In this document: positions 1 to 64,000 of the stretch, in pieces
How the letters are laid out: every line of letters starts with the position of its first letter
Position numbering within the stretch: position 1 is the first letter of the stretch
Assembly: GCA_963674595.2 (NCBI GenBank)
Contig: CAXXFV010000003.1
Coordinates: 96,001 to 160,000 of the forward strand
Length of the DNA stretch: 64,000 nucleotides
Direction of reading: 5' to 3'
DNA from: a bacterium
GTDB taxonomy: Bacteria; Zhuqueibacterota; Zhuqueibacteria; Residuimicrobiales; Krinioviventaceae
Notes under the pieces: generated by a model
What the model saw: only the letters and a program-made list of their open reading frames with translations
Told to the model about the DNA's origin: nothing
The model's database searches: none
Translations under genes and position numbers: made by a program

Positions 1-261
1 CCTGACAAACCGGAAATTACTAAAAGCATATCAAAACTATTATTAAACAGGTTGCTTGAGAAAGATTTAGATAGAGCCAAAATTATTGTAGATACAACCG
101 GTGGTAAAGTACCAATGTCAATTGGAGCGTTTCAGGCTGCCGAAGAATTAAATATTTCATCTATATATGTAATTGGAAGAGGTAAAAACGGATGGATCGA
201 AAAGCCCAAGAATCGAGAGGACGGTGTCCCAAAATTTATGAGTGACCATACTGAGTTCTAA
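1..261 (+). CDS. CARF-domain protein, C-terminal part (5' end outside window)
   Basis: Frame is open from base 1 (PDKPEITKSISKLLLNRLLEKDL...). It contains IIVDTTGGKVPMSIGA, the CARF D-x-T-G-G-x-K-x-M-S type motif, close to the C-terminus, and lies upstream of cas6. Confidence 0.75.
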   Translation, partial: PDKPEITKSISKLLLNRLLEKDLDRAKIIVDTTGGKVPMSIGAFQAAEELNISSIYVIGRGKNGWIEKPKNREDGVPKFMSDHTEF

Positions 262-283
262 GAATCAATCATAGGAGTTCACT

Positions 284-1390
284 ATGCCAAAATATACACA
301 TACCAAAGTTAAACGAAGGGGTAAAATAGACGGCCGTGACTGGAAATACAGTTTTTGGCCGTTTAAAATAGACAAACCACAGGAGCCAAATCCCGACCAG
401 GAACAACCGGCCCAGTTTGAAAATGAACTTTTAAAAGCAGCTGAAAACGACATATCGAAGGAGAAAGAAAACTGGGTAGATGTGGACAAAAAATTGAAAA
501 CTGAATATTGTCAAAGTTTACAAAGGCTTGAGCATGCGAACAAAAATTATATCAAAGAATCTGAAGAAGCAAAAGTGGCAAAAATAGATTTTGAGAAAGC
601 AAAGGCAAAATATGAGGAATTTACTCTCCCTCCTTTATCAGAAAAATGGCGCAATAGTTGGTTGTTTGTAATTGCCATTGGCGAGTTCCCGCTCAACAGC
701 ATTGTATTTCAATTGTTTGGAGCAAGCAGATTTGACACCTACCTCATGTCGTTAATACTCTGTATTGCCATTCCATTTTTGGGCCATGCATGGGGCGAAG
801 CATTAAAACAGGATCATAAAACTGGAGGTGACAAAGGATTTGTACTGGGCATTCCGATTGTAATACTCTTTATTTTAGGTGCAATTGCGTTTATTAGAGC
901 TAAATTCTTCGAGGCAATGGACACAATGGAATTGATGGGTGTAGAAATCACACCTATTCAAATGACAATTCTTTTTATCATAATAAACATTGGTATATTT
1001 TTGCTGGCTGTTATCATTTCATACGAGGCCAGCCATTCGAATAAAAAACAATATAAATCTGTTTGCTTTAGATACAAAGCGGCATTAAAATCGCTTGAAA
1101 AAGAGGCCACAGAAGCAACACAGGCGGGGCAGGCGTTAGCCCATGCAGAAACAGAATTCCAAACTGCTAGGCAAACAAGGGCTAAAACACATGAGAAATA
1201 CCTGCAAAAAGCAAACACCATTGTGGATTACACAGAGTGGCTTATTACAACATACAGGGCTGCAAATATGAAAGATCGTAAAATTATCCCACCATGTTTC
1301 AAGGAAGAACCTAAAATTCCTGCTATACCAAACGATTTATATGAATTAGACTGGAACTGTCCAAAATGGTTAAGCGGAGAAGAATTATGA
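284..1390 (+). CDS. Uncharacterised membrane protein (coiled coil - about 4 TM helices - coiled coil) in the cas operon
   Basis: GGAG RBS; four hydrophobic segments (approx. aa 125-250) flanked by charged helical regions; ATGA overlap with the next gene. Confidence 0.75.
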   Translation: MPKYTHTKVKRRGKIDGRDWKYSFWPFKIDKPQEPNPDQEQPAQFENELLKAAENDISKEKENWVDVDKKLKTEYCQSLQRLEHANKNYIKESEEAKVAKIDFEKAKAKYEEFTLPPLSEKWRNSWLFVIAIGEFPLNSIVFQLFGASRFDTYLMSLILCIAIPFLGHAWGEALKQDHKTGGDKGFVLGIPIVILFILGAIAFIRAKFFEAMDTMELMGVEITPIQMTILFIIINIGIFLLAVIISYEASHSNKKQYKSVCFRYKAALKSLEKEATEATQAGQALAHAETEFQTARQTRAKTHEKYLQKANTIVDYTEWLITTYRAANMKDRKIIPPCFKEEPKIPAIPNDLYELDWNCPKWLSGEEL

Positions 1391-2133
1391 AAAAATTATA
1401 TTCTGTTTTATTGCCACTTTTGCTCATTTCATGTTCTGGTCAAAAAACAGGTTCGAATAATAACAAATGTGTTTGTATATTGTTTGATCTCTCACTATCG
1501 ACACAATCGGACCAAATAAGAGATAACTATATGCTGGAATTGAGTAAAGTAATGGAGAAAATTGATCCTGGTGACGTGTTTATTGCAGCTCTTATTACAG
1601 GTCATTCAATAAGCGAACTTGAGTTTTGTGTTCAATACGAATTCAAATCATTTAATCCAACAAATGATAATGAATTACTTAGAAAAGCAGAATTGACAAA
1701 ATATCTAAAACAGCAATCAGTTACTAAAGACTCGCTTATTTCTATTATTGATTCTACACTACATAAAAAAATACGAATATTAAAAACAGAAATTATGGGT
1801 GCTTTGGATGTAGCAGCCCGTACATTTCGAAATTATAATATGTCCAAAAATGTATTGGTTGTTTTCTCTGATATGCTTGAAGATTCCCAATTTTACAAAT
1901 TTGAAAAAGAAAACTTAACATCCAAAAGAATTGCAGCAATAATAAATAATGAAAAATCCTGTGAACGCTTGCCAAGTCTTCAAGATGTGAAAATTTATGT
2001 AACAGGTGCCATGTCGAAGAACAGAAAACAGTTTTTAGCCGTTAGAAATTTTTGGATGAATTATTTTTCCGAATGTGGTGCATTACTGTCAGAAGACCAC
2101 TATGGCAGCATACTCATAAGATTTGATGAATGA
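1387..2133 (+). CDS. Lipoprotein with vWA-like (MIDAS) domain
   Basis: Start moved to ATG 1387 (MKKLYSVLLPLLLISC, lipobox). Motifs ILFDLSLS (DxSxS), TEIMGAL and LVVFSDM are typical of vWA folds. Confidence 0.7.
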   Translation: MKKLYSVLLPLLLISCSGQKTGSNNNKCVCILFDLSLSTQSDQIRDNYMLELSKVMEKIDPGDVFIAALITGHSISELEFCVQYEFKSFNPTNDNELLRKAELTKYLKQQSVTKDSLISIIDSTLHKKIRILKTEIMGALDVAARTFRNYNMSKNVLVVFSDMLEDSQFYKFEKENLTSKRIAAIINNEKSCERLPSLQDVKIYVTGAMSKNRKQFLAVRNFWMNYFSECGALLSEDHYGSILIRFDE

Positions 2134-2139
2134 TTAGAA

Positions 2140-3117
2140 TTGAAACCAACTATGCATCTACTTCCAATAGAAAAAATGCCGTTTAAATTTGCAGTTGTCA
2201 ATATGCAATTACAAGTACAATCGCCACTGTTTTTCAACAAGTATCCGGGTTTTATTTTGCGGAGTGGATTTGGTGCAGCTTTAAAAGAACTCTGTAGATA
2301 CGATTCAAGGCACATACCTTGTAACCAATGCCGGTTGGTGGACAGTTGCCCATATTCCTATATTTTTGAAACATATAATCCACAAGAACGCAAAATAGAT
2401 TTTAATGCAGAAAAATTTCCGCATCCATTTGTGTTTTATTTGCATGAAATTGATAATAAATATTTTCCATCAGGTTCAACATTAAATATAACTTTAACAT
2501 TGTTTGGAAATGGAATAGATTATTTGTTATTTTACATTTATGCCTTTGACGTTTTAGGAGAAATGGGTCTGGGGCCAAAACGTGGTAAATTTATGCTTAC
2601 CAAAGTTTCCGATCATTTTACAGGGAAATCTCTCTATGAAGCGCAAAGTAAAACGGTTTTAGAAAATCCTCATGCTATTACTTTGAACGATTTGGAACCT
2701 AATTTAAAAAAAATTAAGAATAGTAAAATTTTATTTATTATACCTACCACAATCGCTAAAAATAACAGAACAATAGATACACTAACATCAGAAATATTTA
2801 TACGCAGTTTACTTCGTCGGGCGTCGTTGCTTGCCAAACTGCATACCAGCAATAAATGGGAACTGGATTATATAAAAGTAATTGACAAATTTTGTAATAA
2901 AGTAGATATTAAAGAGTCACAACTGGTTGTGAAGCCTTATGACATATATTCATCAAGACAAGGCCGCTCACGTTTAATACATGCATTTAAAGGAAGTGCA
3001 TTAATAAAGGGAGAATTGACTCCATTTTGGCCTTTGTTAAAATTAGGTTCTTTTATGCATATTGGCAACAGCACAAGCCAAGGATTTGGTAAATATGAAC
3101 TTGCAGTGATTGAATAA
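2140..3117 (+). CDS. cas6: CRISPR pre-crRNA processing endoribonuclease Cas6
   Basis: LRSGFG motif, Cys cluster C-x6-C-x2-C-x5-CPY, PHPF, and C-terminal Gly-rich loop HIGNSTSQGFGKY; immediately precedes the array leader. Confidence 0.92.
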   Translation: MKPTMHLLPIEKMPFKFAVVNMQLQVQSPLFFNKYPGFILRSGFGAALKELCRYDSRHIPCNQCRLVDSCPYSYIFETYNPQERKIDFNAEKFPHPFVFYLHEIDNKYFPSGSTLNITLTLFGNGIDYLLFYIYAFDVLGEMGLGPKRGKFMLTKVSDHFTGKSLYEAQSKTVLENPHAITLNDLEPNLKKIKNSKILFIIPTTIAKNNRTIDTLTSEIFIRSLLRRASLLAKLHTSNKWELDYIKVIDKFCNKVDIKESQLVVKPYDIYSSRQGRSRLIHAFKGSALIKGELTPFWPLLKLGSFMHIGNSTSQGFGKYELAVIE

Positions 3118-3126
3118 TATTTTCTA

Positions 3127-3334
3127 TAAAAAACCATTTACTCAAAACGCCCTTAAAAAGGGGTAGTATAGAGTAAAAGCTGTAGTTTCATTAAAATAAA
3201 GGCACTTAGGGCAGTTTTTTGTTGATTTTTACCCCGAAAAATAGCATAAAAAAAGTTCGAAAAACGTCAAATTTTCGAGAATATGGTTTTGCACAACTTA
3301 ACCTATTGTTATTAAAGGGCAAATCAAGGCAGCT
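3127..3334 (+). promoter_or_regulatory. CRISPR leader of array 1
   Basis: AT-rich non-coding 208 bp abutting the first repeat; nearly identical to 12109-12317. Confidence 0.9.
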
Positions 3335-4170
3335 GTCGGAATACTACCCAGGACTAATACTGGATTGAGACATAGCTATATACTGCTTGAAAAATCTTTG
3401 ACTCGCCGGGTCGGAATACTACCCAGGACTAATACTGGATTGAGACATTGGCTATTTCAATTAGATTATCAAAGTAACCTATTTGTCGGAATACTACCCA
3501 GGACTAATACTGGATTGAGACATCTTTAATAAAACTCCTTTACCAGTGTAGTCTCCCTCCGTCGGAATACTACCCAGGACTAATACTGGATTGAGACTTT
3601 AAAAATCTATTTTTGCCATCTCCGCAGCATCTCCGTCGGAATACTACCCAGGACTAATACTGGATTGAGACATTATAACCGGGTAAGCCAGGAAGATCAG
3701 TGGCGACCAGTCGGAATACTACCCAGGACTAATACTGGATTGAGACTTTTCAATAAGCAAACTCGTTGGCATTTGGATTTTTGATGTCGGAATACTACCC
3801 AGGACTAATACTGGATTGAGACAACATCTGAGAAACTATTGTAAGAAATGCCCAAATAATGTCGGAATACTACCCAGGACTAATACTGGATTGAGACTTT
3901 TTTCACATCTCTTTCAATTTGCCCACGTTGTGCAGTCGGAATACTACCCAGGACTAATACTGGATTGAGACAATTAAAGTGTAGAGCCACGAATGCGTGT
4001 CATGTAATGTCGGAATACTACCCAGGACTAATACTGGATTGAGACTTTATTTTTTTTGGAAGATTTCCAGGGCCACATAATGCGTCGGAATACTACCCAG
4101 GACTAATACTGGATTGAGACAGAATTCATATCCGTGAAATTGCAATAAAAAAATGGACACCTAGTTAAGT

Positions 4171-4992
4171 TTAAGCTGCTTTATTAAATTTTAAGAATTG
4201 TACTGGTGACATATTGCCCAAAAAGGAATGAATTCTTTTTCGGTTGTAAAATATTTCAATATATTCAAATATTGATTGCTTCGCAATTAATCGTGTTTCA
4301 TAAGTATGATGATAAATCAGTTCTTTTTTCAAAGTACCAAAAAAGCTTTCAGCAACAGCGTTGTCGTAGCAGTTTCCTTTTCCGGACATACTTTGGACCA
4401 TTTGAAAAAGAGCTAACATTTTTCTGAATTCTTTACATGCATATTGAACACCACGGTCCGAATGAAAAATCAAATCTGTTGAAGGACGAAAACGATGATA
4501 TGCATGTTTTAGGGCCGGGATTGTTGTTGAAGAAGCATGCAGGTTGTTACTCATGGCCCAGCCGACAACCTGGCGATTGTATAAATCAATGATCACTGTC
4601 AGGTACAACCATCCTTTGCGAGTCGGGATGTATGTAATATCAGAAACCCAGACTTTATTGGGTTGATTGACTGTAAAATTCTGTTGTAAAAGATTTGGTG
4701 ATATTGGCAGTCTGTGATCACTATTTGTGGTTACTTTGAATTTACGTTTTGTTTTTGCACAAATTTTGTTCTTTCTCATTAAACGAGCAACACGCGGACG
4801 GCTGACAATCAAGTTTTCCTTATGTAACTCTTGTGTTATTCTGGGACTGCCATAGCTTCCTCTGGATTCCTTGTGGATATGTTTGATCCGTTCAAGTATC
4901 TTTTTGTTTTCCAGTTCTCGTTGACTCATTGGTCGCTTGCTCCAGGTATAAAACCCGCCCCGGCTGACATTGAGAACCTGGCACATTTTCAC
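4171..4992 (-). CDS. IS3 transposase OrfB (DDE integrase core); probably joined to OrfA by -1 frameshift
   Basis: YGSPRI, WVSDITY, HSDRGVQY, DNAVAESFFGTLKKE, YNRKRIHS motifs; frame extends upstream (KFGFIQKHQQEFPIV). Confidence 0.95.
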   Translation of the reverse strand: MKMCQVLNVSRGGFYTWSKRPMSQRELENKKILERIKHIHKESRGSYGSPRITQELHKENLIVSRPRVARLMRKNKICAKTKRKFKVTTNSDHRLPISPNLLQQNFTVNQPNKVWVSDITYIPTRKGWLYLTVIIDLYNRQVVGWAMSNNLHASSTTIPALKHAYHRFRPSTDLIFHSDRGVQYACKEFRKMLALFQMVQSMSGKGNCYDNAVAESFFGTLKKELIYHHTYETRLIAKQSIFEYIEIFYNRKRIHSFLGNMSPVQFLKFNKAA

Positions 4993-5033
4993 TATTGGGA
5001 ATTCCTGTTGATGCTTTTGGATAAACCCAAACT

Positions 5034-5330
5034 TTAATGGGACGGTTTTGAGAAAATGGCCACAGCTTTTTTTAATATATCCCGCTCCAGTTTTACGTCT
5101 GCAAGTTCTTTACGCAGTTTCTGTATTTCATCACTTTCTTTGCTGTTCCCTAGTCCTGGAAAGGAATGTTCTTTATCAATTTTGTATTCTCGAACCCACT
5201 TGGAGAGAAGGTTAGGCTCAATACCAAGATTTCTGGCAACTTCTGAAGCATTACCATTGCTTTTAGAAAGTACAAGCTGAACAGCTTCTATTTTGAATTC
5301 TTTTGTGTAACGTCGTCTTCTGTTTGTCAT
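5034..5330 (-). CDS. IS3 transposase OrfA (HTH)
   Basis: RRYTKEFKIEAVQLV...VARNLGI...ERDILKKAVAIFSK, typical of OrfA. Confidence 0.93.
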   Translation of the reverse strand: MTNRRRRYTKEFKIEAVQLVLSKSNGNASEVARNLGIEPNLLSKWVREYKIDKEHSFPGLGNSKESDEIQKLRKELADVKLERDILKKAVAIFSKPSH

Positions 5331-6388
5331 GTGGACACCTCCTTTGGTTTATAATATAAAAAGTGCTTAACTTTGTGTCCACTAAAATATAGCAACTTTA
5401 CCGTTTTGAGGATTCCTGGTAATTTGTCGGAATACTACCCAGGACTAATACTGGATTGAGACTTTATAGGCACCTGGGTTAGTCCAGGTCAAGACCTTCA
5501 GTCGGAATACTACCCAGGACTAATACTGGATTGAGACATTTGGGATTTATTAGACTAAACAGTTCCAATCTCAGTCGGAATACTACCCAGGACTAATACT
5601 GGATTGAGACACATTGAATTAAAATTGTTATTGTATGTATTGCAAAGTCGGAATACTACCCAGGACTAATACTGGATTGAGACAAAAAGACCGCAATCGG
5701 CGATAAACTCGTCTCCTTCATGTCGGAATACTACCCAGGACTAATACTGGATTGAGACATTGAAATACTTCATTAGATGTGTCCTTAACCATTAACCGTC
5801 GGAATACTACCCAGGACTAATACTGGATTGAGACTTTCGTTGGATCCATTGGTTGACCATTAGACATGATTTGTCGGAATACTACCCAGGACTAATACTG
5901 GATTGAGACTACGGTTATCCACTACCGCTCCAACCAACATCAACGGTCGGAATACTACCCAGGACTAATACTGGATTGAGACATCCCCATCACGAGAGGT
6001 GATCCTCCGCATCCAGGTCGGAATACTACCCAGGACTAATACTGGATTGAGACATTTGTAAGAAATTTTTGATTATTATAAACTTTCAATGTCGGAATAC
6101 TACCCAGGACTAATACTGGATTGAGACATCCATGGCGCCGGTTCGTTAAACGACATATGAACGCCAGTCGGAATACTACCCAGGACTAATACTGGATTGA
6201 GACACTGCCAAATCATTTTCGATAAAATAAATCCATGCTTTGTCGGAATACTACTCAGGACTAATACTGGATTGAGACTTGAATATGAACCATTTGTGCA
6301 CGTATAAAAATTACCGTCGGAATACTACCCAGGACTAATACTGGATTGAGACTTTTATGTGTTTAATGTTATGATAAATTTTCGTTTT

Positions 6389-6425
6389 GTATCAATAGGA
6401 TCCACACAGATCGAGGCCATGAGAT
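6389..6425 (+). repeat. Highly degenerate terminal repeat of array 1
   Basis: GTATCAATAGGATCCACACAGATCGAGGCCATGAGAT, 37 bp, 36 bp after the last perfect repeat; about 17/37 identical to the repeat. Confidence 0.5.
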
Positions 6426-6554
6426 TGTTGCTTACAAAAAATGAAAAAGTGTCCAAGAAGGTTTGACATATCTAATATATCATTAATTAAAAGCGAAAAT
6501 CATTATCATATTTGATTCAGGAGCAAAGTGAGATACAACTGAAAAGGAGTTTAT

Positions 6555-7667
6555 ATGTCCAAAACACTCATCAGCCTAATAAGCGATCAAACAATTCCCA
6601 ATTTATTGTTAATAAGGGAATTCCCTGAAGTAGAGAATCATGTCTTTATTACAACACCGGAAATGGAAGCAAAAAAAAAATCCGATCATTTACAAAATGC
6701 GGCGAACTTAGCAGACACAAAAATTAATAAACTGATTGTGCAAGCGGACTCGCTTCTTGATGTTGAGGAAAAACTCGGGAAAGCAAACTTGACCGAGCAA
6801 AATCAATATATCATCAATTTAACTGGTGGAACCAAATTGATGTCGATAGGACTGTATAACTTCTTTCGGAACTCAAAATTAATGTGCGATATGTATTATA
6901 TTGATATTCGCAAGCACACATATCGCAAGGTTTTTCCGGTGGTAAAGAAAAAGGAAAAACAGTTTAAAGGGAATTTGGGGCTACAAGAGTATTTAACCGG
7001 CTATGGTCTAGGCATAAAAAATTCGAATCAAATAAATGACCTTACTTGTGAGCCGGAGGTTACATCCTCATTTTATAAAAAATATCTTTCTTTTAGCGAT
7101 TTTGACCTCAGTTTGCTTTCAGCCTTGCGGGCCAATCGCAAAAGGAAATTACAACTGGATGCAACAGAAGCAACCATGTTAAAAAAACGATGGGGCATTA
7201 CGCTTTCTAATGAAGGATTTATAGATAAAAGTGAAATTCATTTTTTAACTGGTGAATGGTTTGAGGAATATGTTTATTCGTGGATAAAATCATACCTCAA
7301 TCTAAAGGATGAGCAAATCGGCACCGGAGTATCTATTACGCGTAAGGAAGTAGAAAATGAATTTGATGTTTTGTTCTATCATAATCATACTTTGTCAGTA
7401 ATTGAATGTAAAACTGGTTTGTGGAACAGTACTGCGAATCGGAATATTCTTGGAGATACACTGTATAAACTGGACGCATTAAGAAGCGATTTTGGCCTTC
7501 GTGTTAAACCGTATATATTCACTCTAGCAGAACGTGGGGACGAAAAGTATAATATCCGGGAACATCACGAAGAACGGGCAAAATGGATGGGTGTTGAGAT
7601 TGTTGACAGATCAATTTTATTAAATCCGGAAAAGCGGGCAATGTTGATGAATAAAATTAAGGGATGA
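6555..7667 (+). CDS. card1: Card1/Can2-like cOA-activated nuclease (CARF + DUF1887 PD-(D/E)xK)
   Basis: N-terminal SLISDQTIPN, CARF motif NLTGGTKLMS, nuclease motifs GEWFEEYV and NEFDV...IECKTG. Confidence 0.88.
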   Translation: MSKTLISLISDQTIPNLLLIREFPEVENHVFITTPEMEAKKKSDHLQNAANLADTKINKLIVQADSLLDVEEKLGKANLTEQNQYIINLTGGTKLMSIGLYNFFRNSKLMCDMYYIDIRKHTYRKVFPVVKKKEKQFKGNLGLQEYLTGYGLGIKNSNQINDLTCEPEVTSSFYKKYLSFSDFDLSLLSALRANRKRKLQLDATEATMLKKRWGITLSNEGFIDKSEIHFLTGEWFEEYVYSWIKSYLNLKDEQIGTGVSITRKEVENEFDVLFYHNHTLSVIECKTGLWNSTANRNILGDTLYKLDALRSDFGLRVKPYIFTLAERGDEKYNIREHHEERAKWMGVEIVDRSILLNPEKRAMLMNKIKG

Positions 7668-7751
7668 TAGACACAATCCAAGACAACGACATATCGAGTT
7701 TTTCGCCCTTGTTTATGATATACAGAATTTCTAAAACCAAGGACAAATGCA

Positions 7752-10724
7752 ATGTCTAAATTATTCGACCAGCTCACAAGTGATACCACTCTAACGACTG
7801 CATGGGAAAAGGTAAGATCAAACGCCGGGGCAGCAGGTGTCGATCAGATTACTGTGAGACACTTTGAGGAAAATGTCAATGAAAAGCTGATTATCCTCAA
7901 AACCTCTCTAATCGACGGTTCATACCAGCCCTTGCCTTTAAAAACATTTCGAATTAATAAAGAGGACGGACGAAAACGTACTTTACATATTCCCACAGTT
8001 CGAGATAGGATTGTCGCTCAAGCTTTAGTGATGGTAATTCAGCCGATTTATGAAAAGATATTCCACAATTGCAGCTATGCATACAGGCCGGGATTATCTT
8101 CTAAAAAAGCATTGGATCGTGTTGAACGAAATCTAAAGCGTGGCAGGGTTTGGGTTCTTAACCTTGATATTATGGATTTTTTTGACAGTGTTAACAGAGC
8201 CCTTTTGATGAATTTGCTTGAACAGGAAATAGCAGATAAAAATATCCAGAAAATAGTCCGGTTGCTAATAGATTCATTTGAAAATGAAACCAACTCGGGG
8301 ATTGCACAAGGTCTGCCCCTCTCCCCTTTGCTATCCAATATTTATTTACACCCGTTGGATGACCGACTCGTGCGTGCACAATGGAATTACATCCGATATT
8401 CGGATAATATTTTAGTATTGGACAAAGAAGAATCACAGATAAACAAAGCATTTGATTGGATTAAAGAAGAGATGGAAAAACTGGATTTGACATGGAGCGA
8501 AGAAAAAACAGCTATTGTTCATTTAAAATCAGGCTTTTCATTCCTTGGTTTTCATTTCAATGAAAAGGGTAAACAGCCGGATAGACCTGCATTCGAAAGA
8601 CTGGACAAACGCATAGGTAGTCTGCTGGGAAAAGCTTTTCAATATACCGATGCACAAATGAAAAGCAAATTAGAGGCAATACTTCGTGGTTGGCTTAATT
8701 ACTTTGATATAAATGCAGATGATAAAAAAGAAATATTGGCTCAAGTTGATCAGAATATTCCGGGAGACGACAATGCACTTCCACGCAAAATAATCAAAGT
8801 AGTATTGGCATATCAGCTGGGAGATGAAGAAAGTGCACGGAATGAATTGAAAGCAGAAGATATTATGACTTCGCAGGATGCAAGGCTTAATTTCCAGTGG
8901 GGAATTATATGTGATATATTAGGTTTCCAAAATGAGGCAAGAGACAGCTATTTAGCAGCCTTTCGACAGGAACCAAACGATCCCGAAACAGCCTTTCAAA
9001 TAGGCTTATACTATTTAAAGCGAAACCAGCACGACCAGGCCATTCGTTATTTACAAAAATCAGTACAGTTAGATTCTGAAACTGCATTATACCAATTTAC
9101 ACTTGGCATTGCCCTAAAAAATTATTCACTGCATGGCGCTGCCGGAAAAGCTTTGAAAAAGGCATACGACCTGGAACCATCCCTCAGACATATATTAGAC
9201 AAAACTCCCAAACCAAGTGATAACGATGAGAGATACAAAAAATTTTCAGATAATGATATTGATTTATTTCTTAGACTATTCAATGGTCGGGAAGGTGTGC
9301 ATGCAATACAATGGCTTAATGATGATGGTAGAACGGGATACTCTAGTGTAAAGAACCGGATTTCTCCTTCTGACATAAAAGCCCACTGGCAGGGTGGTAT
9401 TACGCTGGGCATGTACTTGATGCGGATGGATAATACTGTCAGCCATCTTGTTTTTGATATTGATGTTACCAGACAGGCTAGGAGTTTAATTTCTGATGAG
9501 GAAAATTTGCATGAATGGCAGGAGTTTGTACTGAATGATGTGCATCTTGTCAGGTCAGTTTTAAACGATCTGGGCATTCATGCGGTGGCCGAAGACTCCG
9601 GTTACAAAGGTGCTCATTTATGGGTATTTTTTAACGAACCTCAACCTGCCCGACGTATTATTAATTTTGCGAGAAAAGTAATCCAAAAAGCAGGGCCACC
9701 ACCAACAGGACTTCACCGGGAAATATTCCCCAATCAACCTTCTGTTTCGGAAAAAGCACTAGGACCTCTCGTCAAAATTCCCATGGGTTTGCACAAGTTG
9801 ACGCAAAAGAGATGCGAATTTCTAAATGAAACAGGCCAACCGGTTAATAGTCCATTTGACTTTATAAAAAAAATAAAGGCTGTAACAACAAAAGAACTGC
9901 TTACAGCTTTCGAGAAAACCAGGTCAACTGCAAGGCTCGACAAAACCAAAATAAAAAAACAAGACAGTGAAAAGCTTGACAAAATTTTTAATGGTTGTAA
10001 CGTTCTTGCCTATTTGCAGGAAAAGGCCATAAAAGAACACCAACTATCCCACATGGACCGATTAACCTTATTGTGTGTTATCTCTTTCCTTGGCGAGGCA
10101 GGGAGGCAAAAGCTACATGAAATTATCAGTAACTCAACAAATTACGATTTCAAAATTACAGAAAGATGGTATCAACGAAAACGGGGTTATCCTGTCAGTT
10201 GTCCAAAAATTCGAATTTGGCAAAGCAACATTACCCCTGCTGTAGGCTGCTATTGTAAGTTTAAAGAAAATCCTGGAAATTATCCTTCTCCTCTACTTCA
10301 CGCAGATGAAAATTATATCAGTAAATTAAAAAAGAAAATTAACAAAGAACTGAAACAAAACAAAAGCATTAAAGATTCGCCAAAACAAAGCCAAGACTAT
10401 GCTGAGCCCAAAGCAAACAATACCGAAAAAGACAAACACGAAACGAGATCAAATGACAAAATAGTCGAGAACAATAAATCTCAATTGAATAACAAGGAGT
10501 CAAATAATGGTTCAGGAGTCCAAAAAGAAATATTAGAAGATATTGTAGAAAAATATTTAAAATTGCTGACGAAAAAGCGGAATATTGAACGACAACTTTT
10601 ACAGATTGAAGAAAAACTAGACCAAATAGCAACAGATAATGGTGGCGATACAATTGAGACCAAGATGGGAAAATTGATAAAAAAGACGGAAAACGGCAAA
10701 ACAAAATGGCTATTAGAATTATAA
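7752..10724 (+). CDS. CRISPR-associated reverse transcriptase - TPR - AEP primase-polymerase fusion (CART-CAPP type)
   Basis: RT motifs AAGVDQ, IPTVRDR, SYAYRPG, LDIMDFFD, QGLPLSP, YSDN, FLGF. TPR repeats at about aa 380-475. AEP motifs FDID, SGYKGAHLW, EIFP/VKIP. Cys-containing PriCT-like domain. Directly upstream of cas1. Confidence 0.9.
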   Translation: MSKLFDQLTSDTTLTTAWEKVRSNAGAAGVDQITVRHFEENVNEKLIILKTSLIDGSYQPLPLKTFRINKEDGRKRTLHIPTVRDRIVAQALVMVIQPIYEKIFHNCSYAYRPGLSSKKALDRVERNLKRGRVWVLNLDIMDFFDSVNRALLMNLLEQEIADKNIQKIVRLLIDSFENETNSGIAQGLPLSPLLSNIYLHPLDDRLVRAQWNYIRYSDNILVLDKEESQINKAFDWIKEEMEKLDLTWSEEKTAIVHLKSGFSFLGFHFNEKGKQPDRPAFERLDKRIGSLLGKAFQYTDAQMKSKLEAILRGWLNYFDINADDKKEILAQVDQNIPGDDNALPRKIIKVVLAYQLGDEESARNELKAEDIMTSQDARLNFQWGIICDILGFQNEARDSYLAAFRQEPNDPETAFQIGLYYLKRNQHDQAIRYLQKSVQLDSETALYQFTLGIALKNYSLHGAAGKALKKAYDLEPSLRHILDKTPKPSDNDERYKKFSDNDIDLFLRLFNGREGVHAIQWLNDDGRTGYSSVKNRISPSDIKAHWQGGITLGMYLMRMDNTVSHLVFDIDVTRQARSLISDEENLHEWQEFVLNDVHLVRSVLNDLGIHAVAEDSGYKGAHLWVFFNEPQPARRIINFARKVIQKAGPPPTGLHREIFPNQPSVSEKALGPLVKIPMGLHKLTQKRCEFLNETGQPVNSPFDFIKKIKAVTTKELLTAFEKTRSTARLDKTKIKKQDSEKLDKIFNGCNVLAYLQEKAIKEHQLSHMDRLTLLCVISFLGEAGRQKLHEIISNSTNYDFKITERWYQRKRGYPVSCPKIRIWQSNITPAVGCYCKFKENPGNYPSPLLHADENYISKLKKKINKELKQNKSIKDSPKQSQDYAEPKANNTEKDKHETRSNDKIVENNKSQLNNKESNNGSGVQKEILEDIVEKYLKLLTKKRNIERQLLQIEEKLDQIATDNGGDTIETKMGKLIKKTENGKTKWLLEL

Positions 10725-10777
10725 TAAATACCAAAATCAGCATCCAGTTCTTTTAAATGAGTTAAAGGTCAATTTTT

Positions 10778-11767
10778 ATGAGCAATCTTTATGTTACCGA
10801 GCAAAACTCTGTAATTAGACTATCATCCCGCACTTTGCAAATTACAAAGGGAAAGGAAAAGATAGCACAAGTTCCAATGATAAATGTTGACAGCATTCTC
10901 GTTTTTGGAAATCCTCAAATTACAACTCAGGCAATGGCTGTTTTATTGGAAGAGGGAATTGATGTCGCTTTTCTATCGACAAACGGGAAACTGCGTGGAC
11001 GGTTAACATCATCTGTGTCCAAAAACGTACTGTTACGAGTTGCTCAATACGAACGTCAATTGGATGATGAATTTCAGGTTAATTTGGCTCGAACGATTGT
11101 GAAGTCGAAAATCCGTAACGGGCGTAAAGTAATAAAGCGCTTTTTATACAACCATAGTAATTTTGATTTTTCCAACGAACTTTTATTAATTGAAACGACT
11201 TTAAAAAAACTGGATAACCAAAAAACGGTTAATAGTCTTATGGGTTCCGAAGGGATTGCAACCGCTGCCTATTTTAAGGCTTTTGGAAAGATGTTTTTAA
11301 AAGACTTTCGTTTTGAAACGAGAAGCCGCCGTCCTCCCAAAGATCCTGTGAACGCTTTATTAAGTTTTGGCTATACACTCCTTACTAATGAGATTTTGGC
11401 CCTGGTAACAGCGCATGGACTTGATCCGCATATTGGTTTTTTACATGGTATTGTTTATGGAAGGCCATCGCTTGCTTTGGATATCGTTGAAGAGTTCCGC
11501 CACCCTGTTATTGACAGGTTTGTGCTGAATTTATTCAATTATCGCAAGCTGAATAAAAATGATTTTGAAAAAAGTGAAAATGGAATATTATTAACAGATG
11601 AAGGAAGGAAAACATTTTTTGCTCATTATGATAAGTTACTAAAGCGTAACCTGAGCAAAGAAAAAGGCCCCATTACCTTACGGGATTTATTAAAAAGACA
11701 AGTACGTTGTATGACAGCAACAATAAAAAACAATGCTCCATATAAACCATATAAATTTCAAGCTTAA
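10778..11767 (+). CDS. cas1: CRISPR-associated endonuclease Cas1
   Basis: LYVTEQ, EGIATAAYF, RRPPKDPVNALLSFGY, GFLH and LALDIVEEFR motifs. Confidence 0.98.
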   Translation: MSNLYVTEQNSVIRLSSRTLQITKGKEKIAQVPMINVDSILVFGNPQITTQAMAVLLEEGIDVAFLSTNGKLRGRLTSSVSKNVLLRVAQYERQLDDEFQVNLARTIVKSKIRNGRKVIKRFLYNHSNFDFSNELLLIETTLKKLDNQKTVNSLMGSEGIATAAYFKAFGKMFLKDFRFETRSRRPPKDPVNALLSFGYTLLTNEILALVTAHGLDPHIGFLHGIVYGRPSLALDIVEEFRHPVIDRFVLNLFNYRKLNKNDFEKSENGILLTDEGRKTFFAHYDKLLKRNLSKEKGPITLRDLLKRQVRCMTATIKNNAPYKPYKFQA

Positions 11768-11768
11768 A

Positions 11769-12050
11769 ATGTTTGTTATTGTTTCATACGACATTGTGGA
11801 TGATAAAAACCGGACCAAGATTGCAAAAAAGATGTGCAACTACGGTTCTCGCATTCAGTATAGCGTATTTGAGTGCAATATAAATAAAACCCAATACAAA
11901 GAAATGAAAAAACAGTTAAAAAAGTTTATAGATCCGGAAAAAGACAGCATTCGATTTTTTAGACTATGTGGTGAATGTAAACGTAATGTAGAATCTTTAG
12001 GAATAAAGAAAGGGTATGTTCCAGAAAAGGATGAGGCCATTATAGTATAA
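11769..12050 (+). CDS. cas2: CRISPR-associated Cas2
   Basis: Start moved to ATG 11769 (MFVIVSYDI...RIQYSVFEC...DSIRFFRLC). Confidence 0.97.
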   Translation: MFVIVSYDIVDDKNRTKIAKKMCNYGSRIQYSVFECNINKTQYKEMKKQLKKFIDPEKDSIRFFRLCGECKRNVESLGIKKGYVPEKDEAIIV

Positions 12051-12108
12051 AGAAAAACTTGACAAAAAAGCAGAAATTTTGTATCCTTTTATTAAAATAA
12101 GTGCAATT

Positions 12109-12317
12109 TAAAAAAACCATTTACTCAAAACACCCTTAAAAAGGGGTAGTATAGAGTAAAAGCTGTAGTTTCATTAAAATAAAGGCGCTTAGGACAGTTT
12201 TTTGTTGATTTTTACCCCGAAAAATAGCTTAAAAAAAGTTCGAAAAACGTCAAATTTTCGAGAATATGGTTTTGCACAACTTAACCTATTGTTATTAAAG
12301 GGTAAATTAAGGCAGCT
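12109..12317 (+). promoter_or_regulatory. CRISPR leader of array 2
   Basis: Copy of 3127-3334 with 6 substitutions and one extra A. Confidence 0.9.
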
Positions 12318-15300
12318 GTCGAAATACTACCCAGGACTAATACTGGATTGAGACTTTGTTCAGCAATTCCATAAATCTGAATTACAAACGGTCGAAATAC
12401 TACCCAGGACTAATACTGGATTGAGACAGATGCTGCTGAGTGTACCAGCAAGAAGCCGTGAACGGTCGAAATACTACCCAGGACTAATACTGGATTGAGA
12501 CATCATAAATACAAAAAACGTAACAAAAAATTTTAAAGGTCGAAATACTACCCAGGACTAATACTGGATTGAGACATCTTCACTAAAGATCTGAATACTA
12601 CATTCACTAGGCAGTCGAAATACTACCCAGGACTAATACTGGATTGAGACGTCATTTGCAATGAATTAAAAAAAATGAAAACAGGCAAGTCGAAATACTA
12701 CCCAGGACTAATACTGGATTGAGACTTAAAACAACCAACCATGTTTTTAATGATTTCATGATGTCGAAATACTACCCAGGACTAATACTGGATTGAGACA
12801 ATACTACGATCAGTATGATAATTATTGCAACAAAAAGTCGAAATACTACCCAGGACTAATACTGGATTGAGACAAAATCGTACAGTCTTCCATCTTCAGT
12901 TCGATCAATGCGTCGAAATACTACCCAGGACTAATACTGGATTGAGACATTACAAAGCTGGCACCATTTGTCGTCTTTGAATTTAGTCGAAATACTACCC
13001 AGGACTAATACTGGATTGAGACATATATTCAGAAAATGCATTTTCTAAAGAAATACATGTCGAAATACTACCCAGGACTAATACTGGATTGAGACTTTCT
13101 GCAAATACAATTTCAAATTCATCTTTTTTAAGTCGAAATACTACCCAGGACTAATACTGGATTGAGACAACTCTTTTTACAGCTGTTTTTGTGATAACCG
13201 GCACAGGAGTCGAAATACTACCCAGGACTAATACTGGATTGAGACATTTTGGCTTCGACCATTAAGGCCTTTGTCCATTTAAAGTCGAAATACTACCCAG
13301 GACTAATACTGGATTGAGACTTACAATCACTCTTGCTATAATAAACATAACAAGTCCCCGTCGAAATACTACCCAGGACTAATACTGGATTGAGACTTTA
13401 TAAGCTTAATACGCATTGTCCTTTATGCTCCTTGTCGAAATACTACCCAGGACTAATACTGGATTGAGACTATGAACGCCACAAATGTCTAATTCATAAC
13501 CATGGTGTCGAAATACTACCCAGGACTAATACTGGATTGAGACATTTTGCGCCCTCTGTTGTCTGGTTTAATTCATATTGGTCGAAATACTACCCAGGAC
13601 TAATACTGGATTGAGACTCCTTCAGCCCATGGCCATACAACAGCCAGACTGAATGTCGAAATACTACCCAGGACTAATACTGGATTGAGACAGTTTTAAT
13701 TATTGGCTAATTTTTTAACCAATTCAATGTCGAAATACTACCCAGGACTAATACTGGATTGAGACTTATTGACTTCGAAAAATGCAAAATTCGTATCACC
13801 TGTCGAAATACTACCCAGGACTAATACTGGATTGAGACCAAAATAATATACTCAATAATATACTCAGCTTCATAACGTCGAAATACTACCCAGGACTAAT
13901 ACTGGATTGAGACAAATATCTTACCCGCCACATGGGTTTTAACCATATAGGTCGAAATACTACCCAGGACTAATACTGGATTGAGACTTTTTTTCTCTTC
14001 TATAATGATTAGAAGACGATTGGGTCGAAATACTACCCAGGACTAATACTGGATTGAGACATTTACTCACCTGCAGCCTCTTTCTCAAAGTATTCTTTGT
14101 CGAAATACTACCCAGGACTAATACTGGATTGAGACTTAAAACAACCAACCATGTTTTTAATGATTTCATGATGTCGAAATACTACCCAGGACTAATACTG
14201 GATTGAGACAATACTACGATCAGTATGATAATTATTGCAACAAAAAGTCGAAATACTACCCAGGACTAATACTGGATTGAGACAAAATCGTACAGTCTTC
14301 CATCTTCAGTTCGATCAATGCGTCGAAATACTACCCAGGACTAATACTGGATTGAGACATTACAAAGCTGGCACCATTTGTCGTCTTTGAATTTAGTCGA
14401 AATACTACCCAGGACTAATACTGGATTGAGACATATATTCAGAAAATGCATTTTCTAAAGAAATACATGTCGAAATACTACCCAGGACTAATACTGGATT
14501 GAGACTTTCTGCAAATACAATTTCAAATTCATCTTTTTTAAGTCGAAATACTACCCAGGACTAATACTGGATTGAGACAACTCTTTTTACAGCTGTTTTT
14601 GTGATAACCGGCACAGGAGTCGAAATACTACCCAGGACTAATACTGGATTGAGACATTTTGGCTTCGACCATTAAGGCCTTTGTCCATTTAAAGTCGAAA
14701 TACTACCCAGGACTAATACTGGATTGAGACTTACAATCACTCTTGCTATAATAAACATAACAAGTCCCCGTCGAAATACTACCCAGGACTAATACTGGAT
14801 TGAGACTTTATAAGCTTAATACGCATTGTCCTTTATGCTCCTTGTCGAAATACTACCCAGGACTAATACTGGATTGAGACGGTTAGTACGGTACAATTTT
14901 CTAGACAACAATTCATGAGTCGAAATACTACCCAGGACTAATACTGGATTGAGACTTATAAAATCAAATAGTGTACAAGACGCAATCCTTGGTCGAAATA
15001 CTACCCAGGACTAATACTGGATTGAGACATATAATCCGTCACTACCAATCAGCTGTGGTACATTTTGTCGAAATACTACCCAGGACTAATACTGGATTGA
15101 GACACATAGATTCCACCATAGTCATTACAAAAATCATTATTGTCGAAATACTACCCAGGACTAATACTGGATTGAGACTTTTGATACATCTGGTCAACAA
15201 TTTCTGATGGCGGAAGTCGAAATACTACCCAGGACTAATACTGGATTGAGACTCATATCTTACCTTTCTCATACCGAGCTCTCGGACAAGTCGAAATACT

Positions 15301-15843
15301 ACCCAGGACTAATACTGGATTGAGACATTACATTGGGTTCACCTATTGTTTTGGCCATAAGGCGTCGAAATACTACCCAGGACTAATACTGGATTGAGAC
15401 AAAATTGTTACTGGCGAACGTAAAAACTCAGATCCAAGTCGAAATACTACCCAGGACTAATACTGGATTGAGACGAAATTATTCCGCAAGAAGCCAGATA
15501 TTTCTAATAATGTCGAAATACTACCCAGGACTAATACTGGATTGAGACATATTCTACTACTTTTTTTATTTTTGTGTTATAAGGTCGAAATACTACCCAG
15601 GACTAATACTGGATTGAGACATAATAATCAAATTTATGAAAAAAATTAACCATTACAGTCGAAATACTACCCAGGACTAATACTGGATTGAGACTTTAAC
15701 TCCTGCTAGAGCCAGCATTATCCATTTTGCCAGTCGAAATACTACCCAGGACTAATACTGGATTGAGACTTAAAGAAAAAAGAGCGAGCGGCAATTGACG
15801 TATTTTGTCGAAATACTACCCAGGACTAATACTGGATTGAGAC
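12318..15843 (+). CRISPR. CRISPR array 2: 48 x 37-bp repeat GTCGAAATACTACCCAGGACTAATACTGGATTGAGAC, 47 spacers (37 unique)
   Basis: Counted repeats from 12318 to 15807; differs from the array 1 repeat only at position 5 (A vs G). Spacers 6-15 recur as spacers 25-34. Confidence 0.99.
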
Positions 15844-15883
15844 AATTCTTGTTATATAAGAAGCATTTTTTTACTGTTATTCG

Positions 15884-15920
15884 GTGGAAATAGACCTAAT
15901 TACCACGGAACGATTGAGAC
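15884..15920 (+). repeat. Diverged terminal CRISPR repeat of array 2, at the junction with the prophage portal gene
   Basis: GTGGAAATAGACCTAATTACCACGGAACGATTGAGAC, 37 bp, after a 40-bp spacer; 22/37 identical to the repeat, with the last 9 nt intact. Confidence 0.8.
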
Positions 15921-16631
15921 CCCTCCTTCAATCAGTAACACAAATGTCGGATCACCGATCCTGACAACAGCGTTTTTAATAGATTGCTGAATTCTTAACA
16001 ATATCTCAGCAACAAAAGGCATGGAATTAAATAGACTCACACCCTGGGGATGGCCGTCTCTTAGATCAAATGTTAAATACTGAACAAATTCCGGGTGCTC
16101 TAATATAACAGGTTTTGCAGCTTCATGAGGTATGGAAGCTAACCACAATCTACTGTCTTTCCGGATAAACCGGACCTTTGAAGCATCACCGACTTTTAGC
16201 CGGTCTACACCATTCAAACCTGCAAAAGGAACTGTCTCAAAGACACCGTACCCATTGGCCAGAGCTGAATCATAGACTTGTTGTAAACACCCGTGAAGTC
16301 CTTTGTGGAAATACCCAACCCTGATCTCTTTTTTAAAATTGTTCAAGGCTTTTAAAACATTCGGATTATCACAACGATATTCAAAATCACCGATCAATCT
16401 CCGAAGCTTTAATACAGCTACATCCAAAATAGGAATGGCTTCGCGGAGAATATTATATATCTTGAGATTGTACCGTAACGGCTCATATCCGTTTAAATAG
16501 GTCTGAAATGGGCTGTCACTTGCAGAATAAAGTTGGGATTTAACAATAACATTGTTGGATTGTTTTGGTGGGAAATATTTATTAAGATTGAATTTTGGAA
16601 GGTTCATTAACTGCCCATATATAGAATGCAC
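15900..16631 (-). pseudogene. Phage portal protein, C-terminally truncated
   Basis: YNILREAIPILDVAVLKLRRLIG and PQGVSLFNSMPFVAEILLRI resemble portal proteins; lies downstream of terL. Only about 240 aa, and the last codons (VSIVPW*) are read from the reverse complement of the terminal repeat. Confidence 0.7.
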
Positions 16632-16740
16632 TCAAACAACACGTTCTATATATAGCAGAATAGGGGTAATTAATCAATATTTTGTGGGTTATACACCCAT
16701 AGCTTGTAAAAAGGTAGTTTCTCTTGGATGGAATTGCAAT

Positions 16741-16836
16741 AAAAAAACGGACCCATGAGAGACAATGCACTATGGAAGGTAGGTTCGGGATACTCCCTAG
16801 CCTTCGGTTAGTACATGCAGTCAGAGGTCCGTTAAA
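16741..16836 (-). other. Long imperfect hairpin followed by T-tract (terminator/structured RNA, or degenerate attC)
   Basis: Minus strand AACGGACC...GAC-TGCATGTACTA..GAAGGCTAGG...CCTACCTTC..TAGTGCATTGTC...GGTCCGTTTTTTT. Confidence 0.55.
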
Positions 16837-16928
16837 GTCCCAATCCCGCTGTAGAAATCAAGTCTCTTCTTAAAATTGCCGATCTTAAAATGTCTCAATC
16901 TCGGCGGAGCGTAGCGACGCAAGGCCGC
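16837..16928 (-). repeat. Two CRISPR-repeat-like units (ending GATTGAGAC and GATTGGGAC) 55 bp apart
   Basis: Minus strand GCGGCCTTGCGTCGCTACGCTCCGCCGAGATTGAGAC (16928-16892) and TTAAGAAGAGACTTGATTTCTACAGCGGGATTGGGAC (16873-16837); the second is 23/37 identical to the repeat at 15884. Confidence 0.5.
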
Positions 16929-17002
16929 TTATAATAAGAAATTGCTAATACTTCTCTATTATCTTGGCATTATTCATCAACAACTCCTGAATCTATATTT
17001 CC

Positions 17003-17133
17003 GCCTAACGTTTAGTGTAACCTGTCCGGCGAGAATAATGCAGCCAGCCGGAAAAAGGACAGGTAACACAATTATTGAAACATTTTAAATAACGTACCGG
17101 CGCAAGCCGGTCAGGTTGACACGTATGTTATGT
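17003..17133 (-). other. attC site (131 bp)
   Basis: Minus strand R'' ACATAAC ... R' GTTAGGC; arms AACGTTTAGTGTAACCTGTCCGGC / GCCGGTCAGGTTGACACGTATGTT pair with extrahelical bases. Confidence 0.85.
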
Positions 17134-17144
17134 GATTTATGTAG

Positions 17145-18113
17145 CTATAAATCAACATCTTTATATATTTCTTTAACTTCTTTAATTGATTTGATTTTCT
17201 CACCCCATTCAGATACAAACTTTTTTCTAAAATGCTCTAACTCATTAGGTCTATAATACTCAATAATCATCCAATATAATTTCAAAATTGTTGATATAGT
17301 CGTTATTAATAAAACATCAGAATTTTTTAAACTTCTAATATGATCTAAATATAGTTTACCTTTACTAATACTTATATGCTCTTGAAATGAAGTTCCATGC
17401 ATCACATTTGAATAATGCCTATAAAATATCTCATATTCTGCTCTACGATTTAGTCTTTCAGCCATATCACAAATTGAACTTGGGCCAGAAAGTTTATACC
17501 AGGGAGCTTCTTGCTTCTTTATTGACTTTTCTTTTTGCTTTTCAAAAGCTAAATTTATTTCTTTGTAATCCTCAGATAGTAAGAAATTATTATAAGTTTC
17601 CAATTCTTTTTTATATAATTCATTATTAATTTTTAATTCTTCAATTATGAATTCATCGAATTTTTCCAAAATCTCTAAAAATTTATCACTTTCGCTAAAA
17701 CCTGTAGTTACTTTTTTAGCCAAATCCATCTCCTGACGTAAGATCCAAACATAATATTGTTTAGACCGAGATTTTGTATTTTTTTCAAATATCCATTCTA
17801 TATATAAACTTGACTCAAATAAGGCTCTTGCTTGAAGTTGAGCTGTAAATATTGCTCCCTTAGCAAATAAAATTTCAATTGAATCAAGCATACTGACAAC
17901 ATGTTTTAAAAGGACTGATAAAATGACTATATCTTCAATTTCACGCTTTGAACTTGAAAAACATCTGGGCATTAAATTAGTACCATAATCAACTAAAGAT
18001 TTTAACAAATAGATTTGGGATTGGAAAAATTTCTTTACATCCTTTTCCACTTTTTCACGATTTAATATATTTTTATATGCATCATCTTTTTCGGGCATAT
18101 TACTAATACTCAA
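17145..18113 (-). CDS. Integron cassette gene, DUF5677-like (HEPN-like) protein
   Basis: ARALFESSLYIEWI and YRHYSNVMHG motifs; very AT-rich; bounded by attC sites. Confidence 0.6.
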   Translation of the reverse strand: MSISNMPEKDDAYKNILNREKVEKDVKKFFQSQIYLLKSLVDYGTNLMPRCFSSSKREIEDIVILSVLLKHVVSMLDSIEILFAKGAIFTAQLQARALFESSLYIEWIFEKNTKSRSKQYYVWILRQEMDLAKKVTTGFSESDKFLEILEKFDEFIIEELKINNELYKKELETYNNFLLSEDYKEINLAFEKQKEKSIKKQEAPWYKLSGPSSICDMAERLNRRAEYEIFYRHYSNVMHGTSFQEHISISKGKLYLDHIRSLKNSDVLLITTISTILKLYWMIIEYYRPNELEHFRKKFVSEWGEKIKSIKEVKEIYKDVDL

Positions 18114-18135
18114 TCAAATATTGATTTTTATTACC

Positions 18136-18270
18136 ACCTAACGTTGCGTTTCACCTGCCAAAGGGCTGAGACGCACGATCGTCAAATCAAAGGCTGAAAT
18201 TCATGAGAGCACTGTCCGATAACAATTACAAACACTGCCCTTTGGTCAGAGTGCAAACGCTTTGTTAGCG
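18136..18270 (-). other. attC site (135 bp)
   Basis: Minus strand R'' CGCTAAC ... R' GTTAGGT; arms GCGTTTCACCTGCCAAAGGGC / GCCCTTTGGTCAGAGTGCAAACGC. Confidence 0.87.
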
Positions 18271-18305
18271 TAAAATTCACAAATATATTTAAAAAAGATA
18301 TGTCT

Positions 18306-19565
18306 TCATTTTAAAAAGGTCATTTTGCATACCTTACTAAACTTGTTTTCTACATCAAACTTATAGAAATAGACACCACTACTTACGACCTGACCGTTGA
18401 AATCTGTGCCGTTCCAGATAAAGGAGTGAAAGCCTGTAGCCTGATTTTCAATTCTCCATCGCCTGACTAGTTTTCCATAAATATCGTAAATTGAAAGAGT
18501 CACATTATTCACTATCTTTAGAACATAGCAGATATGTGTGGTAGAGTTGAAAGGATTCGGGTAATTAGCATAAAGGCGAAATTGATTGGATTTACTGATC
18601 GGATGTTTATCTTCAATCGTTGTGTGTGTATTCCTATGAATCAATGTAAAATTTCTTGTATAATTCGGATTTAAATAGCCATAAAAAAAGCGCGGATTAA
18701 AAGTAATGTTTGAGACAATCCTCCGATAACCGATTCCCTTAACGATAGTATTTCCTATTTGGTACGTTCGCCAATTTGCTCTTACCATAGCTGCAACTTT
18801 ATTCGAGACATTACCTTCTATTGAATGAAGCGTTGTACCACTAATGTTTCTCACCAGTCCGCTATGAGACCTATCAATCCCTGTCGTATTTGAGAATAAT
18901 ACATAATCCCCTGCTTTTGGTTCAAGATGATTGTCATCTCCAATTTGCCAATTTGTATTAATTTCTTCAATCGTCATGAATTGCCAATTTTCATTTCTCC
19001 CGAATCCAGCAACAATCCTATAAACTGTTGACATATTCCAATCTTCAGTACAATTGCCACCGTCTGTTGCACCTCCCCCAAAGGGATCTCCTGCTTGCCA
19101 ATAAACCCAGGAGACGAATTCGCTGCACCAGCCTCCTCCATGCCCATGATACTTGCCCGGTGTGTTCCCATCCGTATTTCCCAACTCGTTTTGTGCAATA
19201 GATACAATTGTCTCACCATTTACTTCGGAGTTGTCTATTACATCAGCAAACTCATACGAACAGGGTATAATGGTATACCTGGTATTATTAGAAATGTTAG
19301 TAAACTCATAAGTTCCGTTTTCATTTGTATAGTTTGTAACAACATTATTATTCCCCAATAACAGGACCTGAATATTTGATATTGGTTGGTTGTTTGTGTC
19401 GCTTATTGTGCCCCCAATGGTTATTACCGAATTTTTTGTCTGGTAATTACATGTGTCTTCATCTGAATAGTATAAATATTGTTCATCTCTTTCCTCAGCC
19501 GATAATGTGGAGAAAACTGAACAGTCAATTATTATTAAACTTAGAACGAATATTATATCTTTCAT
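18306..19565 (-). CDS. Integron cassette gene: secreted CHAP-domain amidase with carboxypeptidase-regulatory-like domain and FlgD-Ig/T9SS-like CTD
   Basis: Signal peptide; CHAP motifs WCSEFVSW, HSGLV, SIEGN; CTD NYPNPFN...WNGTD...SSGVYFY. Confidence 0.78.
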   Translation of the reverse strand: MKDIIFVLSLIIIDCSVFSTLSAEERDEQYLYYSDEDTCNYQTKNSVITIGGTISDTNNQPISNIQVLLLGNNNVVTNYTNENGTYEFTNISNNTRYTIIPCSYEFADVIDNSEVNGETIVSIAQNELGNTDGNTPGKYHGHGGGWCSEFVSWVYWQAGDPFGGGATDGGNCTEDWNMSTVYRIVAGFGRNENWQFMTIEEINTNWQIGDDNHLEPKAGDYVLFSNTTGIDRSHSGLVRNISGTTLHSIEGNVSNKVAAMVRANWRTYQIGNTIVKGIGYRRIVSNITFNPRFFYGYLNPNYTRNFTLIHRNTHTTIEDKHPISKSNQFRLYANYPNPFNSTTHICYVLKIVNNVTLSIYDIYGKLVRRWRIENQATGFHSFIWNGTDFNGQVVSSGVYFYKFDVENKFSKVCKMTFLK

Positions 19566-19646
19566 ATTTAATTTATTCCATGATTAAGGCAAAATAGAAT
19601 TTTTATTCAAACCTTCTGTAATTGCTTTTATACTATCACTTTATAT

Positions 19647-19678
19647 ACGCTAACATAGTATTTAACGAGTTGGATAAC
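19647..19678 (-). other. attI site
   Basis: Minus strand GTTATCCAACTCGTTAAATACTATG/TTAGCGT; GTTAGCGT is the exact complement of the first cassette's R'' ACGCTAAC. Confidence 0.7.
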
Positions 19679-19819
19679 TTATTATAGATTGCAAAAGTTT
19701 GTCGTATAATAAAATCCGGCAATCAAATATAAGTTAGATAAAATCAAAAGGTTGTTGCTTAATAATAATGCCTTGAGTTTTATGTTATACGACTTGTATA
19801 ATATAACCTGTTTTACAGG

Positions 19820-20812
19820 CTATAAATCATCAATCGGACTTCGAATGCCTTTCCCACCTTTATTCAGCACATGCGTATATATCATTGTTGTGTTCAAGTT
19901 TTTGTGCCCTAATAATTCCTGAATTGTGCGTATGTCATATCCGGCTTCTAAAAGATGTGTAGCAAATGAATGCCGAAGTGTATGACACCCTATATGTTTT
20001 GCAATACCGGATTTGAGTTTTGCTTCACGCATGGCTCGTTGGATCATCCATTCGCCTTGATGGTGCCGCCGAAGAATTCCGCTCTCAGGATCTTTTGAAA
20101 TATTGGGGGCAGGAAACACCCATTGCCATGCTGTGGATGTTGAGGCATTTGGATATTTTTTATCAAGTGCAAAAGGCAGGGCAACAGTACCATATCCCTG
20201 GGAAATATCTTTTTTATGAAGACGCTTTACTTTTTCAATATGTACTTGAAATTCTTTGATGTATTGTTCGGGCAAAACTGTGATGCGATCTTTGGCACCT
20301 TTTGAATTGTGTACGGTGATTTGCTTGTATCCAAAATCAATATCTTTAATTCGCAATCCAAGGCATTCTCGTTGACGTAAACCCGAACCGTACATTAAAC
20401 CTGCCATTAGTTTTGCTACACCGTTTAAATGTGCAAAGATACTTTTAACTTCCTCACGGGTTAATACAACAGGCAGCTTGACGGGCTTTTTCGCCCATAT
20501 AGTTTTGTCCAATTCCCCAATATTTTTATTGATAATATTTTTAAATAGAAAGATTATTGCACATAATGCTTGATTCTGAGTACTTGCAGACACATTTTCT
20601 TTAACAGCAAGATGCGATAAAAACCGGTTTATTTCTTTCTCGCCCATATCTTTGGGATGTTGTTTATTATGAAACAGCACAAACCGTCGTACCCAAAAAA
20701 CATACGCTTGCTCTGTTTTGCGGGAATAATGCTTTGTGCGCAGCACGGCCTGTAACTGTTCCAGCAGTTTTATTGGTTTGACAACAGGAATGTGATCTTC
20801 AACCAGGTGCAA
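19820..20812 (-). CDS. intI: Integron integrase IntI
   Basis: [19 protein letters not shown], IntI-specific insertion [14 protein letters not shown]...WQWVFPA...[28 protein letters not shown]. Confidence 0.96.
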
Positions 20813-21001
20813 TCTCTTCCTCGTGTATGCTTTTGAATCCCATTTTTATGTGTGGTAAATCAGTAAAAGGCATCAGGATTTGCCATGTGCGACCAAATTG
20901 TCCTGTAAAATCGTCCTTTTGTCCGATAATATAATATTACAAACTTTTTATTTTTCCCGCAAGCTGTTTTTAAAAAATTTAATCACCCCCTCTATCACAG
21001 A

Positions 21002-21031
21002 AAAAAGCCCCACATATCTGCATGCAGGGCT
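21002..21031 (-). terminator. Intrinsic terminator after terL and the small downstream ORF
   Basis: Minus strand AGCCCTGCATGCAGATATGTGGGGCTTTTTT. Confidence 0.55.
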
Positions 21032-21064
21032 GGACAAGCTATTAAATTCTCCACTTTTCACTCG

Positions 21065-21259
21065 TCAATACTTGTAATAAACATCTCTTAAATAACTCAC
21101 AGAAAACCCGGTCTTTCTAGAGACCTCCCGGATTGCATCACTTGCCGGACTTTTAGAGCCACTCTTTTCAAATATTTTACTCATTTTATAAATATGATTT
21201 CTTAATATCGTTAACCGCTTCTTTGTCGATTCTAACTTTGGATTTATTTGTACTGGCAT
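21065..21259 (-). CDS. Small phage protein, possible HTH
   Basis: AAGGA RBS; DAIREVSRKTGFSVSYLRDVYY is HTH-like. Confidence 0.55.
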   Translation of the reverse strand: MPVQINPKLESTKKRLTILRNHIYKMSKIFEKSGSKSPASDAIREVSRKTGFSVSYLRDVYYKY

Positions 21260-21280
21260 ATCATTCCTTTCTATTATAAT

Positions 21281-22960
21281 TTATCTGGCCTTTCCAGCTC
21301 TGCTCCACACCATTGATCCCCCTATTGTTCCACCAATTTCTTCACTGATTAAAGAATAAGCTGCGGCATGGAGTAAGTGATCTCCACTAATGGGCTTACT
21401 CCAAACCTGACGATTCGTATTAGGGTCAAAATATCTGACTGGTAATGTAAAATGGTCTAATAACTCACCATCAGATACTTTTCTCCAGTTTCTCGGAAGG
21501 ATAAATCCATCCTGCTCACTTTTTAAAATATTTTTCAAAACACGGTCAAGAGCTTGTGTCCGGTCAAGAGCGATTATTTTATTATCAATATCAACTGTCT
21601 GGTCCTGTAAACTCCCCCCTTTTTTATACCAACACAGCCATACTTTACCAGGTCGGGATGCTTGTAACTCTTTTGCTTTTGTGGTATCATATTCACCGTC
21701 TATTGTACTAACTTCAACATTATACTGATCAATAAGAAAATCCAGGGTATCCCAATCATAAGCTGCTCCACAAGCAACAAGACGTTTTCTTCCATTATAT
21801 CGTTCCCAGATGAAATAGTGATGCCGTCCACCTGGATCAACTCCCATAAAAGTATTATTTCCTGTCGATGGCATGAGATAATCATCTTTACATTTTTCCA
21901 TCAAAGCTTCAGTTATTTTACTTCCCTTGGGAGCAAAAGCACGACCCAGGTTTGAATTGTGAAACAACTGTGTTTTAGTAGTATCTCCCAGCGCTTCCTG
22001 AAATTCATTCCATAGCTCCAAGAGGTCAGTATCAAAACTGATCAACCTTGAAAACCTGTAACCGACTCTTGGTTTATCCGGATATTTGGCAATCCATTCA
22101 CCAACCCATGGTTCAGATATAATCTTTTCACATTTATCACAGATGATTTGAGGTTTTCCATTTTCCTCTCTTATGGGTTTAAAAATCAATCCTTCAGAAT
22201 CAACCTGCCGGACAACATGTTTAAACCAGTCCAGTTCAATGTATTTATTACAATGCTGACACCGGGTCAGGTATCGGGATTGATTGGTAGACCTGTATAA
22301 ACCATCCACACCACAATTCTCAACAGTCGGTCGTGATGAATAGCGGAGCATTTTATATTCAGATGCTTTTAACCGGTCTTTTAACTGGTCCAGATTATCC
22401 ATGTCTGATTCATCATATTCATCAACAAATGCGATATCCACAGGATTTTCGACAAACTCTGTCCTTGAATTCGATCCCACAAACCGCATGGTCCCTTTAC
22501 CATAATGTTTCTGTAGGACACTGTCACTTTCACCCCCTTCATCCAAATGACTTTTGTACAAGGGAACATAACTCAAAAGTTTGTCAATCCGGTCATGTAC
22601 AAAGTTTGATCTCAGGGTCTGGTTCGGCATGACATACAAACCACGTAATCCACTGGAAACATAATGCAAGAGTTCAACCAGCAACCGCTCCGTAATTCCA
22701 ACCTGTACCGGTTTGATGAACACGATAAACTGAGGCATTTCAGTTTTAGGTTTTATACCCTTGGCAATGTCATTGAAAAAGCCAGGCGGTGCATATAAAT
22801 CCTGTAGCCAGTCTCTGTTGATAAATGACATTCTTTTAAAATGCCGGTTTAAATGATGTTCTCTGGCCAAACCAAACACAGGTGCCAAGGTATTAATACT
22901 CTCCCTGAATTTTAATAATTGAGCAGCCGTTAAGGATGTCAAATACTCAGGAGTGACCAT
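21281..22960 (-). CDS. terL: Terminase large subunit (GpA-like)
   Basis: Start moved to ATG 22960. Walker A KPVQVGITE, Walker B AFVDEYD, CxxC pairs, RNase H-like MGVDPG, C-terminal DHLLHA. Confidence 0.88.
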   Translation of the reverse strand: MVTPEYLTSLTAAQLLKFRESINTLAPVFGLAREHHLNRHFKRMSFINRDWLQDLYAPPGFFNDIAKGIKPKTEMPQFIVFIKPVQVGITERLLVELLHYVSSGLRGLYVMPNQTLRSNFVHDRIDKLLSYVPLYKSHLDEGGESDSVLQKHYGKGTMRFVGSNSRTEFVENPVDIAFVDEYDESDMDNLDQLKDRLKASEYKMLRYSSRPTVENCGVDGLYRSTNQSRYLTRCQHCNKYIELDWFKHVVRQVDSEGLIFKPIREENGKPQIICDKCEKIISEPWVGEWIAKYPDKPRVGYRFSRLISFDTDLLELWNEFQEALGDTTKTQLFHNSNLGRAFAPKGSKITEALMEKCKDDYLMPSTGNNTFMGVDPGGRHHYFIWERYNGRKRLVACGAAYDWDTLDFLIDQYNVEVSTIDGEYDTTKAKELQASRPGKVWLCWYKKGGSLQDQTVDIDNKIIALDRTQALDRVLKNILKSEQDGFILPRNWRKVSDGELLDHFTLPVRYFDPNTNRQVWSKPISGDHLLHAAAYSLISEEIGGTIGGSMVWSRAGKAR

Positions 22961-23351
22961 TTTCACCCCTGTTCTTGAAAATGGCCAGCTCCTCAGTAAG
23001 AATATCAAGCGCTCTGTCTTTGGTCATCTCTTTCGTTTCAACAGGACCACCATCAGCACCGGTAATTTCCTGCCTCCGGGAATATCCCCGGTCCTTACCC
23101 TTTGTCGACAGGATAAACTTAATGGCCCACGGCTGAGCATTCAGAGCAGCATCTTCAAGTTTCAGTTCAACTTTGTCAAGGGTTCGTTCTTTTTCTTCTT
23201 CGAAAACAGCTTTTACCGTAGCATACTTTTGTATATAGTTATATATAGTTTTACGCTCACAGCCTAAGGCCATAGCCGCATAAGTAGCATTACCTCGTGT
23301 TTTCCTTAAAGCCCCAATGACCTGTTTTGTCGTAAAAATATTTTCTGCCAT
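22947..23351 (-). CDS. terS: Terminase small subunit (putative)
   Basis: N-terminal HTH (AAMALGCERKTIYNY), WAIKFILSTKGKDRGY, EITGADGGPV; overlaps terL. Confidence 0.75.
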   Translation of the reverse strand: MAENIFTTKQVIGALRKTRGNATYAAMALGCERKTIYNYIQKYATVKAVFEEEKERTLDKVELKLEDAALNAQPWAIKFILSTKGKDRGYSRRQEITGADGGPVETKEMTKDRALDILTEELAIFKNRGENGHS

Positions 23352-23404
23352 AAAAAAAAGCCTACCAGTGTGTAAAATGTGTAAAATGTTTAAAGCGTAA
23401 CATG

Positions 23405-24091
23405 TTAATTACTATTCTTTAAAGTTACATATTGGAAGCCATCCGGTCCGCTTCCGATCATTGTCAAATCAGGCCTGAATAACGGAGGTCTCACGACCGA
23501 CGGCTCCCAGGTCGAAAGCTCTTGTTCCTGCGGTATCATCACAATCTTTCCGTTCTGAATATCTGACAAAACTTTTCTAAATAACCTGATTCCCATGGGC
23601 TGTAATTCACGCCGCCATAATGTGGAAGCCGTATCATCTGATCGGATAAAACAAAAGTCATGTGCCGCAATTGGTCCGGCATCAACATTATCTGTCAACC
23701 AATACACCGTACCACCCGTTACTTTTTCATTCATCTTGATGGACCAGTATATAGCATCCCGACCTCGATGCAATGGCAGCAATGAAGGATGAAAACCGAT
23801 CGCTCCAAATCTCGTTTTCAACCGGGTCTTTTTACTGATAAAATCATGGGAATGGGCAGCAATAATCAAATCCACATTATCCGGTAATGATTCAGCATTT
23901 AATTTTCCAGCTTCTACAAGAACGACTTTATCTCTGACTGCAGTATGATAAAGTCTGTCATATTTTCCACTATATGTTGACGGAGCACTGACACCGACAA
24001 TATTATATCCCTGTTCCTTCACCATGTCATAGACCAGTTTCCCAAAATACTTTTGACCTGTAATAAATATATTAATATCCTGTGGATTCAA
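23405..24091 (-). CDS. Formyltransferase family protein
   Basis: FHPSLLPLHRGRDAI, TGGTVYW, DAGPI motifs. Confidence 0.88.
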   Translation of the reverse strand: MNPQDINIFITGQKYFGKLVYDMVKEQGYNIVGVSAPSTYSGKYDRLYHTAVRDKVVLVEAGKLNAESLPDNVDLIIAAHSHDFISKKTRLKTRFGAIGFHPSLLPLHRGRDAIYWSIKMNEKVTGGTVYWLTDNVDAGPIAAHDFCFIRSDDTASTLWRRELQPMGIRLFRKVLSDIQNGKIVMIPQEQELSTWEPSVVRPPLFRPDLTMIGSGPDGFQYVTLKNSN

Positions 24092-25236
24092 TTTTCACCT
24101 CGGGTTGAATTATCTGTTTGCTTACCAATGTATTTAAAACTTTGAACAGCACGAAAATGCCCACCATATCCGGCACCACGTATGTTCCCTTTGCCGGTTT
24201 TTAAAATACTTTTAATCGAAGAAAGTTTGTTATCACCATATAAGGATGCTTTTTTATGAATCCATAACGGAGATCTTCGTAAATAGCCACACAGTTGCGG
24301 GTGACTGGTATGGAAGAAAGTTGAATACTTTTTAAAACATCTGCCAAAGCCGTCCAGGTGATACTGTCCGATCCAATTTAAAAAGGTTGTTCCGACACCA
24401 GCCCCTTGCCATTCCGGCATAACGACTAACCGAGTCGCCCGATACGCACGAGCCGTAAAAAGCGGACTGACCATGACATGTGAAACAAGCTCACCATCGA
24501 CAGTGCCCACAAAAGCTTCTGCAGCCGGGGGAATCGGTAAATCTAAATAATAATGCGGTTTAAAATACTTCCAGTAACTATAGTCTGTCTTCCTGATTTC
24601 CAGTTCAAATTTTGGTCTTCGCCGAAGACGCCCCCGTTCAAAATTTTTACTTTTCGTATCAAATACCCAATCAGGCTCGAGCCAATCCAAAACATCATAA
24701 TGCGGTGTTAATAAGACACATTTTCCCTTCGGATTTGAGCGACGCCAGGATTTTTGAAAAGCCTGTGCACCTATTTTGGCTATTTGCCTGTCGACAACAC
24801 TGGTGAACTCATCAATAACAACCTGTTCCGGTTTTTCACAAATAATTCTGGCCAAACCAGCCCGAAATTTTTCACCATTACTCAAAACATGAAATGGTCT
24901 CAACCATGAAGGGACATCTCCGAGTCCAACTGCCGCCAAAGCACCTGTGACGTTATCGAATGAACCGTCAGGAATAATACAATCGATAATTGGTTTATCT
25001 GCCGGCCACCCTTCTTCATAATTATGGATCAAATTTTCTTTAAAAATCAATTTGCCGATGGATGTTTTGCCGCTTCCGGACGGACCGACAACAACACCTA
25101 TATTCCAACTGTCTTCTACATCAATATCAGCAATCAAATCAAAATTACAACCACTCTCAGCATTAAATAAACTCTTAACACGAGCAGCCCTGTAACTCGA
25201 AAAATCCGAACATTTATTATGGACTTCTATTTTCAT
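24088..25236 (-). CDS. ABC-type ATPase fused to GNAT acetyltransferase
   Basis: GPSGSGKT, LSNGEKFR, VIDEFTS; GNAT motif RLVVMPEWQGAGVG. Confidence 0.85.
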   Translation of the reverse strand: MKIEVHNKCSDFSSYRAARVKSLFNAESGCNFDLIADIDVEDSWNIGVVVGPSGSGKTSIGKLIFKENLIHNYEEGWPADKPIIDCIIPDGSFDNVTGALAAVGLGDVPSWLRPFHVLSNGEKFRAGLARIICEKPEQVVIDEFTSVVDRQIAKIGAQAFQKSWRRSNPKGKCVLLTPHYDVLDWLEPDWVFDTKSKNFERGRLRRRPKFELEIRKTDYSYWKYFKPHYYLDLPIPPAAEAFVGTVDGELVSHVMVSPLFTARAYRATRLVVMPEWQGAGVGTTFLNWIGQYHLDGFGRCFKKYSTFFHTSHPQLCGYLRRSPLWIHKKASLYGDNKLSSIKSILKTGKGNIRGAGYGGHFRAVQSFKYIGKQTDNSTRGEN

Positions 25237-25796
25237 ACAGTCACCACCTTACACGTATATCCTTGTTCCATTAATTCATTATAGACCCGTTCCTGCTGTT
25301 CTTCACTATCACACATCACAATGACGCCAAACTGCTGTTTGTAGTGAATGCCTTCCTCACTACTTGAATCCGGGGTATCATCTGAAATTTCTTCCTGATT
25401 ATGGGATAGTTCTTTTAAAAGTTTATTGATATCTTCATCCTCTGATTGAACTTTATCCAACAAGTCAGTTAAAAGCTTTTCATCTGTTTCCGCTAAAGCA
25501 GATATCGGGTCAAAAACAGACAGAGCAAGCATTTCCTCCTCTTGAGTAAGGTCTACATATTTTACAGGGACCTGTGTCTCTTTGTTTTTCATAGCAAGTG
25601 TGACTCGCAAATGACCATCTATTAAATGTCCGGTTTGTTTATTTATTATAACGTCCTGAATCCAACCTATCTCTTTTAATAAACCCTGTAAAACATCCTG
25701 CTGAAACTTGGGATGAATACGATAATTAAAAGGATTTGATAAAATGTTAATCGGGTTTTCCTCTCCGCTTCCGATTATTCTGTTCTGCCACTTCAT
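25233..25796 (-). CDS. ParB/Srx N-terminal-like phage protein
   Basis: NPFNYRIH, IGWIQDVII, LIDGHLRV. Confidence 0.8.
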   Translation of the reverse strand: MKWQNRIIGSGEENPINILSNPFNYRIHPKFQQDVLQGLLKEIGWIQDVIINKQTGHLIDGHLRVTLAMKNKETQVPVKYVDLTQEEEMLALSVFDPISALAETDEKLLTDLLDKVQSEDEDINKLLKELSHNQEEISDDTPDSSSEEGIHYKQQFGVIVMCDSEEQQERVYNELMEQGYTCKVVTV

Positions 25797-25906
25797 AGCA
25801 CCTCCAGGCTTTCAGAGATTTAGTAATATTGTTAGTTATCGTCTATCTCTGCGCCCTCCCGATCCATAGGTTTATTTTATCCGTCAGTAATGCATGTCAA
25901 TTCTCC

Positions 25907-26227
25907 TTATACTCCTAATGGTAAACATAATTGATGGCGTTCTCGACGAGCCTTTGCGTTTCGTGCTCTCATTTTAGCGTCATGCCCGTTATGACATTTT
26001 TGACAAAGAGCCGCCAAGTTTAATAGCTGATGTGGTCTTTCAATTCCCTCATGAATATGGGCCGTTGTCAGTACGACATGAGAACCGGTAACAGGATGTG
26101 GAGTATAATTTTCAACTCCACACCATTCACACCTGCTACTTGCTCTGACAAAACGAACAAAACGAGATCGTATTTTCCAGTCATCAGGGTACCAATTTTT
26201 ATTTTCCGGTAATATTGGCAAAGACAA
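25907..26227 (-). CDS. HNH-like Zn-binding protein
   Basis: CEWC...VLTTAHI...NLAALCQKCHNGHD. Confidence 0.75.
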   Translation of the reverse strand: MSLPILPENKNWYPDDWKIRSRFVRFVRASSRCEWCGVENYTPHPVTGSHVVLTTAHIHEGIERPHQLLNLAALCQKCHNGHDAKMRARNAKARRERHQLCLPLGV

Positions 26228-26235
26228 CCCTTTTT

Positions 26236-26805
26236 TTAAAGATTAATAGTTAATTGCTCGGAATAAGATTTTATTAAATCATTCCAGGGCTGTTTTTGAG
26301 ATAATAACGGCCATTTATGAGTTGTGGCCGCCAACTGATGTAATGCCTCAAATGTCAAATTCCCGACAAAACGATTGGCAAATTGAAACACATATCTTCC
26401 GATCAAGGCACTGTTTATCTCAGGGATATTTCTCAAATTCAACCGGAGAGTCTGTAAGGCAACCTGACGTTTCATATAGTCCTGATGCCTGGCACGGTTC
26501 CATTGTGACGGACTGATAAGGATATGTGAATCAAATATCTCTTTACAGATCGTCAGTTGTGTTTGAACGGCATGGGCATTCACCGCCCATGTCATTCTCC
26601 CGTTTGTTTGCCGGTCATGGTCCTCAATGACAGCAAAAGCAATATTGTGATGTTGTTTTGTTTTCTGTAACCTTTCACTGTAATCAAGGTGTCTAAAATA
26701 TTTTATTGTCCCGGTGTTTATATGTTTGCCATACTGGTCCCAGACTGTCAACCCGGTAAAACTACCGGGAGAAATACTCACAAAAGTTATATTATTCATA
26801 ATCAC
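26236..26805 (-). CDS. RuvC-like fold protein, probably inactive paralogue
   Basis: VSISPGSFTG in place of IDPG; shares QxxICKE(V/I)FxxHILI..xQWNR with the upstream gene. Confidence 0.55.
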   Translation of the reverse strand: MIMNNITFVSISPGSFTGLTVWDQYGKHINTGTIKYFRHLDYSERLQKTKQHHNIAFAVIEDHDRQTNGRMTWAVNAHAVQTQLTICKEIFDSHILISPSQWNRARHQDYMKRQVALQTLRLNLRNIPEINSALIGRYVFQFANRFVGNLTFEALHQLAATTHKWPLLSQKQPWNDLIKSYSEQLTINL

Positions 26806-26808
26806 ACC

Positions 26809-27435
26809 TTAATTGTTTTGGTTGGCAAGCCATGGTTTTAATTGATTGACTGTGGGATATTCAAGTTGTTTAGAAGCCATCCACTTCATGGCAGTAAACC
26901 CGCCACCATTTGTGTCAAAATCGATAATTCCAAAAATCAGTTTTCCCATAAGGGCAGAATCGGTTTGATGAGGATTTGGTAATTGTTCACCAAACATACT
27001 CCTGGCCCATTGCCGTTTAAAAGTATCATTTTTCCCTTGCCGGTTCCATTGGACGTGCAAGATTAAAATGTGATCCGGAAACACTTCTTTACATATCTGT
27101 ATTTGAATAGCGACCTTGAAAGAACCAGGCCTTTTCATGCCGATAAAAGGTTTGTAATCTTCCAGAAGAATAAATTCAACCTTGTACTCTTTTTTTATCT
27201 GTTCCAATAAAAGCTTGTATTGCTGAGTGTTTTTAAAGGGTAAATTCTTTGAACAAACCTTTGATCCGATACCGTCAAAAATACTGATACCGCCGGGATT
27301 GCCCGGATCAATAGCTCCCCAAAATCTGTTTAAATTCGACATCGCCTCCGTCTTTTGAGGCTCCAACAAAGCTGCAATAGAACTATTCTGCAATCGAATC
27401 ATGTCAAACTCCTGTTTTCTTTCCCAAATCATCAC
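26809..27435 (-). CDS. RuvC-like Holliday junction resolvase
   Basis: GAIDPGNPGG, ILLEDY, HQTDSALMG. Confidence 0.65.
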   Translation of the reverse strand: MMIWERKQEFDMIRLQNSSIAALLEPQKTEAMSNLNRFWGAIDPGNPGGISIFDGIGSKVCSKNLPFKNTQQYKLLLEQIKKEYKVEFILLEDYKPFIGMKRPGSFKVAIQIQICKEVFPDHILILHVQWNRQGKNDTFKRQWARSMFGEQLPNPHQTDSALMGKLIFGIIDFDTNGGGFTAMKWMASKQLEYPTVNQLKPWLANQNN

Positions 27436-28109
27436 CTTTGAGATTCGCCTTGAATCTCTACATATTTAAACAACTTTTTATCCGACCAGCGGTCAACTAC
27501 ACGGGTGTATATTTCTATCTCTCTCAGTTGTTTACTGTCAAGATTTGTAGTGATGATAGTCGGTAATAAATTCGCGTACCGGTATTCCACAAAATCCTCA
27601 AATGAGGATACCGGAAAATCATGTTGATATTCTCTACCAAAATCATCAAGCAATAACAGCCTGCATTTTTTAAATTCATCAACCACCTTGTTTTTTTCAA
27701 AAAATAAACTGAAAATATGGTTGATAGAGGCAAACTTGACAGTACAAAACGGCTTGTATTTAACGGGATACCAGCCATCATTAAACTCGGATTTTGTAAT
27801 TTCACCCAAACCAAAAACAGATTTGGCGATATAACACAGGGCCGTTGTTTTACCGACTCCGACACTTCCACTAAAAACGATCCCTTGACCGGTACGAATA
27901 TTTTCTGCTAAATTTTTAACATAATTGAAAACAACAGAACTACCGACAAGCCTTTTTTTGTCAGTATCCCAATACATTCGACCGATACCAATTTCCAGCA
28001 AAAACGCTCGCAATTTTTCAGAGCGAAATGACTCGAACCGTTTGTTCTCCAAATCCTCGCGTTGCTGTCGGTCGAGTTGTTTGTTTCTTATAATTTCCGG
28101 TATTGCCAT
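27432..28109 (-). CDS. DnaC/IstB-like AAA+ helicase loader
   Basis: GSVGVGKT, LLLLDDFG, RY..LLPTIITTNL, RVVDR. Confidence 0.85.
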   Translation of the reverse strand: MAIPEIIRNKQLDRQQREDLENKRFESFRSEKLRAFLLEIGIGRMYWDTDKKRLVGSSVVFNYVKNLAENIRTGQGIVFSGSVGVGKTTALCYIAKSVFGLGEITKSEFNDGWYPVKYKPFCTVKFASINHIFSLFFEKNKVVDEFKKCRLLLLDDFGREYQHDFPVSSFEDFVEYRYANLLPTIITTNLDSKQLREIEIYTRVVDRWSDKKLFKYVEIQGESQR

Positions 28110-28926
28110 TTTTTAATTTCCTCATGTATTTAGCAATGTTTGTTTTTGCAAAACCGATTGGTTTTGAAGGATTTATCAACATGAATAATCCTCCATTATT
28201 GACAAACCAGTCTTCTGCCTTGATGTTATCCACAGCAGTTTTCAATGCCTGAAAACCTGTCACGCCCCCTATCATATCCCCTGTACAAATAAGCTTTAAC
28301 CTCTTGTAAAGCAAATAATAAGGATCATCTTCTTTAAACTGATTTTTCTCAAGCATTGCTTTGTATTCAGGGTGAACATTTAAAAAAGATTCGATAATTT
28401 GGAAATCCTGAAGAGGAATCGTATTATAATTTCCTTTACTTTCCTTTTCTTTACTTTCCTTTTCTTTCCTTTGTGAATTAATGTTTACATTTTCGCGATT
28501 AATGTTGACATCAATTCTATTTATGTTGACATTTTGATCACCTAGTAAATAGTAATCTTCTTTCATATCAACATCCTTTCGTCTCTTTGTCGCTTCGATA
28601 TATCTTTTTTGGATCCCCCGACTTGTAAGAATCTGGAACCTATCAAAAATAGTTTTATCAAAAAAACCACGTCGGATCAATTCACTAACCACGCTACTCA
28701 CTAACGCATCTGTGACTCCATCACCCACACGTTTCGCAAATAACAAGCTTTCATCTTTTCCCCATTTAATATAGTATCCATTTCTATATATGCGACAAAG
28801 CAACTTTACAGCTATAATTTCACCCTTAATACCAAACTTTGCACTTATAAACTCTATCTTTTCATCCTCGAAAAAATCAACATCAAATGAAAAATAATCT
28901 AATCCAGACTTTAGAACGTTCGCCAT
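28018..28926 (-). CDS. Phage replication initiator (DUF4373/Lin1244-like)
   Basis: GLDYFSFDVDFFEDEKI...KFGIKG, ILTSRGIQKRY; internal iteron-like repeats; precedes the DnaC-like gene. Confidence 0.8.
   Translation of the reverse strand: MANVLKSGLDYFSFDVDFFEDEKIEFISAKFGIKGEIIAVKLLCRIYRNGYYIKWGKDESLLFAKRVGDGVTDALVSSVVSELIRRGFFDKTIFDRFQILTSRGIQKRYIEATKRRKDVDMKEDYYLLGDQNVNINRIDVNINRENVNINSQRKEKESKEKESKGNYNTIPLQDFQIIESFLNVHPEYKAMLEKNQFKEDDPYYLLYKRLKLICTGDMIGGVTGFQALKTAVDNIKAEDWFVNNGGLFMLINPSKPIGFAKTNIAKYMRKLKNGNTGNYKKQTTRPTATRGFGEQTVRVISL
28477..28536. repeat. Three 21-bp-periodic repeats with palindromic core ATGTT(G/T)ACAT (putative phage origin iterons)
   Basis: Units at 28477, 28498 and 28519, adjacent to purine-rich 15-bp repeats at 28431-28471. 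Confidence 0.6.
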
Positions 28927-28970
28927 TCAGATATTCCTTTTCCATTTGTTTGTGTCTGTCAGACGGATCA

Positions 28971-29459
28971 TTAATTGTTGTCCTCGTCCGCTTCGATCTG
29001 CTCGATCGATTCTTCCTGCACGTCCAATTCATCCTGGTCGGTAAAATCATTAACGCCAATATCTATAGTTTCATTGTCGTTTTCCTGCTCATCATCAACT
29101 ATGTAAAAATCCGGATCGTCGTTTTCTTCATTTACTTCACTGAATTCGGCATCTTCAATATCACCGTTGTTTTCAGAAAGCATCAAAGGTTCCTGAGATT
29201 CCGGCTCCGGCTCGGCTTCGGGCTGTTCTGAATCAAAATCAAACTCTGCTTGTTCTTTATCCTTGTATTGTTTAAATAAATCCAACTGAGGGTCTTGAAT
29301 AAGAACTTCGACTGTAACATTTTGCATTTCTGATAGCTGTGAAAACTTTTCAAAGTCTCTTACGGTCCATTTGATAACCAACTTTCCTTCTATACCTTCA
29401 CCTTTTCGGGCACTAATGACCTGCTCAATAGTCCCTTTTAATTTTACTTCGCCTTGCAT
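28971..29459 (-). CDS. Hypothetical phage protein with acidic tail
   Basis: ORF track 28971..29531; likely start MQGEVK at 29459. Confidence 0.6.
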   Translation of the reverse strand: MQGEVKLKGTIEQVISARKGEGIEGKLVIKWTVRDFEKFSQLSEMQNVTVEVLIQDPQLDLFKQYKDKEQAEFDFDSEQPEAEPEPESQEPLMLSENNGDIEDAEFSEVNEENDDPDFYIVDDEQENDNETIDIGVNDFTDQDELDVQEESIEQIEADEDNN

Positions 29460-29485
29460 TTTTTTCTCACTTTCGATTTTTATTG

Positions 29486-29734
29486 TTAAATGCCTCTGTA
29501 CAAGTTTCTCGAATTTTCCAACAAACGACATGCAAGATAATGCATCGCAGCTTGTGGCAAACTATTTTTTAAAGCGTTGTACATTTTGTCGGCAACATCC
29601 CTGTAGAAATCAACCAATTCATCCAACTTTAATGCACCCATTTCAGGCAATTTTTCGTTTATATGAATAATTGTATCCGGAACAGCTTCATTATTTGTTA
29701 TTGGATCTGCTTTTGGTACATGAATTTCAACCAT
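29486..29734 (-). CDS. Hypothetical phage protein
   Basis: AGGTG RBS; co-oriented within the early operon. Confidence 0.55.
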   Translation of the reverse strand: MVEIHVPKADPITNNEAVPDTIIHINEKLPEMGALKLDELVDFYRDVADKMYNALKNSLPQAAMHYLACRLLENSRNLYRGI

Positions 29735-29754
29735 ATTTTTTCACCTTTCACTTT

Positions 29755-30072
29755 TCAAACCACTCTTTTACGAGCGAACCGTCCGCCGCGTCTTGGTAAA
29801 GGCTTCCAACCGGCTGCACGATCACTTTTAATCATCCTCACAACATCATCAATGTGTTTCTTTTTCAAAGCAAGAAAAGCCGTAACGCACTCCCCGCCGA
29901 TGAACCACCAACCTTCACCTTTCTCCGGAGGATTATACTCCCAGGTTTTCAGTTTTTTAACTTCCCGGTGTAATCCGTTAGTATCGCCCTGCCAGTCACC
30001 AACCTGACCGCGCTTTGCTTTTTCCAATTTCCAGAAAATACCGCCGCATGGAGCTTTTTCTATAATCATCAC
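29755..30072 (-). CDS. Hypothetical phage protein
   Basis: AAGGA RBS; co-oriented within the early operon. Confidence 0.55.
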   Translation of the reverse strand: MMIIEKAPCGGIFWKLEKAKRGQVGDWQGDTNGLHREVKKLKTWEYNPPEKGEGWWFIGGECVTAFLALKKKHIDDVVRMIKSDRAAGWKPLPRRGGRFARKRVV

Positions 30073-30131
30073 AATTCCTTCATTTTAATCCGGGCCGCCG
30101 TAGTTAAACAACGACCCGGGCGGGTGAAAAC

Positions 30132-31319
30132 TTACAATAACGATCCCTGTTTGCTCCACTCTTCACGGACCTTAGTGAAAACAAGAATGGTATTTTGTTT
30201 GACTTGATCGTTCATCTGAGTACTGAGAAGTTCATCGATTGATGAGTAACCAAGAGTACCGATTGTGTCACTAATGACATTGGCCGGTAACCCCTTTACT
30301 AATTCTTTTACTTTATCGGAAAAGGTAACTTTTTTATCAGGCTGACTCGGTTTTTCTTCCTGAGTATTTTGGCTGCCGGCAGGTTCGGATGGTTGTTGAA
30401 TTTTGCCGTTCTGTTTTTTCTGTTCCTCGACAACTTCTTCATAGTCGGCATCTTCAACCTGGTCAGCTTCCTTATGATCCCAATCAAATTCGATTTTATT
30501 AAGATCGACTTCTTTGGTGTGTTTATCAAAACTATCAGGAGTTATCACGGCCTCATCAGCAGCGACTTTACGATAATCATCCACCTGTAAAGGCTGCCGT
30601 TTCAAAAGCCGCTTTAACACTGTTTTTCGCCACATTTCCGGTTCATCCGTGTTCCAGGGTGAGTAACTTGAATCTTTTGCCTGGGATTTGGCTTTTACAT
30701 GCAGAATATCTTCACGATTCATCACTTCAAAATCATAAGCCTGATCTTTATATTTGATAATCGCATAAGCATACTTTAAATCTCCCCGGTTCTCCAATGT
30801 CGGTTTGTGCTGTACATCCGGATAAAGTCCGTATTGAAAAGCAAACTTGTCACTCTCATAGACAACATGGGCATATATTGAAGCAACATCACCGGTACGC
30901 CGAATCAGTTGTATAAGCCCCTTGTAACCTATTTGGAATTGAACTTCTTTAGATTTTATGTTCTTATTATAATAAGGAACGAAATAACATTGTCCCAGAT
31001 GCGGCGTAGGGTCCAAATTAAGAATGGATGATTGCAGAACAGCGCCGATAATACTTTGGGCCGTGCAATTTTTAATATCAAGATTTGCACTGATAACAGT
31101 CGTACAAACCTGTAATATACGCTCAGGAGTAACATGATTCGGAAGCACCTGGGCAATCTGTAGTTTATAAGAATCTAAAATATCTCTTATATTGTTTGCC
31201 TTAAGCCCTGACATCGTTCGGGGGACCAGCTTTTCATTTCCGTTTTCACCGTTTGAATTATTACTATTCGTTTTTAAAGCATTTTTAGCTTTATCAGCAA
31301 CAGCCATATTCATATCCAT
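30132..31319 (-). CDS. recT: RecT-family single-strand annealing protein
   Basis: QCYFVPY, QFQIGYKGLIQL, SPWNTDEPEMWRKTVLKRLLK. Confidence 0.92.
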   Translation of the reverse strand: MDMNMAVADKAKNALKTNSNNSNGENGNEKLVPRTMSGLKANNIRDILDSYKLQIAQVLPNHVTPERILQVCTTVISANLDIKNCTAQSIIGAVLQSSILNLDPTPHLGQCYFVPYYNKNIKSKEVQFQIGYKGLIQLIRRTGDVASIYAHVVYESDKFAFQYGLYPDVQHKPTLENRGDLKYAYAIIKYKDQAYDFEVMNREDILHVKAKSQAKDSSYSPWNTDEPEMWRKTVLKRLLKRQPLQVDDYRKVAADEAVITPDSFDKHTKEVDLNKIEFDWDHKEADQVEDADYEEVVEEQKKQNGKIQQPSEPAGSQNTQEEKPSQPDKKVTFSDKVKELVKGLPANVISDTIGTLGYSSIDELLSTQMNDQVKQNTILVFTKVREEWSKQGSLL

Positions 31320-31326
31320 GTCCCTC

Positions 31327-32265
31327 CTATCTTAAGCACAGTCTAAAAGTTCGGTACCCGTCTTTGGGCTCAACATACTGATTATAGATATCCGGGTTCT
31401 CTGACTGGAATTTGTCTTTATTAAATTGGTTCCCGTCTTTATTCTTTTTAAAAGTCGCTACTTTTTGACCATGAAATACGATGGTCTCTGCATCGGCCAT
31501 CATGATCTTGAAGGACTCTTTTAATTTGTTTTCACGATCATCAAGTAATTTCTTTGCAGACTGGATACGTTTTAACTTGAGTGCTAAATTGAACGTATTT
31601 TCTGTTGCTTCGATAATTTTCCCGGCTTCTTCTTTTGGATAAAGATATTTGATATCGCTTTCATTTCTCGGTTCCGGGGGATTTTGTTTGACAATATGAT
31701 CTTCCCAAAAACCTACGAGCTGGTCCGTCATCAAATCAACAAACTCTTTATCATATTCAACTGGGATAACCTGAAAGTCACGACCGTCAACAAGGACGGC
31801 AAACTCACCCCATTTATGACCGGTAACACTAAAATAATGCTGTATCTGTGAATAATATTGCAAAGGTAAACCGTCATCTGCCCAGCTTTTAAATGCCCAG
31901 CCCGAAGCGGTTTTAACTTCCAAAACTCCGGTCCCTTTACCGTTTCCATTAGCTGTAATCAACCGGTCAATGTTTGCAATTAAAAATTCATGTTTTGAAT
32001 GGATTCGGATTTTATTGTCCTTTTGGATTTTATGGCCGGTCTCCTCGGAATACCATCGGGCAACCGTATCCTCCAGCATGCGCCCGGCTTTCATCGCGTC
32101 ATTATCCTCAACTCTCTGGCCTTCGATCTTTTCACGATAAACATCAAGGGGAGTTTTCCAGGGATTTAATCCGAGAACAGCACCAACATCTGATCCGCCT
32201 AAGCCTTTACGGTGCAGGTCCTGCCAATCTTCATAGCTCATTGCTCTTTTATCTATACTTTTCAT
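31327..32265 (-). CDS. YqaJ-like viral recombinase exonuclease
   Basis: RKGLGGSDVGAVLGLNPWKTP, ANIDR, LEVKT, YYSQIQHY. Confidence 0.92.
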   Translation of the reverse strand: MKSIDKRAMSYEDWQDLHRKGLGGSDVGAVLGLNPWKTPLDVYREKIEGQRVEDNDAMKAGRMLEDTVARWYSEETGHKIQKDNKIRIHSKHEFLIANIDRLITANGNGKGTGVLEVKTASGWAFKSWADDGLPLQYYSQIQHYFSVTGHKWGEFAVLVDGRDFQVIPVEYDKEFVDLMTDQLVGFWEDHIVKQNPPEPRNESDIKYLYPKEEAGKIIEATENTFNLALKLKRIQSAKKLLDDRENKLKESFKIMMADAETIVFHGQKVATFKKNKDGNQFNKDKFQSENPDIYNQYVEPKDGYRTFRLCLR

Positions 32266-32298
32266 CTTGTCACCTTTTCAGTTAAATTCTGTCGCATC

Positions 32299-32625
32299 TT
32301 AAAAATTTGTTTCAAAAAGACCGGTTTCCTGATCATACTCTACATCAAACCTTCTTTTGCAGCAGCCGACAGGACACTTTATGGATTTCGTTTTTCCGGA
32401 TTTAACACGGTCCTCAATTCCTGAATCCAAAAAACCATCCACAACAGCGCCGCAATGCGGACAAATGATATTAAAAGCCTTTGTGTCGATTTCTTCTACT
32501 TCAGGAACATCAAATGGCGCGACGAATAATGGATTTGTCCAACCGTCATCATTATTATTATACATTTTCAGGTCCTCCATCCTGTCCGCGTTCACCGGTA
32601 CGATCATACAGGTACAAATCTTCAC
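32299..32625 (-). CDS. Small Zn-ribbon phage protein
   Basis: CPHCG and CPVGCCK; true start may be downstream (MYNNND). Confidence 0.55.
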   Translation of the reverse strand: MKICTCMIVPVNADRMEDLKMYNNNDDGWTNPLFVAPFDVPEVEEIDTKAFNIICPHCGAVVDGFLDSGIEDRVKSGKTKSIKCPVGCCKRRFDVEYDQETGLFETNF

Positions 32626-32917
32626 AACCCATAATGTTTCTGGCCATGCGAAGCCACCTTAACCGATTAGCACGCCTGATCAAATTTGAAATAATCCGAA
32701 AGTCACCGGCGTCTATCGGTGTCCGTCCGCCTTTACATAAATTGTTCAACCGCCCAATCGTCATCTTTGCCTCCTGAGCGAACCATTCCCTGGTCAATTG
32801 TCTGTTCTGTGAGATGCAATCTTCAATAGCGTTATCAATTTCTGATGCAATAAATCGGAACAATTTCTCCTCCACGGTTGAGATTGTGTCTATATTTTCA
32901 AATTGTTGTTCTTTCAT
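32558..32917 (-). CDS. Hypothetical phage protein, possible HTH
   Basis: WFAQEAKMTIGRLNNLCKG is HTH-like. Confidence 0.5.
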   Translation of the reverse strand: MKEQQFENIDTISTVEEKLFRFIASEIDNAIEDCISQNRQLTREWFAQEAKMTIGRLNNLCKGGRTPIDAGDFRIISNLIRRANRLRWLRMARNIMGCEDLYLYDRTGERGQDGGPENV

Positions 32918-33047
32918 TTCTCTACCCGCTCTTTTAATTGGTTTTTATACTTGACCGTTAATTTTTGCAAATTCTTGTAAAAATTAATTGTACTGCCCAT
33001 TGTAAAAACCATTCACCCGTTGTATATTTAATTGTTTATTTTAAAAA

Positions 33048-33332
33048 TTGAGGTCAATTATGAATGCAAATAAAAAAGAACCCGTTGAATACAATCAGAA
33101 CTTGTCCTGCGAAATCGAATTCGATTTATTGATGATTTTAGAGACGGCAAGTATTTTAGAGAAAGCTTATATTTCTTCATTGTTAAAAAATAAGAATTTC
33201 ACTACCTTAAAATACAAAGGCTGCTCTGGTGTTTATGTTGATGTTCAACAGGCTCTTTGCAGTTCTTTGCTTGATTCACCCTCTGGTTTGATTAGTGGCC
33301 AAACTTCGCAGACCAGGGGGTTTTTATTTTAA
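33048..33332 (+). CDS. Hypothetical protein, antisense to the early operon
   Basis: ORF with GAGG RBS before ATG 33060; no recognised motif. Confidence 0.3.
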   Translation: MRSIMNANKKEPVEYNQNLSCEIEFDLLMILETASILEKAYISSLLKNKNFTTLKYKGCSGVYVDVQQALCSSLLDSPSGLISGQTSQTRGFLF

Positions 33333-33452
33333 TTGACCTGAAAATTATAGTTTAACAGGGATCACGGATTTTCAGGCGTGAGCACCGTATATCTGTTAAT
33401 TGTTCTTTGGCATTATACACTTAAAGCCCTTTCAAATCTCAGGCAATTTAAA

Positions 33453-33668
33453 TTAAGGTTCCAGACTAGCGTATGTCATAATATCCGATCTGCTAATACG
33501 CATGGAACCGTCTTTCATGGTTGATATATTTAACAGCCCTTCGTCAACTTTACGCAAAAGGGTTGTCCTGCTCATTGACAATAATTTCATGGCATCGGGT
33601 AATGTGATGTAAAAACATCTGGCTCCGAACTCTTTTTTCCATTCATCAATAAACTGGTTTCGGCTCAT
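33453..33668 (-). CDS. Excisionase-like HTH (HTH_17)
   Basis: YITLPDAMKLLSMSRTTLLRKVDEGLL...MRISRSDI. Confidence 0.7.
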   Translation of the reverse strand: MSRNQFIDEWKKEFGARCFYITLPDAMKLLSMSRTTLLRKVDEGLLNISTMKDGSMRISRSDIMTYASLEP

Positions 33669-33880
33669 TACATTGCACCCTCAATACACAGTGAGCAATA
33701 AGTTGTTTCGCCGTCCGGGCCTTCTTCGATGCTGATTAAACCCGCGTTTTTAAGTTCATTTAAATGACGATCGATATAAGACTCTGTCCGTCTGACAACA
33801 AGCGTAAAGTCGTAAATTTTAACCGATCCGTATTCGTTGATCAGTTTTAAAATTTTTTCATGGTCTTCATTAAGAAGCAT
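33668..33880 (-). CDS. Winged-HTH phage protein
   Basis: ILKLINEYG...SYIDRHLNELKNAGLI. Confidence 0.6.
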   Translation of the reverse strand: MLLNEDHEKILKLINEYGSVKIYDFTLVVRRTESYIDRHLNELKNAGLISIEEGPDGETTYCSLCIEGAM

Positions 33881-34079
33881 TGCTTAACTCCTCAAGTTGT
33901 TCCAAATACTCAATAGCTTTAGGAATTACGTAACAATGGCCGTTCAACATTTGTCTAAATTGGGACCTGTTTATTTGAAGATGATCTGCCACATCTTTTG
34001 CAAAAAGATTATTTTCTAATATAATGCGTTTATATCGAATCCTTTCGCGGGGTTCCAATATTTTATGCTCATTATCCAT
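33870..34079 (-). CDS. Cro-like HTH regulator
   Basis: KDVADHLQINRSQFRQMLNG; first gene of the leftward operon, divergent from the repressor. Confidence 0.7.
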   Translation of the reverse strand: MDNEHKILEPRERIRYKRIILENNLFAKDVADHLQINRSQFRQMLNGHCYVIPKAIEYLEQLEELSNAS

Positions 34080-34285
34080 TTCTTACCTTTTGTTATTTTT
34101 CGTTGACTTTAAACTATTTTTTCTTTACAATAAAAAACGGGCATAGCCGTAAAAATGGCTTTGCGTTGTTTTTTCCCTCGGCCCTGAGGATCGCCAAATC
34201 AGAAGGGCCGAGAATTTAATGTAAATCGTTCTTTATTGTGGATTGTCCACTATTACCGATAACTATTGTTAATATATCATAATAA

Positions 34286-34690
34286 ATGACAATGTCAAGT
34301 AAAAAATACAATAATAATATTTTCTTTGAAAATATTACACAATTACGCAAAGAAAAAGGCTGGTCGCAAAATAGATTAGCGATTGAATGTGATGTATCAA
34401 CCTCATTTATGACCAACATCAAAAACGGTGCGCACCCTTCTGCAACCCTTTTGTATAACTTGTTTAATATTTTTTCAGACGAAACAAAAATATTAAATCC
34501 CATTTGGCTTTTTTACAATGAAGGCCCACAATACTTGTTTCTAAAAAAAGAAAATATTTTAAAATCAGATCCGCTTCAAAACGAACCTGACAAAATAGTG
34601 CAGGCTGTTAAAAATATTCGCGCCATGCCGGAAGAAAAACAAGACGCCGTGATACATATTTTAAACGGTATTTTCTTACTCAATAAATAA
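34286..34690 (+). CDS. CI-like XRE-family repressor (no peptidase domain)
   Basis: ENITQLRKEKGWSQNRLAIECDVSTSFMTNIKNG...NPIWLFYNEGP. Confidence 0.8.
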   Translation: MTMSSKKYNNNIFFENITQLRKEKGWSQNRLAIECDVSTSFMTNIKNGAHPSATLLYNLFNIFSDETKILNPIWLFYNEGPQYLFLKKENILKSDPLQNEPDKIVQAVKNIRAMPEEKQDAVIHILNGIFLLNK

Positions 34691-34787
34691 TAAAAAATTG
34701 AAATAATATTAGGTCGGATATAAAAAGAGAAAATAAAGGCAGCAAAACATTTGTCGGTTATTAATGGTCTGCTGCCACTTTTCGAAG

Positions 34788-34964
34788 CTAATAAATCTTT
34801 TTTAACATATTCCTGATTTTTGAACACTTGGCGCAAATACAATTTTTGTAATTAATACTTGAATAGTCTTTCAATTTTGTGCACAATCCGAAGCACATTA
34901 ATTCCAAATTTTCCAGCTCCATTATAATCGACTCGCATATCATAGCGCGCTCGGACTCACTCAT
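34788..34964 (-). CDS. Small Cys-rich protein (58 aa), not in ORF track
   Basis: GGAAGG RBS; MSESERAMICESIIMELENLELMCFGLCTKLKDYSSINYKNCICAKCSKIRNMLKKIY. Confidence 0.4.
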   Translation of the reverse strand: MSESERAMICESIIMELENLELMCFGLCTKLKDYSSINYKNCICAKCSKIRNMLKKIY

Positions 34965-35360
34965 ACAAATATTCCCTTCCTTTTTTATTTGAATAATTTA
35001 AATAGACTTCAAAAAATACAAAAAATATGCCAAAACTACGGGGTGGATATGGATAAGTTATTTATCTATCTATTGTAGTTCACATCACTATTTGCAAAAA
35101 ATCTTAAAATCCATTTTATTGATTTATGCGGGGAGATGATATTTTAATTCAAAATGAAAATAATGCTTTTGCACATTGGTTTGGTACGAACATAGAAACA
35201 AACAGTTATGGTTACAAAGATGAAATTATCCCTGGTGAAATAGAATACAAAATTGTACAAATCGATCATGATTACGCTACAATCGGGTATGGCACAGTCG
35301 TTGTTGCAAACGAATTTAAATTTAAAAACATTAACTGAAAAAAATAATATTGGTGAAATA

Positions 35361-36410
35361 ATGGCACATATACATCCGATAAAAGGTAAAAATGGAATTT
35401 CCTACAGAATAGATTATTATGTGGACGGAAAAAAAAGATACCACACTGTAAGCTATAAAGAGAAAAAAACTCTAAAAGAAATCAAACGAATTGCCGCGGA
35501 ATTAGAACTTAAAGCCGAACCGCTTGATCTCAGCGATCTAACGCTAAAACAATTCTATGATAAATGTCTCGAAAATCTGGAAGTTGATTTGTCCCCGGAA
35601 TCAATCAGATCAATAAAAAATAAATTCAAACCGTTTCTATTTTTTGCAGGTGAAAATATTAAAATAAACCTGATTACGCACCATTTTATTCATGAATATA
35701 AAAAGTGGTTATTCGAAAGAAACATGGAGAAATCAAATGATGAAGAAAAAACAAAAAGAGGGGTAAACGCCAATCTTAATATTCTTAGATGGGTTTTTAA
35801 TGAAGGGTATAGGCAGGATTTAATTAAAAATAAAATTTTCGACAAAGTTACTTTTTTAAAGGCTCAAGAGTATATAGCAGATTTTTTAACAAGGGATGAG
35901 GCGAGAACATTTTACAAACATTTGCCGGAGCGGAAAGAGGACAGGTTTTTTTATATTGTTTTGAAATATACTGGGATGAGAAGAAACGAAGTGTTGCTGT
36001 TAAAAGAAAAAGATATGGACGTTAAAAATGATCTTATTATTTTGCGTCATCGAAAAAATAAAAAGCCTATAACAAAACCTATGCACCTGATTGTTAAAAA
36101 AATATTAATGCAATGGGAAATTTTAACAGGTGATAAGGAAAGAAAACTTTTCTCTTTTCATCATGAATCGATAACGAAAATATTCAGGCGGGCTCTTAAT
36201 GAGGCAGGGCTTGAGGATAAAAAAGCGGCTGTTCATATACTCAGGCACACATACGGGACTCGGATAATGGAAACATACCAAAACGATCTTGATAGCGGGG
36301 AGAGATTAACTCAGGAATTGCTTGGTCATAAAAACATAAAATCAACTAGGCGTTATACTCACCTCGTCAGAAAAATATTAAAAGACAAGCATAGTAAAGT
36401 AAAATTTTAG
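35361..36410 (+). CDS. int: Phage tyrosine integrase
   Basis: Start moved to ATG 35361. Motifs TGMRRNE, HILRHTY, LLGH, TRRYTH; followed by TCTACAAA direct repeats (arm-type sites) and a tRNA fragment. Confidence 0.92.
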   Translation: MAHIHPIKGKNGISYRIDYYVDGKKRYHTVSYKEKKTLKEIKRIAAELELKAEPLDLSDLTLKQFYDKCLENLEVDLSPESIRSIKNKFKPFLFFAGENIKINLITHHFIHEYKKWLFERNMEKSNDEEKTKRGVNANLNILRWVFNEGYRQDLIKNKIFDKVTFLKAQEYIADFLTRDEARTFYKHLPERKEDRFFYIVLKYTGMRRNEVLLLKEKDMDVKNDLIILRHRKNKKPITKPMHLIVKKILMQWEILTGDKERKLFSFHHESITKIFRRALNEAGLEDKKAAVHILRHTYGTRIMETYQNDLDSGERLTQELLGHKNIKSTRRYTHLVRKILKDKHSKVKF

Positions 36411-36476
36411 TCTACAAAATATCTACAAATTAAAAAATTGATTAATAAAAATAATGTGTTATACCCCAGTGATTTT

Positions 36477-36509
36477 GAAGCTTGCATTCTACCGCTGAAT
36501 TACTCCCGC
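36477..36509 (-). pseudogene. 5' half of tRNA-Gly (probably CCC), interrupted in the anticodon loop = prophage att junction
   Basis: Minus strand GCGGGAG TA ATTC AGCGGTA GAAT G CAAGC TT C then non-tRNA sequence; sigma70-like promoter TTGATT-N16-TATATT upstream. Confidence 0.8.
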
Positions 36510-37310
36510 TTTTTGACCACTTAATATAGATATTTTTTCAGAAAAATCAAGTATATTTCAGATAAGAGAAATTGCTTCTTATAAATATTTTTATCTTTAT
36601 CTCTGATTGAAGAGGATTAATCTTACAAAATTATTATCAGATAAAATAAAACAGAATTTCATAACTCTATTATCCTATTCTCCCGTACACACATAATAAA
36701 TTTGTCGGTTCCGAGTATTCCTGGAAAAATAAAAAAAATACATTTATAACGATCAGCTTTTAAAAAATTATAGTATTATTCATCGAAATTTTTTAATATA
36801 TACTGTTCAATATTGGATGGATTTTGCAGCATATTATTTATATTTGATGATGTTGTTTAATAGTTATGGCTTGGAAAATCAAAAATTTTGTGAAAAATTG
36901 GTAGGTGATTATTATTTTTGTTTTACAGTTCCAAGTTATGCCATATGGGACATATCTTTATCATGTCACACCGGGACAGGCTGATAAAAAACAATGGTGC
37001 AGCAAATATGAAACGGCCTATACCTTACGAGCCATGCAGCCGTTTGGCGAAGATGGTCTGGGACAACGAATTGGCGGCATATACGGTCTAAGTGACCGGT
37101 AGAATCTATCGGCAGGTGCGGCAACTATTACAGTACACTCGATTCGTTTTACAATTATTCAAGCCGGAAGCTAAACAGTTATTATAAATGAATTTTTTAT
37201 CTTTTAAAAATAACTGTTGCATAAATACCTAGAATTTTTTATCTATCAATATAGAATAATATTATTTTTAAGCAATACCATATATTGTATATTTTCCAGG
37301 AGGAGTATGA

Positions 37311-37985
37311 ATGAAAACGAAAATTTCTGCCATATTAATACTATTTTTACTTTCTATTTCTCTTGTTTCCTGTCAAAAAAAAGAAACTGAATCCAAAACA
37401 GCGGTCTATCAGAAAAAAGAAACCAGGAAAAACGATTCTGCAAAGGAATTAAAACAAAAACAGGAAGAACTGGATAATTTAAAAGTCGAAACTGAACTTT
37501 TACTAGAGTCTTTAAAAAAGAAAGAATTAGACCTGGTTATCAAAGAAGCAAAACTGGACTCTGTAAAAGAAGCCATTGCTGAAAAGGAAAAAGAACTTTT
37601 AGAACAAGAAATATTATTGCGCAAAATGCGCTCAACTTCGTTTATTGTTTTATTTACCGGACTCGTATTTCTGATTATCGGGGTTGCGGCCCTGCTAATT
37701 CGCAAAAAAAATGATACGGAAATAATAATTCCACCGGTTCCTGAAGAACAAATAATTGCAGAAAAACCTGTTAAAGAACCTAAAACAGAAACAGAAATCA
37801 AAACAGAACCTAAAACAGAAACAGAACCTAAAACAGAAACAAAAACAAAAACAGAGCCTAAAACAACGCCAAAACGAAAAACAACAACAGCTAAAAAACC
37901 GGAAACAGATACGGCAGAAAAAAAGCCGGTAAAACCGAGAGCGCCGCGTAAAACAAAAACACAAAACCAAAAAGATAAAGAGTAA
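37311..37985 (+). CDS. Lipoprotein-signal, coiled-coil, TM protein with K/T/E/P low-complexity tail
   Basis: AGGAG RBS, LVSC lipobox, TM at about aa 110-130, KTETEP repeats. Confidence 0.75.
   Translation: MKTKISAILILFLLSISLVSCQKKETESKTAVYQKKETRKNDSAKELKQKQEELDNLKVETELLLESLKKKELDLVIKEAKLDSVKEAIAEKEKELLEQEILLRKMRSTSFIVLFTGLVFLIIGVAALLIRKKNDTEIIIPPVPEEQIIAEKPVKEPKTETEIKTEPKTETEPKTETKTKTEPKTTPKRKTTTAKKPETDTAEKKPVKPRAPRKTKTQNQKDKE
37776..37866 (+). repeat. Coding tandem repeat (GAACCTAAAACA / GAAACA units)
   Basis: Imperfect 12/18-bp units encoding EPKTET. Confidence 0.7.
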
Positions 37986-38011
37986 AAAGCCCGTTATCGG
38001 GCTTTTTTTTT
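37984..38011 (+). terminator. Intrinsic terminator
   Basis: AAAAAGCCCG-TTAT-CGGGCTTTTTTTT. Confidence 0.85.
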
Positions 38012-38157
38012 GTTAAAAAATTGTTTGAAATAAACAATTATCTTAATAATTTTAACTTTATTTAAAATTAAAAGACAGGAAAAATACTATTAATTCTATA
38101 CCGGAATTTTTAGAACAACTGGACCAACTGGTTGTCAAAAAAAATAAATTAGCAATA

Positions 38158-39111
38158 TTGCTTCATGATCATCCTGATCCGGACGCTATTGCAAGTGCAT
38201 CGGGTTTATCTTTTTTATTTCAGAACAGATATAATATTTCAAGCGATATTTTTTACACAGGGCTTATAAGCCGGGCCGAAAACAGGGCCATGGTTAAGGA
38301 ACTCAACCTTTTAATCAAACACCGAACAGTTTTTCGACTGAGGAAACATGACATTATCGCATTGATTGACACGCAACCTGAAGCAGGTAACCACTCTTTA
38401 CCGGAACAGTACAAATGCGATTTTATCATTGACCATCATCCTCAATATGCTACCAGCAAAAACATTTTAAATCTGATCGATACAAAAATCGGTGCAACAG
38501 CTTCACTCATAGTCGAACTTTTGTCTCAGGCGGATTTACTTGATAAAATACATCCCTACCTGGCAACAGCACTTACTTATGCCATCCGTTCGGAAACGCA
38601 AGAGTTGGGAAGAGAAACAAGCGACCGGGACATAAACGCATATCTTACCATCTATCCAAAATCAAACATCCGCCAGTTGTCAAAAATATCATATCCGAGT
38701 TTGCCGAATATATATTATAAAATGCTTTATAAGGCACTTCAGCAGGCACAAATCCACAAAAACCTTATCTGTGTTCATTTAAACCAGGTCCCTTTTCCGG
38801 AAATAGTTGCCGAAATGGCCGATATGTTCCTAAGGCACCAACGCGTTACATGGACGTTATGCACCGGCAGATACAAAAACAGACTTGTTTTTTCGCTGCG
38901 CTCATCACAGCCCGACGCGAAAGCCGGTAAAATGGTAAAACGCCTGGTACCGGTAAAAAAATATGCCGGAGGACACGGAACATTTGCCGGAGGATTTATT
39001 AAAGTTACAGACGACCAATTTGAAAGTGTTGAACAATCGGTTCAAATTAAATTTTCCGAATTATTTGACTATAACAATATCAAATGGAAATTGTTATTAG
39101 AAAAGGAGTAG
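38158..39111 (+). CDS. DHH/DHHA1 family phosphoesterase
   Basis: HDHPDPDAIAS, IDTQP, IDHH, GGHGTFAGG; the frame is open upstream, with a possible ATT start at 38089 after AGGA. Confidence 0.88.
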   Translation: MLHDHPDPDAIASASGLSFLFQNRYNISSDIFYTGLISRAENRAMVKELNLLIKHRTVFRLRKHDIIALIDTQPEAGNHSLPEQYKCDFIIDHHPQYATSKNILNLIDTKIGATASLIVELLSQADLLDKIHPYLATALTYAIRSETQELGRETSDRDINAYLTIYPKSNIRQLSKISYPSLPNIYYKMLYKALQQAQIHKNLICVHLNQVPFPEIVAEMADMFLRHQRVTWTLCTGRYKNRLVFSLRSSQPDAKAGKMVKRLVPVKKYAGGHGTFAGGFIKVTDDQFESVEQSVQIKFSELFDYNNIKWKLLLEKE

Positions 39112-39115
39112 CACA

Positions 39116-40552
39116 TTGAAACCAAACTGGATGGCACAACTAGCCTCTCATTACCAGACAATTAGAAAAAAATACCCAAACGACAAACTTTTAATCCTAT
39201 TTGATATAGATGATACAATCATTGATATTAGTTACCTCATATTAGATGTTTTACAAGCCTATGACAAAGAAAACAAAACAAAATATTTTAGAAATTTCAG
39301 TGTAACAGATATTGATGTACATGAAAATCAGGTTAATATATTAATAGACCGCCTCGACATTCCTGAAAATGAAAAACAAAAAATAATCGATTATTACGAA
39401 AAAAACCGCTGGAAATGGTATTCCATTTTACAAAGCCACAAACCGTTTTCCGGTGTCCTGGAAGTCATCCGCTGGTTTCAGCTTCAGGAAAATACTTTTG
39501 TCGGGCTGAATACAGGACGCCCGGAAATTATACGTGACGATACATTAAAATTTTTAAACATTTTGGGACAAGAATTCAAGGTCCAATTTACGTCTGACCT
39601 ATTATACATGAACCCAAACGACTGGGAAACAGGAGTCGAAAACGCCAAAGTAGCCGGCATAAGGAAATTTCAAAACCAGGGGTACCGTGTTTTTGGATTC
39701 GTTGATAATGAACCCGTCAATATAAATGTGGTGTCAAAAATCGATCCGAATAAAGAGATCCTGCTACTACATGCCAATACCATTTTTGAATCAAAAATGA
39801 ACAATTTGCCAAAGCATACCGTTGATGGCGAAAAATACGAATTGACGGAATTTTTATCAAAACAATCCATCCCTCAGCACATTCAGTTTGTATGGCATGG
39901 AATAAATAGCGAAGTGAATCTAGAAAACTTTCTCTTTTCTGATATAACCTGGGGCGAGTGTGACGTTCGAATAAATCCGTTTGATGATGAAATCGTTCTA
40001 CGACATAGTTCTTTTGTTGATAAAAAACTGCAGCCTGACGAAGAATTATTAACGTTGGATATTTTACTTTCCACACTTACAGAAACCGACAAATCCCTCA
40101 AAGTAGATTTAAAAGCAGGTGTTGCACTTATCGAACGAATTATTAAACTTTTTGATAAATACAATATGTCGCAGGACAGATTGTGGTTTAACGGTATGAT
40201 TGAACGACTTCAAAAACAGGGCTTTCAGCTCATATCTCAAACCTTTCCCAATGCAATTATTCAATGTTCGATTGATTTTTTAGGACCTTTGGCTTTTAGT
40301 GCCCCGGAAAAAGCAATAGACATATTAAATATGTTTCAGGAATGGGGTATTAACCGTTTTTCAATCAACTGGAAAAATGAAGACAGACATGCTCTTTATG
40401 AATTACTGGAACGTCACGGACTGGATATTAATTTATACAACATCCCGGACCTTGAAGCATTTTTACAGGCAGCGCTGCTTGTTCCCCGGTCAATTACATC
40501 TGATTTTGATTTTCCCCAATGGCGATATTACGGAAGAGGTACAAAAGAATAA
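39116..40552 (+). CDS. HAD-like phosphatase fused to GDPD-like/DUF2181 TIM barrel
   Basis: LFDIDDT, TGR, VDNEP; second domain WHGIN, ECDVR, VLRH, KVDLK. Confidence 0.7.
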   Translation: MKPNWMAQLASHYQTIRKKYPNDKLLILFDIDDTIIDISYLILDVLQAYDKENKTKYFRNFSVTDIDVHENQVNILIDRLDIPENEKQKIIDYYEKNRWKWYSILQSHKPFSGVLEVIRWFQLQENTFVGLNTGRPEIIRDDTLKFLNILGQEFKVQFTSDLLYMNPNDWETGVENAKVAGIRKFQNQGYRVFGFVDNEPVNINVVSKIDPNKEILLLHANTIFESKMNNLPKHTVDGEKYELTEFLSKQSIPQHIQFVWHGINSEVNLENFLFSDITWGECDVRINPFDDEIVLRHSSFVDKKLQPDEELLTLDILLSTLTETDKSLKVDLKAGVALIERIIKLFDKYNMSQDRLWFNGMIERLQKQGFQLISQTFPNAIIQCSIDFLGPLAFSAPEKAIDILNMFQEWGINRFSINWKNEDRHALYELLERHGLDINLYNIPDLEAFLQAALLVPRSITSDFDFPQWRYYGRGTKE

Positions 40553-40558
40553 AAACGA

Positions 40559-41506
40559 TCATGACGGCTTTTTAAAAATTTCCAAAACTGTTTCAACGAT
40601 CTGAGTTTCAGATAACCGGTCGATATCAAGCCACTCAATTCGCAGGTCTTTACGAAACCAGGTAAGTTGTCGTTTGGCATAACGCCGTGTATTCTTTTTT
40701 ATCGTATCCACCATTTCCGTAAAAACCAACTCGTTATTTAAATAAGCAAACACTTCTTTATAACCAACGGTTTTCAGTGCGTTAAGCGATCCGTCAAAGC
40801 CCTGCTTTTTTAAGGACTCTACTTCCTCCAGCAAACCGTCTTTAAACATTTCGTCAACACGATATTCAATTCGGGAATAAAGTTCACTACGTTCACGAGT
40901 TAACCCTACAAAAACAGGTTGGAAATCAGCGGCATCCTCCTGCCCCTTTTGATATATTGAAATAGGCTCTCCTGTCAAATCATATACTTCCAGGGCCCGA
41001 ACAACCCGCTGAATATCATTTGGATGTAACCGTTTGGCTGAAACCGGATCAACTTTTTCCAACGCAGCAAAAACAGACTCAACACCGTCGGTTTCAACTT
41101 TTTTATGCCATTTTTCTTTTACAGTCAAATCCGAAACGCCAGGGGCAAAAAGACCATCCACCAAAGCTTGTATATAAAATCCGGACCCGCCGACCACAAC
41201 AGGAACAATTCCGTTTCGCAACAGGCCGTAAACACAATTTCGTGCCTCTCTTCCATACTCTCCGGCGCTGTAAAATTGGTCCGGCTCCCTGACATTTATA
41301 AAATGATGTTGAACGCTGTCAAGTTGTTCATGTGTTGGTTTGGCTGTTCCGATATCCATGTATTTATAAACCTGACGGGAATCCGCTGAAACAATATCAC
41401 CACCTAGTTTTCGGGCAATGTGAATTGAAACATCGGTTTTACCGACTGCTGTCGGGCCAACCAATATTAAAACTTTATTTTCTTTCAAAACGTTTGTCAA
41501 GTTCAT
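40559..41506 (-). CDS. miaA: tRNA dimethylallyltransferase
   Basis: GPTAVGKT, SADSRQVYKYMDIGTAKP, TRRYAKRQLTWF. Confidence 0.98.
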   Translation of the reverse strand: MNLTNVLKENKVLILVGPTAVGKTDVSIHIARKLGGDIVSADSRQVYKYMDIGTAKPTHEQLDSVQHHFINVREPDQFYSAGEYGREARNCVYGLLRNGIVPVVVGGSGFYIQALVDGLFAPGVSDLTVKEKWHKKVETDGVESVFAALEKVDPVSAKRLHPNDIQRVVRALEVYDLTGEPISIYQKGQEDAADFQPVFVGLTRERSELYSRIEYRVDEMFKDGLLEEVESLKKQGFDGSLNALKTVGYKEVFAYLNNELVFTEMVDTIKKNTRRYAKRQLTWFRKDLRIEWLDIDRLSETQIVETVLEIFKKPS

Positions 41507-43280
41507 CCATAGATATAGTAATCATTGTCGGGCGCCCGTGCGGACAAAAATAGGGATTGTCGCAAGCAAATAGCTGGTCCACCAGGGTATTCATAGCCTC
41601 ATAGGAAAGCCGTTCGCCGGCCATAATCGAGGAACGGCAGGCAAAACTTTTTGCCACACGTTCCTGAATATCGACTTCTGTTCCCAGTTTAATTTTATAT
41701 TCATCAAGAATATCCAGCAATGCTTTTTCTTCATTACCAATGCGCATGCCGGACGGCACACCTTCAACGATAATTGTACGTCCGCCGAACCCTTTTACTA
41801 CAAATCCCAGTTTTTCTAAAAACGGTAATATGTCCATAAGATATTGAAAATCTTCTGGAGAAAGTTCAACTGTTTCAGGAAAAAGTAATTGTTGTGAAGA
41901 GGCATCGCGTGCTCTGAAACTTTCTATTGCTTTTTCATACAAAATTCTTTCATGCGCCGCATGCTGATCAATTAAAACAATACCGCTTTTAATCTGCGAT
42001 AAAATAAACTTGTTATGAAATTGAAACATGTTTACAGATTCTGAGGCAGGTGGCTGCTGACTGCGTGAACTTGTTGTTTCCAGAGAATAATGCGACATCG
42101 GTGGCGCCGCAGGCATTACCGGCCCGGCAGAATTGGGATGGGCATCAAAATCGATGCTGGTTTGCATGGATGAAAAATTACGCATATCATCGATTAATGC
42201 GCGTCTTTTAAAAGATTTAAAGTCATTCGCACCAACCGGACTTGTGTTACCAGTTTCATCAAAATCCATGCCGGTCACAATCTGATCGGAAGCCAGCGTC
42301 CTCTTGATAGCACCGCGTACGAGCGAATAAATCATCTGCTGATCGGCAAATTTTATTTCACTTTTTGTCGGGTGAACATTAACGTCAATCCGTTCGGGTT
42401 TTATGTCCATTAATAAAACATAAAGAGGATACGTCCCTTTGGGAATGGTGTCCCCATATCCGGCAACAACGGCAGCGCCTATCGTGCGGTCTGTAATATA
42501 GCGGTTATTCACAAACAGGAATTGATCATTCCGCGATTTTCGAATGATTTCATTATCACCGATAAAACCGGTAAAATTAAACAGAGCATTTTTTTCCTGA
42601 ACTTTAACAACATGGTCTTTAACACGCTCACCTAAAACCTGACCAAGTCGTTCTTCAAAAGATACCGGTTTATAGTTAAATACCTCTTTTTCCTCGTTAA
42701 CCAGACTAAATCCGATTTGAGGATAACATAATGTAAATCTGTTTATTACAGACAGAATATGCCGATATTCCGTAGAAGGCGTACGTAAAAATTTTCGTCG
42801 GCCTGGTGTGTTGAAAAACAGGTTTTTAACGGAAATCATAGTTCCATGATTTCCACCGGTATGATCAACCTTTTGAACAATGCCGCCATCAATTGTAATC
42901 AACGTTCCTTCGATGGCATCTTTGGGCACAGTCCGCATTTCTACCTGAGAAACAGATGCAATACTTGCCAGCGCCTCACCGCGAAACCCGAGTGTACCGA
43001 TTCGTTCCACATCAGCAAAAGTCTCAATTTTGGAAGTTGCATGCCGTTGAAAAGACATAATGGCATCCTGCTCTTCCATTCCTGATCCGTTATCTATAAT
43101 TTGAATAAGGCTTGTTCCGCCGCCCTTGATAATAACACTGATTCTATCGGCACCGGCATCAATAGAATTTTCTATCATCTCTTTTACAACAGAAGAAGGA
43201 CGGTCAATAACTTCACCGGCAGCAATTTTATTTATTAAATTTTCCGGTAATACTTTAATTTTATATTTATTATCGTTCAC
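41475..43280 (-). CDS. mutL: DNA mismatch repair endonuclease MutL
   Basis: NKIAAGEV, GFRGEAL, DVNVHPTK, DQHAAHERILYE, CPHGRP. Confidence 0.98.
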   Translation of the reverse strand: MNDNKYKIKVLPENLINKIAAGEVIDRPSSVVKEMIENSIDAGADRISVIIKGGGTSLIQIIDNGSGMEEQDAIMSFQRHATSKIETFADVERIGTLGFRGEALASIASVSQVEMRTVPKDAIEGTLITIDGGIVQKVDHTGGNHGTMISVKNLFFNTPGRRKFLRTPSTEYRHILSVINRFTLCYPQIGFSLVNEEKEVFNYKPVSFEERLGQVLGERVKDHVVKVQEKNALFNFTGFIGDNEIIRKSRNDQFLFVNNRYITDRTIGAAVVAGYGDTIPKGTYPLYVLLMDIKPERIDVNVHPTKSEIKFADQQMIYSLVRGAIKRTLASDQIVTGMDFDETGNTSPVGANDFKSFKRRALIDDMRNFSSMQTSIDFDAHPNSAGPVMPAAPPMSHYSLETTSSRSQQPPASESVNMFQFHNKFILSQIKSGIVLIDQHAAHERILYEKAIESFRARDASSQQLLFPETVELSPEDFQYLMDILPFLEKLGFVVKGFGGRTIIVEGVPSGMRIGNEEKALLDILDEYKIKLGTEVDIQERVAKSFACRSSIMAGERLSYEAMNTLVDQLFACDNPYFCPHGRPTMITISMDELDKRFERK

Positions 43281-43382
43281 ATTATCCTGCTAAAATAATT
43301 CATACACAAGTATACAGTATACCAATTTCCGGTTAGATTTCAAAGAATTTTATCCGGGAGAAAAAGTTGGACTGGAATTTTA

Positions 43383-44132
43383 TTACTTTAGTAAAAGCAT
43401 TTTTCGGCAGGCAGAGTAGGAATTTACGGATATATGATAATAATAAACACCGGATGAAAGAGAATTCCCGTCAATAATGATTTGATAATGTCCCTGTTTC
43501 AAAAAACGGTCAACGCATTGTTTCACTTTTTGTCCGGATGTATTAAAAACTGAGATCAGGACGTGCCCGGACTGCTCAAGTTCAAATTCTATTGTTGTAG
43601 AAGGATTAAATGGATTTGGAAAATTTTGACTCAATGAATATTGTAGAGGCACATTTGTTTGGTCAGTTTGAACCAATGTGGATGTTTGAAATTCTAAAAA
43701 ACCATTTACAGTATGAATGCTCTCTACTAAATTACCCTCCGGATTTGCAATCAACAGTCCTTCAGCAAAACGCAGCGAGTCCTGTTCCGGCAAATCAGCA
43801 GACAAACAATTATATTGTAAGCTGAAAAGCTGATGATTTCCAGGAGTAATAACAGCCCCCGTTAGTGAAAAAAACAGAATTTTGTTTTCGCGTTTTAAAA
43901 AACTAAAATCATCAAACTCGTCATTTACAATTAGAGAGTCTAAAAGGAAAAGACCGCTGTCGTTTTGGATTTCCAATTGAACTCCACTGACAGGCACCTC
44001 GTTTTCCAAATAAACCGGAACCCAAAACTCTTGTTCGGCAGGCCCGCTAAATGATCCGATTTTCAGTGTGACGGCATGTGCACAGCCGGCAATAAAAGTG
44101 AAGCAAATTAATTGTAATATCCAATTTTTCAT
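43383..44132 (-). CDS. Secreted cohesin-like domain protein with T9SS-like CTD
   Basis: Signal peptide, VPVYLENEVPVSGVQ, QNFPNPFNPST...SSGVYYY. Confidence 0.7.
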   Translation of the reverse strand: MKNWILQLICFTFIAGCAHAVTLKIGSFSGPAEQEFWVPVYLENEVPVSGVQLEIQNDSGLFLLDSLIVNDEFDDFSFLKRENKILFFSLTGAVITPGNHQLFSLQYNCLSADLPEQDSLRFAEGLLIANPEGNLVESIHTVNGFLEFQTSTLVQTDQTNVPLQYSLSQNFPNPFNPSTTIEFELEQSGHVLISVFNTSGQKVKQCVDRFLKQGHYQIIIDGNSLSSGVYYYHISVNSYSACRKMLLLK

Positions 44133-44165
44133 TTTATTCGATATAAAGAATGAAGAGCGGTAAAT

Positions 44166-44190
44166 AAAAAAGCCCTGTTTTAAACAGGGC
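44166..44190 (-). terminator. Intrinsic terminator of the BMC operon
   Basis: Minus strand GCCCTGTTTAAAACAGGGCTTTTTT. Confidence 0.75.
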
Positions 44191-44196
44191 CAAATT

Positions 44197-44979
44197 TTAC
44201 TTTAATTTTGCTATGACCTGCCGGGTAATATTTTCAATAAGTTCAGCGGAAACAGGCTCATTTGTCTGAGGGGCCGAACCGGAGGTGTTTGTGCTGCAAG
44301 CACCGGTAATTTCACAAGCAGGGATACTCGCAGTAAGTCCCAATCTCTGTCGCAAGGCCATTAATTCCTCAACGTCTTTACCGCCTAATCCCTGAATATT
44401 ACCCAATTGATGAGCAACAAACATAATTTTTGCAAAATGCTCCATGGTTTCCATTTTATAGTGAGCATTTATAACAGAATCACCAACAGTAATTGCACCG
44501 TGATTTTCCAGTAAAATAGCATCATAGGTTTGAAAATATTTAACAACCACATCAGCCAGTTCCTGGGTACCGGGTGTTGCATATTCTGCAATAGGAATAG
44601 AGCCAACCGTAACAACAACTTCCGGCAGCACACACTGGTTTAATGGGATACCGGCAACAGCATAACCGGTTGCTGTTGGCGGATGCGCATGAACAACGGA
44701 ATTAACATTATCACGGGATTTGTAAATCGACAGGTGCATTTTTGACTCTGAAGATGGTTTGGATGAGCCTGATACTTTATTGCCATCAATATCAACAACA
44801 ACAAGTTCATCTATCGTTAAAAATCCCTTACTCCGGCCTGTCGGAGTCATGACGATATGACCATTATCAACCCGGACGGAAACATTTCCGTCATTCGCAG
44901 CCACATAACCGCGATCATAAATTCTTTTACAAACATCAATAATTTGTTTTTTTGCAGTATATACAGAATTAGTAGCCAT
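44197..44979 (-). CDS. Class II aldolase (fuculose/rhamnulose-1-P aldolase-like) with C-terminal BMC encapsulation peptide
   Basis: GNVSVR, PSSE, VVHAHP, LLENHG; tail SAELIENITRQVIAKLK. Confidence 0.88.
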   Translation of the reverse strand: MATNSVYTAKKQIIDVCKRIYDRGYVAANDGNVSVRVDNGHIVMTPTGRSKGFLTIDELVVVDIDGNKVSGSSKPSSESKMHLSIYKSRDNVNSVVHAHPPTATGYAVAGIPLNQCVLPEVVVTVGSIPIAEYATPGTQELADVVVKYFQTYDAILLENHGAITVGDSVINAHYKMETMEHFAKIMFVAHQLGNIQGLGGKDVEELMALRQRLGLTASIPACEITGACSTNTSGSAPQTNEPVSAELIENITRQVIAKLK

Positions 44980-45002
44980 AATACCTTCTCATGTTTTTTA
45001 GT

Positions 45003-45275
45003 TTATTTTTTTAAATCAATTCGGTCAATAAAACCGACGATAACACTTCGAACAGGCGCCTGCACCTGTCCTAAAATATCGGAAGCCGCTTTGCCTTCCC
45101 GGGACACGAGGACAACATCTCCAATACCGGCATCAACAGAATCAACAGCAACAGTAACAGCTCCGGTTGGATTGAGGTCCAAATCAAGAGATTCAACAAG
45201 CATCAGTTTTGTGTTTTTATAACACGAATGCTTGACGGTTGAGACAATATTTCCAATTACGACGTTAATTTCCAT
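45003..45275 (-). CDS. BMC pentamer (EutN/CcmL)
   Basis: VIGNIVSTVK, AVDSVDAGIGDVVL, IVGFID. Confidence 0.92.
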   Translation of the reverse strand: MEINVVIGNIVSTVKHSCYKNTKLMLVESLDLDLNPTGAVTVAVDSVDAGIGDVVLVSREGKAASDILGQVQAPVRSVIVGFIDRIDLKK

Positions 45276-45279
45276 TTGC

Positions 45280-45597
45280 TTACATTTTCTTCTTTTGCCA
45301 TTGTTTTAACAAACTTTTTATCTTTTCGCGATCATCTACATAATGTGAGTCGATAATTCCAACGATTGAAGCATCAGACGGGATTTTCTTTCCGGGAATC
45401 GCAAATGTTCCTTCGCGTGACCCTACCCAAAAAACAAAATCACCTTCGCCGGAACCAATTGCATCTGCGGCAATAATAGGTGTACCAACCGGTTGCATAT
45501 CATCGTTTAACGGCTGTAATACATAAAGTTTAACTCCTGTTAATTGGGGATCTTTATGCGTTGCCCAAATTTTGCCTACAACTTTACCTAGTTTCAT
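45280..45597 (-). CDS. BMC pentamer (EutN/CcmL)
   Basis: GKVVGKIWATHK, AADAIGSGEG, DASIVGIID. Confidence 0.92.
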   Translation of the reverse strand: MKLGKVVGKIWATHKDPQLTGVKLYVLQPLNDDMQPVGTPIIAADAIGSGEGDFVFWVGSREGTFAIPGKKIPSDASIVGIIDSHYVDDREKIKSLLKQWQKKKM

Positions 45598-45606
45598 AAC
45601 CGACTC

Positions 45607-47040
45607 TTAAACAACACGTAAATAATCAACCATTGAACAACGTCGCATACGGGTAAAAGTACGTGCAGACGTGATACCTTCACCGGTTGGACTTGCAATA
45701 CTGTGAGTTAAAAAACCTTCACCGCCAACACCAAGACCAGCAGTCGAGGGACCATTTTTAACAAAAAGGGTACAATTCATAATTTTACCCATTTTGGTCA
45801 GATTTTCTACATTCTTGGAATGCATAATAGCGGTGTGACGGAATCCGTGTTCTACTTTTCGAGCCAGTTGAATAGCAGCATCAACATTGGGTGAACGTAA
45901 AAACGGTAAACAATTCATCATCTGTTCGCCAACCACAAAGGGATGATCATCCGGGGTTTCGCCAAAAAGCATAACCGTATCTTTAGGAATGGTTATACCC
46001 AGTGCATTTGCCAGATAATGTGCATCTTTACCGACAAATTCTCTATTCAGAACCGGTTCATCTGTTCCTCGTCCGCCATTTTTAAAGACCTTTTCTGCCA
46101 GGGCGTTCATCTGGTCCAAAGACAATTCAAAAGAATTATGGGCAATCAGTTGTCGTTTCAGTTCGTCTGCAACACTGTTGACAACGATAATAATTTTTTC
46201 AGCAATACATAATAAATTATTATCAAAAGTCGCACCGGCTATAATGCTTTTAGCGGCATTTTCCAAATCTGCTGTTTCATCGACAACAACAGGCGGATTA
46301 CCAGGCCCGGCACAGATGGCACGTTTACCGGCTTTCATGGCAGCCCTTACAACGCCTGGGCCACCGGTGATACATAAAATAGCAATCTTGGGATGGGTAA
46401 AAAGTGCTGTTCCTGTGTCCATGGTCGGCGTTTTAACAGAAGTAAGCAGGTTTGCCGGCCCGCCAACATTTATAATCGCTTTGTTTATCTTTTCAACAGC
46501 ATAGTTTGATACGTTTTTGGCGCCGGGATGAGGATTCATTACAGCAGAATTACCAGCCGCAATCATACTGATGGCATTATTAATCAACGTAGGTACCGGA
46601 TGCGTAGAGGGTAATATCGCACCAATAACACCAAAAGGCGCCATTTCAACAACAGTCAGTCCATGATCGCCGGACCAGGCAACTGTTTCCAGGTCTTCTA
46701 CACCAGGGGTCATTTTAGAGGCGAGATCACATTTCATCACCTTGTGCTCTAAATTCCCCATTTTGGTTTCCTCAAAAATCCTTGTAGCAAAATCTCTGGC
46801 ATTTTCAATGCCGACATTTCGGATAGCCTGAATTATCTCTTTTCTTTTTTCCAAAGACATCTCAGCCAGTGCTGCCTGCGCATCATAAGCAGCATTTACC
46901 GCTTCGTCAATAGTATCAAATAAACCGTATCCGGTGCAGGTAGAGCAGGTTTCGCTCGTTGTAGCTTTACCATTGCGATCCAGTTCGTCTAAAACTTTCT
47001 GAACAATGGTATTAATTTGAGATTGGTCCATTTTTTTCAC
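45607..47040 (-). CDS. Acylating aldehyde dehydrogenase (EutE/PduP family) with N-terminal encapsulation peptide
   Basis: MDQSQINTIVQKVLDEL, AGPGNPP, FDNNLLCIAEK, SPTGEG. Confidence 0.93.
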   Translation of the reverse strand: MKKMDQSQINTIVQKVLDELDRNGKATTSETCSTCTGYGLFDTIDEAVNAAYDAQAALAEMSLEKRKEIIQAIRNVGIENARDFATRIFEETKMGNLEHKVMKCDLASKMTPGVEDLETVAWSGDHGLTVVEMAPFGVIGAILPSTHPVPTLINNAISMIAAGNSAVMNPHPGAKNVSNYAVEKINKAIINVGGPANLLTSVKTPTMDTGTALFTHPKIAILCITGGPGVVRAAMKAGKRAICAGPGNPPVVVDETADLENAAKSIIAGATFDNNLLCIAEKIIIVVNSVADELKRQLIAHNSFELSLDQMNALAEKVFKNGGRGTDEPVLNREFVGKDAHYLANALGITIPKDTVMLFGETPDDHPFVVGEQMMNCLPFLRSPNVDAAIQLARKVEHGFRHTAIMHSKNVENLTKMGKIMNCTLFVKNGPSTAGLGVGGEGFLTHSIASPTGEGITSARTFTRMRRCSMVDYLRVV

Positions 47041-47090
47041 CTTTTTTATTACAAATAAAAATCATTATCAAAATATAGAGTAAGACAAGA

Positions 47091-47378
47091 TTATTTTTGA
47101 TAAACAATCTTTCCGGAAAATTCCAGCGTATCAACAATTCCAATAATCGATGTATCTGTCGGAACAGTATCCATGTTCAAAGCCTGTCTTGCAGAACTTC
47201 CCCTGACGATGATAACAACTTCATCAGTTCCGGCGCCCACAGTATCAACAGCCACAACATGGTTTTTTGTTGCCGTTCCGTCACCGCTAAGAAGATTTAC
47301 AATCAACAGTTTACTGCCGGATAATTTTTTATCTTTTACGGTTGAAACAACCGTTCCTACAACTTTTCCAAGTTCCAC
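47091..47378 (-). CDS. BMC pentamer (EutN/CcmL)
   Basis: GKVVGTVVSTVK, AVDTVGAG, GSSAR, IIGIVD. Confidence 0.95.
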   Translation of the reverse strand: MELGKVVGTVVSTVKDKKLSGSKLLIVNLLSGDGTATKNHVVAVDTVGAGTDEVVIIVRGSSARQALNMDTVPTDTSIIGIVDTLEFSGKIVYQK

Positions 47379-47404
47379 GATTTTTTCCTCGTGTTTTTAG
47401 TTAT

Positions 47405-48121
47405 TTATTCCAGTAATCCTTCATCGGCAAAACTGAAATAGGATTCTTTACCAATGATAATATGATCCAGCACAGCCAAATCAATATATTTACACGCTTG
47501 CACAATTTTTCTTGTCACATTCTTGTCCTCCTGAGAAGGACCCGGATCACCGCTGGGGTGATTATGCAAAAGGATAACAGACGCAGCAGATAGTTGAACA
47601 GCCGATAAAATAATTTCTCTCGGAGAAACGACACTTTCCGCCAGACTTCCTTCGAACAAGACTTTATCAGCGATGACGTCATTTTTTCGCGTCAAATATA
47701 AAACTCTAAACTCTTCCCGTCCAAGGTCTCGCATTCTCAAATAGACGAGTCTGTGAACGTCTTCAGCACATCGTACCTGGTTACAGACATCAGATTTTTG
47801 TTGTACCAACCGTTTTGCCAATTCAAAAGCAGCTTTAATTTGGGCTGCCTTGGCTTCACCGATTCCGTTTACCTGACAAAGAACCTGGGCCGGCTGCTGA
47901 TCAATTCCTCGAATTCCGTTGTATTCACCGAGTAAATACCGCGCCAAATCAACAGAGGTACCTTGACTGCTTCCGGTCCTTAAAAGAATAGCCAACAATT
48001 CCGCATCAGAAAGGTGTTCTGCGCCATACTGCAACAGTCTCTCTCTTGGTCTTTCATCTGCCGGCCATTCCGGTATTTTAATCGAATACTGCCCCATACC
48101 AAGATTCCAAATATAATGCAA
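47405..48121 (-). CDS. radC: RadC/JAB-domain protein
   Basis: ERPRERL, LSDAELLAI, HNHPSGDPGPS.ED, LDHII. Confidence 0.95.
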   Translation of the reverse strand: MHYIWNLGMGQYSIKIPEWPADERPRERLLQYGAEHLSDAELLAILLRTGSSQGTSVDLARYLLGEYNGIRGIDQQPAQVLCQVNGIGEAKAAQIKAAFELAKRLVQQKSDVCNQVRCAEDVHRLVYLRMRDLGREEFRVLYLTRKNDVIADKVLFEGSLAESVVSPREIILSAVQLSAASVILLHNHPSGDPGPSQEDKNVTRKIVQACKYIDLAVLDHIIIGKESYFSFADEGLLE

Positions 48122-48162
48122 TTCTTACATAAAATCAAGAATCAATTATCATCTAATAAATA

Positions 48163-48191
48163 AAAAAAGCCGTATCAAAATTTGATACGGC
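48163..48191 (-). terminator. Intrinsic terminator
   Basis: Minus strand GCCGTATCAAATTTTGATACGGCTTTTTT. Confidence 0.75.
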
Positions 48192-48197
48192 AACATT

Positions 48198-50150
48198 TTA
48201 GAGTATTTTTACCATCTTTTTAGTAAAACGATGGTTATTATTAATCAAACTAAAGAGATACACCCCGGAACCAACCGGAAATCCCAAATCATCGTTTCCA
48301 TCCCATTCTATATGATAATATCCGCTTTTGGCAGGTTCATCAACCAAAGTGCGAATGTGTTTTCCTAAAAGATCATAAATTACCAGTTTTACATTTCCTT
48401 CCGCAAAAGATGGCAATTCAAAATCTATTTTTGTGGATGGATTAAAAGGATTGGGATAGTTTTGACAGAGAACAAATGTTTCCGGCGCCTCTAATGTAAT
48501 TTGTATAACGTTGGAATATTCAAATGTTCCGTCAAAATTAATTTGACGCAAACGATACTCATATTGACCGCTTGTTTGCGGATGATCAATTAAAGAGTAT
48601 AAATGTTCTTCATTTGTTGTTCCAAAACCGTTTTTAAAACCAATTTTTTGCCACGCCTCATTCTGAGCAGACCGTCGCTCAACATCAAAACCGAGATTAT
48701 TGGTTTCCGTTATGGTGGTCCAGGACAAATCAATATATCCGTCATAAGAACGGCCAATAAAACCGGCAAGTTCAACCGGAACATATATGGATTCACCGGA
48801 GATAAGGCTGGTTAACGGATTTTGAACACAATCCAAAATATTTGCAGCGCTATCCGGTGTTATGTTTGCGCCTAAAAAATACAGTTGAAAACCAAGAGGC
48901 AGTTCACCTTCAATCGTGCCTTCGTATTTTGCACCCGTATCACCCCAGGAACCTCCGGTACCGGTATCACCACCGGCATCATCCCAGGTGTTTGCATCAT
49001 CTGTTCCGGAAACTGCATCGTGATAATAGAGCGCTTCAGTAGATGAAGGGACATCCGGAATTAAAGAAAATGAAAGCAGTGTACCGGGAGCACCGGTTTG
49101 CATCCACCAGTTCCATTGGTTTAATTGCAATGTTCGGTCAAACGCGGCATCTGCGCTGCTGTTAATAAAAACACCATCAGGGTGAACCGCAGCCGACCCT
49201 GGTGTGTGCATACGCATACCGTAAGCATAAGGCAACAAATCAAAAGAGTAACGGGCGTATTTGACATCACCATATTGTTTTACTGCATCTAATGGAATTG
49301 TATTTTCTCCAAAGTCCACAAAATGCCGATAATATTTAAGATCAAACTTTGTTACGGAAACATCACCAACACCTTCAACAGAAATTTTTATAAACCACCG
49401 TCGAACAATACGTATCGGGGCCTGAGTTTTATTAACCTGTGTGGGTGCATTTTTCGTAATGCTGTCTTCAGTTATTACAATAGGAACGTCCTTAAAAATA
49501 AAAAAATCGATTAATGCACCAACTCTTATTTTCAAACGTTCTAAAAAATTTATACCCGAACCGCCGGCCGCTACAGGAATCGTCAGTCCACCGAGGTTAC
49601 CGCCCAGAGCATCAGGATGTTCCATGATATAATTTGTAGAAGTAATTTTATCGGTCGTTGCATCATATTGCAACCCTGTATTGTTTAAAACAGGCGGATT
49701 ATCCGTCCGATAAACATACACATACCCTGTGGTTCCGGCAACGTTATCAATAACGGTTATCTGATACCGTTTATAATTTGCAGAACTTGCATCATTAATC
49801 CAGGATTCCGGAGGGGCCAGGTCACCACAATCTTTGGCCATAAACAGGATTTCATCATTTGTGTCAAAAATTGTGTCCGTATCTTCAAAATAAGGAAAGT
49901 TATCTATTTGAAAGGGTATTAAACTCCATTGTCCTGTACCGGAATCGTATTTGTATAAAACAATAAGGCTGCTGTTAATATTATTAACATCAGCCATGAC
50001 CGGTGCGGTGCCATCCTGTTCATTGGTAACAACCACAGCATCAAATTCACGAGTTATCCTGCTCCAGGCAAACTGTGAACATAGTAAACTGTAAGCTACA
50101 ATACCCCATAAGACATTTCGAACTTTCATTTGAAACAGCCTCATCTTCAT
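48198..50150 (-). CDS. Secreted protein with PVEL-type beta domain and FlgD-Ig/T9SS-like CTD
   Basis: Signal peptide, VPVELAGF, YRLRQINFDG, QNYPNPFNPST. Confidence 0.8.
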   Translation of the reverse strand: MKMRLFQMKVRNVLWGIVAYSLLCSQFAWSRITREFDAVVVTNEQDGTAPVMADVNNINSSLIVLYKYDSGTGQWSLIPFQIDNFPYFEDTDTIFDTNDEILFMAKDCGDLAPPESWINDASSANYKRYQITVIDNVAGTTGYVYVYRTDNPPVLNNTGLQYDATTDKITSTNYIMEHPDALGGNLGGLTIPVAAGGSGINFLERLKIRVGALIDFFIFKDVPIVITEDSITKNAPTQVNKTQAPIRIVRRWFIKISVEGVGDVSVTKFDLKYYRHFVDFGENTIPLDAVKQYGDVKYARYSFDLLPYAYGMRMHTPGSAAVHPDGVFINSSADAAFDRTLQLNQWNWWMQTGAPGTLLSFSLIPDVPSSTEALYYHDAVSGTDDANTWDDAGGDTGTGGSWGDTGAKYEGTIEGELPLGFQLYFLGANITPDSAANILDCVQNPLTSLISGESIYVPVELAGFIGRSYDGYIDLSWTTITETNNLGFDVERRSAQNEAWQKIGFKNGFGTTNEEHLYSLIDHPQTSGQYEYRLRQINFDGTFEYSNVIQITLEAPETFVLCQNYPNPFNPSTKIDFELPSFAEGNVKLVIYDLLGKHIRTLVDEPAKSGYYHIEWDGNDDLGFPVGSGVYLFSLINNNHRFTKKMVKIL

Positions 50151-50180
50151 AGGTAATTTTCCCTAATGCATTAAATTATT

Positions 50181-50516
50181 CTAGAATGAATCAACAGCTT
50201 CTTCAACAGTTTCAAATGTATCAAAAATTGTGATTAATTTTGTGATCATGAACAAACTTTTAACTTTTTCTGTTACACGAGCCAATTTTAAATCACCATC
50301 GGCATTGCGTAAAGTTGTCATAGAACCCATCAAAGCGCCCAATCCGGTACTATTCATCCAACTTACTTTGCCTAAATCTATTACTACTTTTTTAATATCA
50401 TTAGCAACCAGTTCTTTACATTTATCATGAACAGCCATTGTTTCAGAACCACCCATAAGTTTACCTTTAAGCTCTAAAACTGCTACTTGACCATTCATTG
50501 TTTCTTTAATAGGCAT
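50181..50516 (-). CDS. STAS-domain anti-sigma factor antagonist
   Basis: VVIDLGKVSWMNSTGLGAL; GGAGG RBS before MPIKE. Confidence 0.9.
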   Translation of the reverse strand: MPIKETMNGQVAVLELKGKLMGGSETMAVHDKCKELVANDIKKVVIDLGKVSWMNSTGLGALMGSMTTLRNADGDLKLARVTEKVKSLFMITKLITIFDTFETVEEAVDSF

Positions 50517-50612
50517 TTTATCCTCCACTGAGTTATTTTCATAATTCGTACAGTATCCGTAAAAGTAAAGCTTTTTTTAATTCAAATCAACTGTAATTTC
50601 TTCTTTTTCATT

Positions 50613-51344
50613 TTATGACGCTTGTTGGAACAAACGTTTTGCTTTTTTATTTTCCGGATTTATTCGTATTGCTTCGCTTAAAGCCCGGCGGGCACGCTCC
50701 TGCCAGCCGTTTTCCATACAAAATTTTCCGACGCGATAAAAAGCAGTATCAATTTTGTCATTCCCTTCAATCGTTTCCAATAAATCATAAACACTCTCCC
50801 CCAGTGTCTTTTTTACATATTGATCATTTTCAACAAGATAAGATATAACAATTATATTATCTTTACAATCTTTTAAAACCCGTTTTATAAGGTCAACTCC
50901 TTCTTCAAATAAATAATGAATTTTACTCCAATACAAGTCAAAGGAAAACTTGGATTGGGTGTAATCTTCACTGTCTGTAGCATAGTGTTCCATAACATAG
51001 ACCAATTCCCGCGTTACCATAATTTTATGGAATAACAATCCAATGTTATTGATTAATTCCGTTTCATCTTTATTTGGTTCATATTTATCAGATTTCTCAT
51101 ACATCGAGTTCTGCGGATCAATAACTCTTTTAAAAACAAGATGCAGATCTTCCTTGATCGTAAACAACAAATCGGATAATTTTTTAAGTTTCGCAAATGA
51201 AGCCGCCTGATCGCTGGATGTTTCCATATCCAGGTTGCCGAACATGTTTTTCGCCCGCAGATAATCAGCAATGGTTTTCCGAATTATCCAGGGTTTATGC
51301 GATTTTACAAATGGACTTATATTTTCGTTCATTTTGGTTATCAT
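50613..51344 (-). CDS. Hypothetical protein with C-terminal TPR
   Basis: AFYRVGKFCMENGWQERARRALSEAIRINPEN. Confidence 0.7.
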   Translation of the reverse strand: MITKMNENISPFVKSHKPWIIRKTIADYLRAKNMFGNLDMETSSDQAASFAKLKKLSDLLFTIKEDLHLVFKRVIDPQNSMYEKSDKYEPNKDETELINNIGLLFHKIMVTRELVYVMEHYATDSEDYTQSKFSFDLYWSKIHYLFEEGVDLIKRVLKDCKDNIIVISYLVENDQYVKKTLGESVYDLLETIEGNDKIDTAFYRVGKFCMENGWQERARRALSEAIRINPENKKAKRLFQQAS

Positions 51345-51353
51345 CCTTAAAAA

Positions 51354-53924
51354 TTATGGAATTGATGTTAGTAAAGCTGAACTTTTTAATATCGAATTAA
51401 AAAGCAGCTTGAAAGTAACAACGGTTTGGGCACGGAATTGAGGGCGGATGCCCATCAAAATTACCGAGCCTTGTCCGTAAGGTATTTCTCCGACAGCCGT
51501 TTTTAAGGCAATATGTTGTTCCCCTGTCAACCAACCGCTTAACAATAAATTACCACCCGGGTAGGACACCACAGAATTCCCCTCAACTAACTCGAATGCC
51601 GGACTGTTATAGTTAAATATAGGCGTTTCCCGCTGCATACCATATCCAATCGGATCATCCTGATCGACAATAGATTTCAGCATGGAACCAGGCACATAAT
51701 ACTCGCTTTTGTCAATATTGTTTACAACATTTTTAGCTTCAACCCAAAAATGTTGTAACGGTAAAAGAGATGCATTTCCCAAAGTTACCAAAACACCACC
51801 ATTTAATACAAAATCTTTCAATTGTTGAATACCAATATCGCCTATTCCGCCGGTATATTGTCCAGGGACAGCTGTGCTGTCTAAACCGGCAATAATTCTA
51901 TCAACACTCTGATCCGGTAATATTATAACGTCAAATTTTGCTGCGAGATTTCCGCTCTTTATATCTTCATTCTTGATCGTCAAATAAGGAATGTTAAATT
52001 CATCAAATATAAATCGTGTCCACCCTTCGTCAATTATGGCCTGATAACTTTGATAAAGCCCTACAGCCGGTTTTACAAGCTGATAAGCCTTTTTCTTTTT
52101 AAATGAGGGCGCGTTACTGATAACAACAGGAACTGTGTCGGCCAGGTCCTTGACGATTTCATTATAAACGCCTGGTATCCAAAGGGTTCCGGGGGGATAA
52201 ATATTCCCACCAGCCTTAATTGTTTCCGCAAGCCAATACACCTTGACGTTTTGATCAATAAGATTTTGAATAAACTTGACAGCATCCAAATGTCTGTAAT
52301 CAATAAAAAATCCATTATTTCCATTTCTTGCTGGAATGACTGATTTCCGTATTATCTGGTCTACTTTTTGAAAATTGCCATTTACTTGCCCTTTTATGGT
52401 AATCACCTTAACGCCCAGCATGTATTGCAGGTTGTTTGTGGTAACATCATAAGGATGTATGGGATAAACATGGCCGTTATTATTACGTGAAGGATATTGT
52501 TTGTCCTCTAATAAAGTCCGCGCATAAGATGCATAAGGCTGATCGCCCGGAATAATAAATGTACCGGCCGGGTATAAAGTCTCGTCTGCAACAAACTCAT
52601 CAACAGCTTTATAAACATTGACCATTCCGCTTTGCAGGATATTAAGCATTTTGTCCAGAGCATAAAAATCGAATTGATTAGGCGGTATTAAAAAAGACAC
52701 CTGATTGTCCTCATCGTTGATAGATTCATAGGCAACTTTATAAAAATAATACAACAACTCTTGCCTTTTATTTACAGCATAATCCAGCACAGAAAAACAC
52801 GCTGTTTTACCATAATCAACAATCTGTTCAAGGCTCCAGGACCCGCCCGGCCAGGGCAGCGGATAATTCCAGGCCCGTTCATTTGGATAAAAACTTTTTT
52901 TATCCAAAAGTTGTTCGGATTTGATTTCAATAGGTGATGCCAGCTTGGCCGATGCAATTTCAGCCAAAATACGCATTCCACCGTGATAATTCACATAAGC
53001 ACGAGTGGGAGAATAGGCGTCAAAGAAAATATTTGTGGCAACTCCAGAGTGTCCCGCAAGGGTCATATCAACCAAAATTTCACTGCCTATAGCATTTAAT
53101 AAAGAATGAACAATAGGATGCAGCATTTCATCATAGGGATCAATGTATGGAGGCACAAACATACGGGCGCTTAGATATCCCATTTGATGCAGATCCAGAA
53201 CGATTTGAGGACGCCAGACATTATATACTTTTTCAACAGTCAAACGGGATTCCGGCTGGGATAAATTGACCCAATCCCTGTTAATATCATGCCCGCTGTA
53301 TTTATGGTCTAAAAAGGGTAGCGGACCTCCCTCGTACTGTGTTCCCTGATATTTATAGTACCAATTGACTACCTTGTCCAATCCATCCGGATTATGAGCC
53401 GGTATCAGCAATATAATGGTGTCCTCCAGAATAGATTCAACAAGTTTTGAAGTCCCGCTGACAAGCTCATAGGCAAGCTGCATTGACATTTGTGAAGGCC
53501 CGACCTCCATCGGGTGTATGGAACAATTAATTGAAACTACAACTTTGGCTTTTCTTATTAAAAGCTTTGCCTGAGCATCGATCAAATCATGAGGATCGGA
53601 TAATTTACGCTGTGTTTCAATTATACCGGCGGCATTTTTAAAATTTTCCGGTGAGGAAATAATTGCTAAAATTAATGGTTTGCCCTCTGTTGTCTTGCCC
53701 AGTTCCTGGACACGCAATCGCGATGAAGCGTCATCCAATAAACGAAAATAAGTATCAATCTGTTTTGGCGATGCCAAATGTAAACTCTGTCCGGCTGAAA
53801 ATCCCAAAAAATCAGCAGGAGAAGGAATAACAGGTTTAACAGCCTGAGCAAAAAGGGTTGTATTAAAAGTCCAAAATACTATTAAAATTAAAACCAGGAA
53901 CTGTTTTTGTATTTTTACAATCAA
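51354..53924 (-). CDS. M14 zinc carboxypeptidase-like protein with C-terminal GATase-like domain
   Basis: SIHPME, NPDG, DINRDW, LDLHQMG, DEGWTRF. Confidence 0.88.
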   Translation of the reverse strand: MIVKIQKQFLVLILIVFWTFNTTLFAQAVKPVIPSPADFLGFSAGQSLHLASPKQIDTYFRLLDDASSRLRVQELGKTTEGKPLILAIISSPENFKNAAGIIETQRKLSDPHDLIDAQAKLLIRKAKVVVSINCSIHPMEVGPSQMSMQLAYELVSGTSKLVESILEDTIILLIPAHNPDGLDKVVNWYYKYQGTQYEGGPLPFLDHKYSGHDINRDWVNLSQPESRLTVEKVYNVWRPQIVLDLHQMGYLSARMFVPPYIDPYDEMLHPIVHSLLNAIGSEILVDMTLAGHSGVATNIFFDAYSPTRAYVNYHGGMRILAEIASAKLASPIEIKSEQLLDKKSFYPNERAWNYPLPWPGGSWSLEQIVDYGKTACFSVLDYAVNKRQELLYYFYKVAYESINDEDNQVSFLIPPNQFDFYALDKMLNILQSGMVNVYKAVDEFVADETLYPAGTFIIPGDQPYASYARTLLEDKQYPSRNNNGHVYPIHPYDVTTNNLQYMLGVKVITIKGQVNGNFQKVDQIIRKSVIPARNGNNGFFIDYRHLDAVKFIQNLIDQNVKVYWLAETIKAGGNIYPPGTLWIPGVYNEIVKDLADTVPVVISNAPSFKKKKAYQLVKPAVGLYQSYQAIIDEGWTRFIFDEFNIPYLTIKNEDIKSGNLAAKFDVIILPDQSVDRIIAGLDSTAVPGQYTGGIGDIGIQQLKDFVLNGGVLVTLGNASLLPLQHFWVEAKNVVNNIDKSEYYVPGSMLKSIVDQDDPIGYGMQRETPIFNYNSPAFELVEGNSVVSYPGGNLLLSGWLTGEQHIALKTAVGEIPYGQGSVILMGIRPQFRAQTVVTFKLLFNSILKSSALLTSIP

Positions 53925-53928
53925 AGAT

Positions 53929-55695
53929 CTAATGTCCTTTCAGCAATCCATCTATAATTCTTTTCTGGGCCGGTAATAAAACATCTTTAACGTTTAATTC
54001 ACATTTTACCTGATCTTGTCCTGCAACAACAACTTTAAAAATCAACTCGTATCCGTCTCGTTCAATTACGGTATGTAAAGTATCTCCAATTTCGGCATTT
54101 ATTACAATATCTTCAATATCATCCATATGCGTAATATTCTGGTAATTTAAAGTTTTAATGATATCATTTCTTTTAAGACCGGCTTTTGCAACCGGACTCA
54201 TGGGTTCAATCGAAAATATCCGGGTACGGTTCCCCAAAGTACGAAAGGGACCGATTGTCGGCACCCGCGTTTTGTTAATATCAGCCTGAATTTCGGCGTA
54301 CCCAAGCAAATCATCAAACGGAATTTCAACTGTTCCTGAAACGTATCTGTCAAAAAAGGCGCCAAAATCAAATCCGGTCATACGTTCCACGACTCGTTGA
54401 ATATCACTATCTTTAAATCCGTTACCCGGTGTAGAATAATCTTTATACATTTCCAGCAGTATATCATCCAGGGAAACCTGGTTATCCGTTACCTTTCTTA
54501 TCATAATATCCAAAACAAAACCAACCAAATGCCCTTTATTATAATATGAAATACCCGGCCCAAAATATCCATTTTCCCAAACATTCCAACTTGCATCAAC
54601 CAGACTGGTCTGAAACCGGTCCGGATTTGATAACAGGATTTCAATTTCTTTGGCGATACTTGCCAGAAAATCATCAACCGACCAAATGCCGGTACGCAGC
54701 AACGTTAAATCAGAATAGTAACTGGTAACTCCTTCCAGCCACCATAATGAACCCATTCGGGCATCACGGTCGTACCTTGGCGGTAAAAGCAACTTGTGGC
54801 TCAACCGCTTTACATTCCACAAATGGAAAAATTCATGGGCGATAATGTTGGCCGCATTATGAACATTTTCCATTAATTGCACGCCGGATAAACTAATGGT
54901 CGTTGAATTTGCATGCTCGAGTCCGCTTCCGCCACGGTACCCGGGATAGATTAAAAACTGAAACATGTACTGATCATAAGGCACATCTTGAAATAAAGCT
55001 GTCTCACTGGTTACAATATCTGAAATCATTTTAACAAACGATTTTTTATCAAAATCTGCCGTTCCCCTGAAACAAATATGATGCGGAACATTTTTAACAA
55101 AAATTGTCGTATCGCTTGTAACTCCGATTATTACCGGGCTGTCAGCCAGTTGATGGTAGCTGTTTGCAAAATACAAGTTATTTTTTCCAGGCAGCGCCAC
55201 CTCAACCTGTCGCTGCTGCGGATCTTTAAAACTCACCGAAACCGGAAATCCTTCCATGTCTTTAATATACATCCATGTCGATGCGCCTTGTACCAAAACT
55301 CCTGTGGAATCAATAATCTTTCCTAAAAAATCAAACTCGGGCACCTGTACATCATAGGACAATGTAAATGATTTAGCATTCTCCAGTCGAATTTCCCAGT
55401 CATTTGGAGAAAGTTTTTCAACATGTAATGTTTTGTTAAAGTCGTCAACGCCCCTGACGTTTAAAACGTTTTTACCAAAATCCGTACGATAGTATGAGCC
55501 CGGCATCCACACCGGCATTGAAAAAACATAACGTTTTTTTGCTGCATTTTCCACTTTGATCTTTACATGAAACAATGACGACAACTCTTCATCCAACTGT
55601 AACGAATAATTTAAAGTCGTGCCATATACTGCAAAGCTGATTCCTGATAAAAGCAGAATAATAATTACAACTGGAATTGTTTTAAACGATCTCAT
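53929..55695 (-). CDS. M61 glycyl aminopeptidase with PDZ domain
   Basis: MPVWMPGSY, GLEH, AHEFFHLWNVKR, EGVTSYY, YYNKG. Confidence 0.9.
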   Translation of the reverse strand: MRSFKTIPVVIIILLLSGISFAVYGTTLNYSLQLDEELSSLFHVKIKVENAAKKRYVFSMPVWMPGSYYRTDFGKNVLNVRGVDDFNKTLHVEKLSPNDWEIRLENAKSFTLSYDVQVPEFDFLGKIIDSTGVLVQGASTWMYIKDMEGFPVSVSFKDPQQRQVEVALPGKNNLYFANSYHQLADSPVIIGVTSDTTIFVKNVPHHICFRGTADFDKKSFVKMISDIVTSETALFQDVPYDQYMFQFLIYPGYRGGSGLEHANSTTISLSGVQLMENVHNAANIIAHEFFHLWNVKRLSHKLLLPPRYDRDARMGSLWWLEGVTSYYSDLTLLRTGIWSVDDFLASIAKEIEILLSNPDRFQTSLVDASWNVWENGYFGPGISYYNKGHLVGFVLDIMIRKVTDNQVSLDDILLEMYKDYSTPGNGFKDSDIQRVVERMTGFDFGAFFDRYVSGTVEIPFDDLLGYAEIQADINKTRVPTIGPFRTLGNRTRIFSIEPMSPVAKAGLKRNDIIKTLNYQNITHMDDIEDIVINAEIGDTLHTVIERDGYELIFKVVVAGQDQVKCELNVKDVLLPAQKRIIDGLLKGH

Positions 55696-55696
55696 A

Positions 55697-57079
55697 TTAA
55701 TAATGAATTATATTTTCATTCACGGTTGAAAGACTATTCAAGTAATCACGAACCAGACGAACAGTCTCAGAAACTGTATTTACATGCCTCATATCGATTC
55801 CGGGAGTATCATTATTTATGGATAACCAACTGCAAGCTATTTCAAAGGATTCATTATATTCGGAATTTTGAGGGTCATTCGCAAAAAAGATATCATCTAT
55901 TACAGGTGCTATTTCATTTTCATCAAACTCATTACCCAACTCAATTTTTAAAAGCCTGCCCGGCGGATTTAGCAGGTAAATATTAAACCTTTCCGGCTGT
56001 GCGCTGGGAAGAAATATTATACGCGGATACCTGTTCTTTTGTAAATGCCGGCGTTCGTGTGTTTGTAATTGAGTATTTAATCCGGGATTTTCTTTTTTTA
56101 TCCACTCCTGTTCAAGCAGCAGCGCTTCCAGCTCAGATCCGGTTGGTATTATTTTTAACTCATGCAGCAAATTTTGAATTGTTTTGGCCTTATCCGAATC
56201 ATCAAATCCGGTAAAATAGGACGATATCCTGCTTTTTAATTTTTTTGCCTTGCCGACATAAAAAAGGTCCCCTTTACGGTTATACATCAAATACACACCC
56301 GGAACAGTCGGCAGTTCCTTGATGTCATTTTCATCAAAGTTACATTTACTAAAATCAAATTTATTAATCTGCAGAGTTTCATAATAATCCCACAGATTCG
56401 TATAGGCATGGCCCTGTTTGTTTTCCAAAACATGAGAAATTCCGGCAAGCTGTTCGGTAAATTCTTTAAATAGAATTTCCATCTCTTTAGGACTGATATC
56501 GTGAAGCTGTTCAAGCTCATGGGACAGGAAATCAATCGAAATTCCATCGTTTTTTTGTAAAAATCGCTGCAAATTTTTATAGGAATAAACAGACAGATCA
56601 GCTTGATTACCCGTTAAATAGCCGACAGCTTTGCGGAACATGGATATTTGATTTCCTTCACCATCGAAAAGGAAACGATTTTCTGAAAAATGGTCAAGTG
56701 CGTTAAAAATATCAGCAAGATCATCAAAATCATCGGTCTCCCTGTTCCAAACAACAATTTTTTGAATTTGAAAATCTTGACAGACAGCATAGGAAAAAAC
56801 GCCCCACTTTTTCCAGTGAACAGCCTGTTGCGGAAGAATTTTTACAAATATAATATTCTCTTTTTCTTCCGGTAAAGAAACGGCTTTTTTATCAATTATA
56901 GTAAAATAACATCCGTTATCGTCCCGGCAGATTGATAATTCGGAGGCAACAATACTGTCAACAATCGCTTTGGCGGCAGTGGAATTTTTTGTCTCCATTT
57001 TCAAAACGTCCCGCATTATCTGCACAGCAGAAACAGGTTCAGCGCGATCATTTAAATAATTAATAATTTTCTGTTTCAT
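55697..57079 (-). CDS. GIY-YIG nuclease (UvrC/Cho-like domain) protein
   Basis: LPTVPGVYLM...FYVGKAKKLKSRISSYF...ELEALLLE...N. Confidence 0.8.
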   Translation of the reverse strand: MKQKIINYLNDRAEPVSAVQIMRDVLKMETKNSTAAKAIVDSIVASELSICRDDNGCYFTIIDKKAVSLPEEKENIIFVKILPQQAVHWKKWGVFSYAVCQDFQIQKIVVWNRETDDFDDLADIFNALDHFSENRFLFDGEGNQISMFRKAVGYLTGNQADLSVYSYKNLQRFLQKNDGISIDFLSHELEQLHDISPKEMEILFKEFTEQLAGISHVLENKQGHAYTNLWDYYETLQINKFDFSKCNFDENDIKELPTVPGVYLMYNRKGDLFYVGKAKKLKSRISSYFTGFDDSDKAKTIQNLLHELKIIPTGSELEALLLEQEWIKKENPGLNTQLQTHERRHLQKNRYPRIIFLPSAQPERFNIYLLNPPGRLLKIELGNEFDENEIAPVIDDIFFANDPQNSEYNESFEIACSWLSINNDTPGIDMRHVNTVSETVRLVRDYLNSLSTVNENIIHY

Positions 57080-57090
57080 TCAATATATTT

Positions 57091-57567
57091 TCAATTTGCA
57101 GGCACATTTTTCCGACTGCTCCAAATGGAAACGCCGATGATCCCACCGAGTAAACCAAAGATGGTATTAACAACAAGGTTTAGGGCAAAATCAAGCAGAA
57201 TAAAACTGTTCTCAAGAAGTCGCGGATTAAAATTGTCGATAAGGGCCTGAAGGTCCGGATCATTTATTGTTGCGGATATTTTATACAGGACATTAAAAGT
57301 GGCAGGTCCGAAAAAAGAATGCAGAATAATGCTTATAAATGTTCCAAATAGTCCTGATAAAAATCCAAGCAATGCTCCGTCTGATACAGAGATGACATAC
57401 TCGGGAGAGGAATCTTTGTAAAACAAATAGGCTGATAAAACGCCGCCGCCTATAACGCCCATACAGCACATACAATTTATAAAGTTCAAAAAGGGAATAC
57501 CACCGATGACGCCTATTAATATTCCCCCTAATAACGCTGGTCTTAATTTGTTTGCAGACTTTTCCAT
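57091..57567 (-). CDS. Integral membrane protein
   Basis: Gly-rich hydrophobic helices, NCMCC motif. Confidence 0.75.
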   Translation of the reverse strand: MEKSANKLRPALLGGILIGVIGGIPFLNFINCMCCMGVIGGGVLSAYLFYKDSSPEYVISVSDGALLGFLSGLFGTFISIILHSFFGPATFNVLYKISATINDPDLQALIDNFNPRLLENSFILLDFALNLVVNTIFGLLGGIIGVSIWSSRKNVPAN

Positions 57568-57603
57568 GGTTAATACCTCAAAATAAAGCCCCCCGGTCTA
57601 AAT

Positions 57604-58719
57604 TTAGTCAAAAAAGACACCCAGGTCAGCTAACTCTTTCTCATCCATACTGGACAACGTAAATTGAGGAAGCGCATCGATCATGGGCACAGAATTAATT
57701 TCCAGTCCGTTGATGCTTATCATAAGACCTGATTTTGCTTCGTGTAAAAGTTCAATGGCCTTTCTGCCGAATCGTTGACCCAGGTTAATATCAAACGCAT
57801 TTGGGGCCAATCCTCTCAATGCAAATCCGATGTTTGAATGCCGGACACGGCTCAAACCAAGTCCGAGTCCCATAGCAAGCAGTCGCTGAATTATAATTCC
57901 GGCTCCGCCTAATTTAATATTACCATGAGGATCAAATTCCGGCTTTTCAGTCAGCATTGCTTTTAATATTCCGTCCGCTGCATCATCAGCTATGGCTTTT
58001 TTGTAAACCGGGTCATCCTGACTGAAATTAATGCCTTCAGAAACAACGATATTGGCATATTTTTTCGATTCATGTAACTCTTTTACCCGATCGATTAATT
58101 TTGACAATGAAAACCGTTTTTCAGGAACGAGAATAATATCAGCACCACTGGCAATTCCTGAAAAATAAGCCAGCCAGCCGGCCTTACGTCCCATAACTTC
58201 ATTCACAGAAATTCTGGTATGTGTTTCTGCTGAAACAGATGTGCTTCTGAAAGCCTTTGCAGCAAAATCTATGGCTGTATGCGCACCCAGCATCCAGTCG
58301 GTACCGCTAATATCATTATCTATACTTTTTGGAATTGCAATGATCGGAAAATCAATCTGGTGCACACCAAAAGCAGAATTGACTGTATCATTTCCACCTG
58401 TTGCAATAATAGCATCAACACCTAATTTTTTCAAATTACTTTTAATTTTTTCAGGCGCCCAGCTTTTATTTTTTTCAGTAAAAGGGGCAAAACGTGAAGA
58501 AGCCAATACAGTGCTGGGGGCGTCAAATATATTCAGTGCATCGTTATTTCCAAGTTCTACCATATAATTTTCAACATCATCGGCAGCCAAACCTTCAAAA
58601 GCATATCGAATTCCTATAAATGTATCATTATATTTATTTGCGCCATGAAGAATTGATCTGGCTATTGCAGAATTTATTCCTGCGCAATCGCCACCACCGG
58701 TTACAAATGCAATTTTCAA
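57604..58719 (-). CDS. pfkA: 6-phosphofructokinase family protein
   Basis: TGGGDCAGIN, GGNDT, PKSIDND, EVMGRKAGW. Confidence 0.9.
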   Translation of the reverse strand: MKIAFVTGGGDCAGINSAIARSILHGANKYNDTFIGIRYAFEGLAADDVENYMVELGNNDALNIFDAPSTVLASSRFAPFTEKNKSWAPEKIKSNLKKLGVDAIIATGGNDTVNSAFGVHQIDFPIIAIPKSIDNDISGTDWMLGAHTAIDFAAKAFRSTSVSAETHTRISVNEVMGRKAGWLAYFSGIASGADIILVPEKRFSLSKLIDRVKELHESKKYANIVVSEGINFSQDDPVYKKAIADDAADGILKAMLTEKPEFDPHGNIKLGGAGIIIQRLLAMGLGLGLSRVRHSNIGFALRGLAPNAFDINLGQRFGRKAIELLHEAKSGLMISINGLEINSVPMIDALPQFTLSSMDEKELADLGVFFD

Positions 58720-59207
58720 AGAAACCCTCCTTTTTTAATAAAAAAAAAGTTGACGAACATAATTTAAAGGAATATAGAAAAAACATGTAAAATGAAAAAG
58801 GCTTTTTTTGTGTTTCCCCGTGATAAAACAAAGGCGCCCCCCCTTCATGCGAGCGCCCATATGTCCTCCCGAAACTCCCCTAAAAAAGATGTTTTATTAC
58901 GTAAGGTACGCAATAAAACATCGAATTGAGGTAACCCACCAGTCCCTCGTACGCCTATAGACCCCCAAGAAGAAGGAAAGTATGTCAACCTTCTATAATA
59001 AAAGTGTGGGAATTAAACTAAATAGTCTCAAAAAAAAATTAGTTTATCTTATAAAAAGTACTTTTTTTTATAACCACTAAAATTTTAACGTACCAAAAAA
59101 ATATTCAAAAAATCATTGATTTTTTTATATTTAATCACTAAAATAGGCCATTAGGTTATCTAAAATATCTGAGCAACAACAAATGTTAGAGGGCAAAAAT
59201 CAAAAAC

Positions 59208-59822
59208 TTGTCTTTACAACAACTATTGGTGTATTGTACAGATAACCATTCTCCATACTGGCAAAATGCGTGGAATGAGTTTATAAACAGGTATAAAAAT
59301 TACATCTACAAAATTGTTATCAGAGTTTGCAACGATTGGCATATCGAGCGGTTACAATGTCAAAAATCAGACTTTATTAACGATATTGTCTCTGAAATTT
59401 TTTTAGAATTGTTTAAAAATGATGCCAGGGTATTAAAAAGCTATAAAAATCTGGACCAGGAACATTTATTTTTAATTTGGTTATCAACACTTTCCACACG
59501 AATGGCCCGGCGGAATATTGAAAAACATTTTCGCAATGATACCATTTTGACCGATTGGGACGATTTTAAATCTTTTCGTGAATATTTACAGCCGGATTTG
59601 TGTTGGGAACTATATGATATGACTGTGAATATTTTGCGTGAAAAGCATAACAGCGAAAACAAAGAACGTGATATTCACATTTTTATGTTATATACCTGGA
59701 GTAATTTCTCTAACGATATTATTCACAAACTGCCGTTTTTTAAATTTTTGGGTAAAAGAGTGATCGATAATGTTGTAAATCGACTGCGAAATACGATACG
59801 TAAGGAAAGAAAGACATTTTAA
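59208..59822 (+). CDS. ECF-type sigma factor (divergent)
   Basis: AWNEFINRYKNYIYKIV, DIVSEIFLELF, FLIWLSTLSTR (region 2 pattern). Confidence 0.65.
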   Translation: MSLQQLLVYCTDNHSPYWQNAWNEFINRYKNYIYKIVIRVCNDWHIERLQCQKSDFINDIVSEIFLELFKNDARVLKSYKNLDQEHLFLIWLSTLSTRMARRNIEKHFRNDTILTDWDDFKSFREYLQPDLCWELYDMTVNILREKHNSENKERDIHIFMLYTWSNFSNDIIHKLPFFKFLGKRVIDNVVNRLRNTIRKERKTF

Positions 59823-59898
59823 TTGAGAGAAAACAATTATTATATGTCACTAACTTATGTAAGCACAATAATACTCTCATTTAAAAAAAGGATATAAA

Positions 59899-60336
59899 AT
59901 GTCAGAAACAGTTATTCAAGAAAAAAACCTAAGTTTAGGAATGGCTCTGGCATATATTGAGGCAGAAGAATTTCACGATCAGTTAATCGACAAAAGTAAC
60001 TTTACCCAAAATGACGCTGACTTTTACCGCGATATCAAATCTCAATTTGCCGCACTGAAAAAAGACACACCAAAAATACAATTATATAAAATGATTCCTC
60101 AACATCGGTGCAATTCACTAGAGCCCTTTGTAAAAAATAACAAGCAGTTTTTCCTCGCTTATATTATGACAAATAACATTTATTTTAACAATGAATTTGC
60201 AGACAAAACGATGGAACATTTAAATAATTGTTATTGGTGTTTTGAAACATTTTTTAGTACAATGCAGGAATATTATGTAACATCATCTAATCTTATTTCT
60301 GAACGTATAAAGGGGGAACCTGAAAATGGAAAGTGA
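59899..60336 (+). CDS. Hypothetical protein with ZAS-like HxxxCxxC motif
   Basis: EHLNNCYWCF; AAGGA RBS. Confidence 0.6.
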   Translation: MSETVIQEKNLSLGMALAYIEAEEFHDQLIDKSNFTQNDADFYRDIKSQFAALKKDTPKIQLYKMIPQHRCNSLEPFVKNNKQFFLAYIMTNNIYFNNEFADKTMEHLNNCYWCFETFFSTMQEYYVTSSNLISERIKGEPENGK

Positions 60337-61411
60337 ATTAAAAATATATCAAATCATTCAGCAGTATATTACAGATAAAACAAAAAAACCGGAGCCATCT
60401 TTACAAAATTCCGATGGCAGCACTCTGTTTTTTATTTTGGAAATGATAGATTCCTGTAAAACAAAGGGTGAACTCTATGTTACAAAAGATCAGCACGTCC
60501 CTTTATCTGTAACAGAATCTGAAAATTTGATTTTAAAAATTCTTTCTCAGGATTTTGACAAAGAAACCTGCCAAAAATTTTTAGCCCAGTTATATTATTC
60601 GTTTGAATTTTTTCAAAAATTGTGTTATGTACATAATGTAAAAATAAAAGCGGAAAATGCAACTCTAGTTGACCATGAAATTCAAACTCTATCCGATCAC
60701 GAACTCTATATAAAATTGTTTCAAAAAAACCAAAAACAAAATTCATTTTCACTGGCACTTGAAAAAACAAAAATTATTATTGCAAATCTTTTCCCAACAT
60801 TTAAACCGGCCTACGCTATTGGAGTTGTAGCTGCAGCGCTCTTTTTCATTTGGATTTTTCAGCCATCTTCCGGGACGAATAAAATATACGACACTTATTT
60901 TGGAAAAATGAATACGCCCTACGAATATCAAAATACAAATCTACGAGGTCACATTAATATTGCAGATCAGTCACCCGTGTTAGATAATTTGAAATATAAT
61001 TTTAAACAAGGGATGGCAGATTATGTAAACCAAAATTACAGTTCAGCCGTTGATCAATTTAATATTGTTTCACAACCGGCAGACTCTGTTTATGCAAACG
61101 ATAAAGATAGTAAAATAGATATACTTGGTGATTATTATTTCTATTACGGACTATGTTATTTAGCACAAGTTAGAACAAAAAATAAAACAGAGCAAAGAGA
61201 ATTGTTGAAAATGTCCTCCAGGCTTTTAGAAAAAGCTAAAAAATATGCAAAAAATAATGGGGACGCCAAAGAGCACTTTTTTCTAGGACTAAGTTATGCA
61301 ATGTTGGATGAAACGAAAAAAGCACGTACCGAGTTGGAAAAAATTTCAGGTTCATCCGTATTTTCACAACCAAGTTTAAACATGTTAAAAACACTTAAAC
61401 CGGGAGATTAA
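60326..61411 (+). CDS. Anti-sigma-like single-TM protein with periplasmic TPR domain
   Basis: TM AYAIGVVAAALFFIWIF; NLRG; TPR YFYYGLCYL and HFFLGLSYAML. Confidence 0.65.
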   Translation: MESELKIYQIIQQYITDKTKKPEPSLQNSDGSTLFFILEMIDSCKTKGELYVTKDQHVPLSVTESENLILKILSQDFDKETCQKFLAQLYYSFEFFQKLCYVHNVKIKAENATLVDHEIQTLSDHELYIKLFQKNQKQNSFSLALEKTKIIIANLFPTFKPAYAIGVVAAALFFIWIFQPSSGTNKIYDTYFGKMNTPYEYQNTNLRGHINIADQSPVLDNLKYNFKQGMADYVNQNYSSAVDQFNIVSQPADSVYANDKDSKIDILGDYYFYYGLCYLAQVRTKNKTEQRELLKMSSRLLEKAKKYAKNNGDAKEHFFLGLSYAMLDETKKARTELEKISGSSVFSQPSLNMLKTLKPGD

Positions 61412-61413
61412 AT

Positions 61414-61557
61414 ATGGAAGTAATCCATTTAATACTTGAAATCGTTATTCTCATTTTACTGATAGTCGTTTTATCAAAACTATCTAATTGCAAGAGTACT
61501 GGTGGTGCAGCAACAAGAGATGAAGTTCCACCGCCATCACAACCAACAGGTGGTTAA
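61414..61557 (+). CDS. Small peptide (47 aa), not in ORF track
   Basis: GGGAG RBS; MEVIHLILEIVILILLIVVLSKLSNCKSTGGAATRDEVPPPSQPTGG*. Confidence 0.6.
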   Translation: MEVIHLILEIVILILLIVVLSKLSNCKSTGGAATRDEVPPPSQPTGG

Positions 61558-61637
61558 TATTTTATTCAATAAGTAAATAAACAAAAATAACAACTTTTCT
61601 CCTGCTCTGTTTTCTATTCTTTTTGGTTATAACTTTC

Positions 61638-64000
61638 ATGCTGCTGATTTTAAATACAACGGGTAATAATAATTTTAAAAAAAATCATTCACGAATTATT
61701 ATTATTTTATTTCTAATTTTTTACACCTCCCTGTCTTTTTCATTCGAAAATTTTAAAAATTATTATCAGGAACTTGACAAACAAAAAGCTCCCGGCGAAA
61801 GAATATCCACCCTGCTTGACATTATAAAAACATCACCTCAGCAGGAAAGGGCATATACTGATCTTTTACATTCCTGCCAAACAAACGCGGATAGGGATTC
61901 TGTTTTAATTTTTATTAAAAATTTATCCCCTTCACCATACAGCTCCTTTGTTCAGGCCCGAATATATGAAAAAATTAATGATAATGACACAGCATTGCGG
62001 TTTTATTTAAACAGTGTCAGGACCGAACAGGTAATACCATACATTGTTTACTATTTTATGCAATTCATTAACAAAACAGACACGGATGTTACCAATATCA
62101 TTGAGACGTTTTCACTTGAGAATAAAAATTTGGCAAGGGCATTTTTATATCTTTTCCAGCAAAACTATATTAAAGCAAGTGAATATTTTGCTAAAGCCAA
62201 CAACAACAATACGTTTGTTATGGAACAATATGCTTTCTCGGAATGGAAGTTGGGGCATTATAACAAAGCGGATTCACTCTTGCAGGCAGGACTTTTTGAC
62301 GCAATAAAAACAAAGGATACTGCGGCTCAAGTCCTTTTACAAACAAAACAAGGCTATTTTTTATCATTACGTGGAAACATGGATAAAGCACTTGTTTTAC
62401 ACCAGCAGGCCCTGAAAACGGCTCAAAGCATCAGTGCCCCACATCTTTTATCAAGAATTGATAATAATATTGGTGTGGTTTATTACATGCAAAGCCGTTA
62501 TTCACAAGCATTGCCGTATTTTCAACAGGCAATAAAAAACAGCGGTCTTTTTGATGATGATTGGAAATGCCGATATTATATCAATCTGGGTATGACCTGT
62601 AAAATGATGGCACAATATAGCCAGGCCCTGACGGCTTATAATATGGCTGAAGATTTGGCCCGCCAAAATAATGACAAACAGCAAATCGCATCTGCAAATA
62701 TGAACAAGGGTGATTTGTATCTTTTATTAAAATTGAACAATTTGGCCAAAACCAGTTATGAAACGGCTCAAAACAATTTTCAAGCAAATGATAAAAACTA
62801 TTACAAAATTCAGGCAAAACTTGTTGAATTTGCTATTCAACGGGGGCAATATGCAAAAGCTGAAAAAGAAATAAAAAACTATATTGCATCTCTGGGTCCG
62901 ACACAAAATGTGGAAAATGCCTACTGGAATTACCGCATTGCCGGGCTCTATGAAAAACAAAAAGAATATTCACTCGCTGAAAAACAATTAAACAAATCCA
63001 TAGAACTTGCACGAAAAGCAAACTCGTCCGATTATCAGAATATTTACTCCTTTCAACTTGTAAAACTCTTGCTCAAACAAAACAATGCAGAACAAGCTTT
63101 AACGTTACTAAATAACATCCCCCGGGAACATGATCTGAATGATCATAACAAACGCTGGTTTCATTATTATTATGGGCAAGCCCTTTCCCAAACCGGGCAA
63201 ACAGACAAGGCGATTTTTCATTACAAACAGGCGGCTGTTCTTGCAGAAAAAACTTTGGAACAACTAAGCCTGGAGGAACTGGAAATCGGCTTTTTAGCAC
63301 CCAACAGTCAAATTTATAAAAACCTGTCAGTCTGTTATTTTCAAAAATATCAGCAGCAACAAAAAGCGGTATTCATAGACAGTTTGTATTATTTTGAAGA
63401 AATGAGCCGGTTACGGGTTTTTAAAGATAACATTAATGATGTTTTAAAAAATCATCAGGTAAATAAAACGATATTAAAAGATTATGAAACAGCCAAAGAA
63501 AACCTTCAACATACTATTTTTAACCTCCGATCTAATTCCGGACAAGAGTTATCAGAAAAACAATGGGACCTGAAGATAGGTGAGTTTGAAACAGCTAAAC
63601 GTTCATTTTTAGCCCAAAAATTAAAATTGTACAATACCAAAAAGAAAAAAAATATTTCCAAACAAAAAACATACTCGGTTAAAGATTTACAACACTATGT
63701 AACCAAAAACAATTGCGGGGTGCTATTATACCATATCCACGATAACGCTTCTTTTGTATTATGTATCACACCGGATACAACAAAAATTGTGCAACTGGAT
63801 ATCAATATGGAATCTTTAAAAGCCAGGACAGATTCTCTTATATTGCCCTTTTTTAAAATTAAGGAAAATAATTTATCCGACATTCCCTATCGGGCATCAT
63901 TGGCCTATCAACTCTATTTACAGCTTTTTCAGCCACTCGAAAGAGCCGTTTCGTTACCAAACAAACTTTTTATCGTGCCGGACAATTTATTGTTAAACAT
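61638..64000 (+). CDS. TPR-repeat + CHAT (caspase-like protease) protein, partial (runs off window)
   Basis: Start (ATG 61638) and end segments are in the same frame; N-terminal hydrophobic segment, TPRs (NNIGVVYY, NLGMTC), and start of CHAT: LAYQLYLQLFQPL...LFIVPDNLL. Confidence 0.8.
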   Translation, partial: MLLILNTTGNNNFKKNHSRIIIILFLIFYTSLSFSFENFKNYYQELDKQKAPGERISTLLDIIKTSPQQERAYTDLLHSCQTNADRDSVLIFIKNLSPSPYSSFVQARIYEKINDNDTALRFYLNSVRTEQVIPYIVYYFMQFINKTDTDVTNIIETFSLENKNLARAFLYLFQQNYIKASEYFAKANNNNTFVMEQYAFSEWKLGHYNKADSLLQAGLFDAIKTKDTAAQVLLQTKQGYFLSLRGNMDKALVLHQQALKTAQSISAPHLLSRIDNNIGVVYYMQSRYSQALPYFQQAIKNSGLFDDDWKCRYYINLGMTCKMMAQYSQALTAYNMAEDLARQNNDKQQIASANMNKGDLYLLLKLNNLAKTSYETAQNNFQANDKNYYKIQAKLVEFAIQRGQYAKAEKEIKNYIASLGPTQNVENAYWNYRIAGLYEKQKEYSLAEKQLNKSIELARKANSSDYQNIYSFQLVKLLLKQNNAEQALTLLNNIPREHDLNDHNKRWFHYYYGQALSQTGQTDKAIFHYKQAAVLAEKTLEQLSLEELEIGFLAPNSQIYKNLSVCYFQKYQQQQKAVFIDSLYYFEEMSRLRVFKDNINDVLKNHQVNKTILKDYETAKENLQHTIFNLRSNSGQELSEKQWDLKIGEFETAKRSFLAQKLKLYNTKKKKNISKQKTYSVKDLQHYVTKNNCGVLLYHIHDNASFVLCITPDTTKIVQLDINMESLKARTDSLILPFFKIKENNLSDIPYRASLAYQLYLQLFQPLERAVSLPNKLFIVPDNLLLN

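What the first reader, a model, noticed from the sequence alone, without database searches (positions are those of the whole stretch)
1..2133. Candidate new type III membrane effector module: CARF protein + 4-TM coiled-coil protein + vWA lipoprotein directly before cas6
Seen: three closely spaced genes (22-bp gap, ATGA overlap, 6 bp to cas6) inside the cas operon. Known: CARF domains sense Cas10-made cyclic oligoadenylates, and described membrane effectors (Cam1, Csx23, CorA) are single proteins. I know of no type III ancillary module that includes a periplasmic vWA/MIDAS lipoprotein. Inference: a trans-envelope complex (cytoplasmic cOA sensor, inner-membrane channel, periplasmic metal-binding partner) causing depolarisation or blocking phage entry or extrusion.
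Basis: partly seen in the sequence, partly recalled or inferred. Interest (0 to 1): 0.75.

Follow-up and report, generated by a model that had tools for sequence, protein, structure and literature searches.

The report
Membrane protein plus vWA lipoprotein pair
Inside a type III CRISPR operon sit a Cam1-like membrane sensor and a conserved, uncharacterised gene pair (an inner-membrane coiled-coil protein and a periplasmic metal-site lipoprotein) that looks like a new two-part envelope accessory of CRISPR signalling.

Summary
Three tightly spaced genes lie between the type III-D effector genes and cas6, with the 22-nt gap, the ATGA overlap and the 6-nt gap as stated.

The interpretation needs three corrections:
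- **The CARF protein is a membrane effector, not a cytoplasmic sensor.** It is a 243-aa protein with two TM helices and a CARF domain, of the Cam1 family (PDB Cam1, E 1.2e-13).
- **The conserved unit is the pair, not the trio.** The lipoprotein gene follows the 4TM gene in 15 of 15 close loci with room, and one natural fusion exists (4TM, a fifth TM helix, vWA). A CARF-TM gene lies directly upstream in only 2 of 16 loci. Three other loci carry CorA, two of them with NrN.
- **The vWA/MIDAS call is right.** The AF2 model has pLDDT 88, Foldseek returns vWA domains down to E 3.9e-7, and DxSxS..T..D is invariant.

New findings:
- The 4TM family is large (1153 representative clusters) and unannotated.
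- A sister clade is fused to a CalpL-type SAVED4 sensor, which marks the 4TM domain as a nucleotide-controlled membrane module.
- Distant pairs sit outside CRISPR loci, beside T4CP and relaxase genes on Bacteroidia mobile elements and at a conserved chromosomal site in one family.

Verdict: a new two-component variant of type III membrane ancillary modules. The mechanism is inferred, not shown.

The parts
1..261 (+). 3' end of a 243-aa gene (it starts 470 nt upstream of the window, at L002:17530). Two N-terminal TM helices plus a CARF domain; Cam1 family (CARF8 CARF_TM).
   Evidence: Translation. PADLOC PDLC01946 CARF8--CARF_TM 2e-34 and 'CARF, 2 TMs' 1.2e-19. PDB Cam1 8t64 E 1.2e-13 over residues 61-215. 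Two hydrophobic segments at about 1-32 and 38-59.
284..1390 (+). 368-aa inner-membrane protein with four TM helices (about 126-251). The N-terminal part (1-125) and C-terminal part (252-368) are predicted cytoplasmic and form long helices. Invariant in the close family: E134, N138, N235 and a conserved tip (G13, D16, G17, R18, W25, P26 ... Y324, R325, N328, R332, P336, F339).
   Evidence: No family in Pfam, NCBIfam or PADLOC. No Foldseek PDB match at E<=0.001. 1153 representative clusters related at E<=0.001.
1387..2133 (+). 248-aa lipoprotein (lipobox L-I-S-C, Cys16) with a vWA-like fold and the MIDAS motif D34-x-S36-x-S38 ... T134 ... D162.
   Evidence: Alignment of 21 rows with these residues invariant. 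AF2 pLDDT 88.1, pTM 0.84. Foldseek PDB: 113 matches at E<=0.001, led by vWA domains (ITIH1 3.9e-07, Ku80, CMG2, factor B, alpha2delta, CLCA1, NorD).
2140..3117 (+). cas6
   Evidence: Pfam CRISPR_Cas6 5.9e-14.
3335..6352 (+). CRISPR array of 24 copies of a 37-nt repeat, in two blocks (3335-4120 and 5426-6352), split by an IS3-like insertion.
   Evidence: the repeat finder family D1. Two minus-strand ORFs at 4171-4992 and 5034-5330 lie between the blocks. The 'IS3-like' label is read from the translations and comes from no family search.
6555..7667 (+). Card1-type CARF nuclease, a second cOA-dependent effector of the locus.
   Evidence: Pfam CARF_Card1 8.5e-33 and Card1_endonuc 1.4e-18.
7752..12050 (+). 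Adaptation module: a 990-aa RT / TPR / AEP primase (TOTE type) / Mu Gam-like fusion, then cas1 and cas2.
   Evidence: Pfam RVT_1 5.5e-31, AEP-TOTE 1.7e-37, Mu_Gam-Sipho_Gp157-TOTE 2.2e-13. The cas1 and cas2 labels rest on reciprocal blastp matches to cas1/cas2-like ORFs of other loci and on PADLOC Cas1 hits to the L003 fusion that matches them.

Best explanation
The window opens in the ancillary part of a type III-D CRISPR-Cas operon.

Gene 1 is a Cam1-family effector with two TM helices and a CARF domain. It most likely senses cA4 and perturbs the inner membrane by itself.

Genes 2 and 3 are a separate, conserved two-gene envelope module. Its first part is an inner-membrane protein whose four TM helices carry an invariant Glu/Asn/Asn set. 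Its N- and C-terminal helices form a long cytoplasmic stalk ending in a conserved tip. Its second part is a periplasmic lipoprotein with a vWA fold and a complete MIDAS metal site.

I propose that the 4TM protein is a signal-gated membrane effector, acting by ion leak or depolarisation through the Glu/Asn site. The signal would be read at the cytoplasmic tip. In a sister clade a SAVED4 cyclic-oligoadenylate sensor is fused there in cis. In the split CRISPR-linked form a partner would supply it in trans, here plausibly the neighbouring Cam1-like protein. The vWA lipoprotein would dock on the periplasmic TM3-TM4 loop, whose invariant E210 is a candidate MIDAS ligand, and gate, stabilise or anchor the membrane part. 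This resembles the way extracellular vWA subunits serve eukaryotic channels.

Shown here: the gene anatomy, the folds, the motifs, the pairing, the fusions and the genomic associations.

Inferred: the topology (positive-inside rule plus the fifth TM helix of the fusion), effector activity, ion conduction, MIDAS-loop contact and the source of the signal.
For: Pairing:
- The lipoprotein gene directly follows the 4TM gene in 15 of 15 close-subfamily loci that have downstream sequence.
- The same holds in 12 of 12 loci of the distant f15 subfamily with room.
- P0072 is a natural fusion of 4TM, a hydrophobic segment and the vWA domain. It clusters inside the 55-row clade that holds the window's protein (support 100).

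vWA and MIDAS.

Topology:
- Flanks 100-125, 172-187 and 247-270 carry 6, 3 and 6 K+R.
- Loops 145-153 and 205-226 carry 1 and 2 K+R.
- The fusion needs a fifth TM helix to place the vWA domain outside the cytoplasm.

Sensor fusion:
- 6 of the 150 best representatives are 643-699 aa with a C-terminal SAVED domain. Pfam SAVED gives 8.2e-11 to 9.6e-06 for the 5 of the 6 that were scanned; P0110 was not in that call.
- PADLOC assigns all 6 to SAVED4 / CRISPR-Lon models, and no model covers the 4TM part.
- A PDB SAVED protein matches at 9.4e-06.
- The 6 form one clade (support 99) inside a 92-row clade (support 98) that also holds all 8 CRISPR-linked rows. The f15 and Bacteroidia subfamilies fall outside it.
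- SAVED4 of CRISPR-Lon accommodates cA4 (passages of bioRxiv 10.1101/2021.12.06.471393).

CRISPR linkage of the close subfamily:
- cas or CARF genes are visible in 11 of 16 loci, of both III-B and III-D type.
- In 6 of these 11 loci a membrane-bound type III ancillary gene lies in the same locus. These are CARF8 CARF_TM directly upstream in the window and in L040; NrN-CorA directly downstream in L004 and L010; CorA in L011; and Mem_01 plus a TM-Csx15 upstream in L006.

Membrane-embedded residues: Glu and Asn in TM1 and Asn in TM4 are kept in all four subfamilies aligned.
Against: - No sensor domain was found in the window's 4TM protein.
- The close pair also stands alone. L008 and G035 (L005 plus L067) show no cas gene within about 8-10 kb on either side. 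This rests on blastp against my own reference set and a few profile scans, so sensitivity is limited.
- Three loci (L004, L010, L011) carry CorA, two of them with NrN. That effector type is described as responding to SAM-AMP, not cOA (passage in PMC11229360). No CARF was detected there, so a cOA-to-CARF-to-4TM relay cannot be general.
- Distant homologous pairs lie in contexts that do not suggest abortive toxicity. One is a conserved chromosomal site in 15 of 19 genomes of family f15. The other is directly upstream of a T4CP gene on Bacteroidia mobile elements, in 14 of 17 loci.
- Whether the SAVED-fused forms have a vWA partner or lie in CRISPR loci could not be checked, because they come from metagenomes only.
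- The window's Cas10d reads NGDD where GGDD is usual, and no HD motif was seen. Signal synthesis is therefore assumed from the three CARF genes present.
- Foldseek TM-scores for the vWA model are modest (0.34-0.52).
Confidence: 0.45

Rival explanations
1. One reading: an obligate three-protein trans-envelope complex in which the CARF protein is the cOA sensor, the 4TM protein is the channel and the vWA lipoprotein is the periplasmic partner.
For: - A CARF8 CARF_TM gene lies directly upstream of the pair in two loci whose CARF-TM proteins are too diverged for blastp to link them. These are the window (PDLC01946, 2e-34) and L040 (PDLC01943, 1.8e-48).
- The spacing is tight and no terminator-like site was found in the stretch scanned.
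- The SAVED fusions show that the 4TM domain can be put under a cOA sensor.
Against: - Only 2 of 16 close loci have a CARF-TM gene next to the pair.
- In L003 and L011 the pair abuts cmr6. In L004 and L010 it abuts NrN-CorA. In L006 it abuts a TM-Csx15.
- The CARF protein is homologous to Cam1, which is reported as a self-sufficient depolarising effector (abstract of PMC10808066).
- The CARF protein is itself membrane-embedded, not cytoplasmic.
Confidence: 0.15
2. The pair is a constitutive envelope barrier or DNA-traffic module, for example entry or superinfection exclusion, or a membrane dock for a DNA-translocating ATPase. It acts independently of nucleotide signalling and travels with defence and mobile-element genes.
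For: - In a sample of 401 Bacteroidia genomes, 17 besides G167 hold a distant pair.
- In 14 of those 17 loci a T4CP homologue follows the lipoprotein gene.
- In L062 the run is 4TM, lipoprotein, T4CP (PF02534, 2.5e-61), a NikA-like ORF, relaxase (5.2e-18) and ArdC.
- In L065 the gap between the lipoprotein gene and the T4CP gene is 4 nt.
- In the close locus L007 the pair is followed by ClpP and an 859-aa HerA/TrwB-like ATPase, before RT-cas1-cas2.
- The close pair also occurs alone (L008, G035).
- The layout recalls traS-traT-traD of the F plasmid. This is recalled from memory and comes from no call.
Against: - The SAVED4 fusions argue for nucleotide control in the clade nearest to the window's protein.
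- The MIDAS motif differs in the mobile-element branch (D-x-T-D/E, and S in place of T134), so the function may have diverged.
- No Pfam match to exclusion proteins, or to any other family, was found for the window's lipoprotein or for the L062 one.
Confidence: 0.2
3. The pair is an envelope housekeeping or cargo module with no functional tie to CRISPR, and the linkage reflects defence-island hitch-hiking.
For: - The f15 subfamily sits at a conserved chromosomal site next to GCS2 and M29-peptidase genes in 15 of 19 genomes, with no cas hit.
- Two close loci lack cas genes.
- The window genome has a single copy.
Against: - The close pair lies inside cas operons of two subtypes, at varied positions: between cmr6 and RT-cas1, between a CARF gene and cas6, and ahead of cas10.
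- The window shows overlap or near-overlap of reading frames.
- G166 carries both the chromosomal f15-type pair (C3) and the CRISPR-embedded close pair (C12), which behave as distinct lineages.
Confidence: 0.1
4. The pair serves spacer acquisition by RT-Cas1, for example by tethering the adaptation machinery at the membrane where foreign nucleic acid enters.
For: - An RT or RT-Cas1 gene is the next gene after the pair in L003, L006 and L040.
- It lies two genes away in L007.
- It lies in the same locus in the window.
Against: - In L004 and L010 the pair heads a III-B effector operon with no cas1 in the 10 kb seen.
- RT-Cas1 is common in these type III loci anyway.
- The SAVED fusions point to signalling, not adaptation.
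Confidence: 0.05

Closest known systems
Cam1 (CRISPR-associated membrane protein 1; TM helices plus CARF, activated by cA4)
   Same: The window's first gene shares the architecture (N-terminal TM helices, C-terminal CARF) and is homologous to the solved Cam1 (PDB 8t64, E 1.2e-13; PADLOC CARF8 CARF_TM). It lies in a type III locus.
   Different: It is 243 aa with two predicted TM helices, and identity to Cam1 is low. No ligand or pore data exist for it. Cam1 is not described with a 4TM/vWA partner pair in the texts I saw (abstract of PMC10808066; passages of PMC11229360).
TM-SAVED and TM-CARF single-chain effectors of type III CRISPR and CBASS (PADLOC 'SAVED4--SAVED_TM', 'CARF, 4 TMs'; Csx23, Cam2, Cap1, Chp1)
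   Same: A membrane domain under the control of a cyclic-oligonucleotide sensor. The sister clade of the window's 4TM protein carries a SAVED4 domain.
   Different: No PADLOC model covers the 4TM coiled-coil domain itself. The window's protein has no sensor domain, and it comes with a periplasmic lipoprotein. None of the texts I saw describe that for these effectors.
CorA with NrN, the SAM-AMP-responsive type III-B membrane effector
   Same: Also a membrane ancillary protein of type III loci. The pair lies next to NrN-CorA in L004 and L010, and in the same operon as CorA in L011.
   Different: No sequence relation to the pair. CorA has its own soluble sensor domain.
Extracellular vWA/MIDAS subunits of eukaryotic channels (alpha2delta of CaV channels; CLCA1 with TMEM16A)
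   Same: A vWA domain with a MIDAS site on the outer face of the membrane, paired with a multi-pass membrane protein. Both appear among the Foldseek matches (6jp5_F, 7vfs_B, 8if4_A, 6pyo_B).
   Different: This is a functional analogy only, with identity of 12-16%. That the MIDAS site of those subunits engages a channel loop is recalled, not taken from a call.
vWA-MoxR-VMAP ternary systems and other vWA-related CRISPR-linked genes (Altae-Tran et al. 2023, PMC10910872)
   Same: That paper reports vWA-related systems, some with transmembrane proteins, associated with CRISPR loci (passage seen).
   Different: No MoxR ATPase or VMAP gene is seen next to the pair. The vWA protein here is a secreted lipoprotein. 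Whether one of that paper's UAS clusters equals this pair cannot be told, because its supplements were closed.
traS-traT-traD layout of conjugative plasmids (entry and surface exclusion genes ahead of the coupling protein)
   Same: A positional analogy for the distant Bacteroidia branch: an inner-membrane protein, then a lipoprotein of about 240 aa, then T4CP and relaxase.
   Different: No sequence or fold relation was shown. The F-plasmid layout is recalled from memory.

Membership tests
Cam1 family (gene 1) | N-terminal transmembrane helices | tested here: met
   Two hydrophobic segments at about residues 1-32 and 38-59. PADLOC 'CARF, 2 TMs' 1.2e-19.
Cam1 family (gene 1) | C-terminal CARF domain homologous to Cam1 | tested here: met
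   phmmer against PDB: Cam1 8t64 E 1.2e-13, residues 61-215. Pfam CARF_Card1 1.3e-4, below its cutoff. PADLOC CARF8--CARF_TM 2e-34.
Cam1 family (gene 1) | cA4 binding and membrane depolarisation | not testable with these tools
   Needs biochemistry and physiology.
vWA domain with MIDAS (gene 3) | vWA (Rossmann-like alpha/beta) fold | tested here: met
   AF2 pLDDT 88.1. Foldseek PDB: 113 matches at E<=0.001, the best all vWA domains, with TM-scores 0.34-0.52.
vWA domain with MIDAS (gene 3) | MIDAS residues DxSxS ... T ... D | tested here: met
   D34, S36, S38, T134 and D162 are invariant in 21 rows. The f15 branch keeps DxSxS and D. The Bacteroidia branch has DxT(D/E).
vWA domain with MIDAS (gene 3) | Match to a curated vWA sequence model | tested here: not met
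   No Pfam family at E<=1 and no credible NCBIfam or PADLOC hit. The fusion P0072 gives VWA_2 at only 0.051.
Bacterial lipoprotein (gene 3) | Signal peptide with a lipobox Cys | tested here: met
   M-K-K-L-Y-S-V-L-L-P-L-L-L-I-S-C. Cys16 is nearly invariant, and one row (L013) lacks it. No dedicated signal-peptidase II predictor was run.
CARF/SAVED-type type III ancillary effector (gene 2) | A CARF or SAVED sensor domain in the protein | tested here: not met
   None in the window's protein. A sensor is present only in the sister clade of fusions.
CARF/SAVED-type type III ancillary effector (gene 2) | Genomic association with cas10 loci | tested here: met
   11 of 16 close loci show cas or CARF genes, 2 of 16 clearly do not, and 3 are too short to tell.
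MotA/ExbB/TolQ-type stator proteins (gene 2) | Fold similarity | tested here: not met
   ExbB and TolQ appear only at Foldseek E 0.76-1.0, with TM-scores of 0.14 or less. The wider structural library was not available.
TraT/TraS-like exclusion proteins (genes 2 and 3) | Sequence relation to known exclusion families | tested here: not met
   No Pfam match for the window's proteins or for the L062 distant pair. Only the gene order resembles.

The most novel reading that the evidence does not exclude
The pair is an inside-out envelope switch. A cytoplasmic alarm is read at the tip of the coiled-coil stalk: cA4 through a fused SAVED4 domain, or a neighbouring membrane effector in the split form. 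The alarm is carried across the inner membrane to the MIDAS-vWA lipoprotein, which then changes the periplasm or outer envelope so that further phage or plasmid DNA cannot enter. This would be an inducible exclusion system. Its relatives on Bacteroidia mobile elements would perform constitutive entry exclusion beside the coupling protein.
Probability: 0.1. Interest if true: 0.85.

Novelty: new variant of a known kind. Interest (0 to 1): 0.62.

Why it matters
The type III CRISPR membrane effectors named in the texts I saw (Cam1, Csx23, CorA, Cam2, Cap1, Chp1) are described there as single inner-membrane proteins.

A two-part module that reaches into the periplasm through a metal-site vWA lipoprotein would extend CRISPR signalling to the envelope. 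It would also give a tractable test case, because a sister clade has a built-in SAVED4 sensor.

The 4TM family has at least 1153 representative clusters. No curated family matched its members in the scans run here. It recurs in three conflict-related or mobile settings:
- type III CRISPR loci;
- SAVED fusions;
- T4CP and relaxase modules of Bacteroidia mobile elements.

Working out one member would therefore annotate many genes.

Tried and rejected
- **Complex prediction.** The 4TM protein was folded with the mature lipoprotein. The verdict was 'no answer' (score 0.00, mark 0.32). It is reported here only and used neither for nor against binding.
- **Fold of the 4TM protein.** Foldseek against PDB gave no match at E<=0.001, only generic coiled coils. 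The pdb_via_wide library was not on the machine.
- **ESM Atlas.** The 4TM protein returned only 'hypothetical protein' clusters without Pfam families.
- **Context of the SAVED-fused and vWA-fused proteins.** They are held only in metagenome sources. A viral-contig scan found none. tblastn against plasmids found none for the fusion or for the window's protein.
- **The 128-aa ORF as a ring nuclease.** The B116/DUF1874 idea rests on Pfam at only 6.9e-4, below the cutoff. PDB phmmer gave nothing. Left open.
- **MotA/ExbB-like stator idea.** Rejected for lack of fold support.
- **Literature.** Four searches found no description of this pair: 'type III CRISPR' + membrane + vWA; Cam1 + CARF + 'membrane depolarization'; CARF8 / SAVED4; 'type III CRISPR' + lipoprotein + accessory + transmembrane. 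The supplements of PMC10910872, which list vWA-related CRISPR-linked clusters, could not be seen and may hold it.
- **Limits of the cas annotation.** Many neighbouring ORFs were labelled only by blastp against my own reference set. 'No cas seen' therefore has limited sensitivity.
- **Unpublished genome.** G158 is flagged as unpublished. It is one of the 15 f15 genomes counted (locus L023). Without it the count is 14 of 18, and no other claim rests on it.


Full report
**1. The observation**

The window is G000:C3:96001-160000.
- An ORF running off the window start ends at 261.
- A 22-nt gap follows, then a 368-aa ORF at 284-1390.
- An ATGA overlap leads into a 248-aa ORF at 1387-2133.
- Six nt later a TTG opens a 325-aa Cas6 ORF (Pfam 5.9e-14).

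I fetched 18 kb upstream. It holds a type III-D effector operon:
- cas10d (PADLOC Cas10d, 8.1e-110);
- four RAMP genes, one of them a cold-shock-domain fusion to a TIGR03986 RAMP;
- csx19;
- a 279-aa CARF7 protein;
- a 128-aa ORF;
- the full 243-aa CARF gene whose end is in the window.

Downstream lie a 24-repeat CRISPR array split by an insertion element, a Card1-type CARF nuclease, an RT-AEP primase fusion, cas1 and cas2. No + strand terminator-like site lies between the CARF7 gene and the end of L002 at window position 1990; the lipoprotein-cas6 junction was not scanned.

**2. The CARF protein**

It has two N-terminal hydrophobic helices. It matches PADLOC CARF8--CARF_TM (2e-34) and 'CARF, 2 TMs'. 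It is homologous to the solved Cam1 (8t64, E 1.2e-13).

It is therefore itself a membrane protein, of a family reported to depolarise the membrane on cA4 binding (abstract of PMC10808066; passage in PMC11229360). It is not a soluble sensor that needs a separate channel.

**3. The lipoprotein**

Word-index search found 11 clusters. A 21-row alignment with locus-derived sequences shows two things:
- a nearly invariant lipobox Cys;
- invariant D34-x-S36-x-S38, T134 and D162, the MIDAS pattern.

AF2 gave pLDDT 88.1. Foldseek against PDB gave 113 matches at E<=0.001, led by vWA domains (ITIH1 3.9e-07, Ku80, CMG2, factor B, alpha2delta, CLCA1, NorD; TM-scores 0.34-0.52). No curated sequence model recognises it.

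**4. The 4TM protein**

- Word-index search found 16 clusters. An exhaustive profile search found 1153 representative clusters at E<=0.001, 578 at 1e-10 and 175 at 1e-30.
- AF2 (pLDDT 85) shows a small N-terminal beta-hairpin, a helix at 44-112, four TM helices and a helix at 254-331.
- The charge distribution fits both termini being cytoplasmic.
- The invariant residues cluster in three places: the N-terminal motif (G13, D16, G17, R18, W25, P26), the C-terminal motif (Y324, R325, N328, R332, P336, F339) and the membrane (E134, N138, N235).
- The membrane Glu/Asn/Asn set and the C-terminal YR..N...R...P.CF motif persist in all four subfamilies aligned.
- Foldseek found no relative. The Atlas found only unnamed clusters.

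**5. The pair is the unit**

I collected 16 distinct loci of the close subfamily:
- the window itself;
- L003-L005;
- L006-L015;
- L020 and L040.

L019, L021, L043 and L018 are duplicates of L003, L005, L004 and L040.

In all 15 loci with sequence after the 4TM gene, the lipoprotein gene follows directly. L015 is cut inside the 4TM gene. P0072 is a natural fusion of 4TM, a hydrophobic helix and the vWA domain. This links the two proteins physically and places the vWA domain on the far side of the membrane.

**6. Genomic company of the close subfamily**

Sources.

| Locus | Gene order around the pair |
|---|---|
| Window | CARF7, 128-aa ORF, CARF-TM, pair, cas6 |
| L040 | Card1-like, 138-aa ORF, CARF8 CARF_TM (1.8e-48), pair, RT |
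| L004, L010 | pair, NrN (DHH_CorA, about 1e-82), CorA (about 1e-120), cmr1 ... cas10b |
| L011 | CorA ... cmr6, pair |
| L006 | CARF7, Mem_01, TM-Csx15, pair, RT, cas1 |
| L003 | cmr6, pair, RT-Cas1 fusion (its N-terminal third unassigned), cas2 |
| L007 | pair, ClpP, HerA/TrwB-like ATPase, RT, cas1, cas2 |
| L009 | pair, cas10d |
| L012 | M48 peptidase, pair, small array, Cas7 (III-D) |
| L015 | CARF3, 4TM gene (cut) |

- That is 11 of 16 loci with cas or CARF genes.
- L008 and G035 (L005 plus L067) show none within 8-10 kb on both sides.
- L013, L014 and L020 are too short to tell. L020 shows only an ORF resembling the window's 128-aa ORF; that likeness is by eye and was not computed.
- A CARF-TM gene is the upstream neighbour in 2 of 16 loci, so the trio is not conserved.

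**7. Sensor fusions**

Six of the 150 best representatives are 643-699 aa and end in a SAVED domain. Five of the six were scanned with Pfam. PADLOC assigns all six to SAVED4 / CRISPR-Lon models, with no model over the 4TM part. A PDB SAVED protein also matches.

I built a FastTree of 144 rows, rooted on the Bacteroidia branch. It carries local supports only, and several long branches are flagged.
- The six fusions form one clade (support 99).
- That clade lies inside a 92-row clade (support 98) that holds every CRISPR-linked row.
- The f15 and Bacteroidia rows lie outside it.

The SAVED4 domain of CRISPR-Lon accommodates cA4 (passages). This is the strongest pointer that the 4TM domain is a module driven by a cyclic-oligoadenylate sensor.

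**8. Distant branches outside CRISPR**

In the window's phylum (167 genomes), 15 of 19 genomes of family f15 hold a distant pair. One of these, G158, is flagged as unpublished. The 4TM gene scores about 1e-33 and the lipoprotein gene about 1e-46 in local HMM searches. The lipoprotein gene is adjacent in 12 of 12 loci with room. The site is conserved, beside GCS2 and M29-peptidase genes, with no cas hit.

In a sample of 401 Bacteroidia genomes, 17 besides G167 hold a more distant pair. In 14 of these 17 loci a T4CP homologue follows. L062 reads 4TM, lipoprotein, T4CP, a NikA-like ORF, relaxase, ArdC. There the MIDAS motif is altered.

**9. Reading**

The anatomy, the pairing and the associations are shown. 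The function is inferred.

I favour a signal-gated membrane effector with a periplasmic vWA partner (0.45).
- For it: the SAVED4 fusions are the nearest relatives of the CRISPR-linked proteins; the membrane holds a conserved carboxylate/amide set; and the pair sits beside other membrane effectors.
- Against it: the CorA loci without a CARF gene, the stand-alone copies and the non-defence branches argue against a simple cOA relay. These keep an exclusion or DNA-traffic function alive as a rival (0.2).

**10. Novelty**

No paper found by four searches describes the pair. One paper mentions vWA-related, TM-containing CRISPR-linked clusters (PMC10910872, passage). Its supplements were closed, so prior listing cannot be excluded.

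I rate it a new two-component variant of type III membrane ancillary modules, with interest 0.62.

Noticed in passing
window 3335-6352: The CRISPR array (24 copies of a 37-nt repeat) is split into two blocks by an insertion. The insertion carries two minus-strand ORFs (273 aa and 98 aa) that look like an IS3-type transposase pair.
   Followed up: partly
window 7752-10724: A 990-aa fusion of reverse transcriptase, TPR repeats, a TOTE-type archaeo-eukaryotic primase and a Mu Gam/Gp157-like domain sits directly before cas1-cas2. It is an unusual adaptation-side protein.
   Followed up: no
L002:13622-15817 (upstream of the window): A cold-shock domain is fused to the N-terminus of a TIGR03986 type III RAMP (731 aa), which also resembles the C-terminal part of the III-E gRAMP.
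   Followed up: no
L002:7071-8705: The Cas10d has NGDD where GGDD is usual in the cyclase palm, and no HD motif was seen. Three CARF genes in the locus nevertheless imply cOA signalling.
   Followed up: partly
L002:17033-17419 and L020:2107-2434: A 128-aa ORF with a weak STIV B116-like (DUF1874) hit (6.9e-4) lies before the CARF-TM gene. A look-alike follows the pair in a genome of the same family. It may be a ring nuclease, but PDB phmmer gave nothing.
   Followed up: partly
L002:15921-16760: The CARF7 protein (279 aa) matches the CARF-RelE model only over its first 275 of 359 positions. It seems to lack the RelE part, and NCBIfam gives a weak 'ring nuclease' hit.
   Followed up: no
L007:2177-5330: In one close locus the pair is followed by a ClpP protease gene and an 859-aa HerA/TrwB-like ATPase gene, before RT-cas1-cas2.
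   Followed up: partly
L003:3163-5982: A 939-aa fusion carries RT (about residues 270-540) and Cas1 (about 609-939) directly after the pair. Its N-terminal third is unassigned; I did not see a Cas6 hit among the rows shown.
   Followed up: no
L062:9392-15114 and 13 further Bacteroidia loci: Distant relatives of the pair sit directly upstream of the T4CP, relaxase and ArdC mobilisation genes of Bacteroidia mobile elements.
   Followed up: yes
L066:8356-8697: In one Bacteroidia genome the distant pair lies next to an integron-cassette-type protein (VCH_CASS14, 1.7e-33) rather than a T4CP gene.
   Followed up: no

Follow-up and report, generated by a model that had tools for sequence, protein, structure and literature searches.

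A CRISPR array whose terminal repeat adjoins the first half of a prophage portal gene

In defective specialized transducing phages such as lambda dgal, an illegitimate joint puts adjacent host DNA in place of the late genes. CRISPR arrays, too, are reported from laboratory work to recombine with phages: in the part of a preprint available to us, recombination between a targeting spacer and its phage is said to enhance the transduction of whole CRISPR systems, a finding credited there to Varble 2019 and Watson 2018 (bioRxiv 10.1101/2020.10.09.333658). The same part of that preprint describes prophages of the PhiAP1.1 type in Streptococcus pyogenes, in which recombination takes place between a CRISPR repeat and a repeat-like attP that adjoins the integrase, leaving repeat halves on either side of the prophage. 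The literature searched gave no account of a natural, fixed outcome of phage–array spacer recombination. The locus reported here, in a 64,000-nt stretch of a bacterial genome (the window), has a CRISPR array that passes, to the base, from its last repeat into the antisense strand of a portal gene. The features up to and including this join are:

2140–6352, + strand: Cas6-like gene and a second family-1 array (11 + 13 repeats).
6555–12050, + strand: Card1-like CARF nuclease, RT–primase/polymerase (CAPP) fusion, Cas1 and Cas2.
12105–12317, + strand: leader of the family-1 array (~213 nt), near-identical to the sequence lying upstream of the window's second family-1 array.
12318–15843, + strand: family-1 CRISPR array, 48 identical 37-nt repeats ending ATTGAGAC.
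15844–15883, + strand: last spacer, 40 nt, in register.
15884–15920, + strand: terminal repeat of family-2 type, 37 nt, in register.
15920/15921, no strand: the join (J), where the repeat's last base abuts the third base of portal codon 237.
15900–16631, − strand: half-portal frame of 243 aa, probable ATG at 16607; residues 1–237 are portal, residues 238–243 and the stop come from the repeat.

The conserved leader implies that transcription of the family-1 array runs from left to right. Its spacers other than the last, 40-nt one measure 35–40 nt, and spacers 6–15 recur as spacers 25–34. The second family-1 array is interrupted by a 1,265-bp IS3-family element at about 4135–5398. The array's locus has the genes of a type III-D system (Csx10, Csx7, Csx19 and a TIGR03986 RAMP protein were found), with a Cas10/Cmr2 match that is weak (E 3e-5) and below the cut-off. 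Of the 146 spacers extracted (the last one, 15844–15883, excluded), none matches the genome's own prophages; self-targeting was discarded as an explanation, the one match outside arrays being 20 nt long and lying on contig C18, not in a prophage.

The terminal repeat is leader-distal and lies one spacer length past the last consensus repeat. A first-pass annotation of this DNA had described it as a 37-bp diverged repeat at 15884–15920, in register and with an intact end, and so it is: it follows 48 identical repeats and keeps the ending GATTGAGAC. It does not, however, descend from the array's own repeat, which it matches at only 22 of 37 positions (8/9 at the start, 9/9 at the end), as against 33 of 37 for the consensus of family 2. 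Chance resemblance is ruled out by this second figure and by a control in which 4 of 850,388 windows of contig C16 (+ strand only) reached 22/37. Judged by its repeats, the window array is thus a chimera of two repeat families. The terminal repeat is altered 2–3 nt upstream of the expected Cas6 cut, and its fold is unlike that of either consensus repeat.

DNA identity to the full-length portal paralogues of the same genome (~92%) starts exactly at 15921, and the six C-terminal residues and TAA stop of the half portal are the reverse complement of the terminal repeat. Where a database homologue runs on from LLIEGG into RGTNYTDL, the window reads LLIEGG, then VSIVPW and stop. The earlier description of portal coding sequence directly after the repeat, in antisense and with a frame that stops inside the repeat, therefore stands. 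A Logan contig of sequencing run X1 (209 nt, depth 13.1) bridges the join and covers 15812–16020 with no differences; X1 may be the sample of origin and so is not an independent strain, but a contig that spans the join excludes an artefact of binning or scaffolding. With the breakpoint placed at 15921 by alignment of full-length portals and the junction supported by assembled reads, none of the outcomes that the first-pass annotation had named as fatal to its reading (a distant end of homology, a naturally full-length protein or an unsupported junction) came about. Intact portal genes have no repeat-like sequence at the break site; a repeat-like recombination site inside the intact portal was accordingly rejected, as no family-2-like match (≤7 mismatches) occurs outside arrays.

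That 243 aa might be a natural full length is ruled out by the paralogues in the same genome, which measure about 467–475 aa, and by longer homologues elsewhere. The half portal matches PHROG 30703 ‘portal protein’ (E 7e-28) over profile positions 4–205 of 386 only, compared with E 1e-58 for a full-length paralogue, and it has no Pfam or NCBIfam match. It aligns to residues 1–230 of the 467 of a full-length portal and so falls short of a complete portal protein with the regions that we take to be stem, clip and crown. An AlphaFold model of the full-length paralogue on contig C10 (pLDDT 81.4; 88–97 for residues 51–200) matches solved portals (HFTV1, P23-45, T4, lambda and others) with probability 1.00, with 122 matches at E ≤ 0.001, by which the portal fold is confirmed for the modelled C10 protein. 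In this model the break falls in a loop after the N-terminal alpha/beta domain and before helix 234–256. The idea of a clip-domain decoy for terminase was dropped, as the fragment, judged from the model, stops short of the stem and clip helices.

A portal profile search of the whole assembly (37 contigs, 97.6% complete, 5% estimated contamination) gave eight matches, including three full-length and three half copies, and no orphan C-terminal half. In the intact paralogues, minor head, major head and tape-measure genes follow directly after the portal. Elsewhere, comparable half portals were not encountered: none was seen in 18 genomes of the family, four of which carry full-length homologues only (39–44% identity), and none was seen among the inspected short matches of 369 database homologues. 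Eight of these homologues were fetched, seven of them short; the 241-aa P0008 continues past the IEGG break, and none has a repeat-coded tail. No portal DNA match was found in 40 relatives, no locus related by the 243-aa protein in collections of genome, viral or metagenome contigs, and no match to the exact junction pattern in genome or metagenome contigs (0 in each), sets from which the window's own genome was possibly left out.

To the right of the join lies the remnant of a prophage, on the following features:

16632–16712, − strand: portal upstream region with an inverted repeat, common to all five close portal copies in the alignment.
16742–16836, − strand: long hairpin followed by a T run, terminator-like or MITE-like (−44.6 kcal/mol, z −3.3, 0/200 shuffles as stable).
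16837–16928, − strand: remnant of a family-2 array trailer, with a 37-nt motif ending GATTGAGAC, a 32-nt spacer-like piece and a 23-nt partial repeat.
16929–20782, − strand: copy-specific segment absent from the C10 prophage, encoding a DUF5677 protein, a CHAP/T9SS protein and a XerC-like tyrosine recombinase.
21281–23351, − strand: terminase large subunit (gpA type) and putative small subunit.
23405–34690, − strand: early region, with PurN-like, ParB-like and replication genes, RecT and YqaJ.
34286–34690, + strand: cI-like repressor.
35253–36410, + strand: phage integrase.
36477–36509, − strand: first 33 nt of tRNA-Gly(CCC), the attachment-site remnant and right border of the prophage, adjoining the integrase.

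The early region is 91–96% identical to that of the intact C10 prophage. Copies of the hairpin at 16742–16836 occur in C10 and C9, where they too lie upstream of the portal, and at C3:43.7k, where a family-2 array ends. The trailer remnant that follows the window's hairpin shares 84.6% identity with the array trailer at C3:43730–43936; right of 16928, no repeats were found in the window. MutL, phosphofructokinase and peptidases are encoded to the right of the remnant. As noted in the first pass, the window holds no head, tail or lysis genes, the CHAP/T9SS protein (18306–19565) having only weak matches to endolysin families, and no second attachment site: searches beside the joins gave no direct repeat of tRNA or att core. 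ARAGORN finds no tRNA genes in the window, and no Rfam family reaches its gathering score there. The 3′ half of the tRNA-Gly, which had been expected upstream of the cas operon, did not turn up, the first 170 kb of the contig being free of tRNA genes and contig C3 matching only the first 33 nt. The borders of the C10 prophage and of the units on C3 described below likewise show no convincing attachment-site repeats.

The join is not unique to the window. It recurs identically at C3:66461 (hereafter C3b) and at C9:149577, and the last 26 nt of the terminal repeat, which are all that C3b and C9 retain of it, are identical at the three loci, three private substitutions included. Two of the joins adjoin type III-D loci, cas locus A and cas locus B, whose proteins share only 27–41% identity, and the C9 copy has neither cas genes nor an array; the join must therefore be older than, or independent of, the present arrays. 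Integrases and attachment sites also differ among the loci (tRNA-Gly in the window, tRNA-Pro on C9), and the flanks differ on both sides, with ~8% divergence in the portal part. One contig of run X3, from another study, has the C3b/C9-type left flank and a loose end at 15895. An assembly artefact is consequently hardly credible, whether for the join or for its triplication. The genome does invite such errors, with its 37 contigs and estimated contamination, its many near-identical phage and CRISPR repeats and the duplicated block of spacers in the window array; set against this are the separately built X1 contig, the distinct flanks of the three diverged joins and the X3 contig.

The same comparisons bear on how the join arose. 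The first-pass annotation had offered two readings. In the first, a resident prophage received a CRISPR-Cas island in its portal gene through Cas1-type strand transfer, which would have acted at a repeat boundary. Cas1–Cas2 makes one of its two strand transfers at a repeat end, and the break does lie exactly at such an end, with adaptation genes (Cas1, Cas2, RT/CAPP) adjacent and a polarity that would fit this chemistry, the portal-sense 3′ end being joined to the 5′ end of the repeat's bottom strand. An insertion would nevertheless have left the other half of the portal, which is missing from the assembly; left of the cas operon lies not a set of late genes but a different prophage remnant, with a cI-like gene at its end; the repeat of the join and the adjacent array belong to different families; and the same join is found beside a different cas locus and beside none. 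This reading is largely refuted, and we regard it as highly improbable. The second, in which an aberrant event joined a broken prophage to the end of an array, fits the absence of the prophage's structural half, but its location has to be given up: the event was not at this array, as indicated by the family-2 repeat, by the same join with its private substitutions at two other loci and by the X3 contig.

Our preferred explanation, held at somewhat better than even confidence, is that the join is the relic of a single old recombination, later present at three loci, and not a fresh event at the window array. The leader-distal repeat of a family-2 (type III-D) array would have been fused, at the repeat/spacer boundary, to a portal gene between codons 237 and 238, the partner being the prophage of a temperate tailed phage in a tRNA-Gly gene. 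The intervening DNA, with the portal's remaining codons, the genes for head, tail and lysis and the second attachment site, would have been deleted, immobilizing the prophage. The likeliest route may be homologous recombination between a portal-derived spacer behind the repeat and the portal gene itself; it is favoured because it most likely puts the break at the repeat's last base and leaves the array strand antisense to portal mRNA, as in a working type III spacer. We infer spacer guidance from the exact boundary and the orientation, the latter by itself a 1-in-2 chance. The remnant encodes the recombinases RecT and YqaJ, a point in favour of recombination. Phage DNA does begin exactly at the repeat/spacer boundary, and the reciprocal joint, a portal 3′ half followed by a repeat, was not found, as expected if the event was a deletion. 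The fused unit of array trailer, half portal and packaging, early and lysogeny genes would then have been inherited or copied to three loci, where the half portals kept exchanging sequence with intact co-resident prophages; the window's own leader, repeats and cas locus of family 1 would be a later graft onto the old family-2 terminal repeat. Counting against this account are the missing reciprocal joint, the lack of any match to the genome's own prophages among the 146 spacers, and the different integrases and attachment sites of the loci that a single join would have had to reach.

Exchange with intact phages has left traces in the portal copies. Among the five close ones, the truncated copies form no clade, 369 of 630 pairs of informative sites fail the four-gamete test, and truncated and full-length copies share short near-identical tracts, such as one in which C3b differs from C3a at 3 positions in 160 nt. 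Read from the alignment, these mosaic tracts, the four-gamete failures and the lack of a truncated clade show that the half portals have recombined with intact phages, an exchange that would explain why they have kept the appearance of sound coding sequence. None of the three loci has an interruption in the 243-aa frame, and dN/dS is 0.02–0.04 at dS 0.26–0.50 for all pairs of copies, truncated–truncated pairs included, which is no higher than among full-length copies. In C3b, five changes within 20 nt of the join amount to four synonymous codon replacements; gene conversion can reach the edge of homology, and so fits them. Direct selection on the half-portal frame, however, would explain both the low dN/dS and these synonymous changes equally well.

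Such selection is the core of another explanation, in which the ~0.8-kb module of array trailer and half portal is maintained because it is functional, as a hard-wired guide or as an interfering protein. In the first version, read-through of the array, cut in the terminal repeat, would yield a AUUGAGAC-tagged RNA antisense to portal mRNA. Type III systems follow a tag/anti-tag rule, under which the half portal's own transcript, flanked at its 3′ end by the complement of the repeat, would be tolerated through full tag/anti-tag pairing; the mRNA of an intact phage would not, the flank in a full-length portal (...TTTGTACCTCT) not being complementary to the tag. Geometrically, such a built-in anti-portal guide appears possible, since the array strand runs antisense to portal mRNA, all 8 nt of the tag are preserved and a consensus scan finds no + strand terminator in 15700–17300. 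In the second version, the N-terminal portal domain would interfere with the assembly of related phages, and the break does lie in the loop that ends the confidently modelled N-terminal domain. Besides the intact, conserved frame and the synonymous changes beside the join, a functional module is favoured by the 81 nt of trailer left of the join, in which C3b and C9 differ once, compared with five times in the 20 nt to its right and ~8% in the portal part, a near-identity that suggests constraint on the trailer. It is also favoured by the half portal of C3b, which is intact even though the terminase has been lost and host-like T9SS and Hsp70-like genes come next. Conversely, a repeat that is altered near the Cas6 cut and folds unlike both consensus repeats, the mere 26 nt of repeat at C3b and C9, and the lack of such half portals in the family genomes and inspected database matches all argue against the module, and mosaic tracts common to them and intact phages explain an intact frame without selection. 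We therefore judge selection on the module unlikely. The bolder proposal that it is a selected, portable add-on, copied by recombination onto unrelated array ends to give type III arrays a permanent guide against the portal mRNA of a phage family resident in the same genome, with entire III-D loci travelling in phage-sized, helper-dependent defective prophages, is quite improbable.

The layout of C3 raises a further alternative. An intact-type prophage (A) is followed by family-2 arrays with cas locus A, the join and remnant B, and then by a second unit of cas locus B with arrays, the join, remnant C, an integrase and a tRNA fragment. The same terminal base is shared by prophage A (C3:42491) and remnant B (C3:84058), and an integrase is present in the last unit only. 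Measured between borders that are inferred from homology ends, the units span ~41.6 kb and ~48.5 kb, close to the ~44.2 kb of the intact C10 prophage by arithmetic from the coordinates, a likeness that may be coincidence. The join could accordingly be the novel joint of a defective transducing phage resembling lambda dgal, an entire CRISPR-Cas locus having taken the place of the late genes and helper-dependent, phage-sized units having entered in tandem beside an intact prophage by recombination in shared phage DNA. The tandem order, the shared end base and the unit sizes agree with this, three intact relatives in the genome could have acted as helpers, and spacer–phage recombination that moves whole CRISPR systems is mentioned in the part of the preprint available to us (bioRxiv 10.1101/2020.10.09.333658). 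Yet remnant B lacks a terminase, the C9 copy has no CRISPR-Cas cargo, and neither a second attachment site beside any join nor other evidence of excision, as would mark a satellite or transducing element, was found. A transducing origin is thus rather doubtful.

As a candidate natural product of phage–array recombination, the genome offers a base-exact join, a two-family chimeric array and three diverged copies, by two type III-D systems and alongside several intact phage relatives. The locus is a concrete place to ask how CRISPR-Cas loci move between phage-derived contexts, how arrays exchange their ends and whether a spacer that has no downstream repeat and is continuous with its target gene can serve as a permanent guide. 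Even if the module is no more than a relic, it would cleanly illustrate how recombination with a CRISPR array can immobilize a prophage.

Compared with known systems, the repeat at 15884–15920 resembles a degenerate terminal repeat in being leader-distal and in register and in keeping both repeat ends, the 8-nt tag included; it differs in belonging to another repeat family of the genome instead of being a decayed copy of the array's own. In the locus as in prophages of the PhiAP1.1 type, as far as the available part of the source describes the latter, a prophage adjoins an array's terminal repeat and phage recombination remodels what the array contains. Here, however, the break is mid-portal, the integrase end lies in tRNA-Gly and the other end has no repeat, so that neither repeat halves on both sides nor a repeat-like attP by the integrase is in evidence. 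Spacer–protospacer recombination (Varble 2019, Watson 2018), on the same partial basis, is matched in phage DNA joined exactly where a spacer would begin, in the type III system, in the phage RecT and YqaJ and in the linkage of a CRISPR-Cas locus to packaging genes; the present case would be a fixed chromosomal relic in three copies, not a transient transducing molecule, and its founding spacer and reciprocal joint are not visible.

Like lambda dgal, the locus has host DNA in place of late genes beyond an illegitimate joint, keeps early, lysogeny and packaging genes and stands in tandem with an intact relative, but its cargo would be a type III-D CRISPR-Cas locus of 20–27 kb, one copy lacks terminase, and its mobility is putative. 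With grounded (cryptic) prophages it shares the loss of one attachment site and of the morphogenesis genes, and a remnant that recombines with intact relatives; what sets it apart is that the end-point of the deletion is, to the base, a CRISPR repeat boundary, and is the same at three loci.

In the window (G000:C3:96001-160000), the family-1 array at 12318-15843 comprises 48 identical 37-nt repeats ending in ATTGAGAC and belongs to cas locus B. Upstream of it lie genes for Cas1, Cas2, a Card1-like CARF nuclease and a 990-aa fusion of a reverse transcriptase with a CRISPR-associated primase-polymerase:

10778-11767: Cas1, upstream of the family-1 array
11733-12050: Cas2, upstream of the family-1 array

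A leader of ~213 nt is common to this array and the second family-1 array of the window, and its position indicates that the array is transcribed from left to right. The fusion gene (7752-10724, + strand), directly upstream of Cas1-Cas2, encodes a group-II-intron-type reverse transcriptase, TPR repeats, the primase-polymerase (NCBIfam NF040561, 343 bits) and a Mu Gam-like C-terminal domain; cas locus A, on the same contig (C3), instead has a separate 321-aa reverse transcriptase beside a 255-aa Cas1. Also encoded on this contig (G000:C3:91622-93817, which is L023:9622-11817) is a 731-aa type III RAMP protein (TIGR03986, 311 bits) with an N-terminal cold-shock domain. Within the array, a block of ten repeat-spacer units is duplicated, spacers 25-34 being exact copies of spacers 6-15; this may be real or an assembly effect.

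The last consensus repeat is followed by a 40-nt spacer, a 37-nt terminal repeat (15884-15920) and, from the very next base (15921) and on the strand opposite to the array, portal coding sequence; the first-pass annotation of a diverged repeat in register, followed directly by a portal gene, is therefore borne out. The terminal repeat is identical to the family-1 consensus at 22 of 37 positions (with 8 matches in the first nine bases and 9 in the last nine), a level reached in only 4 of 850,388 control windows. To family 2, the second repeat family of this genome, whose arrays each have their own conserved leader, the identity is 33/37:

C3:44067-50132: family-2 array
C3:65354-66310: family-2 array
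C29:107438-107631: family-2 array

The first 9 and last 10 repeat bases are common to both families (8/9 and 10/10 identical), and such shared ends could, on sequence grounds, guide exchange between arrays; attachment of the family-1 array and cas locus B to the older family-2 terminal repeat must be a later event. Family-2 array ends carry a conserved trailer (C3:66274-66460, C9:149578-149764, C3:43882-44030 and C29:107670-107815) made up of the repeat's first 29 nt, ~77 variable nt and a 37-nt GC-rich motif restoring the GATTGAGAC end, beyond which lie a short piece resembling a spacer and part of a repeat. This trailer could be a dedicated array end or an element inserted in a repeat.

The portal frame (15900-16631, - strand; 243 aa) has no match in Pfam or NCBIfam, and its hit to PHROG 30703 ‘portal protein’ (E 7e-28) is confined to profile positions 4-205 of 386. 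The frame is not, as had been considered for a protein of 240 aa, naturally full length: the genome holds three full-length portal frames of 456-475 aa (on contigs C26, C3 and C10) besides three of 243 aa. The DNA of two full-length copies is ~92% identical to the window, with identity starting exactly at 15921. At the protein level, a database homologue reads LLIEGG/RGTNYTDL across the break where the window reads LLIEGG/VSIVPW-stop, the last six residues and the TAA stop being the complement of the terminal repeat, so the frame does stop inside the repeat as first described. In an AlphaFold model of the full-length C10 portal (45-sequence alignment; pLDDT 81.4), which matches solved portals with probability 1.00, the break is predicted to fall in a loop that connects strand 222-227 with helix 234-256, where the well-modelled N-terminal domain ends.

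The portal gene of the intact C10 prophage is followed by genes for minor head, major head and tape measure; none of these is found in the window. To the right of the half portal are terminase, early genes including RecT and YqaJ, a cI-like repressor and an integrase, beside which lies a tRNA-Gly(CCC) remnant (36477-36509, - strand). These first 33 nt of the tRNA gene, identical to the intact gene at C22:20589-20661 up to the anticodon loop, form the right border of the prophage, with MutL, phosphofructokinase and other host genes beyond; a search for the matching tRNA-Gly 3′ half found none on contig C3. Between a ParB-like gene and the small terminase, the remnant also carries a PurN-like formyltransferase (PHROG 9240) and a PHROG 11143 gene (23405-25236, - strand). 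The terminase-portal interval is hypervariable in all copies, from about 4 to 17 kb:

16864-20782 (window): terminase-portal interval
C10:45891-51944: terminase-portal interval
C9:142000-148600: terminase-portal interval
C3:11009-27535: terminase-portal interval

Its host-like cargo includes histidine kinases and a lipase (C9) and T9SS-sorted proteins (window and the copy at C3:66461, here C3b). A sequence of ~200 nt at 20783-20980, by the start of a XerC-like recombinase gene (19820-20812), is found again, with 70-80% identity, at over 20 sites spread across ten or more contigs. The - strand at 16742-16928, opposite to the array and just upstream of the half portal, holds another array-trailer remnant, composed of the motif, 32 nt and a partial repeat. 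Next comes a hairpin of ~95 nt with a run of T (-44.6 kcal/mol, z -3.3), and two array ends that face each other thus enclose the half portal. In the intact prophage on C10, the hairpin and a degenerate partial repeat likewise lie upstream of the portal gene. By eye, the hairpin end resembles the left end (23/27) of an IS3-family element of 1,265 bp, which has five copies in the genome (98.6-99.9% identical), two of them inside CRISPR arrays, having inserted in a spacer of one family-1 array (~4135-5398) and of one family-2 array (C3:44650-45914).

A Logan contig of sequencing run X1 (209 nt, depth 13.1) spans 15812-16020 with 0 differences, which rules out a binning or scaffolding artefact; X1 is possibly the sample of origin of this assembly and not an independent strain. 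The portal is cut at the same base at C3:66461 and C9:149577, with the same 26 nt of repeat and the same private substitutions. The join in the window terminates the family-1 array that belongs to cas locus B, C3b ends a 13-repeat family-2 array beside cas locus A, and the C9 copy is a single interrupted repeat that lacks a leader and cas genes, with response-regulator and other host genes beyond. Both cas loci are of type III-D flavour, with protein identity of only 27-41%. One contig of run X3, from another study, has the C3b/C9-type flank left of 15895. The join was not found in 40 relatives at the DNA level, in 18 family genomes at the protein level (4 of which have full-length homologues only) or in the public collections scanned.

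Two readings had been offered at first: that a CRISPR-Cas island was inserted into the portal gene, or that an aberrant integration or deletion joined a prophage to the array. The former is rejected because the other half of the portal is missing and another prophage remnant, ending in a cI-like gene, lies left of cas locus B: a portal-profile search of the 97.6%-complete assembly gave eight places (three full, three half and two weak, E 0.22 and 0.37), with no orphan C-terminal half among them. The latter, as a recombination or deletion, fits the data, but the 33/37 match to family 2 and the three loci show that the event did not take place at this array. The private repeat substitutions common to the copies argue for the join having arisen once. 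A random deletion would rarely stop at the final base of a repeat. Exact placement at this base is the outcome of two processes, recombination through a spacer starting at that point and Cas1-type strand transfer. We favour recombination between the portal gene and a spacer that would have begun at the first base after the repeat, because the array strand runs antisense to portal mRNA, the orientation that a functional type III spacer needs, because the phage carries RecT/YqaJ-type recombinases, and because mobilization of whole CRISPR systems by spacer-phage recombination is reported in a preprint (bioRxiv 10.1101/2020.10.09.333658). Had the prophage lain downstream of the array and suitably oriented, this exchange would also have removed the remaining part of the array, the attachment site and every late gene, and this predicted loss matches what is seen. 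The spacer-guided step is one we infer, the founding spacer not being observable.

Contig C3 reads, in order, prophage A, family-2 arrays with cas locus A, join, truncated prophage (remnant B), cas locus B with family-1 arrays, join, second truncated prophage (remnant C), integrase and tRNA fragment; the ends of prophage A and remnant B coincide to the base. By analogy, the two cas-plus-remnant units resemble tandem defective transducing phages beside a helper, and their sizes (~41.6 and ~48.5 kb) are near that of the intact C10 prophage (~44.2 kb); however, remnant B lacks a terminase, the C9 copy lacks cas genes and no second attachment sites were found.

Over 791 nt the five close portal copies share 91-94% identity. 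The truncated three form no group: of 36 informative sites, only 2 set truncated apart from full-length copies. The four-gamete test fails for 369 of 630 site pairs, and which copy is nearest to a given truncated one, often a full-length copy, depends on the position within the fragment. For all pairs, including truncated-truncated ones, dN/dS is 0.02-0.04 at dS 0.26-0.50. Selection on the 243-aa frame itself would fit the five synonymous changes within 20 nt of the join in C3b, the near-identity of C3b and C9 in the trailer (one difference in the 81 nt to the left of the join) and the intactness of the C3b half portal despite terminase loss. As the mosaic tracts show exchange directly, we put ahead of direct selection the reading that half portals still exchange sequence with intact portal genes and so inherit the look of a selected gene.

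From sequence, the geometry is right for a putative built-in anti-portal guide, and a consensus scan found no terminator on the + strand. The 3′ flank of the half-portal transcript, being the repeat complement, would pair with the 8-nt tag, and that of intact phage mRNA would not; by the tag/anti-tag rule the half-portal transcript would be tolerated. Against such a guide speak the changes in the terminal repeat immediately before the expected Cas6 cut, and a fold unlike that of either consensus repeat. A functional reading of the join module is testable but less likely. The observation itself is confirmed and its first interpretation is partly right; we read the feature as a natural, base-exact relic of recombination between phage and CRISPR array, present in three copies and ending a chimeric array.

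Follow-up and report, generated by a model that had tools for sequence, protein, structure and literature searches.

A probable junction of a CRISPR array trailer with a prophage repeat and hairpin element, beside an integron in a Zhuqueibacterota genome

An integron in a prophage remnant next to CRISPR arrays

The window analysed here, a stretch of 64,000 nucleotides from a member of the Krinioviventaceae (Zhuqueibacterota; assembly GCA_963674595.2, contig CAXXFV010000003.1, positions 96,001 to 160,000 of the forward strand), brings together CRISPR arrays, a prophage remnant and an integron (Table 1). Other loci of the genome are cited by contig; the window itself lies on C3. On its plus strand the window carries three arrays of a repeat type that we call A, with 72 repeats altogether, and around them are genes for Cas6, Card1, an RT-primase fusion, Cas1 and Cas2. 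Since a Cas10-like gene and RAMP genes, located directly upstream of the window, accompany the A arrays, this locus is of type III, the type that the original prediction had given for the neighbouring CRISPR systems.

The last base of the terminal repeat at 15884-15920 is abutted by a truncated phage portal gene. The portal fragment, the terminase genes and about 15 kb beyond them belong to one prophage family, and the window copy of this prophage also encodes RecT, YqaJ, a repressor-like HTH protein and a tyrosine integrase at 30-36 kb. Several copies or remnants of the family are found in the genome, with the portal gene present five times at 97-98% amino-acid identity, terL four to five times, and DNA identities of 89-96%. 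An intact portal of 467 aa, encoded on contig C10, matches residues 1-237 of the fragment. The slot between terL and portal holds different cargo in each copy: histidine kinases and a lipase in C9, small unknown ORFs in C10 and the integron in the window, where homology to the C10 copy sets in again at 16835 and, on the other side, at 20783.

The integron is real, as had been predicted, and consists of IntI and two attC-bounded cassettes, ending at 17004. Its attI-side crossover, GTTAGCG at 19654-19648, falls exactly where homology to another contig stops. A motif search of the region for the ..A(A/C)CGTTAGG end returned the two attC sites of Table 1 and no third, and RNAalifold applied to these two sites gave no useful consensus. 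Integrons within phage genomes are described in PMC9892861, and the present one resembles them: IntI, the attI side and two attC cassettes make up a small but complete integron within a prophage remnant.

Between the second attC and the portal gene, within this remnant, lie two repeat-like units, a short linker and a long hairpin that ends in a T-tract. The original prediction listed these features, saw in the units CRISPR-repeat mimics within an apparently ORF-less integron cassette, and suggested a crRNA mimic directed at the type III system nearby. Re-reading of the sequence found all of them in place on the minus strand, and the portal fragment, terminase, RecT and integrase of this copy bear out their location in a prophage remnant. 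The identity counts proved exact, with unit 2 matching the repeat at 15884 at 23/37 positions and the local array repeat at 18/37. These two units do face each other as inverted repeats, and the 916 bp between them (15921-16836) contain the 5' part of the portal gene.

Table 1. Features of the window around the integron, the repeat-like units and the terminal part of the A array (strand refers to the window).
Feature	Position	Strand	Basis or remark
A-type CRISPR array, 48 repeats GTCGAAATACTACCCAGGACTAATACTGGATTGAGAC	12318..15843	+	leader adjoins cas1-cas2
Terminal repeat of A array	15884..15920	+	B-family: 33/37 to B, 22/37 to A
Portal N-terminal fragment, 243-aa ORF	15900..16631	-	phrog_30703, E 7e-28, profile positions 4-205 of 386
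Prophage backbone upstream of portal	16640..16741	-	95-96/102 identical to C10/C9; holds motif TATGGGTGTATAACCCACAAAATATTGAT
Long imperfect hairpin and T-tract (terminator)	16836-16742	-	phage-type version
Unit 2, ending GATTGGGAC, handle ATTGGGAC	16873-16837	-	degenerate B-family repeat, trailer-type version
18-nt linker ATTTTAAGATCGGCAATT	16891-16874	-	sequence and trailer comparison
Unit 1, GC-rich, ending GATTGAGAC	16928-16892	-	sequence and trailer comparison
Stretch between attC2 and trailer-derived part	16929..17003	-	AGGAG and 10-codon ORF inside
AGGAG, then 10-codon ORF	ATG 16977, TAG 16947-16945	-	sequence reading
attC2 R' GTTAGGC	17010-17004	-	sequence reading
attC of cassette 2	17004..17135	-	3' end common to attC1
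Cassette 2 ORF, DUF5677, 322 aa	17145..18113	-	domain annotation
attC of cassette 1	18137..18268	-	bulged imperfect palindrome, paired CCTAAC/GTTAGC ends
Cassette 1 ORF, CHAP-like domain and T9SS sorting domain, 419 aa	18306..19565	-	
Integron integrase IntI	19820..20812	-	TIGR02249, 454 bits against a cut-off of 265; same strand as cassettes
Prophage large terminase	21281..23008	-	profile and paralogue comparison

Repeat families and array trailers of the genome

The repeat-like units are best understood from a second type III locus of the genome, at C3:50-62 kb, which has its own Cas6, Cas10-like gene, RAMPs, RT and Cas1, and whose arrays use a different repeat, B (GTAGAAATAGACCTAATCACCACGGAGGGATTGAGAC). 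The A and B repeats are nearly the same at their ends (8/9 of the first 9 nt and 8/8 of the last 8 nt) and identical at only 7/20 positions in the middle. Given that the Cas6 proteins of the two loci are only 28% identical, the middle is plausibly the Cas6-specific part of the repeat; the Cas1 proteins are 38% identical. Cas6 of the A locus is encoded at window positions 2140-3117 and that of the B locus at C3:60654-61622. The original prediction had measured the units against the local A-type array, whereas they belong to the B family of this other type III locus. We also considered the terminal repeat at 15884-15920 as a decayed A repeat and rejected this, as it matches B at 33/37 positions.

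Unit 2 matches the B repeat at 25/37 positions. In a scan of about 13.2 million positions on both strands, the best unrelated matches to B reached 24/37, at 4 positions, and every non-array match of at least 25/37 was a trailer or a prophage repeat unit. Similarity above background, on which the idea of a mimic depended, is thus upheld for unit 2 and is lacking for unit 1, whose score of 18/37 is reached by 22,920 positions (0.17%) in the same-genome scan. The hairpin predicted for unit 1 does not stand out from shuffled sequences either (-11.4 kcal/mol, z -0.67; 44 of the 200 shuffles did as well). Despite its background-level identity we take unit 1 to be real, since four other array trailers have it too, at a fixed place. 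For the long hairpin the predicted stability is significant by itself (-36.9 kcal/mol, z -4.95, 0/200 shuffles as good). No Rfam family reached its gathering score in the window, and at E values up to 5 the region 15700-21000 gave two chance matches only; in five paralogous loci the Rfam matches were weak ones to CRISPR-DR8, on B repeats. There are no tRNA or tmRNA genes in 15000-24000.

What unit 1 represents becomes clear from the ends of the B arrays. In their trailers the last repeat is interrupted: 29 nt of it precede an insert of about 106 nt, after which comes ATTGAGAC. As 29 and 8 add up to the 37 nt of a repeat, the terminal repeat is split exactly where Cas6 would cut. Unit 1 comprises the last 29 nt of this insert and the orphaned 8-nt handle ATTGAGAC (16899-16892), and it was found in all four of the split-repeat trailers examined besides the window (C3:43.9 kb, C3:66.3-66.4 kb, C29:107.7 kb and C9:149.7 kb), in each case closing the split repeat on its 3' side. 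In other words, both units derive from CRISPR repeats, as had been proposed, unit 2 through its match to B and unit 1 through its recurrence in array trailers. Counter to the proposal, unit 1 is no repeat mimic but the tail of the insert that splits the terminal repeat, and only its 8-nt handle is kept.

The trailer at C3:43730-44024 lies directly downstream of a 63-repeat B array, in the orientation of the array, and consists in order of the split terminal repeat, an 18-nt linker, a degenerate repeat with a perfect handle, a terminator hairpin and a T-tract. In two other trailers the spacing is 7 nt instead of 18 and the sequence is different. The window stretch resembles array trailers in general in that unit 2 is a decayed repeat and unit 1 bears the true 3' end of the last repeat, and its C3 paralogue follows a long array and ends in a terminator. 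It differs from them in two ways: the last repeat is here split by the insert of about 106 nt, exactly 8 nt from its end, and the window copy is detached from any same-strand array and has the integron on one side and the phage portal gene on the other. The split of the terminal repeat at the position of Cas6 cleavage deserves notice as a feature of these arrays. The consensus fold of four sequences of the split repeat pairs both repeat halves across the insert, with 25 pairs; we rejected a structural claim on this basis, as only one pair has changes on both sides among the four.

Origin of the stretch between the integron and the portal gene

Positions 16742-16946 of the window, on the minus strand, are 84.6% identical over 208 bp to C3:43730-43936, which lies 68 kb away on the same contig. 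This paralogy identifies the segment as a copy of an array trailer, cut off at its 5' side at about 16946. The point at which trailer homology begins falls within the stretch that separates attC2 from the repeat-like units. For the sequence beyond it, 16947-17003, a genome search found no paralogue, and these approximately 57 nt on the 3' side of R' (17003-16947) may be the stump of a former cassette.

The trailer is not the only relative. The element formed by unit 2 and the hairpin has five copies in the genome, in the window, at C3:43.7 kb and on C10, C9 and C25, and the last three lie in copies or remnants of the one prophage family. In C10 and C9 the element is directly upstream of the portal gene; in C25 no portal follows it and only a terL remnant is found, about 8 kb upstream. 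Two portal copies are entirely without the repeat and hairpin unit.

Comparison of the window with these copies, segment by segment, divides it in two. Unit 1 is identical to the C3:43.7 kb trailer at 34/37 positions, against 3/37 for C10, 0/37 for C9 and 21/37 for C25, and the linker matches the trailer at 17/18 positions, against 14/18 for C10 and 13/18 for C9 (12-14/18 over the phage copies). Unit 2 is likewise closer to the trailer (32/37, C3:43827-43863) than to C10 (23/37) or C9 (24/37). In the hairpin the order is reversed, with 91/95 positions shared with both C10 and C9, 84/95 with the trailer and 85/95 with C25, and in the next 102 nt downstream the window shares 95/102 positions with C10 and 96/102 with C9, compared to 60/102 with the trailer and 64/102 with C25. 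We counted as informative the sites that set the trailer apart from C10 as well as from C9. Over alignment columns 1-52, the window agrees with the trailer at 17 of these sites, with the phage copies at 3 and with none of them at 2, where some sites in columns 40-50 hinge on a one-base alignment shift; over columns 53-143, it agrees with the trailer at 1 site and with the phage copies at 18. The switch from trailer-like (5') to phage-like (3') sequence falls near 16820, on the 5' side of the hairpin stem. Positions 16794-16940 of the window also recur, without a difference, in a contig from a further sequencing run.

We interpret this pattern to indicate that 16837-16946 is probably the displaced, 5'-truncated tail of a B array, joined inside the terminator hairpin to a repeat-like element of the prophage. 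The comparison draws on paralogues in one draft genome of 37 contigs and on a few contigs from sequencing runs. Such a chimera could have arisen by homologous recombination or gene conversion between the prophage repeat and hairpin element and an array trailer, with about 130 nt of common sequence as the likely substrate, and the prophage's own RecT/YqaJ pair may have aided the process. The integron would merely occupy the variable cargo slot beside the chimera. Against this origin, the minus strand has no array upstream of the units; the integron is there instead. The 'native' trailer at C3:43.7 kb is itself only 1 kb from a prophage remnant, so that transfer may have gone from array to phage or from phage to array.

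Three CRISPR array ends of the genome have a prophage remnant directly beside them, and a fourth has one at a distance of 1 kb. The portal genes of the window, C3:66.4 kb and C9 break off at one and the same base, after residue ~237, where each is joined to a B-type repeat at its last base. A simple crossover from repeat to repeat was rejected for this break because of the inverted orientation. Prophage integration into CRISPR arrays via repeat-like sites has been described (10.1101/2020.10.09.333658). The present case is similar in that a phage-borne repeat-like sequence and host arrays appear to have exchanged sequence. It is different in that, in place of clean attL/attR pairs, there are a truncated portal gene joined to a repeat and a hairpin element of chimeric sequence, and in that this prophage has its own integrase at the far end.

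The ORF-less cassette of the original prediction would be mobilised by IntI, and the hairpin at 16742-16836 would have to serve as its attC. The stretch does begin right at R' of attC2, exactly at the crossover point (G|TTRRRY) of that site, and the base of the hairpin has AAC and GTT, in a structure of attC-like length (~90 nt). However, the outer box beyond AAC/GTT is not complementary (CTTT versus TTTT), and the stem has neither the unpaired spacer of real attC sites nor the CAGGT..AACGTTAGG with which both attC sites of this integron end. The same hairpin also occurs at four other loci, with no such attC and no IntI homologue found nearby, and the sequence upstream of it is the CRISPR-trailer paralogue. 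Judged by motifs, single folds and paralogy, a stretch (16742-17003) that starts at the last R' and has no closing attC, and whose sole downstream hairpin is a terminator also present at loci lacking an integron, is not a cassette; we reject that reading, which has next to no chance of being correct. This removes a false lead, that of RNA anti-CRISPRs travelling as integron cassettes.

Possible roles of the repeat and hairpin element

Most likely, the window element works only as a terminator, which would end transcription of the cargo or cassettes before it reaches the portal gene. We are less sure of the corollary that units 1 and 2 are passengers here. If a read-through RNA were made, unit 2 could be a cleavage site for the Cas6 of the B system, and the product would be one without a target.

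The arrangement of unit 1, linker and unit 2 also recalls the mini-arrays of CreA/CreR type, the second known role of solitary units named in the original prediction; in this reading the linker would guide the type III complex to a host or cas transcript. Two handle-bearing units do surround a short spacer-like stretch, and the linker is conserved at 17/18 positions between the window and trailer copies. According to 10.1101/2023.03.03.530964, mini-arrays with degenerate distal repeats, thought to derive from the terminal unit of an array, occur near arrays in 10-14% of type III systems, and a probable origin from the terminal unit would be common to both. Arguing against a guide, unit 1 is a handle only and has no repeat body (7/20 in the middle), the two trailers with 7-nt spacing have a different sequence at this place, and a whole-genome search with the would-be guide gave, besides its paralogue, no more than chance matches, which were 11-16 nt long and had E values of 0.69 or worse. 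The partially complementary target of CreA/CreR systems was thus not found, and regulation of that kind is documented mainly for type I and V-A systems, unlike the type III systems here. We consider a mini-array very improbable.

A role as decoy deserves more thought, for the prophage element rather than for the window copy as a cassette. An RNA of B-type repeat and hairpin made by the prophage might, in the manner of an RNA anti-CRISPR (Racr), tie up Cas6 or effector subunits of the host's B-type system, and gene conversion from a host trailer would have made the window copy more repeat-like. The host does carry a matching B-type type III system with its own Cas6. The phage-type copies (C10, C9 and C25) match the B repeat at 24-26/37 positions and retain 16-17/20 of the middle, in which the A and B families diverge; they are intergenic on the prophage and end in a strong terminator, and 3/3 have a near-consensus -7-like box, AAA(G/A)TTTG, 4-11 nt upstream. 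In C9 and C25 the repeat and hairpin unit is flanked by TATGGGTGTATAACCCACAAAATATTGAT as a direct repeat of ~27 nt, as in an inserted moron, and two portal copies are without the unit. Against this, the phage-type copies have lost most of the conserved 5' end (3/9 kept) and part of the handle (5-6/8 kept). Between C10 and C9, moreover, 7/37 positions differ in the repeat part and 1/~103 in the hairpin and tail, which makes the hairpin the conserved part and not the repeat. The box departs from TAnnTTTG, which we take to be the strict Bacteroidota-type promoter consensus. The window copy has no AAA(G/A)TTTG box upstream, and would have lost the one that the phage-type copies have; it shows a single sigma-70-like match, and such matches stay below shuffle expectation (2 found, 4.8 expected). 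None of the 145 extracted host spacers matches anything outside the arrays, the prophage included, the sole matches coming from an internal duplication of 10 spacers. On balance, a decoy of this kind seems unlikely, though a Racr-like role is possible for the prophage repeat and hairpin element.

[quoted passage not shown] The prophage copies on C10, C9 and C25 are similar to these in being one intergenic repeat-like unit of the host's CRISPR type, behind a promoter-like box. They differ in that the unit is fused to a hairpin of ~95 nt and that the candidate system is of type III rather than one of the types named. Those on C10 and C25 are solitary, whereas in the window unit 2 has a handle 18 nt upstream and the array terminal repeat 916 bp downstream, and no promoter box.

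Taken further, the prophage family as a whole might carry a type III RNA decoy that originated as a captured terminal array unit, that is refreshed by recombination with trailers, and whose homology lets phage and arrays exchange or fuse DNA. We hold this to be a speculative, rather improbable extension. Were it true, it would explain the prophage remnants at three array ends and near the fourth, would provide a natural origin for Racr genes, and would be the first link in type III between the two roles proposed for solitary repeats, Cas decoy and array recombination. We know of no Racr that has been tested in a type III system so far. At the level of sequence, the recombination role of solitary repeats seems to be visible here, and the decoy role becomes testable for type III. 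The probable chimera itself would document a natural case in which a solitary repeat borne by a phage and the trailer of a host CRISPR array exchanged sequence. Keyword searches of the literature, which do not prove absence, returned no report of such a chimera of trailer and phage sequence or of a terminal repeat split at its cleavage site; Tn7-like elements that target repeats are described in PMC11837452.

Beyond this genome, relatives are scarce in the collections searched. A trailer query matched 0/60 other genomes, and a covariance model of the element (R1) matched 0/150, recovering by construction the 5 copies from which it was built. Patterns for the hairpin gave 0 matches in the viral contig and metagenome contig collections, and a pattern for unit 1 gave 0 in the genome contig and metagenome contig collections. 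The portal protein had no confirmed relative in the viral contig collection. A pattern for the B repeat led to one MAG, GC-rich and unrelated, which has four related repeats but no such trailer. In a sequencing run of another organism, one contig carries an intact portal gene together with a phage-type unit. Within the genome, the portal gene of a more distant prophage, on C26, is preceded by a plain terminator without any repeat-like unit.

Ends of the A-type and B-type arrays

The A-type array of 48 repeats terminates in a B-type repeat (window 15884-15920; 33/37 identical to B, 22/37 to A), and this repeat is fused to a portal fragment. The same repeat/portal junction is also present at two B-type trailers, which suggests that copying has carried the repeat/portal block from array end to array end across two distinct type III systems. 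The long A array also contains ten consecutive spacers twice, as exact copies (window 12726-13433 and 14136-14843).

In the trailers of B-type arrays (n = 4), an insert of about 106 nt splits the last repeat exactly 8 nt before its 3' end. The inserts share 81-85% identity among copies, and a search of them for terminal inverted repeats, a conserved ORF and an Rfam match found none of the three. After its split terminal repeat, the trailer on C29, another contig of this genome, carries a second, partial copy.

Coordinates of features in this genome (G000; L001-L004, extracted loci; C3, the contig holding the window)
Feature	Location	Strand
Split terminal repeat, B-type trailer	L001:883-1025	-
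Split terminal repeat, B-type trailer	L002:75-218	+
Split terminal repeat, B-type trailer	L003:374-517	+
Split terminal repeat, B-type trailer	L004:2122-2265	-
Split terminal repeat, tail alone present in window	window 16892-16946	
Segment bordering type III loci	G000:C3:36203-42668	
Segment bordering type III loci	G000:C3:77761-84058	
Segment bordering type III loci	window 15921-36410	
Card1	window 6555-7667	

Prophage context of the type III loci

Each of the two type III loci has prophage repressor and early genes as its neighbour at one end and, at the opposite end, a portal gene that is truncated. Across a series of prophage copies, the stretch from the portal C-terminus to the integrase appears to be replaced by the CRISPR-Cas locus.

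A direct repeat of about 27 nt, TATGGGTG.ATTACCCACAAAATAT, lies on both sides of the repeat and hairpin unit in contigs C9 (L027:8538-8898) and C25. The motif is single and the unit missing at two portal copies (C3:67.2 kb and C3:11.0 kb), as would be expected of an inserted moron. The prophage also encodes a RecT/YqaJ recombination pair (window 30132-32265), and this pair could favour recombination along short stretches of homology, for example the repeat and hairpin element of about 130 nt.

Between terL and portal, the variable cargo slot of the prophage remnant is occupied by a complete small integron (window 17004-20812), with IntI and two cassettes all on one strand. Both flanks of intI have homologues at C29 6727-7202, where intI itself is absent.

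Neighbouring genes and an IS3-family element

Two short plus-strand ORFs (window 16724-16873, 49 aa; 16942-17088, 48 aa) overlap the trailer remnant and hairpin element at 16742-16946; neither has support as a gene. Elsewhere in the window, a 990-aa protein (7752-10724) fuses a group II intron-type reverse transcriptase, TPR repeats and a CRISPR-associated primase-polymerase, and its gene adjoins cas1 and cas2, which are separate genes.

One IS3-family element interrupts both the A array (window 4135-5400) and the B array (G000:C3:44650-45914); the copies are 99.9% identical, each inserted inside a spacer. The left end of the element matches window 16728-16751 at 22 of 24 positions; on the plus strand, this stretch is the T-tract and base of the long hairpin at 16742-16836.
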